Virus record (IMG/VR): IMGVR_UViG_2698536428_000004
Location: 1 to 13,152 of that record
Reading direction: 5' to 3' (one strand)
Length of the DNA stretch: 13,152 nucleotides
From: a virus
Taxonomy: Duplodnaviria > Heunggongvirae > Uroviricota > Caudoviricetes
Part shown: positions 1 through 13,152 of the stretch, one piece after another
Position numbering within the stretch: position 1 is the stretch's first letter
Layout: every line of letters begins with the position of its first letter
The notes under the pieces: model-generated
Databases searched by the model: none
Seen by the model: the letters and a program-made list of their open reading frames with translations, nothing else
Told to the model about the DNA's origin: nothing
Program-made: the position numbers and the translations under genes

Positions 1-166
1 ACGTCATCGCGGTGAACGTACCGTCCTGGTTGGGGAACACGCCACATACCAGAGATTCGTTGTTGCCAAGATCGATAGTATCCATGCTGACCTCATTTCC
101 CCTTAACGCCGGGGTAGCGGAACAAAAACCTGCTGCATAGTTATTAAAGTCGAACCCTGCCATCAT
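1..166 (-). CDS. Partial CDS, 5' portion only (continues past the window start); hypothetical protein
   Basis: Open minus-strand frame from ATG at 166 (alternative ATG at 85 with GAGGT 5 nt upstream) running off the window edge with no stop; translation begins MMAGFDFNNYAAGFCSATPALRGNEVSMDTIDLGNNESLVCGVFPNQDGTFTAMT. Not in the ORF track because it is truncated. No family recognised. Confidence 0.3.
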   Translation of the reverse strand, partial: MMAGFDFNNYAAGFCSATPALRGNEVSMDTIDLGNNESLVCGVFPNQDGTFTAMT

Positions 167-325
167 GTTCTTACGCCTCGGGCTGGCTACTTAACCCCTG
201 ACCACTGCCTGGTAACTCGAAGTATTGCCTGGCGTTCTGTGGGGCGGGGTGGGTTGATGAAATAATGATGCACTTTTAAAGTTATGATGTCAACACTTAT
301 AAAGTTAGCTTTTGATCAATAAAAA

Positions 326-350
326 CCGCCTCGTGTGAAGCGGTTCTGCG
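326..350 (-). terminator. Rho-independent terminator downstream of the toxin gene
   Basis: On the minus strand, AACCGC-TTCACACGAG-GCGGTT hairpin followed by TTTTTATTG, immediately 3' of the toxin stop at 362. Confidence 0.5.
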
Positions 351-361
351 AAAAAAGAAGA

Positions 362-643
362 TTATCCAGGAAATTGTCGTCTGGAGTGGGTGACACTTAC
401 TATTTCAACACTCGAAGCGGCTACACGGTACAGAATGATATAGTTAGGATGAGCTACAATCTCACGCAAGCCAAACGCTCTGTCGCTTGATGGGTATAAG
501 TACGGATGTTCAGATAAAGCTAAAACACATGTCTCAATGCGAATCTTTAGCCTGCGTGCGGCATGGAGATTTTCTTTTGCAATATAGGCTACGATCTGAC
601 GTAAATCATCACGTGCAGAAGGTAGCCATAAAATGGGCAGCAT
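362..643 (-). CDS. Type II toxin, ParE/RelE superfamily
   Basis: 93 aa ORF (MLPILWLPSARDDLRQIVAYIAKE...IVSVTHSRR) with the layout of ParE/RelE plasmid-stabilisation toxins; its start overlaps the upstream antitoxin stop by 1 nt (ATGA), the classic antitoxin-then-toxin arrangement. Confidence 0.75.
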   Translation of the reverse strand: MLPILWLPSARDDLRQIVAYIAKENLHAARRLKIRIETCVLALSEHPYLYPSSDRAFGLREIVAHPNYIILYRVAASSVEIVSVTHSRRQFPG

Positions 644-834
644 TACACACTCCCGCTAGTCGCAGCAATTTGGGCAATGAGATTTTCCATTTCTGCCATT
701 ACATCATCATGAGGAATTGCAGGGCGCGGATCTGCAAGATTTGCAGCTACTTTTGCACGTAGCCATTCGTTGTAATTATTTTCTTGCTCAACGGTTTCAA
801 ACTCAGAAACCATCGGCGAAAGGGCAGTGTTCAT
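643..834 (-). CDS. Type II antitoxin (ParD/RHH-like), partner of the ParE/RelE toxin
   Basis: 63 aa when started at MNTALSPMVSEF; AGGAGG lies 5 nt upstream of this ATG (plus-strand cctcct at 842-847). The longer track ORF (to 897) has no RBS. Acidic C-terminus typical of antitoxins; overlaps the toxin start. Confidence 0.65.
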   Translation of the reverse strand: MNTALSPMVSEFETVEQENNYNEWLRAKVAANLADPRPAIPHDDVMAEMENLIAQIAATSGSV

Positions 835-863
835 AACATACCTCCTTTGGCTTATGATGTAGA

Positions 864-1271
864 CTATGCTCGGTGCCCTTTCTGGGCAGCGAGCCATCTT
901 GCAACAGTGCGCTCCATTGATTCTTTTTTGTCTTTCATGTCTTTAAGCATTTTTTCTTGATCTTCCTCTGGAAATGCTCCGAATGTTTGAAGCAGTTCCA
1001 TTTGCCTGGGGCCTATTTTCATAGTATCTGGCACCACAACCTGCTCTTCTTCGTTTGGCGGTAACATAAACCAATATGGGGGATAACCCGTTACTTCAGA
1101 AAGTTTATCAAGATTAGCTGTTGATGGACTTGTGATTCCGTGAACCCACTTTTGTACCGATTGCTGGGCAACACCAATCCTGCGGGCTAGTTCTGCCTGC
1201 TTAAGTCCTGTTTTTTCCAGTACCAATTTTATTCGGTACGTGGTTATTTCAAGGGTGGTCATTCGCTTCAT
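864..1271 (-). CDS. Prophage repressor, XRE-family HTH (DicA/CI-like), no S24 peptidase domain
   Basis: 135 aa; N-terminal HTH (LKQAELARRIGVAQQSVQKWVHG) matches XRE/Cro-CI DNA-binding domains; transcribed divergently from a Cro-like gene. Size and organisation resemble DicA of Qin-type prophages. Start may be ATG 1271 or 1262. Confidence 0.75.
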   Translation of the reverse strand: MKRMTTLEITTYRIKLVLEKTGLKQAELARRIGVAQQSVQKWVHGITSPSTANLDKLSEVTGYPPYWFMLPPNEEEQVVVPDTMKIGPRQMELLQTFGAFPEEDQEKMLKDMKDKKESMERTVARWLAAQKGHRA

Positions 1272-1322
1272 GCATTCATTTTACATAAAAAAAGTGTAAC
1301 TAGCACAATTAGCTTAAAGGTG

Positions 1323-1351
1323 TTGATAAACTAACTTTAAAAGTGTATAAA
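1323..1351 (+). promoter_or_regulatory. Candidate sigma-70 early promoter for the Cro-like gene, inside the divergent operator region
   Basis: TTGATA (1323-1328), 17 nt spacer, TATAAA (1346-1351), about 28 nt upstream of the ATG at 1379. The surrounding intergenic region (1272-1378) contains an inverted repeat TTAAAG-N15-CTTTAA and repeated AAGTGTA motifs that may be operator sites. Confidence 0.4.
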
Positions 1352-1378
1352 TCATGGTGATTCACTGGAGATAACGAT

Positions 1379-1645
1379 ATGCATGAATGTTTAAAAAATA
1401 AAATTCACCAAAGAGGGTTATCCCAAGCAGGTATTGCTCGTTTGATTGGATTACCGCAACAGGTTGTGTCTCGATGGGCTAATGGTCAGCAGGTCCCTGC
1501 ATCAAGGGTTCTGCAACTTTGTGAGATTATGGCGTGGGAGGTTACCCCCCACGAACTCCGACCTGATATTTATCCTAACCCAACAGACGGCTTGCCTGCT
1601 GAGTTTCAGACTAGCACACAGCCAGCGACGGGAGTTGATTCATGA
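1379..1645 (+). CDS. Cro-like HTH regulator (YdaS/DicC-like)
   Basis: 88 aa; GGAGA RBS upstream; HTH segment (LSQAGIARLIGLPQQVVSRWANGQ) and an ELRPDI motif recalled from YdaS-type Cro-like proteins; divergent from the repressor; stop overlaps the next gene (ATGA). Confidence 0.7.
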   Translation: MHECLKNKIHQRGLSQAGIARLIGLPQQVVSRWANGQQVPASRVLQLCEIMAWEVTPHELRPDIYPNPTDGLPAEFQTSTQPATGVDS

Positions 1646-2067
1646 AAATCAAGCATGAGCACATCCGCATGGCGATGAATGCCTGGGCATATCCTGACGG
1701 TGAGAAGGTGCCAGCTGCTGCTATTGCCAGAGCGTATTTTGAACTGGGGATGACATATCCCGAGTTGCACAACGACGACAGGCACAACGCGCTCTATCTC
1801 AACACCCAAAAGATTTTCCGTTGGCTGGATAAAGACACTCCTGATGCTGTTGAGAAAATTCAGGCATTGTTACCGGCGATCGAAAGGGCAATGCCACCTC
1901 CGCTGGTAGCCCGAATGCGCAGCCACAGTTCCGCTTATTTTCGGGAGCTGGTGGAGACGCAGGAACGGCTAGTGAAAGATATCGATGATTTCGTTGCATC
2001 AGCGATCGTTCTGTTCGACCAGATGAATCGTGGTGGTCCGGCGGGTAATTCCGTGGCTGTGCATTGA
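1642..2067 (+). CDS. YdaT-like protein (CII-like regulator, formerly annotated as a toxin)
   Basis: 141 aa starting MKIKHEH, translationally coupled to the Cro-like gene; size and position match YdaT of Rac-type prophages (from memory, not verified by search). Confidence 0.55.
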   Translation: MKIKHEHIRMAMNAWAYPDGEKVPAAAIARAYFELGMTYPELHNDDRHNALYLNTQKIFRWLDKDTPDAVEKIQALLPAIERAMPPPLVARMRSHSSAYFRELVETQERLVKDIDDFVASAIVLFDQMNRGGPAGNSVAVH

Positions 2068-2138
2068 CTGAAAATATTTATACCGGATCGCTTCCGGCAA
2101 TTCGTGAGTAAAAAGATTCGGTCTCAGAAGAGGTGAGT

Positions 2139-3179
2139 ATGGCTAATGCCTGGCTCAGATTATGGCATGACATGCCAAATGACCCTAAGTGGCGAACAAT
2201 TTCCAGGGTGTCAGGACAGCCAATCGCAACAGTGATGGCTGTGTATATCCACCTTCTGGTGAGCGCGTCACGAAATGTCACGACATGTCACGGCGTGTCA
2301 CTACGTGGTCACATTGATGTCACAACGGAAGATTTAGCAAGTGCACTTGATGTGACGGAAGAAGTAATTGATTCAATTTTGCAGGCGATGCAGGGGCGGG
2401 TGCTTGATGGAGATTTAATCACTGGATGGGAAAAACGCCAGGTAGCGAAAGAGGATAACGGCAACGTTTCGCAAACCGCGAAATCCCCGGCAGAGCGTAA
2501 GAGAGCACAACGCGAGAGGGAAAAATTACGAAAACAGAATGAGGGGTGTCACGATGAGTCACGCATATGTCACGACATGTCACTACGAGTCACGACAGAT
2601 AAAGATACAGATAAAGAATTAAACCCCACACATAACGCGCGCGTGCGCGAGAGTGCTCCGACCAGTGAATCGAACGGTACGCCGTTGCAGGCAGCGGAAC
2701 CTGATTACCAGGAAAGCCTGAGCGAACCCATCGGGAAGTTTCCGATGGCCGGTGGCTGGCATCCGTCGCCGGATTTTCGACGGCGGGCTGCACTGTGGGG
2801 AGTGGCTCTGCCGGAGCCTGAATTTACACCTGCTGAACTTGCCGCCTTCAGGGACTACTGGGCAGCTGAGGGGAAAGTTTTTACGCAGGTTCAGTGGGAG
2901 CAGAAATTCGCCCGTCACGTAAATCACGTCAGGGCGCAGGTTAAACCAGTCAGCAAGGGGGTGCGTCATGCAGCAGCACCAGGTGGCACCGCATCACGGG
3001 CAGTTCGGGAAATTCGGGCAGCACGTGAGCAGTGGGAACGTGAAAACGGATTTGTCAGCGACGGAAACGGCGTGGAAGCTGTGGGAGCTCATGGGGGAGG
3101 TTTATTCAAACCGCTGGACTCAGAAGAACGGGGCCGCACCTTCGAAGCTCTGGATTGCCCAGATTGGCGCGATGACTGA
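2139..3179 (+). CDS. Replication initiation protein (lambda O analogue; possibly DUF1376/YdaU-like)
   Basis: ATG at 2139 preceded by GAGGTG; 346 aa. Occupies the O position ahead of a P-like gene and contains two intragenic GTCAC iteron arrays plus an AT-rich tract, as in the lambda ori inside O. The 3' end is uncertain because the P-like frame overlaps from 2968. Confidence 0.55.
   Translation: MANAWLRLWHDMPNDPKWRTISRVSGQPIATVMAVYIHLLVSASRNVTTCHGVSLRGHIDVTTEDLASALDVTEEVIDSILQAMQGRVLDGDLITGWEKRQVAKEDNGNVSQTAKSPAERKRAQREREKLRKQNEGCHDESRICHDMSLRVTTDKDTDKELNPTHNARVRESAPTSESNGTPLQAAEPDYQESLSEPIGKFPMAGGWHPSPDFRRRAALWGVALPEPEFTPAELAAFRDYWAAEGKVFTQVQWEQKFARHVNHVRAQVKPVSKGVRHAAAPGGTASRAVREIRAAREQWERENGFVSDGNGVEAVGAHGGGLFKPLDSEERGRTFEALDCPDWRDD
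2267..2323 (+). repeat. Iteron array 1: six GTCAC-containing direct repeats at 10-11 bp spacing (candidate ori)
   Basis: GTCAC at 2267, 2277, 2287, 2297, 2308, 2319 (units such as GTCACGAAAT, GTCACGACAT, GTCACGGCGT); an inverted copy (TGTGAC) near 2352. Confidence 0.6.
2548..2625 (+). repeat. Iteron array 2: five GTCAC repeats followed by an AT-rich tract (candidate ori unwinding element)
   Basis: GTCAC at 2548, 2558, 2569, 2579, 2589; the unit GTCACGACAT is shared with array 1; followed by AGATAAAGATACAGATAAAGAATTAAA (2597-2623). Confidence 0.6.
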
Positions 3180-3633
3180 ACAGCAAATCAGGCTGGTCTG
3201 CCGTCAGTGCATGGACCGCTGCCGGGCGGGTGAAACGTGGCCCCCGGACCTGGCTGAGTTTGTTGCGCTGATTTCGGAGAGTGGGGCAAATCCATTTGGT
3301 CTTACGGTGGATGCCGTGATGGAAGAGTACCGGCGCTGGCGCAATGAATCCTGGCGGTACGACGGGAGTGATAAATACCCGTGGCCACAGCCTGTGCTGT
3401 ACCACATTTGCCTCGAGATGCGCACCAGAGGGATTGAACGTCAGATGACTGAAAGTGAGCTGAAACGACTTGCAGAACGACTGTTGACCAAATGGGCAAA
3501 GAATGTTGGTAACGGCATGAGTGTTCCGCCAGTGCGACGACAACTGGAAGGGCCAAAACACCCGCCAGGGCCAACGCCAATTGAGTTACTGAAACAGGAA
3601 TATGAGCGCCGGAAAGCGGCTGGTTTTGTCTGA
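2968..3633 (+). CDS. Replication protein P-like helicase loader
   Basis: 221 aa; ATG 2968 preceded by AAGGGGGTG; the segment LWIAQIGAMTEQQIRL...WPPDLAEFVALI...YPWPQP...ELKRLAERL parallels recalled lambda P (WVLAFRENGITTMEQV...PSPGQFVAWC...YPWKSN...ELRRKAADEL). Alternative starts at 3091 or 3172. Confidence 0.65.
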   Translation: MQQHQVAPHHGQFGKFGQHVSSGNVKTDLSATETAWKLWELMGEVYSNRWTQKNGAAPSKLWIAQIGAMTEQQIRLVCRQCMDRCRAGETWPPDLAEFVALISESGANPFGLTVDAVMEEYRRWRNESWRYDGSDKYPWPQPVLYHICLEMRTRGIERQMTESELKRLAERLLTKWAKNVGNGMSVPPVRRQLEGPKHPPGPTPIELLKQEYERRKAAGFV

Positions 3634-3666
3634 ATTTGAGAAATGATTTTGTCGGAGGAAATTTTA

Positions 3667-4380
3667 ATGGAAACCGTTTTTGACGCACTGAAAGCACTGA
3701 AAAGAGCCTCTTCACAGGAGGTGTCGGCCCGCCTTGGAATCAGCCGCGAAGATGCTGTCAACGAGCTGTGGAAGCTGAAACGCCGTGGTGAAGCAGATAA
3801 CAAGGGGTCGATGTGGTGGCTGACGATTGAGGCAACTGAAATGGTCACAAAAACCACTGCGGAGATGCTGATTAACTCAATTGAACAGCATGGTCCTCAG
3901 TCGGCTGACGAACTGGCGTTAATGTTCGGGATTACCTCCCGCCGGGCGAATTCAACGCTGGCAATGGCAATAAGCAAAGGTCGTCTGATTCGAGTAAATC
4001 AGAACGGTAAATTTCGTTACTGCCTGTCGGGCGATAATTTACCAGCAGAGCCGAAAGCTGCATCGGTAACGGAAACTGCTGGTAAAGCCTTTCCTCAGAC
4101 AGCAGGTGTTGCGTTACCAGTCCGGGAAGCGGAAACACAGGAAGAAATTAAAACTGAAAGTGTGGCGGTCACAGTGCAGTCACAGCCGTCGTTCACCAGA
4201 AAGCATCCGGATAGTCTGATTTTACCATCGCTGCATGTGGCTAACCGCGAACTGCGCCGGGCAAAAGGTCAGGTTCAGAAGTGGGAGCGTGTCTGCGCCG
4301 CGCTGCGGGAGCTGAACAAGCACCGGGATATTGTCCGACAGATTGTCGATTCCTCCAGTCGTATTGTGTCGGAAAAGTGA
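3667..4380 (+). CDS. Hypothetical prophage protein with two winged-helix-like modules
   Basis: ATG 3667 with GGAGGA 8 nt upstream; 237 aa; two HTH-like segments ([23 protein letters not shown] and [24 protein letters not shown]) and a charged, coiled-coil-like C-terminus. Confidence 0.55.
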
Positions 4381-4395
4381 TTGCCGGGGGCGCTT

Positions 4396-4899
4396 ATGGC
4401 AAAAGTATTTACACAAGAAGAGCGAGAAAAAATTAAAGGGCAGGTTGTTGAACTGGTACGCCGGAGTGGGCGCGAGACGTTACGGCAACTGGAAGCTAAA
4501 ACAGGTGCAACAAGATATCTGGTGAGCGTTCTCGCCAGAGAGCTGGTTGCCAGTGGTGATGTATACAACTCTGTCTACGGGTTATTTCCGTCTGAACAGG
4601 CTCGTAAAGACTGGCAAAACGCCCGCAAAAAACTTTCAAGGGAAAAGGCGAAGAAACCGGCTGTGGTTGATCCGGACCTTATCTGGTCATTACCAGACGG
4701 AGAAATACGCCGCTACGACAGGCGCCTGAACATAATCTGTCGCGAGTGCCGGAATAGTGAAGTTATGCAGCGAGTGCTGGCGTTTTATCAGGGGGTGGGG
4801 TCAGGAGGTGGTGCTGTGAGTGAAATTAGCTATCAGGCTTCAATTTCCGCTGGCATTCGCATCAAAGGAGAGGAGCATGGAAATAAAACCAGAAGATGA
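4396..4899 (+). CDS. Hypothetical protein, N-terminal winged-helix-like domain (possible paralogue of the preceding gene)
   Basis: ATG 4396 (track ORF starts at TTG 4381); 167 aa; N-terminus (GQVVELVRRSGRETLRQLEAKTGATRYLVSVLARELV) resembles the wH modules of the upstream protein; the C-terminal about 25 aa overlap the next gene and may be read-through. Confidence 0.45.
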   Translation: MAKVFTQEEREKIKGQVVELVRRSGRETLRQLEAKTGATRYLVSVLARELVASGDVYNSVYGLFPSEQARKDWQNARKKLSREKAKKPAVVDPDLIWSLPDGEIRRYDRRLNIICRECRNSEVMQRVLAFYQGVGSGGGAVSEISYQASISAGIRIKGEEHGNKTRR

Positions 4900-5233
4900 G
4901 TTAAGTAATATTGTTTTATTTCCGGTAAAAGAGGATGACCCACGTAATCAGGTTAATTTTCTTTATGAGCCATCGGAAAGACCATATTGTCATCACGCCT
5001 CTGTCCGGGTTGACGAAAAAGAGCGTCAGGTCCGCTGTAAAATCTGCGGTGCAGTTGTGGAGCCATTTGACTGGATGCCCTCTGTGGCGAAAAGAGAAAC
5101 CAGACTGGCAGATGATGTAAGGCTCTTGCGCCAGGAGGAACGGGAAAGGCGGAGAAATGTAGAAAAGCTAATTCAGATTGAGCGTAACGCGAAAGCGCGG
5201 ATACGCAGGGCGGCAAAATCAAGAACTGAATAA
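4877..5233 (+). CDS. Hypothetical protein with Cys/His zinc-ribbon-like motif and basic coiled-coil tail
   Basis: ATG 4877 preceded by AGGAGAGGAG; 118 aa; CHH...CKIC cluster then an R/E-rich helix (RLLRQEERERRRNVEKLIQIERNAKARIRRAAK). Confidence 0.55.
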   Translation: MEIKPEDELSNIVLFPVKEDDPRNQVNFLYEPSERPYCHHASVRVDEKERQVRCKICGAVVEPFDWMPSVAKRETRLADDVRLLRQEERERRRNVEKLIQIERNAKARIRRAAKSRTE

Positions 5234-5326
5234 TTAAATTTAGCACTGTTAAAAATTTAATCCTTAACCGGAGGGATTTCTGCACCCTCAGAACATCAGG
5301 AGGCCGTTCGAAATGGCGGTAGTGAA

Positions 5327-5509
5327 ATGCGAAAATTCAAAATAATTATTGAAACGGGAATAGCTGGTGGAGATTTTGAGGATGTATTCGAAGTAGATGA
5401 TGACGCAACACCTGATGAAATTCATGACGAAGCAAAAGAAATTTTCTTTAACTACTGCAATTACTCATACCACGAAATAAAAGATGAAGAGGAAGGACAA
5501 AATGGCTGA
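5327..5509 (+). CDS. Small acidic hypothetical protein (60 aa)
   Basis: ORF MRKFKIIIETGIAGGDFEDVFEVDDDATPDEIHDEAKE..., strongly D/E-rich; overlaps the next gene by 8 nt; weak own RBS, but a strong SD serves a 10-codon upstream ORF at 5313. Confidence 0.45.
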   Translation: MRKFKIIIETGIAGGDFEDVFEVDDDATPDEIHDEAKEIFFNYCNYSYHEIKDEEEGQNG

Positions 5510-5678
5510 TTTTGGTTCAACTAAATATAACGCCAGTTTTGAAGAATGGCATGAACTGTTAATGGATTATGCAGAGTTACGCGGTGGAAGTGCCGCTGAT
5601 GCTGAAGCATGGCGTGATGATTATGAAGCAGGGAAAACTCCGGTCGAAGCATATTGTGATGAGTGGGGCGATGAATGA
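5502..5678 (+). CDS. Small acidic hypothetical protein (58 aa)
   Basis: ATG 5502 preceded by GAGGAAGGA; MADFGSTKYNASFEEWHELLMDYAELRGGSAADAEAWRDDYEAGKTPVEAYCDEWGDE; stop overlaps the next start (ATGA). Confidence 0.5.
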   Translation: MADFGSTKYNASFEEWHELLMDYAELRGGSAADAEAWRDDYEAGKTPVEAYCDEWGDE

Positions 5679-6034
5679 GCGAGATTAATTATCAGGAAGG
5701 GCATGAAAAGGCAGGGCAGGCAAAACCAGTGGCATGGCGATATCGCTACGTGAAAAAAGGCGTTACAGACTTTCAGGGGAAGCAGTGGGCTGGTGACTGG
5801 AAATATGTCCAGACAAAAGAAGATTGTAACGACAGACCGAACTATGAAATTCAGGCGTTATTCACGGCCCCGCCAGCCCCGGTGACATCAGAAGGACTAG
5901 TTAAAGCCGTGTGCTTTTATGAACAGGTAAAGCGTGAGAATCCACCAGTCGAAACAGGTGCATGGAAAGATGCTGTTGACTGGGTACTCAAAGAGGCTTG
6001 CCAGGCTGTAAGCATTAGCAACAAAGGGGGGTGA
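5675..6034 (+). CDS. Hypothetical protein (119 aa)
   Basis: Translationally coupled ORF (ATGA overlap with the upstream gene); no recognisable motif. Confidence 0.5.
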   Translation: MSEINYQEGHEKAGQAKPVAWRYRYVKKGVTDFQGKQWAGDWKYVQTKEDCNDRPNYEIQALFTAPPAPVTSEGLVKAVCFYEQVKRENPPVETGAWKDAVDWVLKEACQAVSISNKGG

Positions 6035-6037
6035 GTA

Positions 6038-6214
6038 ATGCGTGTGGCATGTATCAGTTTGTTACCGTACCCGACTCGTTTTTTGGCTTCTGCGCTAATT
6101 GCAAAGCCGCGTGTCCTGATGGATGACAGCATCATCCCGACACCAAAGCGCCGCCATACCGGTATTGCAGCGGCACGACGAGCAGCAAAGAAACGCAGGA
6201 GAGCAAAACGATGA
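6038..6214 (+). CDS. Small hypothetical protein (58 aa): hydrophobic N-terminus, very basic C-terminus
   Basis: Not in the ORF track (<60 aa). ATG 6038 preceded by AAGGGGGGTGA; hand-translated as MRVACISLLPYPTRFLASALIAKPRVLMDDSIIPTPKRRHTGIAAARRAAKKRRRAKR; stop overlaps the next ATG (ATGA). Confidence 0.35.
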   Translation: MRVACISLLPYPTRFLASALIAKPRVLMDDSIIPTPKRRHTGIAAARRAAKKRRRAKR

Positions 6215-6405
6215 AAAACCGTAAAGCAAAAATTCTGTTAGCTCGCAGAAACGGTGTTGGTGTCTGGCGGTGGGTGAGGATTAGTAACAGACGGGTGAGG
6301 TTGACGGGGTGTTGCGGTGTTATGGGGCACAGTTGTTGCAAAAAGCCCAGCGCGGCGCAAAACCGCTGGAAAAACCACTGTTATCTGCGCACTAAAGGAG
6401 AGTGA
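6211..6405 (+). CDS. Small basic Cys-rich hypothetical ORF (64 aa); coding status uncertain
   Basis: ATG 6211 preceded by AGGAGA and coupled to neighbours, but the DNA is G/T-rich with GGGTGAGG repeats, so it may be regulatory DNA rather than coding. Confidence 0.3.
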   Translation: MKNRKAKILLARRNGVGVWRWVRISNRRVRLTGCCGVMGHSCCKKPSAAQNRWKNHCYLRTKGE

Positions 6406-6406
6406 G

Positions 6407-6922
6407 ATGGCGTTAACACACCGCGAACTCTGTCAGATTGCGTACAAGTTCCTTAAGCGCAACGGGTTCAAGGTTTGCTTTCATGACCGCTTTATAGCTG
6501 TAACCAGTACCGGAGAACAGCCAGATGCTATGGGATTCAGAAATTCAGCATCATGCCTGATAGAGGCGAAGTGTTCTCGTGCTGACTTGTTGGCAGATAG
6601 AAAAAAGCGTTTCCGTAAAAATCCCTCTCTTGGCATGGGCGACTGGAGATTCTTTATTAGTGAGCCGGGAATTATTTCAATTGAGGATTTACCACCTGGC
6701 TGGGGATTACTTCACGTTGTTAACGGAAGAGTACGGAAAGTACATGGGTGGCCCAAGGGTAATTGCTGTTGGGGTGATCCTGACGATAAGCCATTTACTG
6801 GAAATAAGCAGGTTGAATGCGATTACATGTTGTCTGCATTAAGGCGCATGGAGTTGAGGGGACACCTTAATGAAATATATGACGGTGTAATCGTTAATAA
6901 GCAAGAAGGAAGCGCGGCATGA
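6407..6922 (+). CDS. Putative PD-(D/E)xK-type nuclease (VRR-NUC/MmcB-like), hypothetical
   Basis: ATG 6407 preceded by AAGGAGA; 171 aa; motif GEQPDAMGF...[11 protein letters not shown] matches the D...(D/E)xK core of restriction-endonuclease-fold nucleases. Assignment is by motif only. Confidence 0.5.
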
Positions 6923-7263
6923 CCACTTTTACCAGAGAGCAGTTAATAGCTCACGCAGAGGAGACTATTGAAGCACAGAGACTGTGCATACCGGGCACAA
7001 TCGACCATGACATCATCCGCACATATAAGATGGATATTGCTGTTCTGGAAATCGCACTGGCATCGCTGGCAGCAGAGCCAGCCGGTAAATTGCATGAATA
7101 CAAACCAGTGGGACATCAGCGTCTGGTCGACGAGTTAACCATGCTGGTAAAGCAGTTAACCTGGCAACTGAGGAAAACGAAGCCGGACTGTAAATTGCCG
7201 GGTAAGGCGATGGACTACCTGAAGCGAAACGGACTGATAAGCGCAGAGGATGTTTTACGATGA
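6919..7263 (+). CDS. Hypothetical protein (114 aa)
   Basis: ORF with ATGA overlap to the upstream gene; no motif recognised. Confidence 0.5.
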
Positions 7264-7343
7264 CCTGGCCTGAGGCATTCACAACGGTAGGGATCGCAAT
7301 GGCGGTGGCGCTGGTGGTGTATTCGATTTGTCGCTGGGGATAA
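7260..7343 (+). CDS. Candidate 27-aa single-pass membrane peptide
   Basis: Not in the ORF track. ATG 7260 overlaps the upstream stop (ATGA); AGAGGA 8 nt upstream; hand-translated as [27 protein letters not shown] with a hydrophobic core. Confidence 0.3.
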
Positions 7344-7350
7344 AAACGAT

Positions 7351-7378
7351 TTGCGGGGAAAGGATAGTTAAGTAGAAT
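7351..7378 (+). promoter_or_regulatory. Candidate hok mRNA promoter
   Basis: TTGCGG (7351-7356), 16 nt spacer, TAGAAT (7373-7378); the predicted 5' end near 7381-7385 coincides with the upstream complementary box of the hok mRNA. Confidence 0.35.
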
Positions 7379-7435
7379 TGCTGCGGGTGCTTGAGGCTAT
7401 CTGTCTCAGGCATGAATACCAAAAGGCAGATAGAG

Positions 7436-7515
7436 AAAAGCCCCAGTTAACATTGCGCGTCCGGCAAGACGCTTAACATTAATCTGAGGCCATATCTATG
7501 CTCTACACACGTAGG
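7436..7515 (-). ncRNA. sok: Candidate Sok-like antisense RNA (approximate boundaries)
   Basis: By analogy with hok/sok loci the antisense RNA lies opposite the hok leader. The minus strand shows a possible -35/-10 (TTGCCT, 17 nt, TAACCT; plus coordinates about 7551-7523) and a hairpin GCGTC-TTGCCG-GACGC (plus coordinates about 7459-7474). Ends are not defined by sequence alone. Confidence 0.3.
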
Positions 7516-7554
7516 TTAGCCTCTTACGTGCCGAAAGGCAAGGAGAAGCAGGCT

Positions 7555-7710
7555 ATGAAGCAGCAAAAGGCGATGCTAATCGCCCTTATCGTCATCTGTT
7601 TAACCGTCATAGTGACGGCACTGGTAACGAGGAAAGACCTCTGCGAGGTACGAATCCGAACCGGCCAGACGGAGGTCGCTGTCTTCACAGTCTACGAACC
7701 TGAGGAGTAA
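7555..7710 (+). CDS. hok: Hok/Gef-family type I toxin (51 aa membrane peptide)
   Basis: MKQQKAMLIALIVICLTVIVTALVTRKDLCEVRIRTGQTEVAVFTVYEPEE closely parallels recalled Hok ([52 protein letters not shown]); AAGGAGA RBS; the track ORF 7498-7710 is an in-frame 5' extension. Confidence 0.85.
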   Translation: MKQQKAMLIALIVICLTVIVTALVTRKDLCEVRIRTGQTEVAVFTVYEPEE

Positions 7711-7778
7711 GAGACCAGGCGGGGGAGAAATCTCCCGCCACCTCTGATGTGTCAGGCATCCTCAACGCACCCGCGCTT

Positions 7779-7806
7779 AACCCGCTTCGTCGGGTTTTGT
7801 TTTTTC
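7779..7806 (+). terminator. Rho-independent terminator of the hok transcript
   Basis: AACCCG-CTTCGT-CGGGTT hairpin followed by TTGTTTTTT. Confidence 0.6.
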
Positions 7807-7877
7807 CTGGCATTCTGGTTTACAATTCGCATGCCAGCCTGAACAACTGGCACCTGCTGCGCCAGCAGAGACAACCG

Positions 7878-8156
7878 ATGGCGCACGATACCAAATTATA
7901 CAATTCTGATAATTCAGCCGTCTTTGCCAGCAGGCACGGGCGGCGTTCTCATGCATTCAAATCTGACTGGTTCCAGCACGCCCCATGCACTGAAGAACAG
8001 GCCGAATGGCTGATTCAGAACTACCGCAGACGTGGGTATGAGTTTAGGAAAACCCTCAGCCTCGATTATCGTCACTGGATAATCTCCGTCAGGCTTCCTT
8101 ACTCTGAACGCCCACCGCGTCCGTCCCGCACATTCCAGCAACGCATCTGGAGGTAA
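7878..8156 (+). CDS. Hypothetical protein (92 aa); position corresponds to rem of Qin-type prophages
   Basis: Internal ATG at 7878 chosen because the upstream part of the track ORF (from 7749) overlaps the hok terminator; weak RBS; family not recognised from sequence. Confidence 0.4.
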   Translation: MAHDTKLYNSDNSAVFASRHGRRSHAFKSDWFQHAPCTEEQAEWLIQNYRRRGYEFRKTLSLDYRHWIISVRLPYSERPPRPSRTFQQRIWR

Positions 8157-8157
8157 C

Positions 8158-9207
8158 GTGCGGGTATTACTTCGACCTGTTCTGGTTCCGGAACTCGGGC
8201 TGGTGGTCCTTAAGCCAGGCCGTGAATCCATGCCTATATTCCACAATACCCGGGTACTGGTGGAGCCGGAACCGAAAAGCATGCGTAATCTGCCGTCCGG
8301 GGTCGTTCCTGCCGTTCGCCAGCCGCTGGTGGAAGACAAAACATTGCTGCCGTTTTTCAGTAACGCACGGGTAATTCGTGCTGCTGGTGGTGCTGGTGCA
8401 TTGTCTGACTGGCTGTTGCGCCATATTAAATCCTGCCAGTGGCCACACGGCGATTATCATCACAGCGAAACCGTTATTCACCGTTATGGTACCGGCGCAA
8501 TGGTGTTGTGCTGGCACTGCGACAACCAGCTGCGTGACCAGACATCCGAATCACTCGAGCAACTTGCTCATCAAAACTTGTCAGCATGGATGATTGACGT
8601 CATACGCCATGCAATGAATGGCACGCAGGAGCGGGAATTATCGCTGGCTGAATTATCCTGGTGGGCGGTCTGCAATCAGGTGGCGGACGCGCTACCAGAG
8701 GCAGCATTACGTCGTTCTCTGGGGTTACGTGCGGAAAAAATTCGCTCAGTATACCGCGAGAGCGACATCGTGCCGGGAGAGCAGACCGCCACCAGCATCC
8801 TGAAACAGCGCACAAAAAATCTTGCGCCGCTGCCTCACGCCCACCAGCAACAGAACTCACCACAGGAAAAGACGGTGGTCAGCATTGCCGTTGATCCTGA
8901 GTCTCCGGAATCTTTCATGAAACGACCTAAACGTCGCCGCTGGGTTAACGAGAAATACAAACGCTGGGTGAAGACACAGCCGTGTGCGTGTTGTGGTAAG
9001 CCAGCCGACGATCCCCATCACCTGATTGGTCATGGTCAGGGCGGAATGGGGACAAAATCTCACGATATTTTCACGCTACCGCTGTGTCGGGAGCATCACA
9101 ACGAGCTTCATGCGGATCCGCTGGCGTTCGAAGAAAAGCATGGTTCTCAGGTTGATTTAATTTTTCGTTTTCTTGATCACGCCTTTGCAACTGGCGTGCT
9201 TGGGTAA
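8158..9207 (+). CDS. DUF968-family protein with C-terminal HNH-like Cys/His motif (YdfU/Ref-like)
   Basis: 349 aa from GTG 8158 (GGAGG upstream); C-terminal CACCGKPADDPHHLIGHGQGG...LCREHHNELH is an HNH/zinc-binding signature; length and position (hok, small ORF, this gene, then antiterminator) mirror ydfU of Qin. Confidence 0.65.
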   Translation: MRVLLRPVLVPELGLVVLKPGRESMPIFHNTRVLVEPEPKSMRNLPSGVVPAVRQPLVEDKTLLPFFSNARVIRAAGGAGALSDWLLRHIKSCQWPHGDYHHSETVIHRYGTGAMVLCWHCDNQLRDQTSESLEQLAHQNLSAWMIDVIRHAMNGTQERELSLAELSWWAVCNQVADALPEAALRRSLGLRAEKIRSVYRESDIVPGEQTATSILKQRTKNLAPLPHAHQQQNSPQEKTVVSIAVDPESPESFMKRPKRRRWVNEKYKRWVKTQPCACCGKPADDPHHLIGHGQGGMGTKSHDIFTLPLCREHHNELHADPLAFEEKHGSQVDLIFRFLDHAFATGVLG

Positions 9208-9219
9208 AAGAGGTGACTG

Positions 9220-9579
9220 ATGCTCATAGATTTGGTTTTACCTTACCCGCCGACGGTGAACACTTACTGGCGACGCCGTGGCAGCACATATTTTGTATCA
9301 AAAGCCGGGGAGCGTTATCGCCGGGCAGTGGCGCTTATTGTTCGCCAGCAGCGCTTGAAATTAAGCCTGTCCGGACGGTTGGCAATAAAAATTATTGCAG
9401 AACCACCGGATAAGCGCCGCCGTGACCTGGACAATATTCTGAAAGCACCGCTGGATGCGCTTACGCATGCGGGGTTGTTAATGGACGATGAGCAGTTTGA
9501 TGAAATCAATATTGTACGTGGTCAGCTTGTTCTTGGTGGTCGGCTGGGTGTGAAGATTTACAAAATTGAGAGTGAGTGA
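9220..9579 (+). CDS. rusA: Crossover junction endodeoxyribonuclease RusA (Holliday junction resolvase)
   Basis: 119 aa; AAGAGGTGA RBS; LPYPPTVNTYWRR...PDKRRRDLDNILKAPLDALTHAGLLMDDEQ parallels E. coli RusA (LPWPPSNNRYYRH...[30 protein letters not shown]). Confidence 0.85.
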   Translation: MLIDLVLPYPPTVNTYWRRRGSTYFVSKAGERYRRAVALIVRQQRLKLSLSGRLAIKIIAEPPDKRRRDLDNILKAPLDALTHAGLLMDDEQFDEINIVRGQLVLGGRLGVKIYKIESE

Positions 9580-10148
9580 GCGTAAATATGATATATCCGG
9601 AAATTACAGGCAAAAGCGGCGAACATTTACGCCTGAACACGCTGGAAGCAGTCTGGATCCAGGGGAAATTACGGATGTGGGGGCGGTGGTCGTATATCGG
9701 TGGGGGTAAATCCGGAAATATGTTTAACCGGTTACTGGTTTCGAAAAAGCTGACGAAAACAGCAGTTAATGAGGTTTTACGCAGAATGAAGAAATCCGGG
9801 CTGGAAAAACCGGAACTTGAGGCATTTTTTCGGGATATGACCAGAGGGAAGCAGAAGAGCTGGTTGTCACATTGTACAGACACAGAGGCGTTGATTATTG
9901 ATCGCGTTATCAGTGAGGTGCTTGGGGAATATCCCGGACTAATCAATATTCTCCGGCAAAGGTACGAAGGACGGGGAATGAGCAAACTGAAAATGGCCGA
10001 AAGGTTAAATGCAGATCATCCTGAGTGGACGTTGGTTACGTGCAGACGCCGAATTGATCAGTGGTTGGGGATATCTGAATTTATGTTACATGCCCCCATG
10101 CGTATGGCTTTTGTTACAGAGAAAAAAATGTTGCAAACTGATCAATAA
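9576..10148 (+). CDS. Probable late-gene antiterminator (Q-like), assigned mainly by position
   Basis: 190 aa ORF immediately after rusA (start GTG 9576 or ATG 9588) and immediately before a short region with a strong intrinsic terminator, the position lambdoid phages give to Q; the family was not confirmed by a motif I can name. Confidence 0.4.
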   Translation: MSVNMIYPEITGKSGEHLRLNTLEAVWIQGKLRMWGRWSYIGGGKSGNMFNRLLVSKKLTKTAVNEVLRRMKKSGLEKPELEAFFRDMTRGKQKSWLSHCTDTEALIIDRVISEVLGEYPGLINILRQRYEGRGMSKLKMAERLNADHPEWTLVTCRRRIDQWLGISEFMLHAPMRMAFVTEKKMLQTDQ

Positions 10149-10220
10149 ACTGCTTCAATCCGTATAAGCTTCGCAAGGCTGTATCGCGAGGCGAAATGCA
10201 AGTTTTTTTCGCACAAGGAA

Positions 10221-10243
10221 GCCACCGGAAGGTGGTTTTTTTG
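10221..10243 (+). terminator. Rho-independent terminator (candidate tR-prime-like, Q-antiterminated)
   Basis: GCCACC-GGAA-GGTGG hairpin followed by TTTTTTT, about 75 nt after the Q-like stop; a second T7 run at 10203-10209 lies just upstream. Confidence 0.55.
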
Positions 10244-10365
10244 TGTCCGTAATATACAGCAGCGCAATAAATTCGCTGGTGGTTATTAATACCGTTCTTT
10301 CAGCTTGCTGGCTTTTTCGACAAGAGTTATTGGTGTGTCACGTTAACCGGAAAAGGGAAAAAGAC

Positions 10366-10563
10366 ATGCTGAAACAGCAGGATATGACCGAAACCGCCAG
10401 AGTGGTGTTTAATGAATTAAGCGTCACCGAACCGGCGACAGTCGGGGAGATTGCACAGAATACGTACCTTTCACGCGAACGCTGTCAGTTAATACTGACC
10501 CAGCTTGTTATGGCTGGGCTGGCAGACTATCAGTTCGGTTGTTACAGACGCCTTCAGTCCTGA
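10366..10563 (+). CDS. Small hypothetical protein (65 aa), winged-helix-like
   Basis: ATG 10366 preceded by a purine-rich tract (AAAGGGAAAAAGA); MLKQQDMTETARVVFNELSVTEPATVGEIAQNTYLSRERCQLILTQLVMAGLADY...; a strong terminator overlaps its stop. Confidence 0.4.
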   Translation: MLKQQDMTETARVVFNELSVTEPATVGEIAQNTYLSRERCQLILTQLVMAGLADYQFGCYRRLQS

Positions 10564-10576
10564 AGGCTTTTTTATT
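10550..10576 (+). terminator. Rho-independent terminator
   Basis: GCCTTCAG-TC-CTGAAGGC perfect inverted repeat followed by TTTTTTATTT; the stop codon of the upstream small ORF lies inside the stem. Confidence 0.55.
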
Positions 10577-11131
10577 TGTGGTAAATGGGCGGCTGATGGG
10601 TGTGGTGGTTGTTGCTTTCCCGTTGCTGAAAAAGAAAGCATCAGGCGATTAGCAGGGTATCAGTTACCCGTTGAAATTTTTAAATACCTCACAATTCAGG
10701 CGGTTGACTGTTGTCTGGTTTGCGGGGAGTTTGTTAAAAGAAACTGGCATGGTGAATCCCCCTGTGCGGAGGGGCAATCAGCAACTGGTGTTTTGTCACC
10801 GACCCTTATCCTTTCTGTGCGGGTTCAGGTGCTGATACTGAACTCACCGGGAGGCAACCGGCACCATGCAATGGCACATAGCGCCACTCTCCAGCCCCTC
10901 TCCGGAGGGGCTTTCTTGTGGGCAAAAAAAAGCCTGAGTGGGTTCGGGCAACAGCATGAGATATACATTTTTATAATCGAATGGATTTTAACCAGAATTC
11001 ATAAGGCTGCGCAACTGCGCGGTCTTTTTCGAATTGCGGGCTGTCGTCTCCCTTCTGCCATTGTCCTGTAACTTCCGGACTTCAGCCCGCTCCTTATTTT
11101 ACTCACAATATTATCCCGGCCGGGAGGATTC

Positions 11132-13120
11132 ATGGCATTTAAACACTATGATGTGGTCAGGGCGGCATCGCCGTCAGACCTTGCGGATGCGCTTGCTCAA
11201 AAAATTCGTGAAGGATGGCAACCATACGGCGGGCCGTTTTCTTCGTATACGGATGATGGCGCAGCACTTATTCAGGCGATTGTCGCAGAAGGTGATGTCA
11301 CCACACCTGTGGTGGTGAAGCCGTCGGATGGAGAAGGCACAGTTATCAGCACCACCAGCGAACCGGAGTATTACTTTGTTGTTGTTCTGGCGGGGCAGTC
11401 AAACTCAATGTCTTTTGGTGAAGGGCTGCCGCTGCCGGAGACATATGACCGTCCGGACCCGCGTATTAAACAGCTGGCGCGTCGCAGTACGGTGACGCCG
11501 GGTGGTGCCGCCTGTAAATATAACGACATCATTCCGGCAGACCACTGTCTGCATGATGTGCAGGATATGAGTAACCTGAATCATCCTCATGCAGACCTGA
11601 GTAAGGGACAGTACGGTTGTGTGGGGCATGCTCTGCATGTTGCCAAAAAGCTGCTGCCGTTTATGCCTGCGAATGCGGGTATCCTTCTTGTTCCATGTGG
11701 CCGTGGCGATTCGGGATTTACTGCGGGGGCCGAGGGGGCGTTTAACGAAGCGTCGGGAGCGACCGCAGGCTCGTCCCTGTGGGGGGCGGATAAACCGCTG
11801 TATCATGACCTGGTCAGCAGAACCCGTGCGGCCCTGAAGAAAAATCCGAAGAACGTGCTGTTATCAGTGATCTGGATGCAGGGAGAAAAAGATGTCAGTT
11901 CGGGGAGACATGCAGAACACAATGCGCTTTTCCTTGCCATGGTAAATCAGTTCCGTACGGAACTGGCAGATGTGGCAGAGCAGTGTACTGGCGGGACAAC
12001 GGCCAGCGTCCCGTGGATTTGCGGTGATACCACGTACTACTGGAAGGAAAGGTATGCAGTGCCGTATGAGGCGGTTTACGGTGGGTATAAAGGAAAAGCT
12101 GCGCAGAATATTCACTTTGTGCCGTTGATGACGGATGAGCATGGTGTGAATGTGCCGACAAACGAGCCGTCAGAAGATCCGGACATTATCCCGGCGGGAT
12201 ACTATGGCGCTGCGTCACGCACTGCCAGTAACTGGACGGCAGCCGATCGTAAAACGCACTTCAGTTCATGGGCGCGAAGAGGCCTTGTTTCAGACCGCCT
12301 GGCAGGTGCCATTTTGCAGTACGCCGGGCGGACATTATCGTTCCTTACCGGGCAGAGCGCACCGCAGTCGGGTGGTACAACGCCTGTCAGTCCGGGGACA
12401 CCGGATGTTGAGAAACCGCAGGATGGCGGTGTTGCTGGTACTGGTCATGATGAGGCCGTGAGCAGTACCAGGACGGTGGCTGAATATGATGCGAACAGTG
12501 GAAATGGTGCATTGACAGAGCAGCAGTGGGGCGCTTCCGGCGGCAAAGGCACTGTGACTGATGACGGTGGACGGAAAGCGCTGCGACTGGAAAAACAGCC
12601 CGGTAAACTGACGTCCTGGAAAATGTTCCGTACTATTGCAGTGGAGGAGGCAAAAAATCTTCTCAGCAAGGGGGGGGAAATTGCCGTACGGTTCAAAATT
12701 CCGGATGGAAGCGAGCTGGTGAACGGACAGTTTGTCTTTGGTATCTACTGGCCGGTGTCGCAGTGGGCGTCAGGCGCGACAGCAAACAGTATGCTGGCAT
12801 CATTCTTCCTTCAGACGGATACATCAAATCTTAATCTGATGCACCAGAAGGGCTCCTCGAATGCACAACTGGGTACATTTGGTACGTTTGACCATAACTG
12901 GCATACGGTTGTTTTCCGCTTTGCGGGAAATAACAGCGAAAGAGTTGTTCCGGTGATTGATGGTGCAGAGCAGACGGCATTTGACCTTGTGATGTGGACA
13001 AATGATGGCTTTACAGCAGATACGCTGACGCTGACAGATATCACGGGGGCAAAAGCGACGTATCCGGTACTGCTTGATACGGTCACAGTCAAAGTTAACG
13101 AAAACCGGGAATCAGCATAA
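11132..13120 (+). CDS. nanS: Prophage sialate O-acetylesterase (NanS-p type; DUF1737 N-terminus plus SASA/SGNH esterase domain)
   Basis: 662 aa; GGGAGGA RBS; N-terminus MAFKHYDVVRAASPSDLADAL...; esterase signature VVLAGQSNSM (GQSN catalytic-serine motif); location downstream of the Q/terminator region matches the nanS-p genes of EHEC lambdoid prophages. Confidence 0.75.
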   Translation: MAFKHYDVVRAASPSDLADALAQKIREGWQPYGGPFSSYTDDGAALIQAIVAEGDVTTPVVVKPSDGEGTVISTTSEPEYYFVVVLAGQSNSMSFGEGLPLPETYDRPDPRIKQLARRSTVTPGGAACKYNDIIPADHCLHDVQDMSNLNHPHADLSKGQYGCVGHALHVAKKLLPFMPANAGILLVPCGRGDSGFTAGAEGAFNEASGATAGSSLWGADKPLYHDLVSRTRAALKKNPKNVLLSVIWMQGEKDVSSGRHAEHNALFLAMVNQFRTELADVAEQCTGGTTASVPWICGDTTYYWKERYAVPYEAVYGGYKGKAAQNIHFVPLMTDEHGVNVPTNEPSEDPDIIPAGYYGAASRTASNWTAADRKTHFSSWARRGLVSDRLAGAILQYAGRTLSFLTGQSAPQSGGTTPVSPGTPDVEKPQDGGVAGTGHDEAVSSTRTVAEYDANSGNGALTEQQWGASGGKGTVTDDGGRKALRLEKQPGKLTSWKMFRTIAVEEAKNLLSKGGEIAVRFKIPDGSELVNGQFVFGIYWPVSQWASGATANSMLASFFLQTDTSNLNLMHQKGSSNAQLGTFGTFDHNWHTVVFRFAGNNSERVVPVIDGAEQTAFDLVMWTNDGFTADTLTLTDITGAKATYPVLLDTVTVKVNENRESA

Positions 13121-13152
13121 CCGGCAAAAAAAACCGCCAGCTGGCCTGAAAC

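Follow-up and report, generated by a model that had tools for sequence, protein, structure and literature searches.

The minus strand of positions 362–1271 carries three consecutive open reading frames that encode, in this order, a repressor, an antitoxin and a toxin. The window, as the term is used here, is the whole stretch of 13,152 nucleotides that was analyzed. The features of the region are listed below by coordinates and strand.

265–307, minus: PL-like promoter, TTGACA at 293–288, 17-nt spacer, CATCAT at 270–265 (10/12 matches, promoter scan)
271–284 and 294–307: two candidate operator copies at OL, read from sequence repeats
318–347, minus: intrinsic terminator, predicted to end the paaR-paaA-parE transcript, at the position of lambda t_imm
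362–643, minus: parE-family toxin, 93 aa (Pfam ParE_toxin, PDB ParE2)
643–834, minus: paaA-like antitoxin, 63 aa (Pfam PaaA2, PDB 3zbe)
841–847, minus: ribosome-binding site of the antitoxin, AAGGAGG, 6 nt before the ATG at 834 (sequence reading)
864–1271, minus: paaR-like prophage repressor, 135 aa, with an N-terminal XRE/HTH_3 domain and a PaaR C-terminal domain
1272–1378, both strands: divergent control region (OR), delimited by sequence reading, its promoters being putative
1283–1278, minus: −10 element TAAAAT of a putative PRM-like promoter, 6 nt from the ATG at 1271
1323–1351, plus: putative PR-like promoter, TTGATA at 1323–1328, 17-nt spacer, TATAAA at 1346–1351
1332–1345, within OR: candidate operator TAACTTTAAAAGTG, with degenerate copies that end near 1296 and 1322
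1379–1645, plus: ydaS-like gene, Cro analogue (Pfam YdaS_toxin, 41.4 bits; HTH_3, 31.1 bits)
1635–1652, plus: YdaT operator TTGATTCATGAAAATCAA, spanning the ydaS stop and the ydaT start (TTGATTN6AATCAA, zero mismatches)
1642–2067, plus: ydaT-like gene, CII analogue (Pfam YdaT_toxin, 37.3 bits)

Three related loci from Escherichia coli were compared with the window throughout.

L004, strain EH031: the published paaR2-paaA2-parE2 allele, with the MQKKE start and a toxin identical to the PDB ParE2
L002, strain O157:H7 RIMD 0509939: the other O157:H7 copy, taken as paaR1-paaA1-parE1
L003, strain STEC435: a hybrid

L002 is taken to be paaR1-paaA1-parE1 of CP-933M by elimination rather than from a named annotation, because O157:H7 has two such places and L002 is not the ParE2 sequence.

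The toxin scores 59.9 bits against Pfam ParE_toxin (cutoff 23) and aligns over residues 1–92 with the crystallized ParE2 of E. coli O157:H7 (PDB 5cw7_B; E value of 2.1e-36). It shares 86% identity with the O157 ParE1-type toxin, 68.5% with ParE2 and 69% with the toxin of STEC435. A RelE identity was rejected, as the RelE_StbE model (TIGR02385) yields 23.0 bits, under its cutoff of 27.9. The label "ParE/RelE-type" given to the toxin in a first-pass annotation of this DNA is thus correct in its ParE half and not in its RelE half.

The antitoxin matches a single Pfam family at E ≤ 0.1, PaaA2 (PF21217; 72.2 bits, cutoff 27), and the same search returned no RHH, Phd or HTH family. It also matches the PaaA2 of PDB 3zbe with an E value of 3.7e-23, as well as NCBIfam NF050103 with 88.2 bits, the latter being a 45-position model named "RelB family antitoxin" that covers the PaaA2-like region only. 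Identities are 78% to the O157 A1-type antitoxin, 65% to PaaA2 and 68% to the antitoxin of STEC435. Assignments to ParD, Phd or a RelB with an RHH domain were discarded, since none of these profiles matches and PaaA2 does instead. The first-pass annotation had pointed to ParE/RelE and ParD/Phd profiles as the families against which to search the pair; the toxin falls where this suggested, whereas the antitoxin does not. As judged from the profile matches, the antitoxin is a member of the PaaA2 family without a DNA-binding domain. Structures of ParE2 and PaaA2 are available (3ZBE, 5CW7, 5CZE and 5CZF). The ParD–ParE system of plasmid RK2 and RelB–RelE share with the pair of the window the toxin fold of the ParE/RelE superfamily, the antitoxin gene in first position and an overlap of stop and start codons, but ParD and RelB carry a ribbon-helix-helix domain that the antitoxin of the window lacks. 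The absence of such a domain implies that autoregulation would be delegated to a separate repressor.

The stop codon of the repressor gene (864–866) and the ATG of the antitoxin gene (834) are 29 nt apart (835–863). This short interval holds the ribosome-binding site, whose GGAG core has an identical, aligned counterpart in the O157 paaR1-type and STEC435 loci. One base is common to the stop codon of the antitoxin gene and the start codon of the toxin gene (TAATG at 641–645). A longer antitoxin frame of 84 aa (643–897) was dropped because it overlaps the 3′ end of the repressor gene and because the strong ribosome-binding site serves the 63-aa start; the latter agrees with the length of PaaA2 and with the RefSeq annotation of a near-identical locus. 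The first-pass annotation had described a toxin-antitoxin pair directly behind the repressor on the same strand, preceded by a strong ribosome-binding site, and both the arrangement and the open reading frame coordinates that it gave are confirmed. A promoter scan of 835–1271 gave no sigma-70-like site on the minus strand, and a single terminator together with the lack of a promoter-like site inside the repressor gene is compatible with co-transcription of the three genes. An inverted repeat at the repressor–antitoxin junction (I3) folds with z = −2.5. GC hairpins can also form at this junction in the related loci, in a different register, and the hairpin is probably a by-product of Ala, Arg and Gly codons.

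The terminator consists of a GC-rich, 11-bp hairpin that starts twelve nucleotides past the toxin stop, with the core CCGCUUC/GAGGCGG (326–343), followed by UUUUUAUU (minus-strand RNA of 312–366). It folds with −15.5 kcal/mol (z = −4.2), and none of 200 shuffled sequences folds as well. Because no T tract lies past the hairpin on the plus strand, termination is expected on the minus strand alone. The terminator that had been placed at 326–350, downstream of the toxin, is therefore real, with its position now given as 318–347. A simple consensus terminator scan did not list the hairpin at 318–347, and our guess is that some of the U tract is taken into the extended stem.

The repressor matches Pfam HTH_3 over residues 14–68 with 52.3 bits. 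Its Pfam matches at E ≤ 0.1 comprise HTH-type families and one weak, sub-threshold match to OpuAC (residues 78–128), and neither Pfam nor NCBIfam gives a match to Peptidase_S24 at that threshold. The approximately 65 residues that follow the HTH are too few for an S24 domain and align with the PaaR C-terminal domain. These observations uphold the description of the protein as an XRE repressor devoid of the S24 autopeptidase. The first-pass annotation had likened it to DicA, and the NCBIfam DicA model (NF007257) aligns its positions 8–130 of 135 with repressor residues 12–131, at 57.6 bits (E value of 1e-15), below the cutoff of 101. From this score the repressor is a distant relative of DicA and not a member of its subfamily. 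DicA, encoded in the Qin prophage of K-12, has the same size (135 aa) and the same genomic position, and is likewise peptidase-less. No toxin-antitoxin pair is known behind dicA in Qin.

Closer relatives of the repressor are found in the three loci. The protein is 88% identical to that of STEC435; with the regulator from the ParE1-type locus of O157:H7, identity amounts to 65% over 132 aa and rises to 78% in the C-terminal 50 aa. Identity to PaaR2 is 33% overall, with 54% in the last 50 aa and 19% in the N-terminal part. PaaR2 is reported to form octamers (PMC8630535), and by analogy the conserved C-terminal 50 residues may constitute an oligomerization domain. A known anti-phage defense system was considered as well and rejected: no model of PADLOC-DB 2.0 is matched by the toxin or the antitoxin, and the matches of the repressor cover its HTH only, with the exception of one weak, longer match to capH.

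The control regions on either side of the operon are related to each other. The spacers of the PR-like and PL-like promoters each contain one copy of TAACTTTAAAAGTG, and OL has a further copy at a distance of 23 bp. A 35-nt inverted repeat joins OL/PL (268–318) with OR/PR (1314–1355), and a direct repeat (D5) and two inverted repeats (I1 and I2) also tie the PL region to OR. The TAACTTTAAAAGTG copies are likely operators, as their sequence suggests; the OR region shows 91% conservation with STEC435, a locus that bears the same repressor type. The PL-like promoter reads leftward into a ydfA-like gene, and an analogue of PL/OL has been shown experimentally in CP-933P (PMC8630535).

The PRM-like −10 element, separated by 6 nt from the ATG, recurs with the same geometry in the paaR1-type (TAAAAT) and paaR2-type (GATAAT) loci. 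In the paaR2-type locus, 5′ RACE placed the +1 on the A of the repressor ATG, and N-terminal sequencing showed that PaaR2 begins with MQKKE (PMC8630535). Because this geometry is kept in three immunity types, one of them mapped by 5′ RACE, the repressor mRNA of the window is likely leaderless and starts at 1271. RefSeq places the repressor start of a near-identical locus at the equivalent of 1262, an annotation that would omit the first three codons if the mRNA is indeed leaderless. A search for LexA boxes (CTGTN8ACAG, one mismatch), which can give a hint of SOS control or of an SOS-controlled antirepressor, returned 8 matches against 4.6 expected, and none within 1–2200.

On the opposite side of OR, the ydaS product belongs to phrog_35, a family of transcriptional repressors, and the ydaT product to phrog_163, a family of CII-like activators. 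YdaS is 77% identical to its counterpart in STEC435, 48% to that of L002 and 30% to that of L004, while YdaT shows the identities of 85% to L002, 79% to L004 and 37% to STEC435. The motif at the ydaS–ydaT junction is the same as that of OM, the high-affinity YdaT site of CP-933P, which is situated where ydaS ends, beside a PRE-like promoter (PMC9986795). Experiments with CP-933P established YdaS as a Cro-like and YdaT as a CII-like regulator, and not as a toxin-antitoxin pair (PMC8630535, PMC9986795). Pfam names both families "toxin" despite these Cro-like and CII-like roles.

The setting is that of a lambdoid immunity region, with ydaS-ydaT in divergent orientation, an exact YdaT operator, and OL/PL past the toxin gene. 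The rest of the window includes O-like, P-like, hok/sok, RusA-region and Q-like genes. The O157:H7, STEC435 and EH031 loci display the same gene order and the same neighbors as the window, namely DUF1391/ydfA with dicB or kilR leftward, and ydaS, ydaT and replication genes rightward.

Eight complete E. coli genomes match the whole of a 1,101-base query (300–1400) at 99.8% identity, and one of them, UTME-9, is 100% identical over the operon (362–1271). These near-identical copies reside in a lambdoid prophage adjacent to potC and are flanked by a left arm of the dicB/ydfA type on one side and by ydaS-ydaT with replication genes on the other. Operon-like DNA occurs in 842 of 5,426 complete E. 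coli genomes, mostly as more distant versions. The whole window is matched at best with 77% coverage and 95.9% identity among the complete E. coli genomes, none of which is identical to it. By these comparisons the prophage is a mosaic.

Intactness bears on whether the module has decayed to a non-functional remnant within a defective prophage. Many related prophages are cryptic, CP-933P being an example, and neighboring genes in the near-identical prophage hold internal stops. Against such decay, the three reading frames are full-length with respect to their homologues (93 versus 92–95 aa, 63 versus 63 aa and 135 versus 133 aa), and the ribosome-binding site, start–stop overlap, terminator and operators are intact. 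The conservation of the module in the 8 genomes, and without a single difference in the UTME-9 operon, points in the same direction. A remnant is, in our judgment, extremely improbable and the least probable of the explanations considered here.

Relatives of the operon occur in several combinations of immunity and cassette. In a sliding comparison, OL, the DNA-binding half of the repressor gene, OR and ydaS of the window go with STEC435 (84–93%). The 5′ half of the toxin gene, by contrast, is only 51% identical to STEC435, versus 74–84% to the O157 ParE1-type locus, and YdaT groups with the O157 types and not with STEC435. The cassette between OL and the repressor gene is of the ParE1 type in the window and of the ParE2 type in STEC435. 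These identities indicate reassortment of the toxin-antitoxin cassette relative to the immunity determinants. L002 carries the closest cassette (86% and 78% identity for toxin and antitoxin), a repressor of the same XRE type, and the neighbors found in the window (ydfA/DUF1391, dicB and an exonuclease), but its control region is only 40–61% identical at the DNA level and its YdaS differs to the extent given above, which marks a different immunity type. Tentatively, the allele of the window might represent a third PaaR-family immunity type, with a complete specificity set 84–94% similar to that of STEC435, in which cassettes were swapped within a fixed immunity region, or immunity regions around a retained cassette; we consider this less likely than not. 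If it were true, these natural mosaics would offer a direct test of the published hypothesis that PaaA–ParE polices recombination between heteroimmune prophages. Despite the mosaic exchange, the order of repressor, antitoxin and toxin is constant in every related locus examined.

The best-characterized system of this type is paaR2-paaA2-parE2 of CP-933P/Sp12, a prophage of E. coli O157:H7. It likewise consists of leftward repressor, antitoxin and toxin genes; the antitoxin is of the PaaA2 family and devoid of a DNA-binding domain, the toxin is a ParE, and the repressor lacks S24 and has a C-terminal domain that is common to both systems (54% over 50 aa). CP-933P also shares with the window the divergent ydaS-ydaT pair, the exact YdaT operator, an OL/PL set past the toxin and the spacing from −10 to ATG. 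[quoted passage not shown] The C-terminal tail of the antitoxin is also different, being of the A1 type in the window. The differences in repressor, operators, YdaS and toxin-antitoxin pair imply a different immunity specificity for the locus of the window. Judging from the sequences, the toxin-antitoxin pairs of the window and of CP-933P probably do not cross-neutralize. Given the 19% identical DNA-binding domains and the different operators, the two switches may also differ in detail, for instance in how many sites they have, in the order of these sites and in the activation of PRM.

In CP-933P, PaaR2 is a CI analogue that lacks the RecA-cleavage motif and does not respond to mitomycin C; PaaR2 and YdaS leave footprints on OR, a PRE promoter depends on YdaT, and the switch is bistable (PMC8630535). 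The locus stabilizes a plasmid by post-segregational killing (PMC8630535). For this homologue it is also known that ParE is toxic, that its cognate PaaA neutralizes it, and that the antitoxin is labile to ClpAP/ClpXP (PMC8630535). As cited in PMC8630535, Hallez 2010 (Mol Microbiol 76:719) reports that paaR2-paaA2-parE2 forms an operon repressed by PaaR2. The same study, as quoted in PMC4803016, states that PaaA–ParE complexes partly repress the paaR promoter.

These data bear on whether the toxin-antitoxin pair of the window is instead an independent two-gene module, driven by its own promoter and uncoupled from the immunity switch. A reporter in CP-933P indicated appreciable transcription of the toxin-antitoxin genes in both switch states (PMC8630535), as an independent module would show, and the partial repression by PaaA–ParE points to some regulation independent of the repressor. 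An antitoxin reduced to the toxin-binding region of PaaA2 is at odds with such autonomy. So are the intergenic gap filled by the ribosome-binding site, the lack of a promoter-like site on the minus strand of the repressor gene, the constant gene order in all related loci and the operon demonstrated for the homologue. We regard independence from the switch as very improbable.

The locus very probably is an allele of the PaaR–PaaA–ParE three-component type II toxin-antitoxin family, located in a lambda-like E. coli prophage, within the immunity region. The repressor would bind TAACTTTAAAAGTG-like operators at OR (1272–1378) and OL (265–307) and thereby silence the PL operon, which runs leftward, as well as the rightward operon that contains ydaS, ydaT and replication genes. 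It would be made from a weak PRM-type promoter, on a leaderless mRNA that probably begins at its own ATG. The same transcript is expected to run into paaA and parE, translationally coupled through the 1-nt overlap, and to end at 318–347. YdaS, as a Cro-like protein, would compete with the repressor for the same operators, and YdaT, CII-like and bound at 1635–1652, would drive an alternative leftward transcript of the PRE type. Lacking a DNA-binding domain, PaaA would leave control over expression of the pair to the prophage switch.

By analogy with paaR2-paaA2-parE2, PaaA would be labile and ParE a stable toxin, so that loss or replacement of the immunity region would free ParE and kill or arrest the cell. 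The host would in this way be addicted to the immunity region of the prophage. This agrees with the proposal of the first-pass annotation that a single immunity-plus-addiction transcript stabilizes the prophage, which is supported by what was demonstrated for the homologue. Its further suggestion, that activation of the toxin is coupled to loss of the repressor, finds no support: the fractions of SOS-positive cells are equal in the two transcriptional states of CP-933P, and neither switch state showed detectable ParE2 activity (PMC8630535). Lacking an S24 domain, the repressor would not be inactivated directly by RecA. Any biological role beyond plasmid-type addiction is hypothetical, even for the homologue.

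The arrangement parallels that of cI-rexA-rexB in lambda, where a leftward repressor gene with a leaderless PRM transcript is likewise followed by two cargo genes, a terminator and OL/PL, and where Cro-like and CII-like genes are also divergent. The kinship of lambda CI with the repressor of the window is limited to the HTH, and the latter has no S24 domain; the cargo is RexAB in lambda and the toxin-antitoxin pair in the window, and CII stands against a YdaT with a POU domain. The toxin-antitoxin pair occupies the slot in which lambda carries rexA-rexB after cI.

This position, between the repressor gene and a t_imm-like terminator with PL, raises the question of whether the main role of the pair is superinfection exclusion or abortive infection, as for RexAB, rather than addiction and stabilization of the prophage. 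The lysogeny operons of prophages often carry defense cargo, which speaks for such a role. On the other side, neither protein of the pair has a match among the PADLOC-DB 2.0 models, and post-segregational killing with plasmid stabilization is the only phenotype shown for the homologue. Exclusion as the main role appears unlikely; it is also compatible with the PaaR–PaaA–ParE assignment, which concerns architecture and regulation.

The idea of the first-pass annotation is right, but it is not new. The type of system, its logic and the notion of a peptidase-less CI analogue have been published (Hallez 2010; Jurenas 2021, mBio, PMC8630535). The window contains an uncharacterized allele of this known system, with a distinct immunity type and a swapped toxin-antitoxin cassette. 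What is particular to it is the combination of parts, which suits a line in a comparative study. The multiple combinations of immunity and cassette provide material for studying the reassortment of toxin-antitoxin cargo and immunity specificity. The assignment also has value for annotation, as the RefSeq labels of these genes are generic: "helix-turn-helix domain-containing protein", "RelB family antitoxin" and "RelE/ParE family toxin".

The immunity region of the window is, by sequence comparison, a mosaic. Positions 200-2100 were compared with the loci of O157:H7 RIMD 0509939 (taken as paaR1-type by elimination), STEC435 and strain EH031, which carries the published paaR2-paaA2-parE2 allele. 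With STEC435, the left operator region, the N-terminal half of the repressor, the right operator region and ydaS share 84-93% identity. By contrast, the 5' half of the toxin gene shares 51% identity with STEC435 versus 74-84% with the O157 ParE1-type locus, and the window YdaT groups with the O157 types.

The repressor ATG at 1271 is preceded at exactly 6 nt by the -10-like hexamer TAAAAT (reading of 1262-1283), and this distance is common to paaR1-type and paaR2-type loci. In the paaR2-type locus, the mapped transcript start falls on the repressor ATG (PMC8630535). The conserved spacing, together with this mapped start, suggests that the window repressor is translated from a leaderless mRNA. 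It likewise suggests that the RefSeq repressor start in the near-identical E. coli prophage locus, which corresponds to window position 1262, is too short by three codons. At the other end of the gene, the final codons hold a GC-rich hairpin in the RNA fold (868-894, minus strand), and hairpins are possible at the same repressor-end position in related loci with a shifted register. This structure may be an effect of codon composition; alternatively, it may act in the RNA to fix how much repressor is expressed relative to the toxin-antitoxin pair.

On the plus strand, positions 1635-1652 match the published YdaT operator, TTGATTN6AATCAA, without mismatch and overlap both the stop of ydaS and the start of ydaT, which implies that PRE-type control of leftward transcription would be conserved in the window. 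Both proteins encoded at 1379-2067 carry Pfam toxin names, 'YdaS_toxin' and 'YdaT_toxin'. In automated toxin-antitoxin calling these names mislead, because published experiments show that YdaS and YdaT are Cro-like and CII-like regulators, respectively (PMC8630535).

The deposited genome of Escherichia phage Evi (LR597642.1; locus L005, 1497-1775) contains an intact paaR2-paaA2-parE2 set. Its toxin sequence is identical to ParE2, and the parE gene is left unannotated in the record.

Further prophage features were found in the window:
7385-7560, sok antisense RNA (Rfam match, 116 bits)
9576-10148, Q-like antiterminator gene (DUF1133/Phage_antitermQ)
10718-10923, STnc100 sRNA (Rfam match, 140.6 bits)
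11132-13120, 662-aa protein with DUF1737, SASA (sialate O-acetylesterase-like) and DUF6645 domains

The sok match points to a hok/sok type I toxin-antitoxin locus at 7385-7560, a second addiction-type module of the prophage beside PaaA-ParE. The STnc100 match lies closely downstream of the Q-like antiterminator gene. A search across the window for tRNA and stx genes found none. EHEC lambdoid prophages encode NanS-p esterases with the domain architecture of the 662-aa protein, and its gene occupies the position that stx would have in Stx phages.

Follow-up and report, generated by a model that had tools for sequence, protein, structure and literature searches.

The iterons of phage lambda are about 19 bp long and have internal dyad symmetry. 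Iteron plasmids rely on winged-helix initiators (pPS10 RepA, F RepE, R6K pi) acting on helix-phased direct repeats of about 17–22 bp, which lie outside the rep gene and beside an A/T-rich unwinding element, and in phage P4 (ori plus crr) and R6K two separated iteron clusters cooperate. In lambda and the Stx phages, iterons followed by an A/T-rich tract lie inside gene O, in the segment between its DNA-binding N-terminal part and its C-terminal part, and Stx phages with six iterons as opposed to four have 13 residues added to the protein (PMC7466680). The oriL of phage SPP1 consists of direct repeats and an A/T-rich unwinding element inside gene 38, which encodes the origin-binding protein G38P, and G38P also binds a second site cluster, oriR (PMC6316719). 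The replication proteins of TP901-1 (ORF13/Rep) and Tuc2009 (Rep2009) bind direct repeats inside their own genes that serve as the phage origin (PMC8965321), and an active origin, oriJ, has been reported for the Rac prophage (PMC3945230).

Here, we describe a repeat element in a window of 13,152 bases (the whole stretch of DNA that was analysed) that is probably a prophage replication origin embedded in the gene for the prophage's own initiator. It would most likely be a variant of the known lambda design, an origin of iterons plus an A/T tract inside the initiator gene, and this assignment of candidate iterons and unwinding tract is supported by comparison with relatives, each comparative test being consistent with it. 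Our searches of the literature on iterons, replisome organizers, GTCAC repeats, DnaT-like proteins, oriJ and Eru types returned no description of these repeats and no experimental work on the module or its homologues (binding, unwinding or autonomous replication), and the paper on Eru replication types does not mention iterons or origins.

Two helically phased repeat arrays within an initiator gene

An earlier note, made from the letters of this DNA, had placed an initiator open reading frame at positions 2139–3179, and these coordinates hold: the gene (+ strand, 1041 nt) encodes a 346-residue protein and contains the whole element. The eleven GTCAC units that the note had counted in two groups, 10–11 bp apart, are likewise confirmed by position and by shuffling. 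Array 1 (2267–2323, + strand) has six units, starting at 2267, 2277, 2287, 2297, 2308 and 2319 (spacings 10, 10, 10, 11 and 11 bp), and array 2 (2548–2594, + strand; gene nt 410–456), the proposed core iterons, has five, starting at 2548, 2558, 2569, 2579 and 2589 (10, 11, 10 and 10 bp). Together they account for 11 of the 23 + strand copies of GTCAC in the window. This clustering is far above chance: given the + strand rate outside the initiator gene (0.00091 per nt), the Poisson probability is 2.6e-11 for six copies in 57 nt and 1.0e-9 for five in 46 nt, and none of 2000 shuffles placed six GTCAC in any 60 nt (shuffle maximum, four).

The two arrays have a sequence unit in common, ATGTCACGACATGTCAC, with copies at 2275 and 2567, as the note had also claimed. 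Its reading of the unit as GTCAC was right for all 11 copies and too short, since the conserved unit is GTCACG inside a 10-bp repeat; the units are direct, 10–11 bp long, and have no dyad within them. Both arrays (6 + 5 units), and those of relatives, thus contain the at least three direct repeats in helical phase that define iteron-type elements. They lie about 225 bp apart, both within 330 bp of the one gene, and a single inverted unit (2352–2356, − strand; GTGAC on the + strand) is found 29 bp 3’ of array 1. Neither GTCAC nor GTGAC occurs in the intergenic region between the repressor and Cro-like genes (1272–1378) or elsewhere between 391 and 2266, which rules out repressor or Cro operator repeats.

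Array 2 is followed by a GATAAA-type repeat tract (2595–2623, + strand; gene nt 457–485), the proposed unwinding element and mosaic joint. The note had drawn an A/T-rich tract at 2597–2623, and A+T content is indeed 81% over that interval and 77% over 2594–2623, compared to 46% for the whole gene. No 30-mer of the initiator gene is less stable than the tract, which ranks fifth in the window for low stability (top 0.2%). Within it, an 11-nt sequence, ACAGATAAAGA, is directly repeated without mismatch at 2595 and 2607. Array 2 therefore has the neighbouring A/T-rich, low-stability region of an iteron-type origin; array 1 has no strong A/T tract beside it.

Scanning the window with a DnaA-box pattern (TTWTNCACA) and an IHF-site pattern (WATCAANNNNTTR) gave no match, so that no host-factor landmark backs the origin call. 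Such sites are found in many plasmid origins, and the lambda origin does not need them. A promoter and terminator scan across 1200–3700 found nothing above shuffles in or beside the arrays, and an Rfam scan of the region found no RNA family.

Conservation of the cores and the A/T-rich tract

Among the 48 distinct sequences of an E. coli-level comparison set, variation is seen in 6 of 55 core columns and in 26 of 59 columns of the spacers (Fisher 1.3e-4), as well as in 74 of 114 third codon positions outside the arrays; no other nucleotides of the initiator gene are as conserved as the cores. When set against synonymous drift in homologues, a comparison put forward in the earlier note, the cores are kept, the opposite of the absence it had named as telling against an origin. 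A compensated +1/−1 indel in array 2 rewrites the peptide and keeps every core. Unit numbers (array 1 + array 2) in close relatives are 6+5, 6+4, 4+5, 6+6 and 6+9, the decaying array-2 unit is the one farthest from the A/T tract, and the lineage of the window has two extra array-1 units (about 2283–2303; 21 bp, 7 aa) that encode a loop of low AlphaFold2 confidence (aa 49–55). The Stx phages show a similar pattern, in that added iterons bring added residues and the dispensable units are those most distant from the A/T tract (PMC7466680); in the window family, the step from four to six units corresponds to seven residues.

The synonymous sites of more distant genes were compared in a set of 21 (window included) from hosts of 34–69% GC. 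The top-codon fraction is 0.98 at the six codons for conserved residues that have their third base in a core and 0.52 at 47 codons outside the cores (Mann-Whitney p = 5e-5), with Ser TCA (95%), Val GTC (100%) and Gly GGT (100%) as examples of fixed core codons. Taken with the conservation of the tract described below, the alignments indicate that cores and tract are under purifying selection at the level of DNA.

These comparisons bear on whether the repeats act through the protein or the mRNA, as a repetitive peptide or as GUCAC motifs or structure for translational control. An mRNA-level motif would also fit the sense-strand position of all eleven direct units, and relatives conserve the encoded segments SRNVT..RGH.DVT and CHDESR.VT.DKD. 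However, a period of 10–11 nt is not divisible by three and shifts the core through every codon phase (G of GTCAC in phases 2, 0, 1, 2, 1, 0 in array 1 and 1, 2, 1, 2, 0 in array 2), so the arrays are not a peptide repeat, a candidate that the compensated frameshift, altering the peptide while keeping the cores, also rules out. Synonymous sites are frozen inside the cores only, a conserved inverted unit lies on the opposite strand, what the arrays encode is either loop or disordered linker, and the units recur once per turn of B-DNA, a spacing that is meaningless for single-stranded RNA. We give a protein- or mRNA-level function next to no chance.

The two-array layout, at gene nt 129–160 and ~387–418, is found again in some 25 gamma- and betaproteobacterial loci. 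Most relatives have four array-1 units (gene nt 129, 139, 149 and 160), 24 GTCAC-type relatives have an array 2 of three to five units in the corresponding place, and GTGAC is found at the position equivalent to the inverted unit (gene nt 193) in most GTCAC-type relatives. An A/T tract follows the last core in 22 of 22 GTCAC-type genes examined (window included), with 67–83% A+T over 24 nt except in a degenerate copy (L034, 54%). By its codon usage this tract appears to be retained against host GC pressure, in hosts of up to 69% GC: in hosts of at least 55% GC, GAT and GAC number 29 : 4 in the tract versus 84 : 135 elsewhere in the gene (Fisher 7e-8), and AAA and AAG 24 : 3 versus 44 : 98 (Fisher 2e-8).

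The behaviour of the tract weighs against a mainly regulatory role, in which the arrays would be initiator sites for autorepression, a roadblock or copy control by array pairing, and replication would start elsewhere. Such a role would suit the presence of two separate arrays, the lack of a strong A/T tract beside array 1 and the differing iteron number among close relatives, and it has a precedent in the second, distant site oriR of SPP1 G38P, for which fork stalling has been proposed (PMC6316719). Nevertheless, we consider it unlikely, as the tract beside array 2 is both the least stable stretch of the gene and kept in GTCAC-type relatives against host GC, the window holds no other GTCAC cluster of at least three units, and GTCAC counts in the flanks of related loci, taken as counts alone, are unremarkable.

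Still more distant relatives, which include Alphaproteobacteria, Acidobacteria and a planctomycete genome bin, carry GTAACG, GTGACG, CGAACGC or ACTACG units with a 10-bp period at the same two gene positions. In these alignments the core is seen to change between subfamilies at fixed positions, and core types roughly match protein clades defined with the array-coded residues masked; we found no predicted helix-turn-helix residues that follow core type. The arrays are part of the N-terminal coding region and are bound to be inherited together with that domain, which is no proof of recognition. Five relatives (L035, L040, L051, L057 and L058) have few or no periodic cores, of which three keep the A/T tract and two are without it.

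The variation of the core with protein subfamily also speaks against repeats that are bound by another phage or host factor, or that are linker DNA for module exchange, with no direct part in initiation. Mosaic joints do fall exactly within the A/T tract, and a similar AAAGATACAGAT tract precedes the DnaT-like half of the YdaU protein of Rac-SA53, which has a different N-terminal domain. Yet a host factor common to Gamma-, Beta- and Alphaproteobacteria, Acidobacteria and a planctomycete is hard to envisage, recombination linkers need neither 10-bp helical phasing nor several copies, and the repressor/Cro-like region and the rest of 391–2266 are free of the motif, which makes another binding factor or a linker very improbable.

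The initiator protein and its neighbours

The initiator matches PHROG families annotated as replication initiation protein (1408, E 3e-112; 3729, E 3.5e-90), and a 100% identical copy is named in RefSeq as a DnaT-like ssDNA-binding domain-containing protein. A lysogenic strain, PS2Canimalfeces12, has the first 562 nt of the gene (2139–2700), including both arrays and the tract, at 100% identity. Its N-terminal domain (aa 1–100; 2139–2438, + strand) is presumed to bind the iterons. In the AlphaFold2 model (m56ae07700986) this domain consists of helices at residues 4–11, 16–25, 29–45, 63–70 and 74–84 and a beta hairpin at about 85–95, with pLDDT of ~72–95 by block in the helical parts and 57–67 over the loop at aa 41–60; array 1 encodes the end of helix 3, this loop and a short strand (aa 43–62). 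Foldseek matches to the domain are weak (E > 0.4) and nearly all to winged-helix regulators, from which we presume a generic winged-helix fold. By sequence it has no relative of solved structure, and scans of the window protein and its relatives assigned it to no Pfam family. The family of this domain comprises 904 clusters at 50% identity (E <=1e-10) in several phyla, from Enterobacteria to Acidobacteria, with 45–65% identity between phyla.

Directly 5’ of array 2, positions 2487–2549 (+ strand) encode a conserved basic helix (aa 117–137, AERKRAQREREKLRKQ), in which, together with its margin, K115, R120, K121, R125 and R127 are invariant or almost so in the aligned relatives. Residues 43–62 adjoin the helix-turn-helix and residues 137–152 adjoin this invariant basic helix. 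The stretch encoded by array 2 and the tract is a disordered linker in the model (pLDDT < 50 for aa 136–170) and coincides with the mosaic joint between the domains. The C-terminal part is a DnaT-like ssDNA-binding domain (aa 201–267; 2739–2939, + strand) that belongs to Pfam PF17948 (DnaT; E 1.6e-17, 63.4 bits against a cut-off of 25); the NCBIfam DnaT model aligns with E 1.5e-27, and at 96 bits versus an equivalog cut-off of 201 the protein is not an equivalog of bacterial DnaT.

The earlier note had called this gene O-like, which stands by analogy only. PF04492 (Phage_rep_O) has no match in the window protein even at a threshold of E 1 and is absent from the top families of 74 relatives; with a DnaT-like C-terminal part and an N-terminal domain outside any Pfam family, homology to lambda O is ruled out. 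Nor was homology to characterised replisome organizers detected: hhalign of the window family profile gave E 0.76 with SPP1 G38P, which carries Pfam Phg_2220_C, and E 0.078 over 14 columns with TP901-1 Rep, whose domains are HTH_36 and DnaB_2, that is, no detectable relationship and no meaningful match, respectively. PF09681 (Phage_rep_org_N) does not match the window N-terminus, and its matches in 2 of 74 relatives (best E 0.067–0.12, ~13 bits against a cut-off of 23.3) are sub-threshold. Weak PHROG links lead to a replisome organizer (4880, E 8e-6) and a DnaD-like helicase loader (10469, E 1.3e-7).

The P-like gene that the note had mentioned proved to be a true member of the lambda P family. 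It lies at 3172–3633 (+ strand), its start overlapping the initiator stop by 8 nt, and it matches Pfam PF06992 (Phage_lambda_P; E 1.5e-15, 57.8 bits versus a cut-off of 26) and PHROG 109, P-like helicase loader (E 7e-62); RefSeq has replication protein P at the corresponding coordinates in a related locus (L001). The gene order is repressor, Cro-like, YdaT-like, initiator and P-like.

Proposed mechanism and comparison with described origins

We infer that the repeats are bound by this initiator, with unwinding beginning in the A/T tract and array 1 serving as an auxiliary cluster. In the mechanism we propose, the N-terminal winged-helix-like domain would bind the 10-bp GTCACG repeats head to tail along one face of the helix, and the complex on array 2 would destabilise the adjoining GATAAA-repeat tract; the C-terminal DnaT-like domain and the P-like protein could then recruit the host DnaB helicase. 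As some relatives (L046, L056 and L063) are without array 1, the core origin would seem to consist of array 2 and the tract, with array 1 as an auxiliary. Together with the inverted unit at 2352, array 1 would form a second cluster of initiator sites ~225 bp upstream, which may cooperate with array 2 via looping, or serve autoregulation or copy control.

This arrangement is like that of lambda in that iterons and then an A/T tract lie in the middle of the initiator gene (gene nt 410–456 and 457–485 of 1041), a lambda P family gene follows, and homology to other genes breaks inside the tract, in keeping with a modular logic. It is unlike lambda in its 10-bp direct repeats with a 6-bp core, which contrast with symmetric iterons of about 19 bp, in its two arrays instead of one, and in its conserved GATAAA repeat; the departure of unit and layout from lambda's 19-bp iterons had been anticipated in the earlier note. 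The protein differs as well, having a DnaT-like C-terminal half and no Phage_rep_O domain. As in SPP1, repeats and A/T tract lie within the initiator gene and there is a second site cluster, but that of SPP1 is ~13 kb off and intergenic, whereas the arrays here lie within 330 bp of one gene, and SPP1 differs further in encoding its own helicase. TP901-1 and Tuc2009 also have direct repeats within their own replication gene, although those of TP901-1 are A/T-rich with a 15-nt period, as opposed to 10-bp units with G/C-containing cores. The initiators of iteron plasmids and P4 are not detectably related to the window protein, the only such Foldseek hit being 4pta (E 2.2).

A more speculative idea concerns the coding role of the arrays. 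It is doubtful, though conceivable, that any change of iteron specificity would necessarily rewrite two protein segments throughout a widespread two-array family. We would likewise put little money on the iteron-encoded residues 43–62 and 137–152 themselves recognising the iterons, such that binding site and reading head would be one and co-change in a single step; if true, new replicon specificities and incompatibility groups could arise by a self-referential route. In any case, core variants at fixed positions offer a natural system for studying the co-change of initiator and origin specificity under reading-frame constraint, and two phased arrays with a (GATAAA)n tract make a searchable signature for annotation.

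The module is present in 2229 of 5426 complete E. coli genomes, O157:H7 prophages among them, and the family spans several phyla, yet it has neither a Pfam family nor an annotated origin. A located origin would give a handle on how these prophages replicate, and to what copy number, once induced, and on replicon specificity and exclusion between co-resident prophages. A plasmid collection gave no sign of autonomous replication: plasmid-borne copies were all in large replicons (47.7–439 kb), plus two chromosome-sized records that are misfiled chromosomes.

The Rac prophage has its initiator in the same slot and with the same neighbours (repressor, Cro-like, YdaT-like, initiator, loader), and the DnaT-like C-terminal half and the P-like gene are 89–93% identical in Rac-SA53 and PPompW phages. 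In contrast to the window protein, YdaU of Rac-SA53 has a DUF1376 N-terminal domain and its gene has no GTCAC arrays; other repeats stand upstream of the joint, and alternative N-terminal modules fused to the same DnaT-like half have other repeats ahead of the same joint. Homology to other modules stops within the tract, at gene nt 459–479. Directly to the right of the tract, at 2636–2649, lies an alternating C/G near-palindrome, CGCGCGCGTGCGCG, which may belong to the origin. It appears as a − strand stem in the terminator scan and goes along with the DnaT-type C-terminal module, being found in Rac-SA53 too.

The initiator gene and its GTCAC arrays

An ORF of 346 aa at 2139–3179 (+) holds two arrays of GTCAC units and is assigned by PHROG profiles as a replication initiation protein, with a Pfam DnaT DNA-binding domain in its C-terminal part (aa 201–267, E 1.6e-17). 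The next gene downstream (3172–3633, +) belongs to the lambda-P family (Pfam, E 1.5e-15), which bears out its earlier description as P-like. The label O-like, given to the initiator in the earlier note, holds by analogy and fails as to lambda O homology: Pfam found no Phage_rep_O in the initiator or among the top families of 74 relatives, and a lambda O homologue is ruled out.

A motif search located the array 1 units at 2267, 2277, 2287, 2297, 2308 and 2319 and the array 2 units at 2548, 2558, 2569, 2579 and 2589, all on the + strand, where the two arrays make up 11 of the 23 GTCAC copies in the 13,152 bases of the window. Unit-to-unit spacing is 10, 10, 10, 11 and 11 in array 1 and 10, 11, 10 and 10 in array 2. 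Given the + strand GTCAC rate outside the initiator gene, densities of 6 copies in 57 nt and 5 copies in 46 nt have Poisson probabilities of 2.6e-11 and 1.0e-9, respectively; the maximum in 2000 shuffles was 4 copies per 60 nt, with 6 reached in 0 of 2000. The final G of GTCACG is present in 7 of the 11 units, ATGTCACGACATGTCAC is common to both arrays, and a single inverted copy lies at 2352–2356 (−). The tract behind array 2 (2594–2623, GACAGATAAAGATACAGATAAAGAATTAAA) is 77% A+T, against 46% gene-wide, and has the lowest duplex stability of all 30-mers in the initiator gene, ranking fifth in the window. By position, spacing and these statistics, the arrays and tract are present as the earlier note had claimed.

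Judged from sequence, the arrays and tract probably form a replication origin of the iterons-plus-unwinding-element kind. The N-terminal domain would occupy successive 10-bp units, head to tail, along a single face of the helix, the array 2 complex would open the adjoining A/T tract, and the DnaT-like domain and P-like protein would load the host helicase; array 1, ~225 bp away, might cooperate at a distance or have a control role. Neither the DnaA-box pattern TTWTNCACA nor the IHF-site pattern WATCAANNNNTTR has a match in the window, and a promoter and terminator scan of 1200–3700 gave no signal tied to either array. A purely regulatory role of the arrays is a less likely alternative.

A further + strand GTCAC pair, 11 bp apart, lies at 4168–4183 (GGTCACAGTGCAGTCACAG) within the DUF1627 gene (3643–4380), and could be chance or additional initiator sites. 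At 2636–2649, 13 nt past the tract, is an alternating C/G near-palindrome, CGCGCGCGTGCGCG, reminiscent of the G/C-rich segment that flanks lambda's A/T tract on its right side. The element is also found in Rac-SA53 (L004, about 2545–2556), and so travels with the DnaT-type C-terminal module.

No Pfam family matched the N-terminal 135 residues of the initiator. An AlphaFold2 model, with 74 relatives as alignment input, predicts a confident helical domain (aa 1–100) with a helix-turn-helix at 63–84 and then a beta hairpin, a loop at aa 46–62, and disorder at aa 136–170. Since structure searches with the N-terminal model gave weak matches (E > 0.4), almost all of them winged-helix DNA-binding proteins, we treat the fold as putatively winged-helix-like. 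Directly before array 2 the gene encodes a basic helix (KSAAERKREQRERE, about aa 114–137, window 2478–2549; 117–137 in the model) that is nearly invariant across the family in all related loci.

Conservation of the arrays within and across species

An E. coli prophage contains a 100% identical copy of the gene's 5' 562 nt (2139–2700), a segment spanning both arrays plus the tract; its genes run integrase, excisionase, exonuclease, dicB, repressor, Cro-like, YdaT-like, initiator, replication protein P, DUF1627. The same segment has matches in 2229 of 5426 complete E. coli genomes, O157:H7 among them. In 8 homologues (85–100% identity) the cores are unvaried, in contrast to the spacers. A 21-bp deletion takes out precisely two array 1 units, and in array 2 a +1 and a −1 indel together alter the encoded peptide with every core left intact. 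The earlier note had proposed comparing the repeats of homologous prophages with synonymous drift; in a set of 48 distinct sequences at the E. coli level, taken from genomes and viral contigs, the variable columns number 6 of 55 in the cores, compared with 26 of 59 in spacers (Fisher 1.3e-4) and 74 of 114 at third codon positions elsewhere. Core variation falls nearly all in array 2 unit 1, farthest from the tract, and unit counts (array 1 + array 2) are 6+5, 6+4, 4+5, 6+6 and 6+9. These comparisons indicate that selection on the arrays acts on DNA, not on the peptide. An encoded peptide repeat is ruled out by the 10-bp period, together with the reading of the GTCAC core in all three codon phases across units. 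A feature of the mRNA is disfavoured because one unit is inverted, the repeat period is that of B-DNA and an A/T tract adjoins. An Rfam scan of the array region found no RNA family.

The N-terminal domain is 45–65% identical in proteins of Klebsiella, Enterobacter, Pseudomonas, Chromobacterium, Bordetella and Azotobacter. Of 56 loci recovered by a scan of one genome per species, ~25 carry GTCAC at gene nt 129, 139, 149 and 160 and at about 387–418, in hosts from 34% (Entomomonas) to 69% GC (Pseudothauera), and most of these have an inverted GTGAC at gene nt 193. A codon alignment of 21 GTCAC-type genes, the window's included, was examined at codons with a conserved amino acid: where the third base sits in a core, 98% of genes use the commonest codon, compared with 52% at 47 comparable outside codons (Mann-Whitney p = 5e-5), and synonymous sites of the invariant WLRLWHDMPNDPKWRT motif drift freely. 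Directly after the last array 2 core there is always (C/T)AGATAAAGATA(A/C)AGA... (22 GTCAC-type genes; degenerate in locus L034). Where host GC is 55% or more, tract codons are GAT 29 : GAC 4, versus 84 : 135 in the rest of the same genes (Fisher 7e-8), and AAA 24 : AAG 3, versus 44 : 98 (Fisher 2e-8). The tract has therefore stayed both A/T-rich and a specific repeat in the face of mutational and codon pressure.

More distant relatives, without GTCAC, have different units of 10-bp period at the two gene positions that the arrays occupy. The unit is GTAACG for Pantoea, Enterobacter hormaechei, Marinobacter, Sphingomonas and others, GTGACG for a single genome bin, CGAACGC for ~16 loci (Acidobacteria, Kordiimonas and a Gemmataceae bin among them) and ACTACG for two loci. 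Every core variant ends in ACG(C), a GATAAA-type tract follows the second array in most of these relatives too, and core type roughly tracks protein clade, with exceptions, when array-encoded residues are masked. Array 2 is the sole array at loci L046, L056 and L063, and reaches seven units in L046. Array 1, being absent there, appears to be a frequent accessory to a constant core made up of array 2 and the tract. Five relatives have few or no units: L051, L035 and L040 keep a tract with one unit or none (nine GATAAA units in a run in L051), and in L057 and L058 both units and tract are missing.

A mosaic joint at the A/T tract

In the AlphaFold2 model, array 2 and the tract encode a disordered linker (aa 137–162), and array 1 codes for the last part of helix 3 plus the loop that leads into the helix-turn-helix; two extra array 1 units specific to the window lie within the lowest-confidence portion of that loop. 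Homology to other phage genes breaks in the tract: N-terminal matches stop at gene nt 479, C-terminal matches start at 459–475, and similarity among the cross-species loci usually stops at residues 150–162. Binding of another factor, or a role as recombination linker, is an unlikely alternative for the arrays. At this joint the same DnaT-like C-terminal half is attached to other N-terminal domains, DUF1376 in Rac-SA53 YdaU and one of HTH_36 type in PPompW phages, and both initiators have other repeats just 5' of it. In the PPompW phage (L005, 2307–2503) these are five or six units of the ACACCCAAAAAC type; Rac-SA53 ydaU (L004, 2439–2473) has GGTGTTCAAACA and GGTGTTTGAACA, whose 10-nt cores, TGTTCAAACA and TGTTTGAACA, are reverse complements. 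These repeats are candidate origins of their modules. Lambdoid O genes follow the same logic, the DNA-binding half moving together with its sites.

The Tritos/2015C lineage (L003 3001–4071, L006 2501–3571, L010 1501–2571) has the same N-terminal domain and arrays and, after the tract, a different C-terminal half with only a short DnaT-like tail (aa 333–356). A DUF977 gene comes next and there is no P-like gene, so the helicase-loading route must differ.

Relation to known phage origins

Iterons with an unwinding element are a well-known kind of origin. Lambda and Stx phages have theirs in the middle of gene O, with iterons and an A/T-rich tract; additional iterons lengthen O, and those proximal to the tract are the most important (PMC7466680). 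In SPP1, oriL lies inside gene 38, with direct repeats and an A/T-rich unwinding element, and the second site bound by G38P is oriR (PMC6316719). The replisome organizers of TP901-1 and Tuc2009 bind direct repeats in their own genes, which are the origin (PMC8965321). By analogy, the window element would resemble all of these in its working, whereas its initiator lies outside their protein families: Phage_rep_O is absent, Phage_rep_org_N is sub-threshold, and profile comparison of the initiator family found no similarity to SPP1 G38P (E 0.76) or TP901-1 Rep (14 columns, E 0.078). Rac oriJ is reported active (PMC3945230), and the Rac-type initiator differs from the window's in its N-terminal domain.

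A literature search found no account of these GTCAC repeats or of this family's origin, although an older description in a subscription journal is possible. New here are an unstudied initiator family of ~900 clusters at 50% identity, 10-bp direct units as putative iterons, a two-array layout kept across phyla, a conserved GATAAA tract, and a series of core variants at fixed gene positions.

Upstream of the initiator, 1379–2067 holds YdaS-like (Cro-type HTH) and YdaT-like genes, labelled 'toxins' by Pfam, which from context occupy the cro and cII slots of the immunity region. Rfam also detected a sok antitoxin RNA at 7385–7560 (116 bits), adjoining a hok-type ORF at 7498–7710, and the sRNA STnc100 at 10718–10923 (141 bits).

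Follow-up and report, generated by a model that had tools for sequence, protein, structure and literature searches.

How neighboring small genes in the early region of a lambdoid prophage come to lie together, and whether they act together, is the question raised by three genes in a 13,152-nt stretch of tailed-phage DNA (IMG/VR record IMGVR_UViG_2698536428_000004, positions 1 to 13,152; here, the window). The preliminary description of the locus took them for a module of unknown function placed where lambdoid phages keep genes for host takeover, antidefense and defense. It predicted three open reading frames on the positive strand, and these are present at exactly the coordinates it gave. PGAP assigned identical boundaries to all three in an E. 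coli prophage that is 96.7% identical. The genes are as follows.

3667..4380, positive strand: gene 1, a DUF1627/YdaW-family protein of 237 aa
4396-4899, positive strand: gene 2, DUF977/LygF, 167 aa as annotated
4877..5233, positive strand: gene 3, a zinc-ribbon plus coiled-coil protein of 118 aa, PHROG 1621

The order in the window is O-like gene, P-like gene, gene 1 and gene 2, with 15 nt separating gene 1 from gene 2. Genes 2 and 3 overlap tightly, as had been noted, by 23 nt (4877-4899), and a strong Shine-Dalgarno sequence, AAAGGAGAGGAGC, precedes the gene 3 ATG at 4877; a GTG at 4820 is a second candidate start. Promoter and terminator matches between positions 3400 and 5600 were not above chance and delimited no internal unit, and no RNA family was found in the interval. 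We conclude that these are nonstructural early genes that follow the replication genes and precede the nin/accessory region. None had been placed in a family at first, yet gene 1 belongs to DUF1627, gene 2 to DUF977 and PHROG 142, and gene 3 to PHROG 1621, all of them families catalogued previously. At a probability of about 0.7, the interval is a recombination mosaic within the early-right (PR) operon of a Rac/Stx-type lambdoid E. coli prophage, including the roles proposed below for the individual genes. Two or three independent accessory cassettes would be transcribed by read-through from the replication genes. We base this reading on the family membership, protein architecture, mosaic structure and independent assortment that we observed. 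The locus represents ordinary phage mosaicism rather than a new system, and its genes are common, catalogued and uncharacterized.

The three genes assort independently and do not form a module. Co-occurrence was counted in samples that are biased, as E. coli is heavily overrepresented and the IMG/VR set is the best 80 loci: among 50,697 phage records, gene 1 was found in 24, gene 2 in 24 and gene 3 in 15, and among 5,426 complete E. coli genomes, gene 1 was found in 2,745, gene 2 in 4,060 and gene 3 in 1,679. The trio occurred in none of the 50,697 phage records, where genes 1 and 3 were never found together, and the whole block occurred in 117 of the 5,426 genomes, compared with 1,679 to 4,060 for the single genes. 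Presence and absence across related prophages thus gave no indication of conservation as a unit. Moreover, alleles of genes 1 and 2 are freely shuffled among the IMG/VR loci; in locus L074, for example, gene 1 shows 99.6% identity and gene 2 shows 57.9%. Where both are present, genes 1 and 2 are always adjacent and in that order, even at 43% and 71% identity, and some cooperation between the two may exist.

Could the three genes nevertheless be one cooperating module for host takeover, antidefense or defense, for instance a complex of two DNA-binding proteins with a zinc-ribbon partner? The tight packing on one strand, with its 15-nt gap and 23-nt overlap, the presence of the entire block in 117 genomes, and the constant adjacency of genes 1 and 2 are what such a module would predict. 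In an overexpression screen (bioRxiv 10.1101/2020.06.22.160242), moreover, a fragment of K-12 ydaW, the gene 1 relative, scored as blocking the retron-Sen2 toxin RcaT. The shuffled alleles and the absence of the trio from phage records speak against it, however, as does the occurrence of gene 3 without genes 1 or 2, beside Q or after ea22. A role in defense would need a promoter for expression from the repressed prophage, and none was found. When genes 1 to 3 and five downstream genes were compared to PADLOC-DB, a single weak match was returned (SWIM_XIII; E value, 7e-5), to the second winged helix and linker of gene 1. NCBIfam gave no informative matches, and we found no link to a known defense system. 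Proteins in which gene 3 appears fused to DUF1133, DUF977, DUF1627 or Ea22 were considered as evidence of a functional link and rejected, as they are single deletion chimeras joined in mid-domain. Finally, the overlap between genes 2 and 3 derives from another gene, as set out below. We consider a cooperating module very unlikely.

How gene 2 came to overlap gene 3 can be read from a gene that has been largely lost. Alignment of the DNA, the ends of gene 2 in relatives and the termini of Ea22 identify one feature.

4801..4899, positive strand: internally deleted ea22-like gene, fused in frame to gene 2 as residues 141-167

In most relatives, gene 2 ends in ...AFYQGNFQEVVL followed by a stop codon, a TGA at the position of 4817-4819 in the window. 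The window and a few loci have one extra base compared with most relatives. The ea22 remnant keeps its ribosome-binding site AGGAGG (4803-4808), a GTG at 4816, and roughly 8 N-terminal and 17 C-terminal codons. Lambda Ea22 starts with VSEINSQ and ends with AGIRIKGE before the stop, and the alignment supports a deleted ea22 as the origin of the gene 2 tail. The extra base joins gene 2 to the stump of the deleted ea22, and it is for this reason that gene 2 carries a nonnative tail of 27 residues. As judged by sequence comparison, gene 2 as annotated (167 aa) is a fusion protein, the last 27 residues of which come from ea22 and are not Ren-like. Full-length Ea22-like ORFs end in ...AGIRIKGEEHGNKTRG before the stop codon and have the same 23-nt overlap with the start of gene 3. 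The overlap is the old ea22/gene 3 junction, inherited, and thus gives no evidence for a functional link between gene 2 and gene 3.

What gene 2 does is best approached through its core, which precedes the ea22-derived tail.

4396..4797, positive strand: gene 2 core, Ren homolog (DUF977/LygF), aa 1-134, Pfam PF06163 and phrog_142

In the core, a basic insert separates an N-terminal winged helix from a conserved C-terminal motif, NIICRECRxSEVMQRVLAFYQG. Residues 1-133 match DUF977 (PF06163) at 95.9 bits (cutoff, 22.1; E value, 2.7e-27), and residues 136-167 lie outside the domain. The profile phrog_142, a "Ren-like exclusion protein," matches both gene 2, which is annotated LygF (E value, 1.2e-44), and lambda Ren (1.6e-41), and an hhalign comparison of the gene 2 family with lambda Ren gave a probability of 95% and an E value of 3.9e-8 over Ren residues 6-93, the whole of Ren. 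Both proteins share the N-terminal winged helix and the C-terminal motif ...ECRxSxxMxRVLAxY, and both genes come after the replication genes in the PR operon, the lambda order being O, P, ren. They differ in that a basic stretch of about 35 additional residues separates the conserved N- and C-terminal parts of gene 2, which in the window also carries the 27-residue tail; Ren is 96 aa long. Gene 1 intervenes between P and gene 2 in the window, and in many relatives gene 2 directly follows a replication gene. By these profile comparisons, gene 2 is a homolog of lambda Ren and occupies the place of ren after the replication genes.

Homology to Ren makes protection of the phage against Rex-type exclusion the most likely role of gene 2. 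Gene 2 would be a dispensable early protein that shields the growth of its own phage from RexAB, probably by contacting Rex and replication proteins. In lambda, Ren is nonessential (PMC10695390), and Ren interacts with RexB in the yeast two-hybrid system (PMC3224144). Functional equivalence of gene 2 and Ren is only plausible, however, because lambda Ren has no match to Pfam DUF977 at an E value of 0.01 or below, whereas gene 2 does, and because BLASTP between gene 2 and Ren detects the C-terminal motif alone. Moreover, no rexAB genes were seen in the window, which therefore offers no Rex-type target. A search of solved structures by sequence returned nothing for gene 2. In the literature, DUF977 receives passing mentions only, as a winged helix fused to Fic domains (PMC2686095), "LygF" leads almost exclusively to unrelated papers, and recent studies of how phage Ren works were not found. 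The suggestion that the locus occupies a position for host takeover or antidefense thus holds in part: gene 2 fits it as a homolog of Ren, which protects its own phage against Rex exclusion, and no link to a known defense system was found for the locus.

Gene 1 has a more elaborate architecture. An AlphaFold2 (AF2) model contains two winged helices, a disordered linker and a long C-terminal helix, and the same architecture is found in an alignment of 38 representatives with identity down to 20%.

3667..3831, positive strand: first winged helix, aa 1-55 (helix, strand, helix, helix, beta-hairpin wing; AF2 pLDDT, 88-94)
3850..4032, positive strand: second winged helix, aa 62-122 (AF2 pLDDT, 79-89)
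4042..4161, positive strand: P/E/A-rich disordered linker, aa 126-165 (AF2 pLDDT, <50)
4231..4374, positive strand: conserved C-terminal long helix, aa 189-236 (AF2 pLDDT, 93-97)

Membership in DUF1627 (PF07789) is clear at 280.3 bits over residues 72-226 (cutoff, 28.1; E value, 4.8e-84), phrog_630 matches at an E value of 2e-113, and DUF1627 is matched by 37 of the 38 aligned relatives. A protein identical to gene 1 over 100% of positions is present in E. coli under the label "DUF1627 domain-containing protein." The expectation that the first gene encodes two winged-helix modules was borne out, with a pLDDT of about 90 for residues 1-55 and about 85 for residues 62-122, and with tandem winged-helix proteins as the best Foldseek matches in the PDB (DIP2311, 5e-5; ScpB, 3e-4; followed by the SelB C terminus and ESCRT-II subunits). 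These likenesses, to the N-terminal half of gene 1 at E values of 5e-5 to 5e-3, reflect fold class only, as TM-scores are 0.2 to 0.4 and identity is 12 to 19% for ScpB, SelB and ESCRT-II, which have neither the linker nor the C-terminal helix. Likewise, searches of solved structures by sequence, with both the protein and the family profile, returned generic winged helices only. For the second winged helix, the family profile matched the Z-alpha/Z-beta domains of ADAR1 (7.6e-5), AspA (2.8e-4) and ArsR/MarR proteins. The first winged helix is also matched by phrog_633, a "transcriptional regulator" (E value, 8.5e-8).

Genes 1 and 2 were said to begin with similar segments, and the resemblance survives at the profile level for one pair. 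BLASTP found no similarity between the winged-helix segments of the two genes, whereas hhalign aligned the second winged helix of gene 1 with that of gene 2 (E value, 1e-4; probability, 56%), and the Ren-like PHROG 142 matches gene 1 residues 58-118 at 3e-6. The first winged helix of gene 1 shows only weak similarity to the other two (hhalign E value of about 0.01 in each case). The linker is of low complexity and varies in length within the family. The C-terminal helix has the family consensus EIRRTKxxLxxLExLRxAxRxxxKH, in which R197 is invariant or nearly so. As with every biochemical activity proposed here for the three proteins, we infer a role from such features: the C-terminal helix would mediate dimerization, the protein would bind nucleic acid, and gene 1 is probably a dimeric DNA-binding protein. 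A protein of the same architectural class is gp05 (vb_24B_3c) of the Stx phage phi24B, which has been modeled as an AspA-like winged helix, a long flexible proline-rich linker and a C-terminal coiled-coil helix (PMC8614690). AspA is among the best PDB matches of the gene 1 profile too. The two are likened by described architecture, however, and for gp05, which is encoded in the exo-xis region, a single winged helix has been described.

Where gene 1 sits is as consistent as its architecture. DUF1627 is found just downstream of the replication module in Enterobacterales prophages, whatever the type of replication gene, and in Hafnia and Serratia it follows unrelated replication modules and has different neighbors. 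A close comparison is Rac, in which ydaW and lygF belong to the same families as genes 1 and 2, in the same order and directly after the replication genes. The gene 1 product is 74% identical to that of ydaW in Rac phage, and the gene 2 product is 87% identical to its Rac counterpart. Rac differs from the window in having a DnaC-type loader (ydaV) in place of the P-like protein, as Rac-like loci also have ahead of gene 1, and in lacking gene 3 after lygF. Strain K-12 presumably retains only a truncated ydaW. The small genes that precede DUF1627 in Hafnia, Serratia and Pantoea were tested as Ren-like candidates and are not Ren-like. Like DUF977, DUF1627 is mentioned only in passing in the literature, as a synteny marker near Pas small RNAs.

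Such consistent placement raises the possibility that genes 1 and 2 are accessory replication factors, winged-helix proteins that would act at or near the phage origin or remodel the O/P-DnaB complex, tuning replication rather than countering exclusion. DUF1627 stays just after the replication module across three unrelated module types, lambda ren follows P, and tandem winged helices are typically found in DNA- or chromosome-handling proteins, ScpB among them. In lambdoid phages, however, a conserved gene order often results from modular recombination rather than function, and the indifference of gene 1 to the type of helicase loader speaks against a specific partner in the replication module. 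Moreover, many lambdoid phages have no gene 1, no gene 2 or neither, and lambda ren is dispensable. In two-hybrid assays, Rex proteins are reported to contact O and Ren, and the same work termed ren "likely involved in DNA replication" (bioRxiv 10.1101/2021.04.19.439022). We regard a replication role as possible but unlikely, and we favor protection against exclusion for gene 2 and DNA binding for gene 1.

Gene 3 is separate from genes 1 and 2 in both structure and distribution. It matches phrog_1621 at an E value of 2.3e-54 (residues 1-117 to positions 1-120 of the 134 in the profile), and those of its 145 homologs that carry an organism name are all from Enterobacterales.

4988..5047, positive strand: zinc ribbon CxH-x13-CxxC, aa 38-57 (invariant ligands; AF2 beta-hairpins at residues 43-61)
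5063..5227, positive strand: single long basic helix, aa 63-117 (near-invariant LRxEExxRRxNIEKLIQIERNAKARIR)

A zinc ribbon of the form CHH...CxxC with a basic coiled-coil tail had been proposed, and it stands except for one residue: C38, H40, C54 and C57 are invariant in the 33 homologs aligned, and H39 of the "CHH" varies. The helix is indeed basic, with 17 K/R against 9 D/E in its sequence, and in the AF2 model it forms, after the beta-hairpins, one helix that spans residues 63-117 (pLDDT of >90 over residues 80-110). In other genera, gene 3 homologs lie directly upstream of Q in five of six loci, after NinG, RusA or DUF968, and the Q genes belong to two different families. In the window, Q is the DUF1133 protein encoded at 9576-10148. 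In E. coli phages, relatives follow ea22 with neither gene 1 nor gene 2 nearby, and the nucleotide sequence is almost invariant in the 1,679 E. coli genomes that carry it. Gene 3 belongs with the downstream accessory block rather than with genes 1 and 2, its native neighbor being an ea22-like gene or, in other genera, Q. It would form a coiled-coil dimer bearing a zinc ribbon and a conserved N-terminal peptide that would bind a conserved partner from host or phage, much as small regulators of the exo-xis region do. Gene 3 is probably an adaptor protein.

In lambda, the gene transcribed directly after ea22 is ea8.5, which also encodes a small zinc-binding early protein and shares a local C-x-H-H...V-x-V-[DN]-E resemblance. 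Gene 3 was examined as an Ea8.5 homolog on account of the shared slot and the CxHH..V.V.E pattern and was rejected: hhalign gave a probability of 4.9% and an E value of 0.008, with no PDB sequence match. The folds differ as well, since the Ea8.5 homolog (PDB 2M7A) is a homeodomain/zinc-finger hybrid, whereas gene 3 is predicted to be a beta-hairpin ribbon and one 55-residue helix.

Might the partner of gene 3 be the transcription machinery? Gene 3 could bind RNA polymerase or Q and modulate late-gene timing or the choice between lysis and lysogeny, like Orf73/TraR among the small exo-xis proteins. The TFIIB-type zinc ribbon of Pfam (Zn_Ribbon_TF, PF08271) matches gene 3 weakly, at an E value of 4.9e-5, relatives lie repeatedly just upstream of Q of two families, and the extreme conservation of the helix suggests a conserved target. 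The other home of gene 3, beside ea22, is in the exo-xis region, genes of which affect lysogenization according to two reports (PMC7093339 and PMC3824215). The Pfam match falls below threshold, however (23.2 bits; cutoff, 29), and TFIIB-type ribbons usually have four cysteines, unlike the CxH...CxxC ligand set of gene 3. Structural neighbors of gene 3 are generic coiled coils alone, its profile has no match to PDB sequences at an E value of 10 or below, and homology to Ea8.5 is not detectable. Finally, adjacency to Q may simply mean that insertions are tolerated where the nin region ends. A transcription modulator is an unlikely identity for gene 3, and we retain that of an adaptor. More doubtful still is the prospect of a function new to either family, whether gene 3 is a new zinc-ribbon/coiled-coil regulator that acts on RNA polymerase or Q to set late timing or lysis versus lysogeny, or full-length YdaW is an antidefense blocker of retron toxins such as RcaT. 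If true, either would supply a function for a gene family that is very common in E. coli prophages.

Tight spacing and overlap in the early operons of phages can be the inherited scars of recombination rather than signs of a functional link, and the locus described here is a caution to that effect. All three families also occur in Stx-converting phages. Here, the 167-aa "DUF977 family protein" is corrected to a Ren-like protein with an ea22 stump, and the zinc-ribbon gene is assigned to the ea22/exo-xis gene pool. The Ren-like gene is carried by about 75% of complete E. coli genomes, DUF1627 by about 50% and the zinc-ribbon gene by about 31%. Ultimately, a function for these families would annotate thousands of prophage genes.

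The interval at 3667-5233 is an ordinary mosaic of catalogued lambdoid accessory genes without characterization, one of which is a ren counterpart. The preliminary description proposed a three-gene system from the sequence alone, and while the genes are real and the proteins were largely described correctly, they make up neither a new system nor a coherent one. The three ORFs have the 15-nt spacing between genes 1 and 2 and the 23-nt overlap between genes 2 and 3 that had been reported, and PGAP makes the same three calls in an E. coli prophage 96.7% identical to the window. The window covers the early-right region of an E. coli lambdoid prophage, and YdaS-like and YdaT-like proteins make the immunity region Rac-type, not lambda-type. 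Rightward of genes 1 to 3 lie, in order, small accessory genes, hok/sok, DUF968, RusA, a DUF1133/Q-like antiterminator, an sRNA and a sialate O-acetylesterase. The features are as follows.

362-897, minus strand: ParE/PaaA2 toxin-antitoxin pair (ParE, PF05016; PaaA2-type antitoxin, PF21217), adjoining the prophage repressor
Left part of the window, minus strand: HTH_3 repressor
1379-2067: YdaS-like protein in the cro position and YdaT-like protein in the cII position
2133-3179: O-like initiator with a DnaT domain
2968-3633: P-like helicase loader
3667-4380, plus strand: gene 1, 237 aa
4396-4899, plus strand: gene 2, 167 aa
4877-5233, plus strand: gene 3, 118 aa
5327-5509: DUF7167 gene, downstream of gene 3
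After the DUF7167 gene, to 6034: 64-aa ORF, then 119-aa ORF starting MSEINYQ (Ea22-type N-terminus)
7385-7710: hok/sok type I toxin-antitoxin locus (Rfam sok, 116 bits; Hok/Gef ORF, 7558-7710)
10718-10923: STnc100-family sRNA (Rfam, 140.6 bits), downstream of the DUF1133/Q-like gene and before the esterase gene
11132-13120: sialate O-acetylesterase, 662 aa (SASA, DUF1737 and DUF6645 domains)

A scan with ARAGORN turned up no tRNA genes, and no Shiga toxin gene was apparent among the called ORFs of the window. The O-like and P-like ORFs of the window (2133-3633) share 212 nt as listed, the PGAP start of P in a close relative lies much later and leaves only an 8-nt overlap with O, and phrog_15931 extends over both proteins. 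The true start of the P-like ORF in the window is uncertain.

That the three genes form one module is contradicted by their distribution, as they assort separately and never occur all together in a survey of 50,697 phage genome records. Genes 1 and 2 were each found in 24 of those records and gene 3 in 15. Genes 1 and 2 co-occurred in about 13, adjacent and in the order 1-2 every time, genes 2 and 3 co-occurred in 4, and genes 1 and 3 co-occurred in none. Of 5,426 complete E. coli genomes, 2,745 had gene 1, 4,060 gene 2 and 1,679 gene 3, and 117 had the whole 1.7-kb block. Among 75 viral contigs selected for the presence of gene 3, gene 2 lay upstream of it in about 66 and gene 1 in about 31, and alleles mixed freely, such that one locus combined a gene 1 at 99.6% identity with a gene 2 at 57.9%. 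No promoter or terminator signals above chance separate genes 1 to 3, which are probably transcribed by read-through from PR as delayed-early genes.

The most telling detail of the interval is where gene 2 meets gene 3. The Ren-like protein of most relatives terminates in ...AFYQGNFQEVVL at a TGA stop equivalent to window positions 4817-4819. The window, like a few other loci, carries one extra base just upstream of that position, which prolongs the gene 2 frame by 27 codons (VSEISYQASISAGIRIKGEEHGNKTRR). The extension, which supplies the last 27 residues of what is annotated as a 167-aa "DUF977 family protein", is both ends of an internally deleted ea22-type gene, fused in frame. At the DNA level, window positions 4801-4838 align to the ribosome-binding site of a full-length Ea22-like gene and to its first codons, and positions 4848-4905 align to the 3' end of such a gene and the start of gene 3. 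Lambda Ea22 starts VSEINSQ and ends AGIRIKGE, and full-length Ea22-like genes of other prophages and of Stx2a phage ArgO145 end in ...AGIRIKGEEHGNKTRG and extend 23 nt past the start of gene 3, as in the window. The stump (4801-4899) keeps its own AGGAGG and GTG, and most relatives have it as a 27-codon ORF of its own, which the short families phrog_19884 and phrog_37408 match. The tight overlap, which suggested coupling of the two genes, is thus a recombination scar. Given the junction sequence and the alignment to full-length Ea22-like genes, gene 3 arrived joined to what is left of an internally deleted ea22 gene, and the DUF7167 gene and small genes after it were probably co-imported. The early-left ea22 region of ArgO145 contains the same block, with the genes of 5327-6034 in the same order, and the whole block appears to have been transferred out of the PL operon into the PR operon.

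The three proteins had been judged to match no nameable family, but all belong to catalogued Pfam or PHROG families. None of the three families has a member with a solved structure. No known defense system could be linked to genes 1 to 3, and the sole PADLOC match was weak (E 7e-5) and covered the second winged helix and linker of gene 1.

Gene 2 belongs to Pfam DUF977 (96 bits) and to PHROG 142, "Ren-like exclusion protein" (E 1e-44), and is called LygF in phage-record annotation. Lambda Ren is also a member of PHROG 142 (E 1.6e-41), and the whole of Ren aligns with a profile of gene 2 relatives (probability 95%, E 3.9e-8), although gene 2 has an insert of about 35 residues. In lambda, ren directly follows O and P. 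We conclude from family membership, alignment over all of Ren and the position of ren in lambda that gene 2 is the ren counterpart of this prophage, and the homology points to the role of Ren. In the classical literature, Ren lets lambda escape exclusion by the Rex system. Ren is dispensable (PMC10695390), and PMC8614690, like the PHROG name, agrees with a role against Rex exclusion. Two-hybrid contacts were reported between Ren and RexB (PMC3224144) and between Rex proteins and both O and Ren (bioRxiv 10.1101/2021.04.19.439022). The assigned role is a functional label, not a mechanism.

Gene 3 belongs to PHROG 1621, a family without assigned function (E 2e-54). Its description as a zinc ribbon with a basic helix holds, as C38, H40, C54 and C57 are invariant and a single 55-residue helix carries the almost invariant stretch LRxEExxRRxNIEKLIQIERNAKARIR. 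The ribbon, the helix and a conserved N-terminal peptide, TETExELSNVVxFP, suggest a putative adaptor for a conserved partner. Fold searches with gene 3 returned nothing specific, and kinship with Ea8.5 was not detectable. In Kluyvera, Erwinia, Photorhabdus and Pantoea, a gene 3 homolog follows NinG, RusA or DUF968 where the nin region ends, and neither gene 1 nor gene 2 has a relative beside it. In five of six such loci (L008-L014), it is immediately upstream of the Q antiterminator gene, and these Q genes belong to two unrelated families, PF06323 and PF06530. The recurrent place beside Q and a sub-threshold TFIIB-ribbon match make transcription one candidate process. All 1,701 E. coli records carrying gene 3 have at least 90% nucleotide identity in the gene. 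The approximately 85 nt 5' of its ATG (4816-4900) are almost 100% identical across loci L003-L094 despite differing flanks, for which recent spread, or constraint on RNA or overlapping frames, are candidate causes.

Gene 1 belongs to DUF1627, the family of YdaW of prophage Rac (280 bits), and E. coli genomes hold annotated proteins 100% identical to its product. The two winged-helix modules proposed for it were borne out at residues 1-55 and 62-122 (pLDDT of about 85 to 94) in an AlphaFold2 model built from a 66-sequence alignment, in which residues 126-165 are disordered and a long helix spans residues 189-236 (pLDDT 93 to 97). Its top PDB neighbors by Foldseek are the tandem winged-helix proteins DIP2311, ScpB, the SelB C-terminus and ESCRT-II. 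The similarity claimed between the N termini of genes 1 and 2 survives only at the profile level and for the second module: that module resembles the winged helix of gene 2 (hhalign E 1e-4), and PHROG 142 matches gene 1 residues 58-118 (E 3e-6), but BLASTP found no match between the winged-helix segments of the two genes, and the first module is only marginally similar to either of the others. With the DUF1627 family alignment (A3) as profile, the best solved-structure match to the second module is the Z-alpha/Z-beta region of ADAR1 (E 7.6e-5); ZBP1 Z-alpha (3e-3), AspA and ArsR/MarR also match, and the ADAR1/ZBP1 match is probably generic winged-helix resemblance. The architecture, kept down to about 20% identity, suggests a putative dimeric nucleic-acid-binding protein. 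The family is small and confined to Enterobacterales; 1.84 billion proteins, clustered at 50%, yielded 148 representatives of it. In Hafnia and Serratia, its gene lies shortly after other types of replication module, with one small gene between and unrelated neighbors. A replication-linked role is compatible with, though not proved by, this fixed place after replication genes. An overexpression screen scored a K-12 ydaW fragment as blocking the toxin of retron-Sen2 (bioRxiv 10.1101/2020.06.22.160242), which we take as no more than a lead. Ultimately, the value of the finding is that these unstudied families are very common.

Follow-up and report, generated by a model that had tools for sequence, protein, structure and literature searches.

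An earlier note on this DNA had described an operon-like run of five tiny genes, beginning with two strongly acidic mini-proteins. In the window, which is the whole stretch of 13,152 nucleotides that was analysed, all five open reading frames (ORF1 to ORF5) were present at the coordinates given in that note, 5327-6405 on the plus strand. The run itself proved longer than described. It continues past 6405 through two further coupled genes, ORF6 and ORF7, so that the coupled run comprises seven genes and spans 5327-7263. The features of the region are as follows.

5298..5303, plus strand: Shine-Dalgarno sequence AGGAGG, whose final G doubles as the first stem base of the hairpin
5303..5320, plus strand: hairpin between the Shine-Dalgarno sequence and the ORF1 start; window allele GCCGTTC-GAAA-TGGCGGT, weakened
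5313..5345, plus strand: upstream ORF (uORF) of 10 codons, MAVVKCENSK; allele-specific
5327..5509, plus strand: ORF1, 60 aa, 18 D+E, net charge -13, pI 4.1; acidic; Pfam DUF7167, phrog_1997
5502..5678, plus strand: ORF2, 58 aa, 16 D+E, net charge -12, pI 4.05; acidic; phrog_519 positions 76-137
5675..6034, plus strand: ORF3, 119 aa, net charge 0; phrog_660 positions 34-143; modular Ead/Ea22-like type
6038..6214, plus strand: ORF4, 58 aa, net charge +14, pI 12; phrog_13831; arginine-rich C-terminal tail
6211..6405, plus strand: ORF5, 64 aa, net charge +16, 5 Cys; very basic; phrog_1380
6407..6922, plus strand: ORF6, 171 aa; phrog_631 and phrog_9263; next coupled gene
6919..7263, plus strand: ORF7, 114 aa; C-terminal 48 residues match phrog_660 positions 146-193; last coupled gene

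ORF1 and ORF2 overlap by 8 nt, the ORF2/ORF3 and ORF4/ORF5 junctions both consist of ATGA, and ORF3 is separated from ORF4 by a 3-nt gap. These junctions fit translational coupling, and the genes of the run would be read as a single chain through their overlapping or abutting stop and start codons. No promoters or terminators exceeding shuffle expectation were found within the run. We annotated the surroundings using Pfam matches of flanking genes, the Rfam sok family, and PGAP annotation of near-identical loci. The resulting operon order is repressor/Cro, YdaT, O-like, P, DUF1627, DUF977, the coupled run, hok/sok, DUF968, RusA, and Q. The flanking genes place the run in the early accessory region of a lambdoid prophage. 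We tentatively regard it as the start of the accessory nin-like segment of the early-right operon, in an E. coli prophage of the lambdoid Rac/Qin type. Some part of a query covering 5234-6420 was found in about half of the complete E. coli genomes, with matches covering different cassettes. Overall, the locus appears to be a typical, ordinary block of uncharacterised lambdoid accessory genes.

Several observations indicate that the small genes are real. Each of ORF1 to ORF5 matches one PHROG family of unknown function (E-values 1e-23 to 1e-44). Variable alignment columns cluster at third codon positions, with counts at positions 1/2/3 of 5/8/28 for ORF1, 11/11/26 for ORF2, 17/22/34 for ORF4, and 24/26/39 for ORF5. 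An uninterrupted ORF4 of 57-58 codons is present in 58 of 59 loci, and all 93 copies of ORF5 are open. The PHROG matches, the third-position bias, and the maintained reading frames thus place ORF1 to ORF5 beyond chance. The frames stay intact in dozens of related loci, and the two acidic genes are conserved. An antisense shadow ORF at 6132-6341 was considered as the gene in place of ORF5 and rejected, as it contains internal stops in most variants.

Scans of all ORFs in the run against Pfam, NCBIfam, and PADLOC returned DUF7167 for ORF1 as the sole match, so that ORF2 has no Pfam family, ORF2 to ORF5 have no match in any of the three collections, and ORF6 has none in Pfam. PDB sequence and profile searches gave no meaningful match for ORF1, ORF2, ORF3, or ORF6, and PDB sequence searches gave none for ORF4 or ORF5. 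ORF1 scored 53.5 bits against DUF7167 (PF23768; gathering cut-off 24.4; E-value 2.6e-14), above threshold, and the match spans residues 2-53 of the protein and positions 1-60 of the profile. No paper naming DUF7167 was found in the literature searched. The predicted fold of ORF1 is a compact alpha/beta domain with beta-beta-alpha-beta topology (pLDDT 79). Members of DUF7167 occur in lambdoid nin regions, in a P22-like pL operon, in Guernseyvirinae, and in Enterococcus Herelleviridae, and the family is common to phages of Gram-negative and Gram-positive hosts. The net charge of its members is -10 to -14, whether they come from E. coli or from phages of Enterococcus and Pseudomonas. Ead/Ea22-like genes often adjoin DUF7167. 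A conserved exonuclease beside DUF7167 was also considered and rejected; the 'exonuclease' of Enterococcus phages is a DUF3850/ASCH protein and that of Klebsiella a DUF2800 PD-(D/E)XK protein.

ORF2 belongs to a different family, with the motif F.EW..L..A..GGS.AD.AWR.DY.AG.TP.EAW.DEW and a predicted three-helix bundle fold (pLDDT 87). Foldseek searches of ORF2 against the PDB returned two homeodomain matches only (E-value about 3). The median net charge in this family is -10 (range -4 to -15). In P2-like phages it sits after gpA, next to replication genes, and a Mu-like phage carries it within its semi-essential early region. The predicted folds of ORF1 and ORF2 differ, and the two proteins are unrelated and not paralogues; each represents a widespread family whose members are stand-alone proteins of about 55 residues. 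Both families are common to temperate and virulent phages. The description of ORF1 and ORF2 as two strongly acidic mini-proteins is borne out, and strong negative charge persists in distant relatives of both, making acidity a conserved trait of each family. This retention of acidity suggests that the charge is probably functional.

Comparison of gene order across related loci indicates that the run was assembled as a mosaic from cassettes that move independently, namely the acidic ORF1-ORF2 pair together with a portable leader, the Ead/Ea22-like ORF3, and the basic ORF4-ORF5 pair. ORF2 directly follows ORF1 in all 80 close loci, ORF3 is the next gene after ORF2 in 61, and the acidic and basic pairs occur together in just 3 of the 80. 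Among 80 loci compared for the basic pair, ORF4 adjoins ORF5 in most. The three downstream ORFs, which the earlier note joined to the acidic pair, belong to separate mobile cassettes. The Stx phage ArgO145 carries the ORF1-ORF2 cassette on the exo-xis side, adjoining Ead/Ea22-like genes. The pairing of ORF1 with ORF2 is confined to one E. coli cassette and is family-wide for neither; a conserved pairing across families was rejected after none of 13 diverse DUF7167 loci yielded an ORF2-family match. A recurrent neighbour was sought across the ORF1 and ORF2 families and none was found, so that context names no functional partner. The acidic cassette is rare on plasmids (11 records), where it shows no leading-region pattern and lies outside conjugative leading regions.

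The remaining genes of the run differ in character from the acidic pair. ORF4 is equivalent to phiV10 p49, and ORF5 to the phiV10 p50/p51 and VT2-Sa p08 type. BLASTP gave no alignment between ORF4 and ORF5. The conserved parts of ORF5 are an N-terminal MKNRKAK and a C-terminal SA[AS]QNR[WR]K, the latter showing synonymous changes (CAA/CAG and CGC/AGG), and the ORF5 gene is tandemly duplicated in some phages. The earlier description of ORF5 as basic and Cys-rich holds for the window protein (+16, five Cys); the Cys residues are allele-specific and are not conserved in the family. ORF4 and ORF5 make up a cassette of their own, encoding small arginine-rich proteins for which nucleic-acid binding is a guess. 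This cassette is often carried by plasmids of about 93-100 kb, which, from their size and a P1-like phage record, look like P1-type phage-plasmids. In ORF6, a D...E.K motif suggests a PD-(D/E)xK-like nuclease. ORF3 and ORF7 are both of the Ead/Ea22-like modular type.

We then considered the sequence upstream of ORF1. The Shine-Dalgarno sequence is kept as AGGAG[G/A] or a near match in all 27 upstream variants, and it lies far from the ORF1 start codon at 5327, with a gap of 24 nt after AGGAG or 23 nt after AGGAGG. A hairpin occupies the intervening sequence. In the typical relative it consists of a 7-bp stem closed by a GNRA tetraloop (GAAA or GGCA); the loop is GNRA in every case, and all seven stem pairs are intact in 53 of 79 loci. 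The hairpins of relatives have folding energies of -12 to -14 kcal/mol, compared with -6.2 for the window allele, and the three relatives' alleles that were folded gave z-scores of -3.4 to -4.2, compared with -0.28. Covariation within the hairpin is weak, with one compensatory pair and common A.C mismatches, and these measures are matched by most shuffles. With the hairpin of relatives excised, the effective Shine-Dalgarno spacing becomes 6 nt, and in the window the spacer 3' of the hairpin, AGTGAA, contains no Shine-Dalgarno sequence. The leader would thus act as a split Shine-Dalgarno site, in which the GNRA hairpin brings AGGAG to an effective 6 nt from the ATG.

Genes of at least four unrelated families have the same leader ahead of them. 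Across 121 instances, a start codon lies 5-8 nt past the hairpin in nearly every one, and the spacers are A-rich without a Shine-Dalgarno sequence of their own; in three copies of the Ead/Ea22 type there is a further in-frame ATG, 1 nt past the hairpin. ArgO145 has the leader twice, ahead of different genes. A boxB/nut reading of the hairpin was considered and not adopted. In nut sites the boxB loop is a pentaloop and a boxA is expected; here boxA is absent, the loop is a tetraloop, and the copies stand directly ahead of start codons. The portable split Shine-Dalgarno hairpin leader is the most concrete and testable result of this analysis.

The uORF must be seen against this background. The AGGAGG and the uORF at 5313-5345 are both present in the window, as reported earlier, but coupling through the uORF is not a general feature, its ATG being found in 12 of 79 related loci, with AGG or AAG in the other 67. 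The ATG arose when a G in the 3' hairpin arm became T. Three substitutions have weakened the window hairpin, with the uORF ATG arising as a by-product. The comparison of alleles indicates that the hairpin is the conserved feature, and that mutation of this hairpin, within a reusable ribosome-binding leader, produced the uORF incidentally. The alternative, that the uORF drives ORF1 expression by termination-reinitiation coupling, draws on the window itself, where AGGAGG stands 9 nt ahead of the uORF ATG, the uORF stop lies 16 nt beyond the ORF1 ATG, and the hairpin is weakened. We consider it very unlikely, given that 67 of the 79 related loci lack the ATG and that unrelated genes are driven by the same leader without a uORF. 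Since the window hairpin is weak (z-score -0.28), the uORF may nevertheless contribute to ORF1 expression in the window. Its origin as a mutational by-product matters for start-site annotation and expression design.

As to function, ORF1 and ORF2 would most likely bind stoichiometrically to a basic surface through which a protein of the host or of a rival phage contacts nucleic acid. They would serve as host-takeover or counter-defence factors made early after induction. Taken as a whole, the best explanation of the locus combines a nin-like mosaic, a split Shine-Dalgarno leader, and acidic charge-based binders, and we give this combination, including the assignment to the early-right operon of a Rac/Qin-type prophage, a probability of roughly 40%.

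A possible, if somewhat doubtful, alternative is that the acidic proteins act within the phage's own programme, modulating replication, recombination, or the choice between lysis and lysogeny, as do the small proteins encoded in the exo-xis region of lambda and Stx phages (Orf60a, Orf61, Orf63, Ea8.5, and Ea22). The exo-xis position of the same cassette in ArgO145, the frequent proximity of DUF7167 to Ead/Ea22-like genes, and the location of the ORF2 family beside replication genes in P2-like phages all favor such a role, and two studies report that exo-xis genes influence lysogenization and prophage induction (PMC3824215, PMC7093339). However, virulent phages of the Guernseyvirinae and Herelleviridae, which make no lysogeny decision, also carry DUF7167, the acidic proteins have no homology to characterised exo-xis proteins, and the apparent adjacency to an exonuclease failed with the reassignment of the Enterococcus protein.

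The earlier note had seen ORF1 and/or ORF2 as candidate DNA mimics acting against restriction or other defences, which would make them comparable to Ocr, ArdA, Gam, or T7 gp5.9. The two proteins are indeed small, early, and strongly acidic, with the acidity conserved, and a generic target, for instance a DNA-binding groove, would fit the range of DUF7167, which is found in phages infecting Gram-negative as well as Gram-positive bacteria. This identity was not confirmed, and we judge it unlikely. Pfam, NCBIfam, and PDB sequence searches gave no homology of ORF1 or ORF2 to Ocr, ArdA, Gam, gp5.9, or Acr-type proteins; PADLOC, which was also searched, covers defence proteins and not anti-defence proteins. 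Neither protein has a sequence or profile link to a known mimic, anti-restriction, or defence-related family, and their fold matches are generic. The scarcity of the acidic cassette on plasmids and its position outside conjugative leading regions also count against this reading, as does its absence from the supplements to one large screen of accessory genes. A study that modelled exo-xis proteins contains no 'DNA mimic' wording and uses 'acidic' just for Orf73.

A broader proposal, which we regard as quite unlikely in its joint form, is that DUF7167 and the ORF2 family each constitute a new class of inhibitor, using charge to block host or defence proteins that bind nucleic acids, and that the leader is a portable expression module plugging accessory genes into lambdoid early operons. 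Under this proposal DUF7167 could block RNA polymerase in the manner of T7 Gp2 or inhibit a nuclease. If ORF1 or ORF2 were inhibitors, two very widespread families would join the short list of phage counter-defence and host-takeover proteins.

That ORF1 is a distant relative or analogue of Gp2, the host RNA polymerase inhibitor that binds the beta' jaw and blocks open-complex formation, is highly improbable: Gp2 is the top Foldseek PDB match of ORF1 (TM 0.50/0.56, 18% identity), of the same size and with the beta-beta-alpha-beta topology predicted for ORF1, and hhalign places KKFWATVES...SFEV of ORF1 opposite RKFKIIIET...VFEV of Gp2 in the same register, but Foldseek gave an E-value of 1.1 and hhalign a probability of 0.5%, which dropped to 0.2% when the profile was deepened, and ORF1 has no match to PF16857 at E<=0.1, against which Gp2 itself scores 97.5 bits.

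Compared with known systems, ORF1 is a member of DUF7167/phrog_1997 with a full-length match, the typical size of 55-60 aa, and no differing feature. The run shares its genomic niche, mosaic cassette behaviour, and early expression with the exo-xis and nin accessory proteins (Orf60a, Orf61, Orf63, Ea8.5, Ea22, and Nin), but belongs to other families, with none of ORF1 to ORF5 matching a characterised one. ORF1 and ORF2 resemble T7 Ocr, ArdA, lambda Gam, and T7 gp5.9 in being small, strongly acidic, and early, with family-wide acidity. Those mimics are helical dimers or elongated structures, whereas the predicted ORF1 is a compact alpha/beta domain and the predicted ORF2 a three-helix bundle, and there is no homology. 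T7 Gp2 (PF16857) is likewise small, acidic, and made early, with the beta-beta-alpha-beta topology predicted for ORF1 and an acidic helix face that ORF1 may share. Among small proteins it gives the best fold match to ORF1, but without significant sequence or profile similarity and with a fold score within the large background of generic alpha/beta domains. For the leader, the closest parallel is the split Shine-Dalgarno site of T4 genes 38 and 25, in which the Shine-Dalgarno sequence is too far from the AUG (22 and 27 nt) and a stable hairpin between the two shortens the effective spacing to 5 and 11 nt (PMC3014915). The leader described here, known from sequence and degraded in its window allele, differs in carrying a GNRA tetraloop and in being portable, standing ahead of at least four unrelated lambdoid genes.

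The window comes from a lambdoid E. coli prophage of the Rac/Qin type, of which it forms the immunity and early-right region, and PGAP gives the same annotation to near-identical DNA in E. coli chromosomes.

Features of the window, in order of position.
362-897, minus strand: ParE/PaaA2 toxin-antitoxin pair
864-1271, minus strand: cI-like repressor, next to which in order comes a Cro/YdaS-like gene, followed by YdaT, a DnaT-domain O-like protein and lambda P
4877-5233: zinc-ribbon protein, after DUF1627 and DUF977 and ahead of the small-gene run
5298-5303: AGGAGG, 9 nt ahead of the ATG of a ten-codon upstream ORF (uORF, 5313) and 23 nt ahead of the ORF1 ATG (5327)
5303-5320: hairpin, consensus G/A-CCGCCC GAAA/GGCA GGGCGG-T, a conserved feature of the leader ahead of ORF1
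5327-5509 and 5502-5678, plus strand: ORF1 and ORF2, acidic mini-proteins
5675-6034, 6038-6214 and 6211-6405, plus strand: ORF3, ORF4 and ORF5
6407-6922 and 6919-7263: ORF6 and ORF7
7385-7710: hok/sok type I toxin-antitoxin locus immediately 3' of the coupled run (Rfam sok, 7385-7560, 116 bits), beyond which lie DUF968, RusA and antiterminator Q, in that order
10718-10923: sRNA STnc100, a full-length match (140.6 bits) downstream of the Q antiterminator gene

The ParE toxin/PaaA2-type antitoxin pair adjoins the prophage repressor gene, and the antitoxin ORF (minus strand) and the cI-like gene overlap at the 3' end of the latter. A Hok-like ORF lies inside 7498-7710.

All five small ORFs proposed in the earlier note were found in place with the properties described there. 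ORF1 and ORF2 are strongly acidic (net charge -13, pI 4.1, and net charge -12, pI 4.05), ORF3 is neutral, and ORF4 and ORF5 are very basic (+14 and +16). The operon-like organization holds, with abutting or overlapping stop-start junctions at ORF1/2, 2/3, 3/4 and 4/5 (an 8-nt overlap, ATGA, a 3-nt gap and ATGA, respectively), but the gene number does not. The chain runs on past ORF5, and because a gap of 1 nt separates ORF5 from ORF6 and ATGA joins ORF6 to ORF7, the coupled run comprises seven genes, not five. No promoter-like or terminator-like sites above shuffle expectation were found within the run.

ORF1 to ORF5 are real genes. Each matched a PHROG family (E 1e-23 to 1e-44), every one labelled as of unknown function, and ORF1 is a member of Pfam DUF7167 (53.5 bits against a cut-off of 24.4). 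In alignments of 51-80 related loci per ORF, the variable columns gathered at third codon positions in all five, with counts at positions 1/2/3 of 5/8/28 in ORF1, 11/11/26 in ORF2, 32/35/53 in ORF3, 17/22/34 in ORF4 and 24/26/39 in ORF5. ORF4 and ORF5 carry no PGAP annotation in the closest genome. Of 59 loci, 58 keep the ORF4 frame open over 57-58 codons, and ORF5 is open in 93 of 93 copies, in sub-families down to about 43% identity; the C-terminal ORF5 motif SA[AS]QNR[WR]K survives synonymous changes (CAA/CAG, CGC/AGG). The Cys-rich character ascribed to ORF5 is a trait of the window allele only, the Cys residues not being conserved. An antisense ORF at 6132-6341 was rejected as a shadow ORF; it is broken in most variants.

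In this region, uncharacterised accessory cassettes of a lambdoid early operon make up an ordinary mosaic. Such a mosaic was already indicated by a query with 5234-6420, some part of which matched 2670 of 5426 complete E. coli genomes while a contiguous match to at least 80% of it was found in one genome only. ORF1 was followed by ORF2 in 80/80 close loci and then by ORF3 in 61, with ORF4-5 in only 3. Among 80 ORF5-bearing loci, most had ORF4 and ORF5 adjacent as a pair, sometimes with ORF6 next. The ORF4-5 cassette was found on 365 plasmid records, mostly non-mobilizable and of ~93-100 kb, which by their size and a P1-like phage record look like P1-type phage-plasmids; the acidic ORF1-2 cassette was found on only 11. 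It is also present in Stx phage ArgO145, on the exo-xis side. PP818812.1, a record named Actinobacillus phage vB_Apl-pPE4, has the cassette too, 91% identical in nucleotide sequence to that of the E. coli prophage, which is surprising for a Pasteurellaceae host.

ORF3 matched positions 34-143 of phrog_660 and the ORF7 C-terminus positions 146-193. As these are successive parts of one family, ORF3 and the ORF7 C-terminus appear to be the conserved ends of an Ead/Ea22-like module around a variable cargo slot, which holds ORF4-5-6 in the window and an XF1762-family gene with two small genes in strain TUM10008. In ORF6 (171 aa, phrog_631 and phrog_9263), which had no Pfam or PDB sequence match, a D...E.K motif is suggestive of a PD-(D/E)xK nuclease. 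ORF5 and ORF6 are fused in some annotations (phrog_9263, 230 aa), and the ORF6 equivalent of strain OkiPb01697 is annotated as frameshifted. In the same E. coli strain, ISCro1 (IS66-family) sits inside the ORF1 homologue (L001 4332-6947), with an 8-bp query overlap at each side that fits a target-site duplication. ORF5-type genes sometimes occur in tandem, as in phiV10 p50/p51 (locus L003, 2699-3069) and a P1-like record (L004, about 2700-3060). The middles of these copies have diverged and their MKNRKAK and SA[AS]QNR[WR]K ends are kept; every unit closes with the same SD-bearing junction sequence, which also serves whatever gene follows.

ORF1 and ORF2 are not paralogues. The AlphaFold2 prediction for ORF1 is beta(2-10)-beta(15-23)-alpha(29-40)-beta(45-51) (pLDDT 79), and that for ORF2 is a three-helix bundle (pLDDT 87). 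DUF7167 members all stand alone at 55-60 aa with net charges of -10 to -14, and no fusion was seen among the 120 proteins listed from a homologue search with 158 hits (E<=0.001). The family is represented in lambdoid prophages of Escherichia, Klebsiella, Citrobacter, Yersinia and Serratia, and also in a P22-like pL operon, Guernseyvirinae (Klebsiella phages), Enterococcus Herelleviridae and a 151-kb Pseudomonas phage. Directly upstream of the DUF7167 gene of Pseudomonas phage PsgM04F lies a gene (L182 1810-2004) for an acidic protein of similar size that has an EEEE tail and may be a diverged tandem paralogue. An exhaustive HMMER search gave 61 representatives of the ORF2 family, nearly all of 31-127 residues when two longer low-complexity hits are left aside, with the common motif F.EW..L..A..GGS.AD.AWR.DY.AG.TP.EAW.DEW and net charges of -4 to -15 (median -10). 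Distant members follow gpA in P2-like prophages or are found in the semi-essential early region of one Mu-like phage and in the early region of a further temperate phage. Outside the E. coli cassette, ORF1 and ORF2 are not paired, and neither family has recurring neighbour genes; an apparent exonuclease link disappeared on checking.

The earlier note had read the two proteins as DNA mimics or anti-defence factors. Negative charge is indeed conserved in both families, but homology gave no support. ORF2 had no match in Pfam, NCBIfam or PADLOC and nothing useful from Foldseek; neither protein had a PDB sequence match, family profiles included, or appeared in the supplements of one accessory-gene screen; and none of the papers in the literature collection searched mentions DUF7167. 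The best Foldseek hit of ORF1 in the PDB was T7 Gp2, a host RNA polymerase inhibitor (E 1.1, TM ~0.5), and phage p56 was likewise among the hits. Against Gp2, hhalign gave a probability of 0.5%, and of 0.2% once the profile was deepened, and ORF1 did not match the Pfam family of Gp2. What speaks for the inhibitor reading is thus the conserved charge, the small size and the early accessory position, which are suggestive rather than diagnostic; an anti-defence or DNA-mimic role is plausible. We give a probability of roughly 0.4 to the picture as a whole, in which, as the best estimate, ORF1 and ORF2 would be charge-dependent protein-binding factors that act on a nucleic-acid-binding protein of the host or a rival; any one specific target is much less probable.

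Coupling of ORF1 to the uORF, also proposed earlier, finds no support as a conserved mechanism. The uORF ATG is present in only 12 of 79 related loci, the others having AGG or AAG. Three substitutions set the window copy of the leader apart from the consensus; they make the stem less stable (-6.2 kcal/mol, z -0.28) and also create this ATG. Because the ATG arises from stem-weakening substitutions, the uORF is best read as a by-product, which may contribute to ORF1 expression in the window allele.

A predicted portable, hairpin-bridged ribosome-binding leader, at 5298-5326 in the window, replaces the coupling idea. All 7 stem pairs form in 53 of the 79 loci and 6 in a further 19, the loop is GNRA without exception, and the hairpin energy is -12 to -14 kcal/mol, with z-scores against shuffles of -3.4 to -4.2 for the alleles of three relatives that were folded. 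When folded, the hairpin places AGGAG 6 nt from the ORF1 ATG. Covariation is weak, with a single compensatory pair alongside several A.C mismatches; most shuffles match the observed measures. Start-codon placement is a stronger, independent test. A scan of IMG/VR gave 121 instances of the leader motif in lambdoid phage contigs, nearly all with a start codon 5-8 nt past the hairpin, after an A-rich spacer lacking its own SD; three Ead/Ea22-type copies have an additional in-frame ATG 1 nt past the hairpin. At least four unrelated gene families lie downstream (DUF7167, Ead/Ea22-like "M[TA]ELTKE...", a 72-aa membrane protein and a 158-196-aa protein), and ArgO145 has the leader twice (L007 1501-1534 and 2570-2605), ahead of two different genes. 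Split Shine-Dalgarno sequences have been shown experimentally in T4 gene 38 (22 nt shortened to 5) and gene 25 (27 nt to 11) (PMC3014915). The leader resembles these in that a hairpin would shorten the SD-AUG gap, here as predicted from sequence.

Follow-up and report, generated by a model that had tools for sequence, protein, structure and literature searches.

The closest characterised relative of the protein described here is MmcB of Caulobacter crescentus, an SOS-regulated PD-(D/E)xK endonuclease that protects the cell against mitomycin C and cisplatin (PMC9578287). Its substrate is only hypothesised and the role proposed for it is crosslink repair (PMC9578287). MmcB-like proteins (PF06319, formerly DUF1052), which include the structure 3DNX (SPO1766 of Silicibacter (Ruegeria) pomeroyi), are single-domain PD-(D/E)xK proteins of about 150–175 residues, a build shared by the phage family treated below. 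A literature search found annotation mentions of phage MmcB-like proteins and no functional study of them. A second point of comparison is the nin region of phage lambda. Its genes (Rap/NinG, Orf/NinB, RusA) are non-essential, lie early-right between the replication genes and Q, and their products process recombination and replication intermediates. The third is the protein itself under other names: phage P7 Upf89.0, recorded as “unknown protein function” and 98.2% identical to the protein studied here, and the PHROG families 9263 and 631 are the same protein, entries that come without an assigned function or mechanism.

The window, meaning the whole stretch of 13,152 nucleotides that was analysed (positions 1 to 13,152 of IMG/VR record IMGVR_UViG_2698536428_000004), belongs to a lambdoid (Qin/Rac-like) prophage of E. 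coli. Its plus strand carries, in this order, a cI/cro-like switch, YdaT, the replication genes and a set of small accessory genes, followed by hok/sok, a DUF968/HNH protein, RusA, Q and a SASA esterase, while relBE is found on the minus strand. The gene under study is one of the accessory genes. It and its immediate surroundings are organized as follows:

6407–6922, plus strand: gene of a putative MmcB-like PD-(D/E)xK nuclease, 171 codons and stop, identified as an ORF and by its matches to PHROG 9263 and 631
6395–6400, plus strand: Shine-Dalgarno sequence AAGGAG, 6 nt 5' of the start codon at 6407, as seen in the sequence itself
6211–6405, plus strand: upstream ORF for a putative basic protein of 64 aa (PHROG 1380), whose stop codon TGA (6403–6405) lies 1 nt before the ATG of the putative nuclease gene
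6919–7263, plus strand: downstream ORF of 114 aa, whose ATG at 6919 overlaps the TGA of the putative nuclease gene at 6920–6922 (ATGA)

The ORF listing also offers a version of 201 aa that starts from a GTG at 6317. The ATG at 6407 is preferred because the homologues begin there. A scan for promoters and terminators around the gene gave nothing above the shuffled background.

Several other elements of the window were recognised. A RelE/ParE-family toxin (93 aa) and a RelB-family antitoxin (84 aa) are coded at 362–897 on the minus strand beside the prophage immunity region, an arrangement also known from the Qin prophage. A hok/sok type I toxin-antitoxin system spans 7385–7710 on the plus strand (Rfam sok, 116 bits over 7385–7560); its Hok-like ORF of 70 aa (7498–7710, plus strand) is named HokD in a related E. 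coli prophage. The DUF968 protein (YdfU-like, 349 aa; 8158–9207, plus strand) has a C-terminal HNH-type motif and matches Pfam DUF968 (E 3e-76), HNHc_6 (E 1e-4) and PHROG 96 “HNH endonuclease”. It is coded directly before RusA (9220–9579) and Q (9576–10148) and is a second, unrelated putative nuclease of the same operon. 3' of the gene for antiterminator Q comes a full-length match to the Rfam sRNA STnc100 (140.6 bits; 10718–10923, plus strand), placed where a leader transcript of the late promoter would lie. No tRNA genes were found here, although L001, a related prophage, codes for three tRNAs between Q and the esterase. The SASA-family carbohydrate esterase (662 aa; 11132–13120, plus strand), downstream of Q, is of the NanS-p-like sialate O-acetylesterase type that is common in Stx and lambdoid prophages.

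The ORF at 6407–6922, whose ribosome-binding site is a good one, is a real gene under strong purifying selection. Comparison with the Enterobacter and Citrobacter copies gave pS 0.77–0.81 against pN 0.07, and comparison with the phage P7 copy gave pS 0.093 against pN 0.007. Note that raw pN and pS are reported instead of omega because the Nei-Gojobori dS was saturated. Near-identical copies are present in 931 of 5,426 complete E. coli genomes (about one in six), at 1,050 chromosomal places and at 250 on plasmids (250/1,300, about a fifth), and are always annotated “hypothetical protein”. At least some of the plasmid-borne copies are on P1/P7-type phage-plasmids. Relatives are carried by 643 of 50,697 phage records. 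The gene is unannotated in one P1 record, and in another the match falls under a feature labelled “EaA protein”. The 99%-identical copy of prophage L001 (7001–7179; NZ_CP042892.1) is flagged in RefSeq as a “frameshifted” pseudogene; its 171-codon ORF is intact and the flag probably arose because the database proteins it was compared with are longer, fused or mis-started.

A first-pass annotation, made from the sequence alone, had pointed to a PD...E-x-K arrangement in this protein and to the restriction-endonuclease fold that it typifies. The segments concerned are:

6515–6571, plus strand: catalytic motif region with E37 (6515–6517), D40 (6524–6526), E53 (6563–6565) and K55 (6569–6571), supported by the sequence, the model and conservation
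6575–6616, plus strand: helix 2 signature S57-R58-x-D60-(F/L)-x-x-D64-x-x-K67-x-x-R70, defined from the alignments

The motif is present as described, with E37 and D40 in the string GEQPD and E53 and K55 in the string IEAKCS. Its conservation was assessed in the 147 best family representatives, whose pairwise identity does not exceed 50%. E37 and D40 are each found in 143 of 144 aligned representatives and E53 and K55 each in 145 of 146. Eight further residues (D60, D64, K67, R70, G78, R81, W99 and E137) are near-invariant, being kept in at least 98% of the aligned representatives, and R146 (115/127) and R147 (117/125) are well conserved. A string of the PD...ExK kind may in principle occur by chance; here it sits in strands 2–3 of the predicted core and is near-invariant, and the motif is real. 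The Cys/Trp-rich carboxyl half reported in the same annotation was borne out in part. W99 is the sole invariant tryptophan, with W80 swapped for other aromatic residues across the family, but C119, C120 and C138 vary among the representatives and are not a family feature. The “Cys-rich” character is thus local to the E. coli branch. A metal-binding Cys cluster or zinc site was considered and rejected for the same lack of conservation.

The AlphaFold2 model of the 171-residue protein, built with an alignment of 34 sequences, has a mean pLDDT of 82.7 and a pTM of 0.77. The order of its elements is helix 5–18, strands 22–25, 41–45 and 48–54, helix 58–65 and strand 80–85, a confidently predicted alpha-beta-beta-beta-alpha-beta arrangement which is the classical restriction-endonuclease core. 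D40 is placed just before or at the start of strand 2 and E53-x-K55 at the end of strand 3. Structural similarity to 3DNX runs over the whole domain. A Foldseek search of viral models returned the family members first, followed by several phage proteins whose annotation reads “MmcB family DNA repair protein”. Against the PDB the same program gave nothing at an E value of 1e-3 or better; 3dnx was absent from the list, and the weak matches there are again PD-(D/E)xK nucleases. The predicted core, together with the conserved catalytic D and (D/E)xK, supports assignment of the protein to the PD-(D/E)xK superfamily. The fold proposed in the first-pass annotation is in agreement with this model and also with the profile comparisons to 3DNX and MmcB described below.

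Standard domain libraries are silent on this protein: scans with Pfam and NCBIfam gave no match even at E values up to 1, so that the gathering threshold of PF06319 is not reached. The PHROG families 9263 and 631 are matched with E values of 3e-121 and 1e-93, both with function “unknown”. The family phrog_5429, “DNA repair protein”, is matched weakly by the protein itself; it is also hit by 42 of 45 diverse relatives. PF06319 was matched below threshold by 11 of these 45 relatives and Hjc, also below threshold, by 18, and one relative (P0257) scores above the PF06319 gathering cut-off (23.1 bits against 22). A word-indexed protein search retrieved 324 relatives, the best 120 of which are all at least 59% identical and, where a source is named, all from Enterobacterales. 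By exhaustive profile search the family comprises at least 3,319 clusters at 50% identity that have E values of 1e-3 or lower, 2,438 of them at 1e-10 or lower. All database names of its members are “hypothetical” or “Upf”. Occasional fusions to Ea22-like, DUF551, TniB-like ATPase or dATP/dGTP pyrophosphohydrolase sequences were set aside as functional clues because they are sporadic and the partners are typical neighbouring phage genes.

The link to MmcB was established by profiles. A phmmer search of the PDB sequences with the single protein gave chance-level matches only, for which reason a profile of the 45 diverse family members was used; its sole match among all PDB sequences is 3dnx (E 6.2e-5), with an alignment that runs over ...D-x-x-G...IE-x-K-x-SR-x-DF-x-x-D-x-K. 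The 51-residue 3DNX fragment retrieved only short PF06319 fragments. Full-length genes of true MmcB proteins were therefore taken from replicons of Sinorhizobium, Sphingomonas and Bacillus, relatives were collected, and an MmcB alignment was built. Comparison of the 45-member phage-family alignment with it by hhalign gave a probability of 97.7% (E 1.6e-12, 106 columns), and comparison with two single MmcB sequences gave 92% and 89%. The MmcB profile was among those that the first-pass annotation had suggested consulting, and the match obtained is to true MmcB proteins. VRR-NUC (PF08774), suggested with it, gave neither a Pfam match nor close structural similarity.

The two families have in common the signature D...ExKxSxxDxxxDxK...R...P..GL, whose S-x-x-D-x-x-x-D-x-K stretch belongs to the helix 2 signature. 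D40, E53 and K55 occupy the same alignment columns as D52, E66 and K68 in S. meliloti MmcB. The invariant set of the latter is E42, G48, R50, D52, E66, K68, S70, D73, D77 and K79, and seven of these (D52, E66, K68, S70, D73, D77 and K79) are matched, in that order, by D40, E53, K55, S57, D60, D64 and K67. MmcB E42 aligns to D27, a position which is E in most relatives, and MmcB W80/Y83 fall within the insert region of the alignment. There are also consistent differences. The phage family has GEQPD with the invariant E37 where MmcB has GRRAD with an invariant Arg (R50), and it carries a five-residue insert (FRxxP) after K67 that MmcB lacks. W99-G-L-L, E137 and R146/R147 are carboxyl-terminal elements of its own. 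The replacement of the MmcB Arg by E37 and the insert suggest that substrate or mechanism may differ from those of MmcB. The carriers differ as well: phages, prophages and phage-plasmids of Gammaproteobacteria and beyond for this family, Alphaproteobacteria and Bacillus replicons with housekeeping-type neighbours for the MmcB proteins sampled. The phage gene belongs to a lytic operon, whereas MmcB is SOS-regulated. As judged from these sequence comparisons, the phage family is a divergent sister or a sub-branch of the MmcB-like (DUF1052, PF06319) nucleases that lies beyond the current Pfam and NCBIfam models.

The genomic surroundings of the family were compared in 33 loci, found with a closer family alignment and their flanking ORFs clustered, from Enterobacterales, Vibrionales-like and other Gammaproteobacteria, an Alphaproteobacterium and a Flavobacterium. 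In the lambdoid prophages among them the gene lies between O/P-, DnaB- or DnaC-like replication genes and NinG/RusA/Q. In Stx phage TL-2011c the relative is found in the early-left accessory region, the operon that contains the gene in P7 has a predicted C1 operator, the DNA primase gene adjoins the relative in a virulent Ackermannviridae phage, and in Vibrio phage SSP002 it directly follows the genes for DNA polymerase I and two helicases. Early or DNA-metabolism regions are always the wider setting of the family, in temperate and virulent phages alike. Note that genomic context, used as a functional argument, is guilt by association. In the loci L026 (6480–9086, Pantoea) and L032 (Alteromonas) the homologue adjoins a protein of about 850–870 aa that was judged by eye to be a TraC/VirB4-like conjugation ATPase, which suggests that the family also rides on conjugative elements.

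From the homology, the catalytic set and this context we infer the nuclease activity, the substrate and the biological role of the protein. It is probably a small single-domain metal-dependent PD-(D/E)xK DNA endonuclease that serves phage DNA replication, repair or recombination. D40 and E53 would hold Mg2+, probably helped by E37 and by the acidic residue of strand 1 (D27, E in most relatives), and K55 would position the attacking water. Helix 2 (R58, D60, D64, K67, R70) together with R81, W99, E137 and R146/R147 may form the surface for DNA binding and substrate recognition. The gene would be expressed as part of the early-right operon of the phage, where the replication genes precede it and the DUF968/RusA/Q genes follow, and its product would act alone, without partner genes, cutting damaged, stalled or branched DNA intermediates and thereby helping phage replication, repair or recombination. 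Such a role would be analogous to the crosslink repair proposed for MmcB and to that of the accessory nucleases coded in the nin region of lambda. The nin enzymes occupy the same genomic niche, and NinG-, NinB- and RusA-like genes neighbour the related loci, but they have no sequence or fold relationship to this protein and the likeness is one of position and presumed role only. The first-pass annotation had offered a recombination or resolution nuclease as one option, and a recombination or repair nuclease fits both the MmcB homology and the replication-module context. A recombination role would be partly redundant, since the prophage already codes for RusA and the DUF968/HNH protein.

Branched DNA as one possible substrate leads to the first alternative, an Hjc-type resolvase of Holliday junctions or branched DNA that would serve the phage in recombination. 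The similarity of the family to Hjc (PF01870) is much weaker than that to MmcB, as it is for UPF0102/YraN, AHJR-like and VRR-NUC proteins; Hjc gave neither a Pfam model match nor close structural similarity, and the phage family has an additional conserved carboxyl-terminal hairpin and helix compared with Hjc and the minimal PD-(D/E)xK nucleases. With RusA already coded in the same operon, a resolvase of this type is unlikely.

A different reading takes the whole family as a widespread and hitherto unrecognised class of early phage nucleases made for conflict (anti-defence, or directed against host or competitor DNA) instead of repair. Specificity would then come from E37, the FRxxP insert and the WGLL/E137/RR carboxyl-terminal elements, and the spread over lambdoid prophages, P1/P7 phage-plasmids, Ackermannviridae, Vibrio phages and loci resembling conjugative elements would reflect selection for conflict. 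This reading is likewise improbable. Its narrower form is a nuclease for anti-defence or host takeover, which early in infection would break down the DNA of the host or else a signal or component of its defences. Early expression, accessory regions that are rich in counter-defence genes, the presence of the family in both virulent and temperate phages and the TraC-like conjugation ATPase adjoining the gene in two loci are in line with it. No similarity to described anti-defence proteins was found, however, nothing speaks for this function specifically and the nearest relatives are chromosomal repair genes; this function is unlikely too. An enzyme of phage replication, repair or recombination is the preferred reading.

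The autonomy proposed for this enzyme is reflected in the behaviour of its gene. The first-pass annotation had described the gene as coupled to the basic mini-ORF upstream and to the 114-aa gene downstream. The physical coupling is there, with a gap of 1 nt on one side and an ATGA overlap on the other, but the neighbours do not travel with the gene. Clustering of the flanking ORFs in the 33 loci revealed no conserved partner gene; the 114-aa gene adjoins the putative nuclease gene in just two of these loci, and the commonest neighbours, mosaic genes of the Ea22/DUF551 type, reach at most nine. In the E. coli genomes the matches broke at about 6388–6406 and 6933–6940, which are both borders of the gene, and each flank was also found separately elsewhere. 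These breaks and the separate occurrence of the flanks identify the gene as an independent mosaic cassette. The downstream 114-aa ORF is likewise a mosaic cassette of its own. The block of four genes at 6038–7263 is intact in one of 5,426 E. coli genomes. A module of three or four genes was rejected on the strength of these counts, and the overlaps with the neighbours reflect the tight packing of phage genes. The basic mini-ORFs of 58 aa (6038–6214, plus strand) and 64 aa (6211–6405, plus strand) have strong matches to PHROG 13831 and 1380, respectively, and the second of them is Cys-rich. They make up a cassette of their own that is joined to the putative nuclease gene in some Stx phages and P1-like plasmids; only the 58-aa ORF is annotated in the RefSeq record of TL-2011c.

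The same data weigh on the other option of the first-pass annotation, a compact module for defence or exclusion. In this proposal the protein, alone or with the flanking ORFs, would be the effector of prophage defence or superinfection exclusion, and would degrade the DNA of an incoming phage or kill the infected cell. Neither the protein nor its five neighbours matched PADLOC-DB v2 at E values up to 1, no sensor or partner gene is conserved in the 33 loci, the neighbours recombine independently of the gene (a single genome has the full block) and the family occurs in strictly virulent phages, within replication modules. Expression also argues against it, as the gene belongs to the early-right operon of the lytic programme, where no promoter signal rises above background, and the predicted C1 repressor operator in P7 indicates that the gene should be silent in the lysogen. 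A defence effector is accordingly considered very unlikely. Least credible of all is a restriction endonuclease paired with a nearby phage DNA methyltransferase: small type II enzymes do have the same fold and a C5 or N6/N4 methyltransferase gene lies within 4.5 kb in eight of the 33 loci (adjacent in L010, L012 and L029), but most of the loci have none, none was recognised among the ORFs of the 13-kb window (the seven near the gene were scanned with Pfam), orphan methyltransferases are common in such phage regions anyway, and conservation of the family across genera goes far beyond what is usual for restriction enzymes.

The assignment to phage replication, repair or recombination gives a “hypothetical protein” a fold, a probable catalytic center and MmcB as its nearest characterised relative. 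The carriers include Stx-converting phages and P1/P7 phage-plasmids, and the family of at least 3,319 clusters at 50% identity was previously devoid of a Pfam, NCBIfam or PHROG function. A false lead was removed as well, namely that the tight overlaps with the small neighbouring ORFs mark a functional module. The gain is better annotation and not a new kind of system: the gene is a common, stand-alone phage accessory gene, ordinary in nature and hitherto unannotated.

Follow-up and report, generated by a model that had tools for sequence, protein, structure and literature searches.

The DNA analysed here (the window) is a stretch of 13,152 nucleotides of viral origin, covering positions 1 to 13,152 of the IMG/VR record IMGVR_UViG_2698536428_000004. 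Between positions 7345 and 7806 it very probably carries a complete and intact hok/mok/sok type I toxin-antitoxin cassette with the kind of control known from R1 and Sp5, preceded by a separate gene for a hydrophobic peptide of 27 amino acids (Table 1). The locus belongs to a lambdoid E. coli prophage, where it occupies the early-right (nin-like) region, and the cassette is co-oriented with the flanking phage genes. Its downstream neighbours, a DUF968 gene and the gene of a Q-like antiterminator, presumably resemble those of Qin. No tRNA genes were found in the 13 kb window.

Table 1. Features of the hok/mok/sok locus and the preceding small gene (positions refer to the window)
Feature	Position	Strand	Description
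Gene of a 27-aa small hydrophobic phage protein	7260-7343	+	Start codon overlapping, as ATGA, with the stop codon of ORF 6919-7263
Putative hok promoter	7350-7378	+	-35 TTTGCG/TTGCGG (7350-7356), -10 TAGAAT (7373-7378)
tac element	7383-7396	+	5' end of hok mRNA, GCGGGUGCUUGAGG; partner of the fbi element
Full-length hok mRNA (predicted)	7385-7806	+	~420 nt; fold z = -6.7; homology to 933W hokW over 7260-7783
Sok antisense RNA (predicted)	7436-7506	-	~71 nt; coordinates transferred from annotated 933W sokW
Leader hairpin	7440-7490	+	Anti-SD box (ucb) GCCCCA (7440-7445) with mok SD region UGAGGC (7485-7490)
mok reading frame	7498-7710	+	70 codons, in-frame N-terminal extension of hok; SD GAGG (7486-7489)
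Putative Sok promoter	7513-7541	-	-35 TTGCCT (7541-7536), 17-nt spacer, -10 TAACCT (7518-7513)
Long-range helix, 5' arm	7521-7527	+	CUCUUAC, within a GCCUC box complementary to the mok SD
hok toxin CDS	7555-7710	+	51 aa, PGAP name HokD
Long-range helix, 3' arm	7707-7713	+	GUAAGAG, spans the hok stop codon
fbi (fold-back inhibition) element	7760-7774	+	CCUCAA-C-GCACCCGC, bulged C7766
Intrinsic terminator of hok mRNA	7779-7806	+	6-bp stem AACCCG/CGGGTT, 6-nt loop, T run

The initial annotation had recognized a Hok homologue in this region. The product of the toxin CDS indeed matched the Pfam family PF01848 (HOK_GEF) with an E-value of 6.2e-22 (77 bits, cut-off 22) and PHROG 251 'MokW-like host killing' with an E-value of 8e-32. 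In near-identical E. coli chromosomes (99.7% identity), the same CDS carries the hokD label (PGAP annotation, L002). The ATG of the proposed mok-equivalent frame was likewise confirmed to lie in frame with hok. The initial annotation had called this arrangement atypical, which proved incorrect: the same in-frame arrangement, with 57 nt between the mok and hok starts, is present in K-12 mokC, 933W mokW, and the R1-type plasmid locus as well as in 22 of the 30 related loci. The supposition that mok of R1 is out of frame with hok was also discarded, as the R1-type plasmid locus, an IncFII locus whose toxin is R1 Hok, likewise has an in-frame spacing of 57 nt.

The initial annotation had further described a complementarity between the two ends of the predicted hok mRNA, consisting of 8 bp plus 6 bp with a one-nucleotide bulge. 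The segments CTGCGGGTGCTTGAGG (7381-7396) and CCTCAACGCACCCGCG (7760-7775) pair in precisely this manner, from G7383-C7774 through C7390-G7767 (8 bp) and, past the bulged C7766, from U7391-A7765 through G7396-C7760 (6 bp). RNAduplex assigned -26.9 kcal/mol to this duplex, which is the best plus-strand site in the whole 13 kb window, and this energy was not reached by any of 2000 shuffled versions of the 3' UTR. One chance pairing site of -26.0 kcal/mol occurs on the minus strand near position 2411. In the minimum-energy fold of the region 7385-7806, the tac/fbi helix closes the molecule. The terminator predicted directly downstream is present as well, with its stem and loop at 7779-7796 and a subsequent T run.

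Conservation of the fold-back pairing was assessed in a comparative set of 30 related loci from six genera. All 30 loci keep a duplex of 12-14 bp, with compensatory changes from GAGG/CCUC to GAGA/UCUC and to GAAG/CUUC. RNAalifold independently predicted the tac/fbi helix from this set, and one pair is U-A in 17 loci and C-G in 11. Slid and shuffled controls supported the helices, in which most pairs never vary: 99.7% of the cells were paired, compared to 35-50% when the partners were slid. Since the loci are fairly closely related and differ at few of the pairs, the tac/fbi helix offers limited covariation. The data support the assignment of the 5'/3' complementarity to a tac/fbi fold-back as in R1 hok mRNA (PMC9841398), from which the element names (tac, ucb, fbi) and the folding pathway used here are taken.

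The leader (7385-7560) matched the Rfam model RF01794 'sok' over its full length with 116.4 bits (gathering score 59). This hit lies on the sense strand and therefore corresponds to the hok leader, which includes the complement of Sok. Judging from the putative promoter, hok transcription probably starts near G7383-G7385. The Rfam model begins at 7385, and related loci possess an A/T-rich -10 hexamer (TAGAAT, TATAAT, TACAAT, or TATATT) at equal distance. By homology to sokW, Sok transcription would start near G7506, and the putative Sok promoter region is nearly invariant across the 30 loci. A consensus promoter scan reported neither promoter, due to the weak -35 element in the case of hok and the weak -10 element in the case of Sok, and both were placed by homology. 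The sole report of the scan, a plus-strand TTAACA-18-TATGCT at 7473-7502 within the leader, was taken as a chance match since approximately 0.6 sites are expected.

The predicted Sok RNA folds with -30.7 kcal/mol (z = -4.15) into a hairpin followed by a U-rich tail, leaving a single-stranded 5' tail that lies over the mok start codon and extends towards the mok Shine-Dalgarno (SD) sequence. The Sok region is collinear with annotated sokW and sokC. The leader hairpin mirrors the terminator hairpin of Sok on the sense strand and constitutes the Sok target region. Its stem (7440-7445/7485-7490) is included in the RNAalifold consensus and contains three covarying pairs (AU 21/GC 9, UA 25/CG 3, and GC 20/AU 9). 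The long-range helix 7521-7527/7707-7713 corresponds to RNAalifold columns 143-149 with 330-338, and 100% of its cells are paired; as it is essentially without variation, it yields no covariation evidence. A ucb/dcb label for this helix was dropped, since in PMC9841398 the name ucb is given to the anti-SD box that precedes the mok SD.

The hok/sok part of the locus is already known: descriptions and tests exist for the family, for its control by fold-back, and for hokW/sokW, a near-identical copy in a prophage. The hokW/mokW/sokW locus of 933W/Sp5 (AF125520) shows 92.7% nucleotide identity to the window from 7260 to ~7783 and has promoter, tac, Sok, in-frame mok, hok, and fbi in the same order and at the same distances. 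As in the window, mokW shares its stop with hokW, a 27-aa ORF lies directly upstream, and the setting is a lambdoid prophage. The two loci differ in the C-terminus of Hok (FTVYEPEE in the window vs FVDYESEK in 933W). Homology ends just after the fbi element, so the terminator and the downstream gene are different. The upstream genes are unrelated, and the 933W copy has another position on the phage map, close to where the genome record ends. hokW/sokW is a functional type I system, whose toxic HokW protein localises to the inner membrane. The sokW RNA comprises 71 nt, its promoter has been mutated experimentally, and its antitoxic effect depends partly on RNase III and Hfq. Hok was made after induction with mitomycin C, and deletion of hokW-sokW halved the amount of phage released (PMC8621323).

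HokW and R1 Hok are 44% identical (Takada et al., PMC8621323). The R1 hok/sok (parB) locus resembles the window in its 5' end GGCGCUUGAGGC, in a mok that is in frame with a spacing of 57 nt, and in the placement of fbi immediately ahead of the terminator. In the R1-type plasmid locus, the layout is the same and the sequence different, with GGCGCUU at the 5' end and AAGCGCC at the 3' end, followed by the terminator. The R1 fbi duplex is shorter than that of the window and lacks the bulge; furthermore, R1 hok/sok is plasmid-borne and serves in post-segregational killing. In the hokC (gef)/mokC/sokC locus of K-12, mokC is in frame and ends at the same stop as hokC, as observed here, and the start of mokC is overlapped by sokC, as predicted for Sok in the window. 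The tac sequence is identical to that of the window, and the fbi element reads CUUCAACGCACCC. Protein identity is ~80%, and the Sok-target hairpin of the hokC locus is shorter (18-nt deletion in the alignment). hokC is a chromosomal core locus, flanked in K-12 by IS186. As regards hokD (relF) of the K-12 Qin prophage, whose name PGAP applies to this CDS, the toxin shows 98% identity to the retrieved proteins of the HokD type.

The sequence analysis shows the toxin ORF, the layout of all RNA elements, and the pairings with their conservation and covariation. Drawing on the homology with R1 hok/sok and Sp5 hokW/sokW, from which we infer transcript ends, processing, toxicity, and biological role of the present copy, control would proceed as follows. 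A stable mRNA of ~420 nt would extend from near G7385 to the terminator. In the full-length molecule, tac would be held by fbi, and the upstream anti-SD box would sequester the mok SD region, so that the mRNA would be neither translated nor bound by Sok. Slow trimming from the 3' end would then remove fbi, whereupon the 5' end would refold and expose the mok translation start. The unstable Sok RNA, transcribed from 7506 to 7436, would pair with the mok start region, thereby blocking translation of mok and hence of hok, and the duplex with the mRNA would be marked for RNase III. Once the supply of Sok ends, the 51-aa Hok peptide would be made and damage the inner membrane. The refolding step was not reproduced by minimum-energy prediction, because the region 7385-7757 (without fbi) gave a local 5' hairpin and not the tac/ucb stem that the active form should have. 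Most likely the locus acts as has been reported for hokW/sokW, with Hok being produced after prophage induction and speeding up lysis and phage release.

The ORF at 7260-7343 had been proposed as a second membrane-active peptide coupled to the cassette. Its ATG overlaps the TGA of an upstream ORF of 114 aa, and 40 nt separate it from the start of the hok mRNA. Using tblastn against phages and scanning IMG/VR with a degenerate DNA pattern, we collected 96 distinct loci encoding peptides of the type M[TSN]WPEAFxxVG followed by a hydrophobic tail. Conservation of the WPEAFxxVG motif is by construction, as it was fixed in the search pattern. The start is of the ATGA type in 91 of the 96 loci. The ORF looks like a real, conserved, and mostly unannotated small gene that is translationally coupled to the preceding gene and whose product is predicted to be a single-pass membrane protein.

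An alternative is that the 27 codons are not translated and that what has been conserved is a signal in the DNA or RNA, for instance a recombination junction or a site of regulation at the end of the upstream gene. The ORF is very short and was not annotated by PGAP in the genome examined. Searches of Pfam, NCBIfam, and PHROG with the 27-aa peptide gave nothing better than E = 0.019 and no detectable relation to Hok; five peptide variants compared with PHROG hit different families, all weakly (E 0.02 or worse), and a literature search for 'WPEAF' retrieved nothing relevant. A cluster with DUF551 proteins of 121 aa turned out to be an artefact of contig-end fragments, as reading of the sequences revealed no shared segment and thus no fusion. 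The aggregate pN/pS of 0.50 is only moderately low. Against this alternative, the comparison with phage Av-05 gave a pN/pS of 0.16, with differences at 11 of ~12 synonymous but 5 of ~36 non-synonymous sites. Moreover, the length stays mostly within 23-31 codons across divergent sequences with the hydrophobic tail retained, a GGAG-type SD sequence is located 7-12 nt upstream in most loci, and A is always the first base of the second codon, so that the ATGA overlap is kept. We therefore regard an untranslated signal as unlikely and retain the reading as a small protein gene.

As to the cassette itself, the present locus might be a decayed, non-functional hok copy hitch-hiking in the prophage, like several of those on the K-12 chromosome. 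K-12 chromosomal hok loci are inactivated, and an inactivating point mutation in the present copy is compatible with the sequence. Disrupted relatives do exist: in the relBE-linked hokD-type loci L006 and L026 the whole leader (tac, mok, and sok) is replaced, L005 has a damaged 5' end, L017 a foreign 3' end, and L031_2131 an internal deletion. In contrast to the relBE-linked loci, the window possesses the complete regulatory apparatus. All elements are intact and collinear with those of the functional hokW/sokW, the Hok ORF has full length, and the locus sequence occurs at an identity of at least 95% in about 1000 E. coli genomes. These observations make decay very unlikely and argue for an intact cassette.

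The connection of the 27-aa ORF to hok fared differently from the ORF itself. hok follows within 700 nt downstream in 28 of the 96 loci, and 63 loci of the ATGA type have no hok within that distance, a few of them carrying hok further off or ending too soon for a decision. An identical peptide is encoded by some of the hok-less loci. The ORF also occurs without nearby hok in BP-4795, where it lies in the early-left region, in Av-05, a virulent phage, and on many IMG/VR contigs; conversely, few of the 47 hok loci obtained from genomes carry it. In some relatives, homology stops exactly at the stop codon of the ORF and parDE or relE modules take the place of hok; in others, ~1.4 kb are inserted between the ORF and hok. 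Given this distribution, it is very improbable that the 27-aa ORF acts as a functional third component of hok/sok, e.g., a second toxin or a modulator tied to hok expression, even though it lies close to the hok mRNA start, the 933W homology begins exactly at its ATG, and primer YO-432 of the published hokW-sokW clone starts there, too (PMC8621323). Thus, the ORF stands as a conserved gene coupled to its upstream neighbour, and its proposed coupling to hok does not.

The hok/mok/sok locus is ordinary in that it is an intact copy of a well-known system in a lambda-like E. coli prophage. The use of this result lies in correct annotation, because PGAP marks the toxin CDS only and none of mok, Sok, and the RNA elements. 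Two by-products are of modest use: a conserved phage peptide of 23-31 aa, predicted to be membrane-bound and lacking a curated family, and the position directly after its gene as a hot spot at which toxin-antitoxin modules are swapped among lambdoid prophages.

A broader reading combines two proposals, and we advance the pair only tentatively, considering it rather doubtful. First, the MxWPEAF peptides may form a family of small phage proteins with a single membrane pass, uncharacterised and mostly lacking annotation, always translationally coupled to the preceding gene and marking the upstream edge of an exchangeable slot for hok/sok, parDE, or relE-type modules. Second, the hok cassette is sense-oriented within the early-right operon and no terminator separates the 27-aa ORF from the hok promoter; therefore, read-through after induction could occlude the convergent Sok promoter. 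For Sp5, a RecA-dependent loss of sokW RNA along with Hok production has been reported and left unexplained (PMC8621323). If true, promoter occlusion would explain both the RecA-dependent loss of sokW RNA and the production of Hok in Sp5.

The 51-aa product of the hok reading frame matched the Pfam family HOK_GEF (E=6e-22) and PHROG 251 ('MokW-like host killing'), and the Rfam model RF01794 ('sok') covered positions 7385-7560 at full length with 116 bits (gathering score 59). The Rfam match lies on the sense strand. Thus, the model describes the hok mRNA leader containing the Sok complement and not the antisense Sok RNA, and the annotation taken at face value would assign Sok to the wrong strand. 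The locus shares 92.7% identity with phage 933W, the record of which carries annotations for mokW, hokW, and a 71-nt sokW. Several E. coli chromosomes were 99.7% identical to the 651-nt query, and in these PGAP annotated the toxin alone, under the name hokD. The initial annotation read the core of the locus correctly as hok/sok type, and all feature positions it had given were found (see table). The locus is already known, and a close homologue has been tested experimentally. Its setting is the early-right region of a lambdoid prophage, with hok in the sense orientation; the neighbouring genes encode an HTH repressor, Cro/YdaS-like and YdaT proteins, replication proteins, DUF968, RusA, and a Q-type antiterminator.

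Coordinates of the annotated and predicted features in the window
Feature	Position	Strand	Remarks
ParE toxin	362-643	-	E=4e-16
PaaA2-type antitoxin	643-897	-	PF21217, E=6e-20
HTH regulator	864-1271	-	
27-codon ORF	7260-7343	+	ATGA start overlaps stop of ORF 6919-7263
Putative hok promoter	TAGAAT 7373-7378 + weak -35	+	inferred; equivalent A/T-rich hexamers at a matching distance in relatives
Predicted Sok RNA	~7506 to 7436	-	933W sokW coordinates carried over by pairwise alignment
Putative Sok promoter	TTGCCT 7541-7536, 17-nt spacer, TAACCT 7518-7513	-	upstream of Sok
hok ORF	7555-7710		51-aa peptide MKQQKAMLIALIVICLTVIVTALVTRKDLCEVRIRTGQTEVAVFTVYEPEE
Terminator of hok mRNA	7779-7796		stem + T run
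RF02076 (STnc100, gammaproteobacterial sRNA)	10718-10923	+	Rfam full length, 140.6 bits, gathering score 47

The proposed complementarity between 7381-7396 and 7760-7775 is present as a pairing of 7383-7396 (GCGGGUGCUUGAGG), the 5' end of the hok mRNA (tac), with the fold-back inhibition element (fbi) at 7760-7774, comprising 8 bp, the bulged C7766, and 6 bp. With -26.9 kcal/mol (RNAduplex), fbi was the top plus-strand partner of tac across the whole window, and none of 2000 shuffles of the 3' UTR equalled this duplex. The helix closes the minimum-energy fold of 7385-7806 (z = -6.7). A lone second complement of the tac 14-mer, at ~2411 on the minus strand, reached -26.0 kcal/mol; situated on the opposite strand and far from the locus, it was taken as a chance match to a G+C-rich 14-mer.

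For comparison, 47 hok loci were collected from GTDB species-representative genomes, and the 30 intact ones, from Escherichia, Shigella, Kluyvera, Citrobacter, Photorhabdus, and Pantoea, were aligned. RNAalifold, to which the hypothesis was not supplied, recovered the tac/fbi helix, with one pair being U-A in 17 loci and C-G in 11. It also paired an upstream box (7440-7445) with the region of the mok Shine-Dalgarno (SD) sequence (7485-7490), in a stem with three covarying pairs, and predicted an invariant long-range helix between 7521-7527 and 7707-7713. Folding of the individual duplexes yielded 12-14 bp between the 5' and 3' ends in all aligned loci, with compensatory variants in the distal half (GAGG/CCUC, GAGA/UCUC, and GAAG/CUUC) and a bulge in the Escherichia type that is missing in Photorhabdus. 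In a formal count, 99.7% of the cells were paired, compared with 35-50% in the slid-partner control. The covariation support for the RNA helices is real but thin, because most pairs never vary. The IncFII plasmid locus encoding R1 Hok follows the same plan in other letters, with GGCGCUU at the 5' end and AAGCGCC at the 3' end, followed by a terminator. Since the duplex occurs in the relatives as well as in the plasmid locus, the objection that the complementarity might not be conserved among homologous loci does not hold. A conserved fold-back has already been published for the hok mRNA family (summarized in PMC9841398).

The mok start codon (ATG, 7498) shares its reading frame with hok. This arrangement, initially considered atypical, is in fact the norm: mokC (16751-16960) and hokC (16751-16903) of K-12 have a common stop, as do mokW and hokW of 933W, and the in-frame mok ATG lies 57 nt upstream of hok in the R1-type plasmid locus and in 22 of the 30 aligned relatives. 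The other eight comprise four with a +1 shift, two in which a 19-codon mok ends where hok starts, and two without the ATG. In six loci (L010, L011, L024, L025, L015, and L016), the distance from the mok ATG down to hok is 58 or 56 nt rather than 57 nt, so that mok either overlaps hok out of frame, with 55-68 codons, or has 19 codons and stops where hok begins. The occurrence of out-of-frame or 19-codon versions in a minority of loci suggests that translation through the mok region is more important than the Mok sequence.

In the predicted Sok RNA, CUUUUCUCU follows a long hairpin (-30.7 kcal/mol, z = -4.15). The unpaired 5' tail of this RNA would cover the mok start codon and extend towards the mok SD (GAGG 7486-7489), which is part of the hairpin's outer stem. 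Neither the hok nor the Sok promoter passed a generic consensus promoter scan, and both putative assignments therefore rest on homology.

By homology with R1 (PMC9841398) and Sp5 hokW/sokW (PMC8621323), the full-length mRNA would be locked by the tac/fbi helix, with the mok SD sequestered. Trimming of the 3' end would remove fbi and allow the 5' end to refold; the minimum-energy fold of the truncated RNA did not reproduce this expected step. Sok would then pair with the mok start region, block translation of mok and hence of hok, and trigger RNase III cleavage. Upon loss of Sok, Hok would be made and damage the membrane. We infer the transcript ends, processing, and toxicity of the locus. HokW is a toxic inner membrane protein neutralised by sokW, which is expressed from its own promoter and whose antitoxic effect depends partially on RNase III and Hfq (Takada et al., PMC8621323). 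Mitomycin C led to the disappearance of sokW RNA, then to RecA-dependent HokW production, and deletion of hokW-sokW halved phage release (PMC8621323). The role of the locus is most likely that shown for hokW/sokW. One idea is that read-through from the early operon might silence the convergent Sok promoter on induction.

A second toxin-antitoxin module, three genes in tandem on the minus strand, occupies the left end of the window (362-1271). It is similar to paaR2-paaA2-parE2, a three-gene operon of E. coli O157:H7 prophages; its HTH protein could alternatively be the prophage repressor. The gene for the Q-type antiterminator (9576-10148) precedes the STnc100 match.

The 27-aa ORF directly upstream of the cassette had been proposed to be coupled to hok, which its distribution does not support. 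Searches with tblastn detected it in 94 phage records, including positions without hok nearby. A degenerate pattern scan of IMG/VR, combined with the loci already retrieved, gave 96 distinct loci, of which 91 have the ATGA start and only 28 carry hok within 700 nt downstream. The 63 ATGA-type loci without hok in this range include a few with hok farther off or that end too early to judge, and the very same peptide is found in some loci that lack hok. Most peptides comprise 23-31 aa, with M[TSN]WPEAFxxVG preceding a hydrophobic tail. Homologues occupy unannotated gaps of ~85 nt between annotated genes, their ATGA start overlapping the preceding stop, in phage genomes already published: BP-4795 (L050 1198-1284, between a DUF551 and a DUF4222 gene of the early-left region), the virulent Avunavirus Av-05 (L051 1201-1284), and L052 (1201-1284). 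Apart from the stretch that the search pattern itself prescribes, substitutions favour synonymous sites: 11 of 12.3 synonymous but only 5 of 35.7 non-synonymous sites differ from Av-05, and the aggregate pN/pS is 0.50. No Pfam or NCBIfam family matched, PHROG matches were weak, and the near-identical E. coli genome examined carries no PGAP annotation of the ORF; its product is listed as 'hypothetical protein' or 'bacteriophage protein' in a few GenBank records. The ORF is probably a true gene for a small membrane protein, coupled to whichever gene precedes it.

Homology to 933W starts exactly at the ATG of this ORF, the upstream genes being unrelated (pairwise alignment), and relatives lacking hok show homology to the window up to 7344 and again from ~7828. 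The content of the slot right after the ORF (7345-7828) is exchangeable: related prophages have parD/parE (L056 and L066) or an HTH antitoxin with a RelE-family toxin (L060) where the window has hok/sok. An additional ~1.4 kb, coding for a 298-aa protein without a Pfam match, separates the ORF from hok in L071, L164, and L149. The 27-aa ORF thus probably lies at the edge of a slot for module exchange and does not belong to hok/sok. What remains new is the unannotated peptide family together with the toxin-antitoxin hot spot.

Follow-up and report, generated by a model that had tools for sequence, protein, structure and literature searches.

In EHEC, AsxR and AgvB retune haem and amino-acid uptake. 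The RNA of the Rfam family STnc100 goes by the names EcOnc27 in Sakai Sp5 and sRNA103 in EDL933, and is related to PasD, which EPEC E2348/69 carries as PasD1 and PasD2. Convergent Hfq-bound sRNAs were described between a moron coding sequence and a conserved ORF in eight Sakai prophages, as exemplified by EcOnc27 and AsxR located 3′ of stx2B in Sp5 (Tree et al. 2014, PMC4104026). The same study detected EcOnc27 by northern blotting and located the start of AsxR in Sakai by 5′ RACE. A 2021 review, which refers to such sRNA pairs as ‘dyads’ and treats EcOnc27 and the EDL933 sRNA103 as one and the same, calls the reason for the arrangement unclear (PMC7873438). EDL933 carries 11 STnc100 copies, every one of which is transcribed (PMC5331693), and RIL-seq and CRAC have found Hfq-dependent interactions of the sRNA with other RNAs (PMC8550237).

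Here ‘the window’ refers to the whole stretch of 13,152 nucleotides that was analyzed. It belongs to a lambdoid E. coli prophage, of which it makes up the late-regulatory part. Its region 10577–11131 had been read as a possible small RNA gene, a degenerate remnant of moron cargo, or a carrier of the nanS-p promoter. The sRNA reading is borne out, the cargo remnant is confined to 10598–10652, and the promoter reading finds no support. Known biology accounts for the region, which holds a known sRNA pair, the remains of a cargo gene, one more terminator, and the leader of nanS-p. It is very probably a moron-type cassette of convergent sRNA genes that would be expressed from the prophage in the lysogen.

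Location and boundaries of the region

Upstream in the window lie a hok/sok toxin–antitoxin locus (7385–7710; Rfam sok at 7385–7560 with 116.4 bits and a Hok/Gef ORF at 7498–7710), a DUF968 gene (8158–9207), RusA (9220–9579), and a Q-like antiterminator gene (9576–10148; DUF1133 and Phage_antitermQ, phrog_753). A strong terminator hairpin stands past the Q-like gene (10222–10241; −15.1 kcal/mol, z −4.6). A candidate late promoter pR′ (10132–10160; −35 TTGCAA at 10132–10137, −10 TTCAAT at 10155–10160) overlaps the end of the Q-like gene, and part of it is also conserved in L066, a further Q locus of the DUF1133 type. Together with the hairpin at 10222–10241, it would yield a terminated leader of ~75 nt that resembles StxS.

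Farther downstream, a 65-aa ORF (10366–10563, plus strand; phrog_331, a homologue of SfV orf47) has terminators on both sides, and many Stx2 phages carry it as a mosaic module of its own. Its intrinsic terminator (10550–10573, plus strand; stem at 10550–10567 and a T-run; −10.5 kcal/mol, z −3.1) makes the left boundary of the 555-bp region. The right boundary is nanS-p (11132–13120; DUF1737, SASA, and DUF6645 domains). Both flanks are thus as originally predicted. The region is 99.8% identical to a region of E. coli LZSFT34 and has matches in 2708 of 5426 complete E. coli genomes, at up to 12 places per genome.

The earlier view that no credible protein gene lies here stands, as none of five ORFs has a Pfam or PHROG match. 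They include the long ORF noticed before (10505–11071, plus strand, 188 aa, TTG start) and four shorter ones, and a protein-coding reading was rejected. PGAP calls no intact gene in the region in the 99.8%-identical genome. In LZSFT34 (L003), a minus-strand ‘hypothetical protein’ pseudogene of PGAP/RefSeq lies at 2661–2801 (window 10737–10877) over the STnc100 core described below, and is probably a spurious homology-based call. A tRNA gene or tRNA remnant was also rejected, since both ARAGORN and the Rfam tRNA model were negative in the region, in agreement with the lack of tRNA patterns reported before.

The locus is indeed one where phages carry cargo, because stx2B in Sakai Sp5, or tRNAs, TerB, and DUF3927 in ABU 83972, precede the same module. 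The left end of the region is a dead cargo fragment, since 10598–10652 (plus strand) retains just the 3′ end of a DUF3927 moron gene, made up of its final 17 codons (...GVVVVAFPLLKKKASGD) and its stop codon and lacking a start codon. Window 10598–10700 is 100% identical to ABU 83972, where the DUF3927 gene comes after three tRNAs and TerB, and phage BLAST results display the same mosaic joint at the DUF3927 fragment. Judging from these alignments, a mosaic junction cuts off the DUF3927 gene. Together with a terminator tail, this fragment makes up the first ~75 nt of the region.

The remainder is neither cargo debris nor the suspected stx/tRNA scar, as alignment with Stx phages shows a conserved module downstream of the cargo. 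The order in Sakai Sp5 is stx2B, STnc100 (207.7 bits), AsxR (88.1 bits), and the esterase ORF. The window aligns with Sp5 from ~45 nt past the stx2B stop, via STnc100, AsxR, and the third terminator, to the esterase start codon.

Two convergent sRNA genes and the nanS-p leader

The suggestion of a small RNA proved right, in that the module holds two convergent sRNA genes of families known to Rfam. A covariance-model scan with Rfam, which had been proposed as a check, found STnc100 (RF02076) at 10718–10923 on the plus strand with 140.6 bits (E = 1e-31). This score is three times the family gathering cut-off (47 bits), and the match is full-length, covering model positions 1–206 of 206. By sequence, 10718–10923 is an sRNA gene homologous to EcOnc27/sRNA103. 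The GC-rich hairpin GCCCCTC-TCCG-GAGGGGC, flagged by the original prediction, is real (10893–10912, followed by TTCTT). It makes the intrinsic terminator of the STnc100-type RNA (10893–10917, plus strand; −17.3 kcal/mol) and coincides with the 3′ end of the Rfam model. As judged from homologues, the STnc100 of the window would be an expressed, Hfq-associated sRNA (PMC4104026, PMC5331693).

Because a consensus scan of 9500–11600 gave no plus-strand site, the STnc100 promoter was placed by comparison among lineages. The putative promoter has a −35 TTGTCT (10711–10716) and an extended −10 TGtTAAAAG (10732–10740), and the alignments show a conserved upstream region in the E. coli lineage (10690–10746, plus strand; CACAATTCAG...GGTTGACTGTTGTCTGG...TGTTAAAAG). 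The predicted start is at ~10746–10748. In 43 of 75 non-redundant upstream regions, the −10 hexamer of the best σ70 match ends 4–7 nt before helix P1 of the core, so the core probably begins at +1. The promoter sequences themselves vary between lineages.

A start near 10747 implies an RNA of about 171–174 nt. The candidate 5′ ends conflict with one another, being ~10747 from promoter placement, 10718 from the Rfam model, and ~10690 if the northern bands of EcOnc27 apply, as an RNA of that size (~235/247 nt; PMC4104026) would have to begin close to the conserved CACAATTCAG at 10690. In the Sp5 promoter region, HUS-risk variants have been reported at +90 and +103 after stx2B (2025 study, PMC12711010). 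By count, they hit the extended −10 region and the spacer that leads up to the predicted start, which would fit a promoter at the predicted place.

On the minus strand, a permissive Rfam scan revealed an AsxR/AgvB-family anti-sRNA at 10979–10927, followed by a U-tract (to 10924). Its sequence is 5′ CGAUUAUAAAAAUGUAUAUCUCAUGCUGUUGCCCGAACCCACUCAGGCU8. The match to the AsxR model is full-length with 56.5 bits (E about 1e-8), and that to the AgvB model has 37 bits, both below the respective Rfam gathering cut-offs of 63 and 56 bits. In ABU 83972, where this allele comes with an intact terminator, the copy scores exactly 63.0 bits with the AsxR model.

Members of this family were taken to have a conserved 3′ part of ~42 nt, a variable 5′ part of 14–18 nt, and a total length of 51–60 nt. 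The AsxR model and the Sakai alignment, in which 46 of 53 positions are identical to Sakai AsxR, reveal the same layout in the window, with a conserved 3′ part and a variable 5′ part. With its 5′ region CGAUUAUAAAAAUGUAU, the anti-sRNA represents a fourth allele in addition to AgvB, AsxR, and EcOnc03, and the four alleles have one 3′ part in common. This allele is fairly common among the fetched loci (8 of 20 copies).

The putative anti-sRNA promoter consists of a −10 TAAAAT (10990–10985) and a −35 TTGCGC (11014–11009) with an 18-nt spacer on the minus strand, both hexamers being identical in Sakai. It overlaps a third intrinsic terminator of the plus strand (11005–11029; GGCTGCGC-AACT-GCGCGGTC-TTTTT; −15.7 kcal/mol, z −4.4), which is invariant in four aligned loci. 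A similar GC-rich terminator is found directly after the STnc100 core in other lineages. Weak Rfam matches at 10925–11031 (plus strand) to istR, the Leu leader, and OmrA-B were rejected as chance hits on this terminator hairpin.

The STnc100 and anti-sRNA genes converge with their 3′ ends just a few bases apart. In PhiR5_1 (L001, ~3650–3780), the partner of STnc100 is another minus-strand element, which has a terminator GCCCGCGUCUCCCAGCGCGGGC-U7 and does not belong to the AsxR family. Thus, the convergent partner gene appears exchangeable.

The rest of the region is the 5′ leader of nanS-p (11030–11131, plus strand), with a ribosome-binding site GGGAGGA at 11122–11128. The leader is near-invariant among the window, Sakai Sp5, ABU 83972, and PhiR5_1, while the sequence upstream of it varies. 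No significant fold was found in 11030–11131 (z −0.8). The nanS-p promoter that the region had been suggested to carry was not found in the above-mentioned plus-strand scan of 9500–11600. The plus strand gave no σ70-like site in that scan, and the conserved terminator at 11005–11029 stands just upstream of nanS-p.

A pseudoknotted core of STnc100-type RNAs

The conserved structured core of the STnc100-type RNA (10747–10869, plus strand) comprises five helices. They are P1 (10747–10754 with 10862–10869), P2 (10759–10762 with 10771–10774), pseudoknot a/a′ (10777–10783 with 10830–10836), hairpin b/b′ (10821–10828 with 10838–10845), and P5 (10847–10851 with 10857–10861). The loop of b/b′ pairs with the stretch just past P2, making an H-type pseudoknot; the structure line of the Rfam STnc100 match shows no pseudoknot. 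The window can form P1, P2, b/b′, and P5, apart from one P5 pair that A10857 breaks.

With a 26-nt core motif (10750–10775), at least 120 contigs were retrieved from IMG/VR, along with 32 species-representative contigs. The motif matches come from Escherichia, Citrobacter, Enterobacter, Klebsiella, Leclercia, Lelliottia, Atlantibacter, Trabulsiella, Superficieibacter, Phytobacter, Franconibacter, Erwinia, and Rosenbergiella. In the core sequences, conserved 5′ and 3′ parts flank a variable insert. Two alignments were made, one with MAFFT for 41 representatives and the other guided by a model for 107 distinct sequences.

P1, P2, b/b′, and P5 are supported in both alignments. In the 107-sequence set, 93.5% of the cells are paired, and double changes are found in 21 of 25 pairs. 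The observed pairing was reached in 0 of 500 shuffles, and the pairing is only 41–49% when the partner is slid by 1–3 columns.

The pseudoknot is only 47% paired when scored column by column on the MAFFT alignment, because the register of the helix shifts between lineages. Therefore, cognate and non-cognate strands were compared in a register-free test. The longest complementary run of the pseudoknot strands is 6.4 bp on average for cognate strands versus 4.7 bp for non-cognate strands. In 5000 permutations the cognate average was never attained, whether all 104 sequences or 63 representatives of <80% identity were used. The pseudoknot helix is diverse, with 38 distinct helix pairs among the 41 representatives.

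P2 appeared invariant in the first set because the loci had been fetched by the exact 26-nt pattern, and compensatory changes of P2 are present in additional copies obtained via model R1. The invariance of P5 is no artefact of such fetching. A diverged cassette (L122:2938–3042; 32.6 bits with model R1) keeps the five helices, with GCCUG/CAGGC as P2 and GAAA as the P5 loop. The same sequence makes a diverged third cassette in ABU 83972 (L004), between STnc100 matches at 2121–2326 and 2604–2813, where its helices are kept by compensatory changes. As a guess, diverged copies such as this middle cassette may correspond to PasD.

The pseudoknotted fold, which covariation supports across many enterobacterial genera, may be new. 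It is possible, though we hold this only tentatively, that the STnc100/PasD core is a fold-dependent RNA domain beyond an Hfq seed-pairing sRNA, with a possible role in binding of RNA polymerase or of a conserved protein from host or phage, or as an insulator. If the insulator role is true, the core, the convergent partner, and the stacked terminators would hold lysis genes silent in lysogens.

The copy in the window carries a rare substitution in each sRNA gene. A10857 breaks the innermost pair of P5, which is open in just 4 of 107 sequences, and C occupies this position in the LZSFT34 copy (99.8% identity). In the anti-sRNA terminator, the U8 tract is present, but T10935 (plus strand) makes a C–A mismatch in the stem, because of which no hairpin appears in the minimum-energy fold. 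The mismatch is seen in 3 of 20 copies. As both substitutions hit paired positions, both genes may be decaying in the window.

Cassette placement, rival explanations and known systems

Arrays of 3–5 cassettes were found in L009, L040, L127, L129, L136, L139, L151, and L152. The STnc100-like cassettes in arrays are spaced by roughly 200–700 nt upstream of lysis genes (L009:2326–3350; L040:4380–5459 and 8380–8515; L127:6385–7916; L152:4417–5948), and L040 has one further copy downstream of its array. Across genera, the element follows Q genes (PF03589, PF06530/DUF1133) and precedes either nanS-p or genes for holin, lysozyme, and Rz. In L081 (7958–8219), a tRNA gene (8146–8219) starts right after the STnc100 match, just upstream of the holin gene.

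We conceive that on the plus strand, a σ70 promoter would start an STnc100/EcOnc27-type RNA of about 170–205 nt, whose first 123 nt would form the pseudoknotted core, followed by a single-stranded tail and an end at the terminator 10893–10917. On the minus strand, a second promoter would start the ~53-nt anti-sRNA, the variable 5′ end of which would pair with and neutralize a core-genome sRNA, as in characterized relatives. Both kinds of RNA would bind Hfq, going by the literature on relatives. The plus-strand terminators (at 10550, 10893, and 11005) may shield nanS-p and the lysis genes from transcription, and RNAP that has been modified by Q and arrives from the late promoter beside the Q gene would pass through all three.

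The element could instead be a Q-dependent late promoter with a terminated leader, a counterpart of lambda pR′/6S RNA or StxS, so that the sRNA would be a by-product of late-operon control. Its position between the Q-like gene and lysis or nanS-p genes in many genera fits this, as does its make-up of a promoter and then a terminator. However, Q in L143 is immediately followed by a separate lambda-like pR′ (TAAATT...AACGATGGG) and the terminator that belongs to it, and two distinct promoter–core–terminator cassettes stand between that pR′ and the holin gene. In Sakai Sp5, moreover, the element lies downstream of tRNAs and stx2AB. These two observations led us to reject the late-promoter leader, which we regard as very improbable. 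In the window, ~570 nt and two terminators separate the element from Q, with mosaic joints between it and the Q module, and the same core is found behind Q proteins of three different families. Even less probable is that the region is non-functional recombination debris in a decaying prophage. The DUF3927 fragment and the rare substitution at a paired position in each sRNA gene would be expected then, but functional homologues are nearly identical in sequence to both promoters, the core, and two of the terminators, and the STnc100 match far exceeds the family cut-off as described above.

An unlikely alternative, with more in its favor than these two, is that the pseudoknotted core acts mainly via its fold, in cis or by protein binding, and that Hfq-dependent pairing is secondary. 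It could, for example, modify RNAP, sense a ligand, or process or stabilize late transcripts of nanS-p and lysis genes. Compensatory changes keep the five helices including the pseudoknot even in diverged copies, the core starts at the predicted +1 and always faces lysis or late genes, the terminators after it differ between lineages, and copies are found in tandem arrays of 3–5. On the other hand, discrete terminated RNAs accumulate in uninduced lysogens (PMC4104026, PMC5331693), so the core does not antiterminate alone, and Hfq-dependent interactions with other RNAs have been seen by RIL-seq/CRAC (PMC8550237). STnc100 is the only Rfam match reaching its gathering cut-off in the region, and thus no ribozyme or riboswitch family was found there. 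Nor do the copies have an expression platform in common after the core. The pair of convergent sRNA genes remains our preferred explanation.

The gap between the terminator and nanS-p is thus a known sRNA pair of Stx-type prophages, which annotation pipelines could label. The defined fold of the core offers a concrete mutation target for the questions of the dyad arrangement and the HUS variants. The core is found widely among enterobacterial prophages, at times in arrays, and it and these tandem arrays are the sole parts that might repay further work.

Compared with known systems, the plus-strand gene resembles EcOnc27/sRNA103 in its full-length model match, its position between cargo and esterase, its convergent partner, and its promoter-region motifs. 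It differs from the Sp5 copy of EcOnc27 in the variable insert and the 3′ tail, and A10857 is unusual in P5. The minus-strand gene is like AsxR, AgvB, and EcOnc03 (RF02703, RF02702) in its length of ~53 nt, its 3′ part AUCUCAUGC..UUGCCCGAACCCACUC.GGC-Un, and its convergence with an STnc100-type gene. Also as with AsxR, it is located between moron cargo and a conserved phage ORF downstream of pR′. Unlike AsxR, it differs in the variable 5′ region at 4 of 16 positions, scores below the cut-offs, and has a mismatch in the terminator stem.

Lambda 6S RNA and StxS provide a further comparison, as they too are short terminated RNAs made from a constitutive promoter, with read-through towards lysis genes that depends on Q, and StxS additionally acts in trans through Hfq. 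Unlike these RNAs, the cassette here is separate from pR′, is found behind several Q families, and occurs in tandem arrays. The put RNA of HK022 is likewise a structured RNA starting near a promoter in a lambdoid phage. In contrast to put, which is ~70 nt long with two stem-loops and suppresses termination itself (PMC9378689), the core has five helices with a pseudoknot, and its transcripts terminate. A put-like self-antiterminator was rejected on this architecture and on the accumulation of terminated RNAs by homologues.

Follow-up and report, generated by a model that had tools for sequence, protein, structure and literature searches.

A NanS-p-type sialate O-acetylesterase gene in a lambdoid prophage late region, and co-variation of its DUF1737 domain with phage head-gene families

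NanS-p genes are among the commonest accessory genes of Escherichia coli prophages and are usually cited as textbook phage-borne metabolic help for enteric pathogens. The gene studied here lies at the end of a 13,152-nt stretch of viral DNA (IMG/VR record IMGVR_UViG_2698536428_000004, referred to in its entirety as the window), and it raises the question of whether such an esterase is cargo that serves the bacterial host or a protein that is tied to the virion.

A three-domain esterase gene

The feature that an earlier note had marked at this locus is real, with boundaries that coincide exactly with an open reading frame that opens with ATG and encodes a product of 662 aa (Table 1). The protein matches PHROG 143 over its full length (E=1.4e-296) and, above the Pfam gathering cut-offs, DUF1737 (PF08410, residues 3-53, E=1.9e-11), SASA (residues 84-279, E=1.4e-10) and DUF6645 (PF20350, residues 511-619, E=4.4e-30); a search of NCBIfam with the same protein returned no match. 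With PHROG, Pfam and PDB matches along 662 codons, this is not a chance reading frame, and the DUF1737-type N-terminus that the earlier note had recognized is borne out by the Pfam match.

Table 1. Features of the late region of the window and of the esterase gene
Feature	Position (nt)	Strand	Basis
Q-like late antiterminator gene	9576..10148	+	Pfam DUF1133 (E=4.1e-104), Phage_antitermQ (E=1e-7)
Terminator-like hairpin CCACC-GGAA-GGTGG then T7, candidate tR'-type terminator	10222..10242	+	Sequence, palindrome scan; function proposed
Small conserved ORF, 65 aa, hypothetical	10366..10563	+	Sequence; 198-nt hypothetical protein in relatives
Terminator-like hairpin and T-run, end of small ORF	10550..10577 (hairpin 10550-10567)	+	Scan; 7-bp stem, tail TTTTTTATTT
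STnc100-family sRNA gene, 3' terminator hairpin 10893-10912	10718..10923	+	Rfam RF02076
Shine-Dalgarno-like GGGAGGA	11122..11128	+	Sequence; ends 3 nt 5' of ATG
nanS-p-type gene, 662 codons and stop	11132..13120	+	ORF, domain, family and structure-homology matches
DUF1737 domain, variant type A (DALAQKIREGWQPYGGPFSSYTDDGAALIQ), proposed capsid-docking tag	11132..11296 (codons 1-55)	+	Pfam PF08410
Replaced DNA patch, ~120 nt	11177..11296 (codons 16-55)	+	20-80% identical to PhiR5_1
Linker 1, predicted disordered, starts with TTP	11297..11365 (codons 56-78)	+	pLDDT <50
SGNH/SASA esterase domain	11366..12331 (codons 79-400)	+	PDB 3PT5, motifs, Foldseek
Linker 2, Pro/Gly/Ser/Thr-rich, TTP at 416-418, predicted disordered	12332..12472 (codons 401-447)	+	Motif positions, AF2 pLDDT
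C-terminal lectin-like jelly-roll domain (DUF6645)	12473..13099 (codons 448-656)	+	PDB 6YP6, PF20350, model

The central domain matches the sialate esterase NanS (PDB 3PT5) across residues 77-397 (E=5.8e-114), and a Foldseek comparison with the same structure gave 54% identity and a TM-score of 0.81. The block motifs described for NanS-p (PMC10462455) are in place: GQSN, which had already been noted, at residues 88-91 (Ser90 codon at 11399-11401), QGE at residues 250-252, and RKTH at residues 373-376 (His376 codon at 12257-12259), the last block being RSSH, RASH or RPTH in the published description. Homology to 3PT5, intact Ser and His blocks, the three-domain architecture and a position between Q and the lysis genes uphold the original assignment; at the level of sequence, the evidence for a NanS-p-type sialate O-acetylesterase is good, and the gene is a new allele of an already characterised family.

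The region beyond the esterase domain, described previously as free of an obvious catalytic motif and possibly carbohydrate-binding, contains a domain of ~210 residues that is homologous to the solved lectin-like domain of phi24B NanS-p (PDB 6YP6, E=6.6e-47). The structure prediction that the earlier note had asked for agrees, with the modelled domain matching 6YP6 at a TM-score of 0.91 and an rmsd of 1.7 Å, and the window protein retains all four aromatics of the binding site that has been proposed (F534, Y539, F559, F627). The 6YP6 crystal structure is a lectin-like jelly roll (Franke et al., 2020, as relayed in PMC10462455 and PMC8065619); the guess of carbohydrate binding is thus sound, is already in the literature and is not new.

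The AF2 model was built on a 24-sequence, E. coli-only alignment and has a mean pLDDT of 63.5; its DUF1737 part is unreliable (pLDDT 32-57), and the variable residues of that domain were instead placed by alignment to residues described in a preprint on phi24B. The same preprint proposes that SSP-type cleavage motifs form a pair across the two linkers of the phi24B protein (10.64898/2026.04.10.717836), and the window protein has TTP in linker 1 and again in linker 2. Almost all members of the family have an [ST][ST]P motif immediately after DUF1737, but such a motif is missing from linker 2 in roughly half of them, and we rejected it as a general processing signal on that ground. Some esterases carry an alternative, non-DUF1737 N-terminal module, for which no Pfam, PHROG or PDB match was found.

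DUF1737 variants and head-gene families

Among complete E. coli genomes, none covers ≥80% of the window, and the best relative aligns only across 7337-13145 (99.1%). The sequences closest to the window protein are RefSeq WP_198798562.1 and a hypothetical protein of Escherichia phage PhiR5_1 (XSB41304.1; 93% protein identity), and the gene of strain S19-651 is 99.7% identical to the window gene in DNA; synteny is shared with both PhiR5_1 and S19-651. The window and PhiR5_1 proteins are 47% identical in residues 19-50 and 90-100% identical elsewhere, and their genes are 93-100% identical outside a replaced patch within the DUF1737 codons (Table 1). PhiR5_1 combines a type B DUF1737 with lambda gpE/gpD head genes, whereas the window has type A; because the window stops 32 nt past the esterase stop codon, its own head type is taken from relatives (L001, L209).

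To place this difference in a wider context, we compared 63 non-redundant loci, nearly all from E. coli and many of them from prophages that may be defective, in which the head genes downstream belong to ClpP-fusion (PF25209), lambda gpE (PF03864), HK97-like (PF05065) or phi24B (PF13252) families. The DUF1737 variant was concordant with head family in 61 of the 63 loci, a count that includes one locus (L178, with the divergent variant A'') that was put with type A after its ClpP-MCP head had been seen. Type A occurs with ClpP-MCP heads in all 15 of its loci and with no other head (17/17 for A and A' combined), type B with lambda or HK97-like heads in 34/35, and type C/C' with phi24B heads in 9/10; the exceptions are a type B locus with a ClpP-MCP head (L075) and a type C locus with an HK97-like head (L122). 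Type B is common to two capsid families, lambda gpE and HK97-like, which fits poorly with strict one-to-one matching, and no type B subtypes separating the two were found, identical N-termini occurring with both.

The association is confined to a short part of the gene. Residues 21-60 predict head family with AUC values of 0.79-0.94, whereas no association was detected for residues 61-660, comprising the esterase body and the C-terminus (AUC 0.45-0.60), for 3 kb of upstream DNA (AUC 0.47-0.57) or for 3 kb of downstream DNA with the lysis genes (AUC 0.46-0.58). Moreover, one cluster of esterase and C-terminal sequences spans all four head types while the N-terminal type switches. Physical linkage was considered as a cause and rejected: no other part of the gene lies as far from the head genes as the N-terminal codons, and the intervening DNA is unassociated.

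An association of this kind might also be artefactual, arising from sampling, common descent or hot spots of recombination where domains meet, in which case the gene would simply be a mosaic NanS-p allele. The loci are drawn from one species, many of the IMG/VR contigs being from related isolates, pairwise statistics among them are non-independent, type B occurs with two head families, and two loci are discordant. Against this, the signal persists when each haplotype combination is reduced to one representative (n=31; residues 19-55 AUC 0.86, permutation p=0.0005; all body segments 0.48-0.49) and when permutation is stratified within eight body clusters (p=0.003), DNA nearer the head genes than the N-terminal codons is unassociated, and the pairing was replicated in 4/4 cases in a second collection, RefSeq genomes. 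Similarly, A and A', which by inspection are roughly half identical in residues 19-55, both occur with ClpP-MCP heads, as does A'', a third divergent variant known from one locus and grouped post hoc. We regard an artefact as very improbable, and the co-variation shows, in the sequences compared, a functional link to the head module, whose partner could be any head-module protein.

A candidate for such a link comes from phi24B, whose NanS-p (gp84) is present in virions, where it is among the most intense bands and where its DUF1737 acts as a capsid-binding domain on hexons, with residues 2-57 modelled on the capsid; the displayed enzyme is reported to be shed by proteolysis (preprint 10.64898/2026.04.10.717836). 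Evidence for display on virions comes from phi24B, a type C podovirus with a T=9 head, and from this one preprint. The window DUF1737 is homologous to the gp84 capsid-binding domain, identity being 64% across residues 1-55, 100% in residues 1-18 and 44% in residues 19-50. The phi24B anchor differs: its "tooth", Tyr42, aligns with Asp42 of the window protein, whose closest Tyr is residue 39; the loop is equally long in both. A different anchor may be expected, since the Tyr42 loop falls in the most variable, head-associated segment of the aligned sequences, and the substitution is instructive without settling the matter of docking.

Late-operon setting and the role of the product

The esterase gene starts 984 nt downstream of a Q-like gene, a RefSeq relative of which is annotated as a DUF1133 family protein, and three terminator-like hairpins stand between the two, the first ~75 nt 3' of the Q stop codon; the previously noted position downstream of a Q/terminator region is therefore confirmed. 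The sRNA gene that carries the third hairpin matches RF02076 at 140.6 bits (gathering score 47), with the model covered in full length, and a synteny of PasD/STnc100, sialic acid esterase and holin/lysozyme has been described (preprint 10.64898/2026.05.13.724894). A tRNA scan found no tRNA genes upstream of the esterase gene, in which Stx phages differ. The window ends before the lysis genes, but in relatives (L001, L209-L212, L003) a holin gene follows the esterase gene, placing it in the lambdoid late region between Q and the holin gene S.

The earlier note had called the gene a metabolic moron, a label that holds in part. Host benefit is published: recombinant NanS-p proteins of EDL933 and O104:H4 deacetylate Neu5,9Ac2 and mucin O-glycans, and nanS-p copies allow growth on Neu5,9Ac2 (PMC8065619; PMC10462455). 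Autonomy and independence from the virion, which the label also implies, are not borne out here. A consensus scan of the + strand from 9500 to 13152 found no sigma-70-like promoter, although weak promoters could escape it, and the gene lies behind terminators in a late operon; nanS-p is reported to be induced along with the late genes (PMC10462455; PMC8065619). In addition, its DUF1737 co-varies with the head genes and a homologue is found in virions.

The product could still be a public good with no part in the virion, enzyme from lysing cells deacetylating Neu5,9Ac2 and thereby letting sibling lysogens grow on mucin sialic acid, and DUF1737 being irrelevant or serving folding or solubility. 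The published activity and growth are in keeping with this, as is copy number: of 5426 complete genomes, 1207 have some match to the esterase gene, frequently more than one (median 3, up to 8 places per genome). For cargo independent of the virion, however, co-variation with head genes across ~5 kb of unassociated DNA is unexpected; the absence of a promoter of its own from the scanned strand, the place behind terminators in a late operon and the prominence of gp84 in phi24B virions also count against it. We consider this explanation unlikely as the whole account. The co-variation points to a virion-linked role over pure host-benefit cargo in the sequences at hand; the two views are compatible, and the host benefit may also be real.

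A virion-borne esterase might instead act on the bacterial surface, deacetylating O-antigen, capsule (for example O-acetylated polysialic acid) or another surface glycan for adsorption, or destroying receptors at release like the viral haemagglutinin-esterases. This possibility was raised in PMC8065619 and would fit both virion association and the pairing of DUF1737 with head genes. We judge it improbable, given that docking in phi24B is on capsid hexons and not on the tail, that NanS and the tested NanS-p proteins act on free and mucin-bound sialic acids according to that paper, and that the C-terminal domain is only remotely like sialic-acid and ganglioside-binding lectin domains.

Because the DUF1737 variant tracks the head-gene family while the esterase body and the flanks do not, the window allele is probably capsid-tethered, and is probably a mucin sialate O-acetylesterase that is later released. 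The gene would be expressed as part of a Q-dependent late operon in a lambdoid E. coli prophage, and its central SGNH/SASA domain would, by homology, de-O-acetylate sialic acids, Neu5,9Ac2 among them, by means of Ser90 and His376, with the C-terminal jelly roll probably keeping the enzyme on mucin glycans. As the protein has no signal peptide (no hydrophobic N-terminus was found; the maximum Kyte-Doolittle 12-residue mean is 0.53), it would leave the cell only at holin/endolysin lysis. DUF1737 would serve as a capsid-docking tag, as the phi24B cryo-EM preprint and the co-variation suggest, its variable segment (~19-55, aligned with the phi24B Tyr42 loop) being fitted to whichever head-gene family the phage carries, and type A of the window would pair with heads in which a ClpP protease is fused to the major capsid protein. 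The enzyme would be displayed on virions by a disordered linker and then shed by linker cleavage, and once free it would take the acetyl groups off mucus sialic acids, leaving a substrate that surviving lysogens may catabolise. The full reading of a capsid-tethered, later shed three-domain NanS-p from a Q-dependent late operon is one that we hold with moderate confidence; seen in this way, the host benefit in the literature is a consequence, and not necessarily the sole selected function.

A broader generalization, that DUF1737 is an exchangeable tag of which a ~35-residue segment is swapped by recombination to fit the capsid family (A for ClpP-MCP, C for phi24B-type, B for lambda and HK97-like heads) and that the many E. 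coli NanS-p proteins, this one included, are virion-displayed mucin-modifying enzymes, not host-benefit morons, strikes us as evenly balanced; it would widen an observation from a single phage preprint to at least four capsid families. For the window itself the message is modest, a member of a known family that had been correctly recognized. If the head-matched tether is true, selection may work first of all on the phage, with adherence to mucus, its penetration or release as examples, and host growth benefit may be a by-product; DUF1737 would then be a modular tag, supplied by nature, for display on lambdoid capsids.

Comparison with known systems

The closest enzyme is the E. coli chromosomal NanS (YjhS, PDB 3PT5), whose homologous SGNH-type domain is a 9-O-acetyl-N-acetylneuraminate esterase. 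It is a single-domain protein of ~330 aa with neither DUF1737 nor a lectin-like domain, unlike the window protein, which is encoded in a prophage late operon. The NanS-p proteins of 933W and phi24B (L0105, z1466 and vb_24B_21, the last being gp84) share with the window protein the DUF1737-SASA-DUF6645 architecture, the GQSN, QGE and RxxH blocks, identical sugar-site aromatics and a gene position between Q and the holin gene. They are ~55% identical to it overall (tblastn), and for phi24B the esterase domains are 70% and the C-terminal domains 44% identical. No stx genes lie upstream of the window gene, unlike in 933W and phi24B; the STnc100 sRNA is found there instead. The linker motifs differ as well, TTP in the window protein and SSP in phi24B, and the type A DUF1737 of the window is associated with a ClpP-MCP siphovirus head, whereas phi24B has the T=9 head of a podovirus.

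Capsid decoration proteins such as phi24B gp84 and T4 Hoc combine a small capsid-binding module, a flexible linker and glycan-directed domains, a layout comparable to that of the window protein; Hoc is the paradigm of mucus adherence that the phi24B preprint cites (10.64898/2026.04.10.717836). Capsid binding is a proposal for the window allele and its head family, and the cargo on a gp84-type display, in contrast to Hoc, is an enzyme.

Identity and setting of the esterase gene

The reading frame that the earlier note had taken for a NanS-p-type sialate O-acetylesterase begins with ATG, is preceded by a Shine-Dalgarno-like GGGAGGA and encodes 662 amino acids that match PHROG 143 end to end (E=1.4e-296), with three Pfam domains above the gathering threshold (table below); a search against NCBIfam matched no model. 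In a PDB search, residues 77-397 resemble NanS/YjhS (3PT5, E=5.8e-114) and residues 448-656 a chain deposited as 'NanS-p' (6YP6, E=6.6e-47). GQSN occupies residues 88-91 (with Ser90), QGE residues 250-252, and an RKTH block contains His376; the complete set of catalytic blocks set out for NanS and NanS-p in PMC10462455 was found. Given the domain matches, the PDB matches and GQSN, the reading frame is real and not a chance one, and the motif and the DUF1737-type N-terminus are both borne out. Every sequence-level defining feature that was tested is present, and the product is almost certainly a member of the NanS-p esterase family. Because its N-terminus is not hydrophobic, the protein probably lacks a signal peptide.

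Features of the window and of the esterase protein
Feature	Position	Strand	Evidence or remark
DUF968 gene, then RusA gene			upstream of the Q-like antiterminator
hok/sok type I toxin-antitoxin locus	7385-7710	+
sok	7385-7560	+	Rfam, 116 bits
Hok/Gef family ORF	7498-7710	+	Pfam E=6e-22
Q-like antiterminator	9576-10148		DUF1133 E=4e-104; Phage_antitermQ E=1e-7
Hairpin	10222-10242		CCACC-GGAA-GGTGG, then T7
Conserved 65-codon ORF	10366-10563	+	function not assigned; between Q and sRNA
Second terminator-like hairpin	10550-10567		ends the 65-codon ORF
STnc100-family sRNA, full-length	10718-10923	+	Rfam RF02076, 140.6 bits
Third hairpin, terminator	10893-10912		end of the STnc100 sRNA
Esterase ORF	11132-13120	+
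DUF1737	residues 3-53		Pfam E=1.9e-11
SASA carbohydrate esterase	residues 84-279		Pfam E=1.4e-10
DUF6645	residues 511-619		Pfam E=4.4e-30
Patch divergent from PhiR5_1 (~120 nt)	11177-11296
TTP, first linker	11300-11308		codons 57-59
TTP, second linker	12377-12385		codons 416-418

The C-terminal domain is a homologue of the crystallised domain of vb_24B_21 (gp84), the NanS-p homologue of phage phi24B, whose structure comes from 2020 work as summarised in PMC10462455 and PMC8065619; for its proposed sugar-site aromatics Y510, Y515, Y540 and F611, the counterparts in the window protein are F534, Y539, F559 and F627. An AlphaFold2 model built from a 24-sequence alignment (A2) reached a mean pLDDT of only 63.5, with residues 446-656 modelled with confidence as a beta-sandwich and both linkers (56-78 and 400-444) at low confidence. 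In Foldseek, the modelled C-terminal domain matched 6YP6 with a TM of 0.91 and an rmsd of 1.7 A, and the core matched 3PT5 with a TM of 0.81; the remote matches were lectin folds, among them the domain of Vibrio cholerae sialidase that binds sialic acid (2W68) and clostridial neurotoxin Hc domains. By homology to the solved structure, this domain is probably a lectin-like carbohydrate-binding module, with sugar binding itself putative.

The placement of the gene downstream of a Q/terminator region was correct: a Q-like antiterminator precedes it, hairpins lie between, and the STnc100 sRNA is directly 5' of the gene. A 2026 preprint (10.64898/2026.05.13.724894) ties STnc100 to PasD sRNAs and describes how the order 'PasD/STnc100 sRNA - sialic acid esterase - holin/lysozyme' recurs among prophages. 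The 65-codon ORF is named "hypothetical protein" in every relative examined, and the upstream region scanned contained neither tRNA nor stx genes. The window ends 32 nt past the esterase stop codon, and its own head genes lie outside the visible stretch; its nearest relatives have DUF1378 and DUF826 genes directly after the esterase gene, holin, lysozyme and Rz-type lysis genes next, and terminase and head genes beyond these.

Some match to the gene occurs in 1207 of 5426 complete E. coli genomes, at a median of three places per genome, and a full-length match to the window allele in only 36, the best copies being 99.7% (strain S19-651) and 99.6% identical. Relatives were found in 351 phage records, mostly Stx phages at ~55-61% protein identity, with PhiR5_1 the closest at 93%; the protein collection holds at least 1568 clusters, nearly all named for E. 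coli and one for Citrobacter, and near-identical RefSeq copies carry generic names. Coverage of the window stays below 80% in every complete E. coli genome of the collection. Collinearity with its best relative (99.1%) is limited to 7337-13145, and other prophages match the early region (1-7336) at 80-96%, which marks the window as a mosaic lambdoid prophage. Disrupted nanS-p copies include a frameshifted one (L017) and one with an IS629 insertion in the VT2-Sakai phage (AP000422, H75), and not every copy of a genome is functional.

Association of the DUF1737 variable segment with head family

Residues 1-18 are identical in the window protein, PhiR5_1 and phi24B gp84, while residues 19-50, which span the loop bearing phi24B Tyr42, diverge sharply among all three. 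Even between the window and PhiR5_1, identity falls to 47% at residues 19-50 against 90-100% elsewhere, and in the DNA the divergent patch lies within sequence that is 93-100% identical. The head genes of the three phages also differ, and we therefore collected esterase loci and typed their heads. Four scans of IMG/VR with different query alleles, retaining 10-kb flanks, together with five loci taken from annotated records, yielded 208 loci (175 non-redundant). Portal, large terminase and capsid proteins served as tblastn queries to type the downstream head module, which proved to be a ClpP-protease/major-capsid fusion (ClpP-MCP; PF25209), lambda gpE (PF03864), an HK97-like S78-protease/capsid fusion (PF05065) or the phi24B type (PF13252). 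The sample is nearly all E. coli and possibly includes defective prophages.

Pairing was scored at the 63 non-redundant loci with a full-length DUF1737-bearing protein and a typed head. All 15 loci with type A, the window's variant of DUF1737, and both with the divergent type A' have ClpP-MCP heads, as has the one locus with the divergent type A'' (L178), which was joined to A only after its head was seen and is not countable as a test. Type B accompanies lambda (21 loci) and HK97-like heads (13), with identical sequences across these two capsid families, and types C and C' accompany phi24B-type heads (nine). The two exceptions, L075 (type B with ClpP-MCP) and L122 (type C with HK97-like), may have recombined recently or may be defective prophages.

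Beyond the N-terminus, the rest of the protein showed no link to head type: one cluster of bodies (esterase plus C-terminal part) spans all four head families with N-terminal types A, B and C respectively, and bodies of the cluster to which the window protein belongs are joined to type A where the head is ClpP-MCP and to type B where it is HK97-like or lambda. When pairwise identity was used to predict a shared head type, the AUC was 0.79-0.82 for residues 21-60 (0.89-0.94 with lambda and HK97-like heads pooled), 0.45-0.60 for residues 61-660, 0.47-0.57 for the 3 kb upstream and 0.46-0.58 for the first 3 kb downstream, which holds the lysis genes; its climb to 1.0 from ~+3.5 kb is trivial, being the head module itself. 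Since the AUC is high at residues 21-60 and low on both sides, the associated codons form an island, in the part of the gene most distant from the head genes and with ~5 kb of unassociated DNA between. With one representative per haplotype combination (n=31), residues 19-55 gave an AUC of 0.86 (label-permutation p=0.0005), residues 56-78 one of 0.65 (p=0.007) and all body segments 0.48-0.49 (p>0.5); permutation inside the eight body clusters with more than one head group gave p=0.003. Outside IMG/VR, N-terminal type predicted the annotated head family in 4/4 RefSeq genomes whose esterase bodies share 95% identity or more with that of the window protein.

Some NanS-p-like esterases lack DUF1737 altogether (L175-L193, e.g. 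L186:1509-3563, and L113, L116 and L117). They begin with an unrelated stretch of ~60-80 residues ('MSDSKWKMLSAMPGEFSVKVAGG...' or 'MTSKWVQLSSMPGNF...') without a Pfam, PHROG or PDB match, and their similarity to DUF1737-bearing proteins starts at query residue 34-78. This stretch may serve in place of DUF1737 as a module for docking or targeting. Several of the loci resemble degraded prophages.

Metabolic moron or putative capsid-docked enzyme

The earlier note had read the gene as a metabolic moron, and published work supports the metabolic part: recombinant NanS-p enzymes remove acetyl groups from Neu5,9Ac2 and mucin O-glycans, nanS-p genes support lysogen growth on Neu5,9Ac2, and their induction goes with the late genes (PMC8065619, PMC10462455). 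In the strict sense the reading did not hold where it could be tested, that is, for an autonomous promoter and for independence from virion functions: a scan of the + strand upstream of the gene turned up no sigma-70-like site, and the DUF1737 variant goes with head family. It is further challenged by virion data, from one phage only: phi24B gp84 is among the strongest virion bands, as a ~70-kDa form in fresh and a ~35-kDa fragment in stored virions, and its DUF1737 (residues 2-57) is seated as a hexamer in the middle cavity of some of the capsid hexons, anchored by Tyr42 as a 'tooth' (2026 preprint 10.64898/2026.04.10.717836).

The simplest reading of the sequence association is selection for fit between the DUF1737 variable segment and a head-module product. 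Because of the phi24B structure, the capsid protein itself is the most likely partner; another product, such as a maturation protease with a possible part in linker processing, could take its place. In the linkers, phi24B gp84 has SSP, a putative autoprocessing motif, where the window protein has TTP. An [ST][ST]P motif right after DUF1737 is nearly universal in the family, and paired SSP cleavage motifs, as suggested in the preprint, were rejected as a general feature, the second-linker motif being absent from about half of the proteins.

With the capsid protein as partner, the window protein would be a late-expressed enzyme, freed at lysis, whose type A tag docks it on ClpP-MCP-type capsids; there, disordered linkers would bear its esterase domain and its lectin-like domain, and it could be shed later. 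For the window allele we lean slightly towards such docking. Capsid binding is known for phi24B only, from a preprint, and the Tyr42 of that phage lines up with Asp42 of the window protein, which has a Tyr at position 39.

Taken together, the gene belongs to the known NanS-p family, and its allele, ~55% identical to the studied 933W and phi24B enzymes, is uncharacterised. What is new is the comparative evidence and not the gene: a DUF1737 tag whose match to the head family holds for at least three to four families of capsid, which widens a structural observation from a single phage and makes it directly testable.
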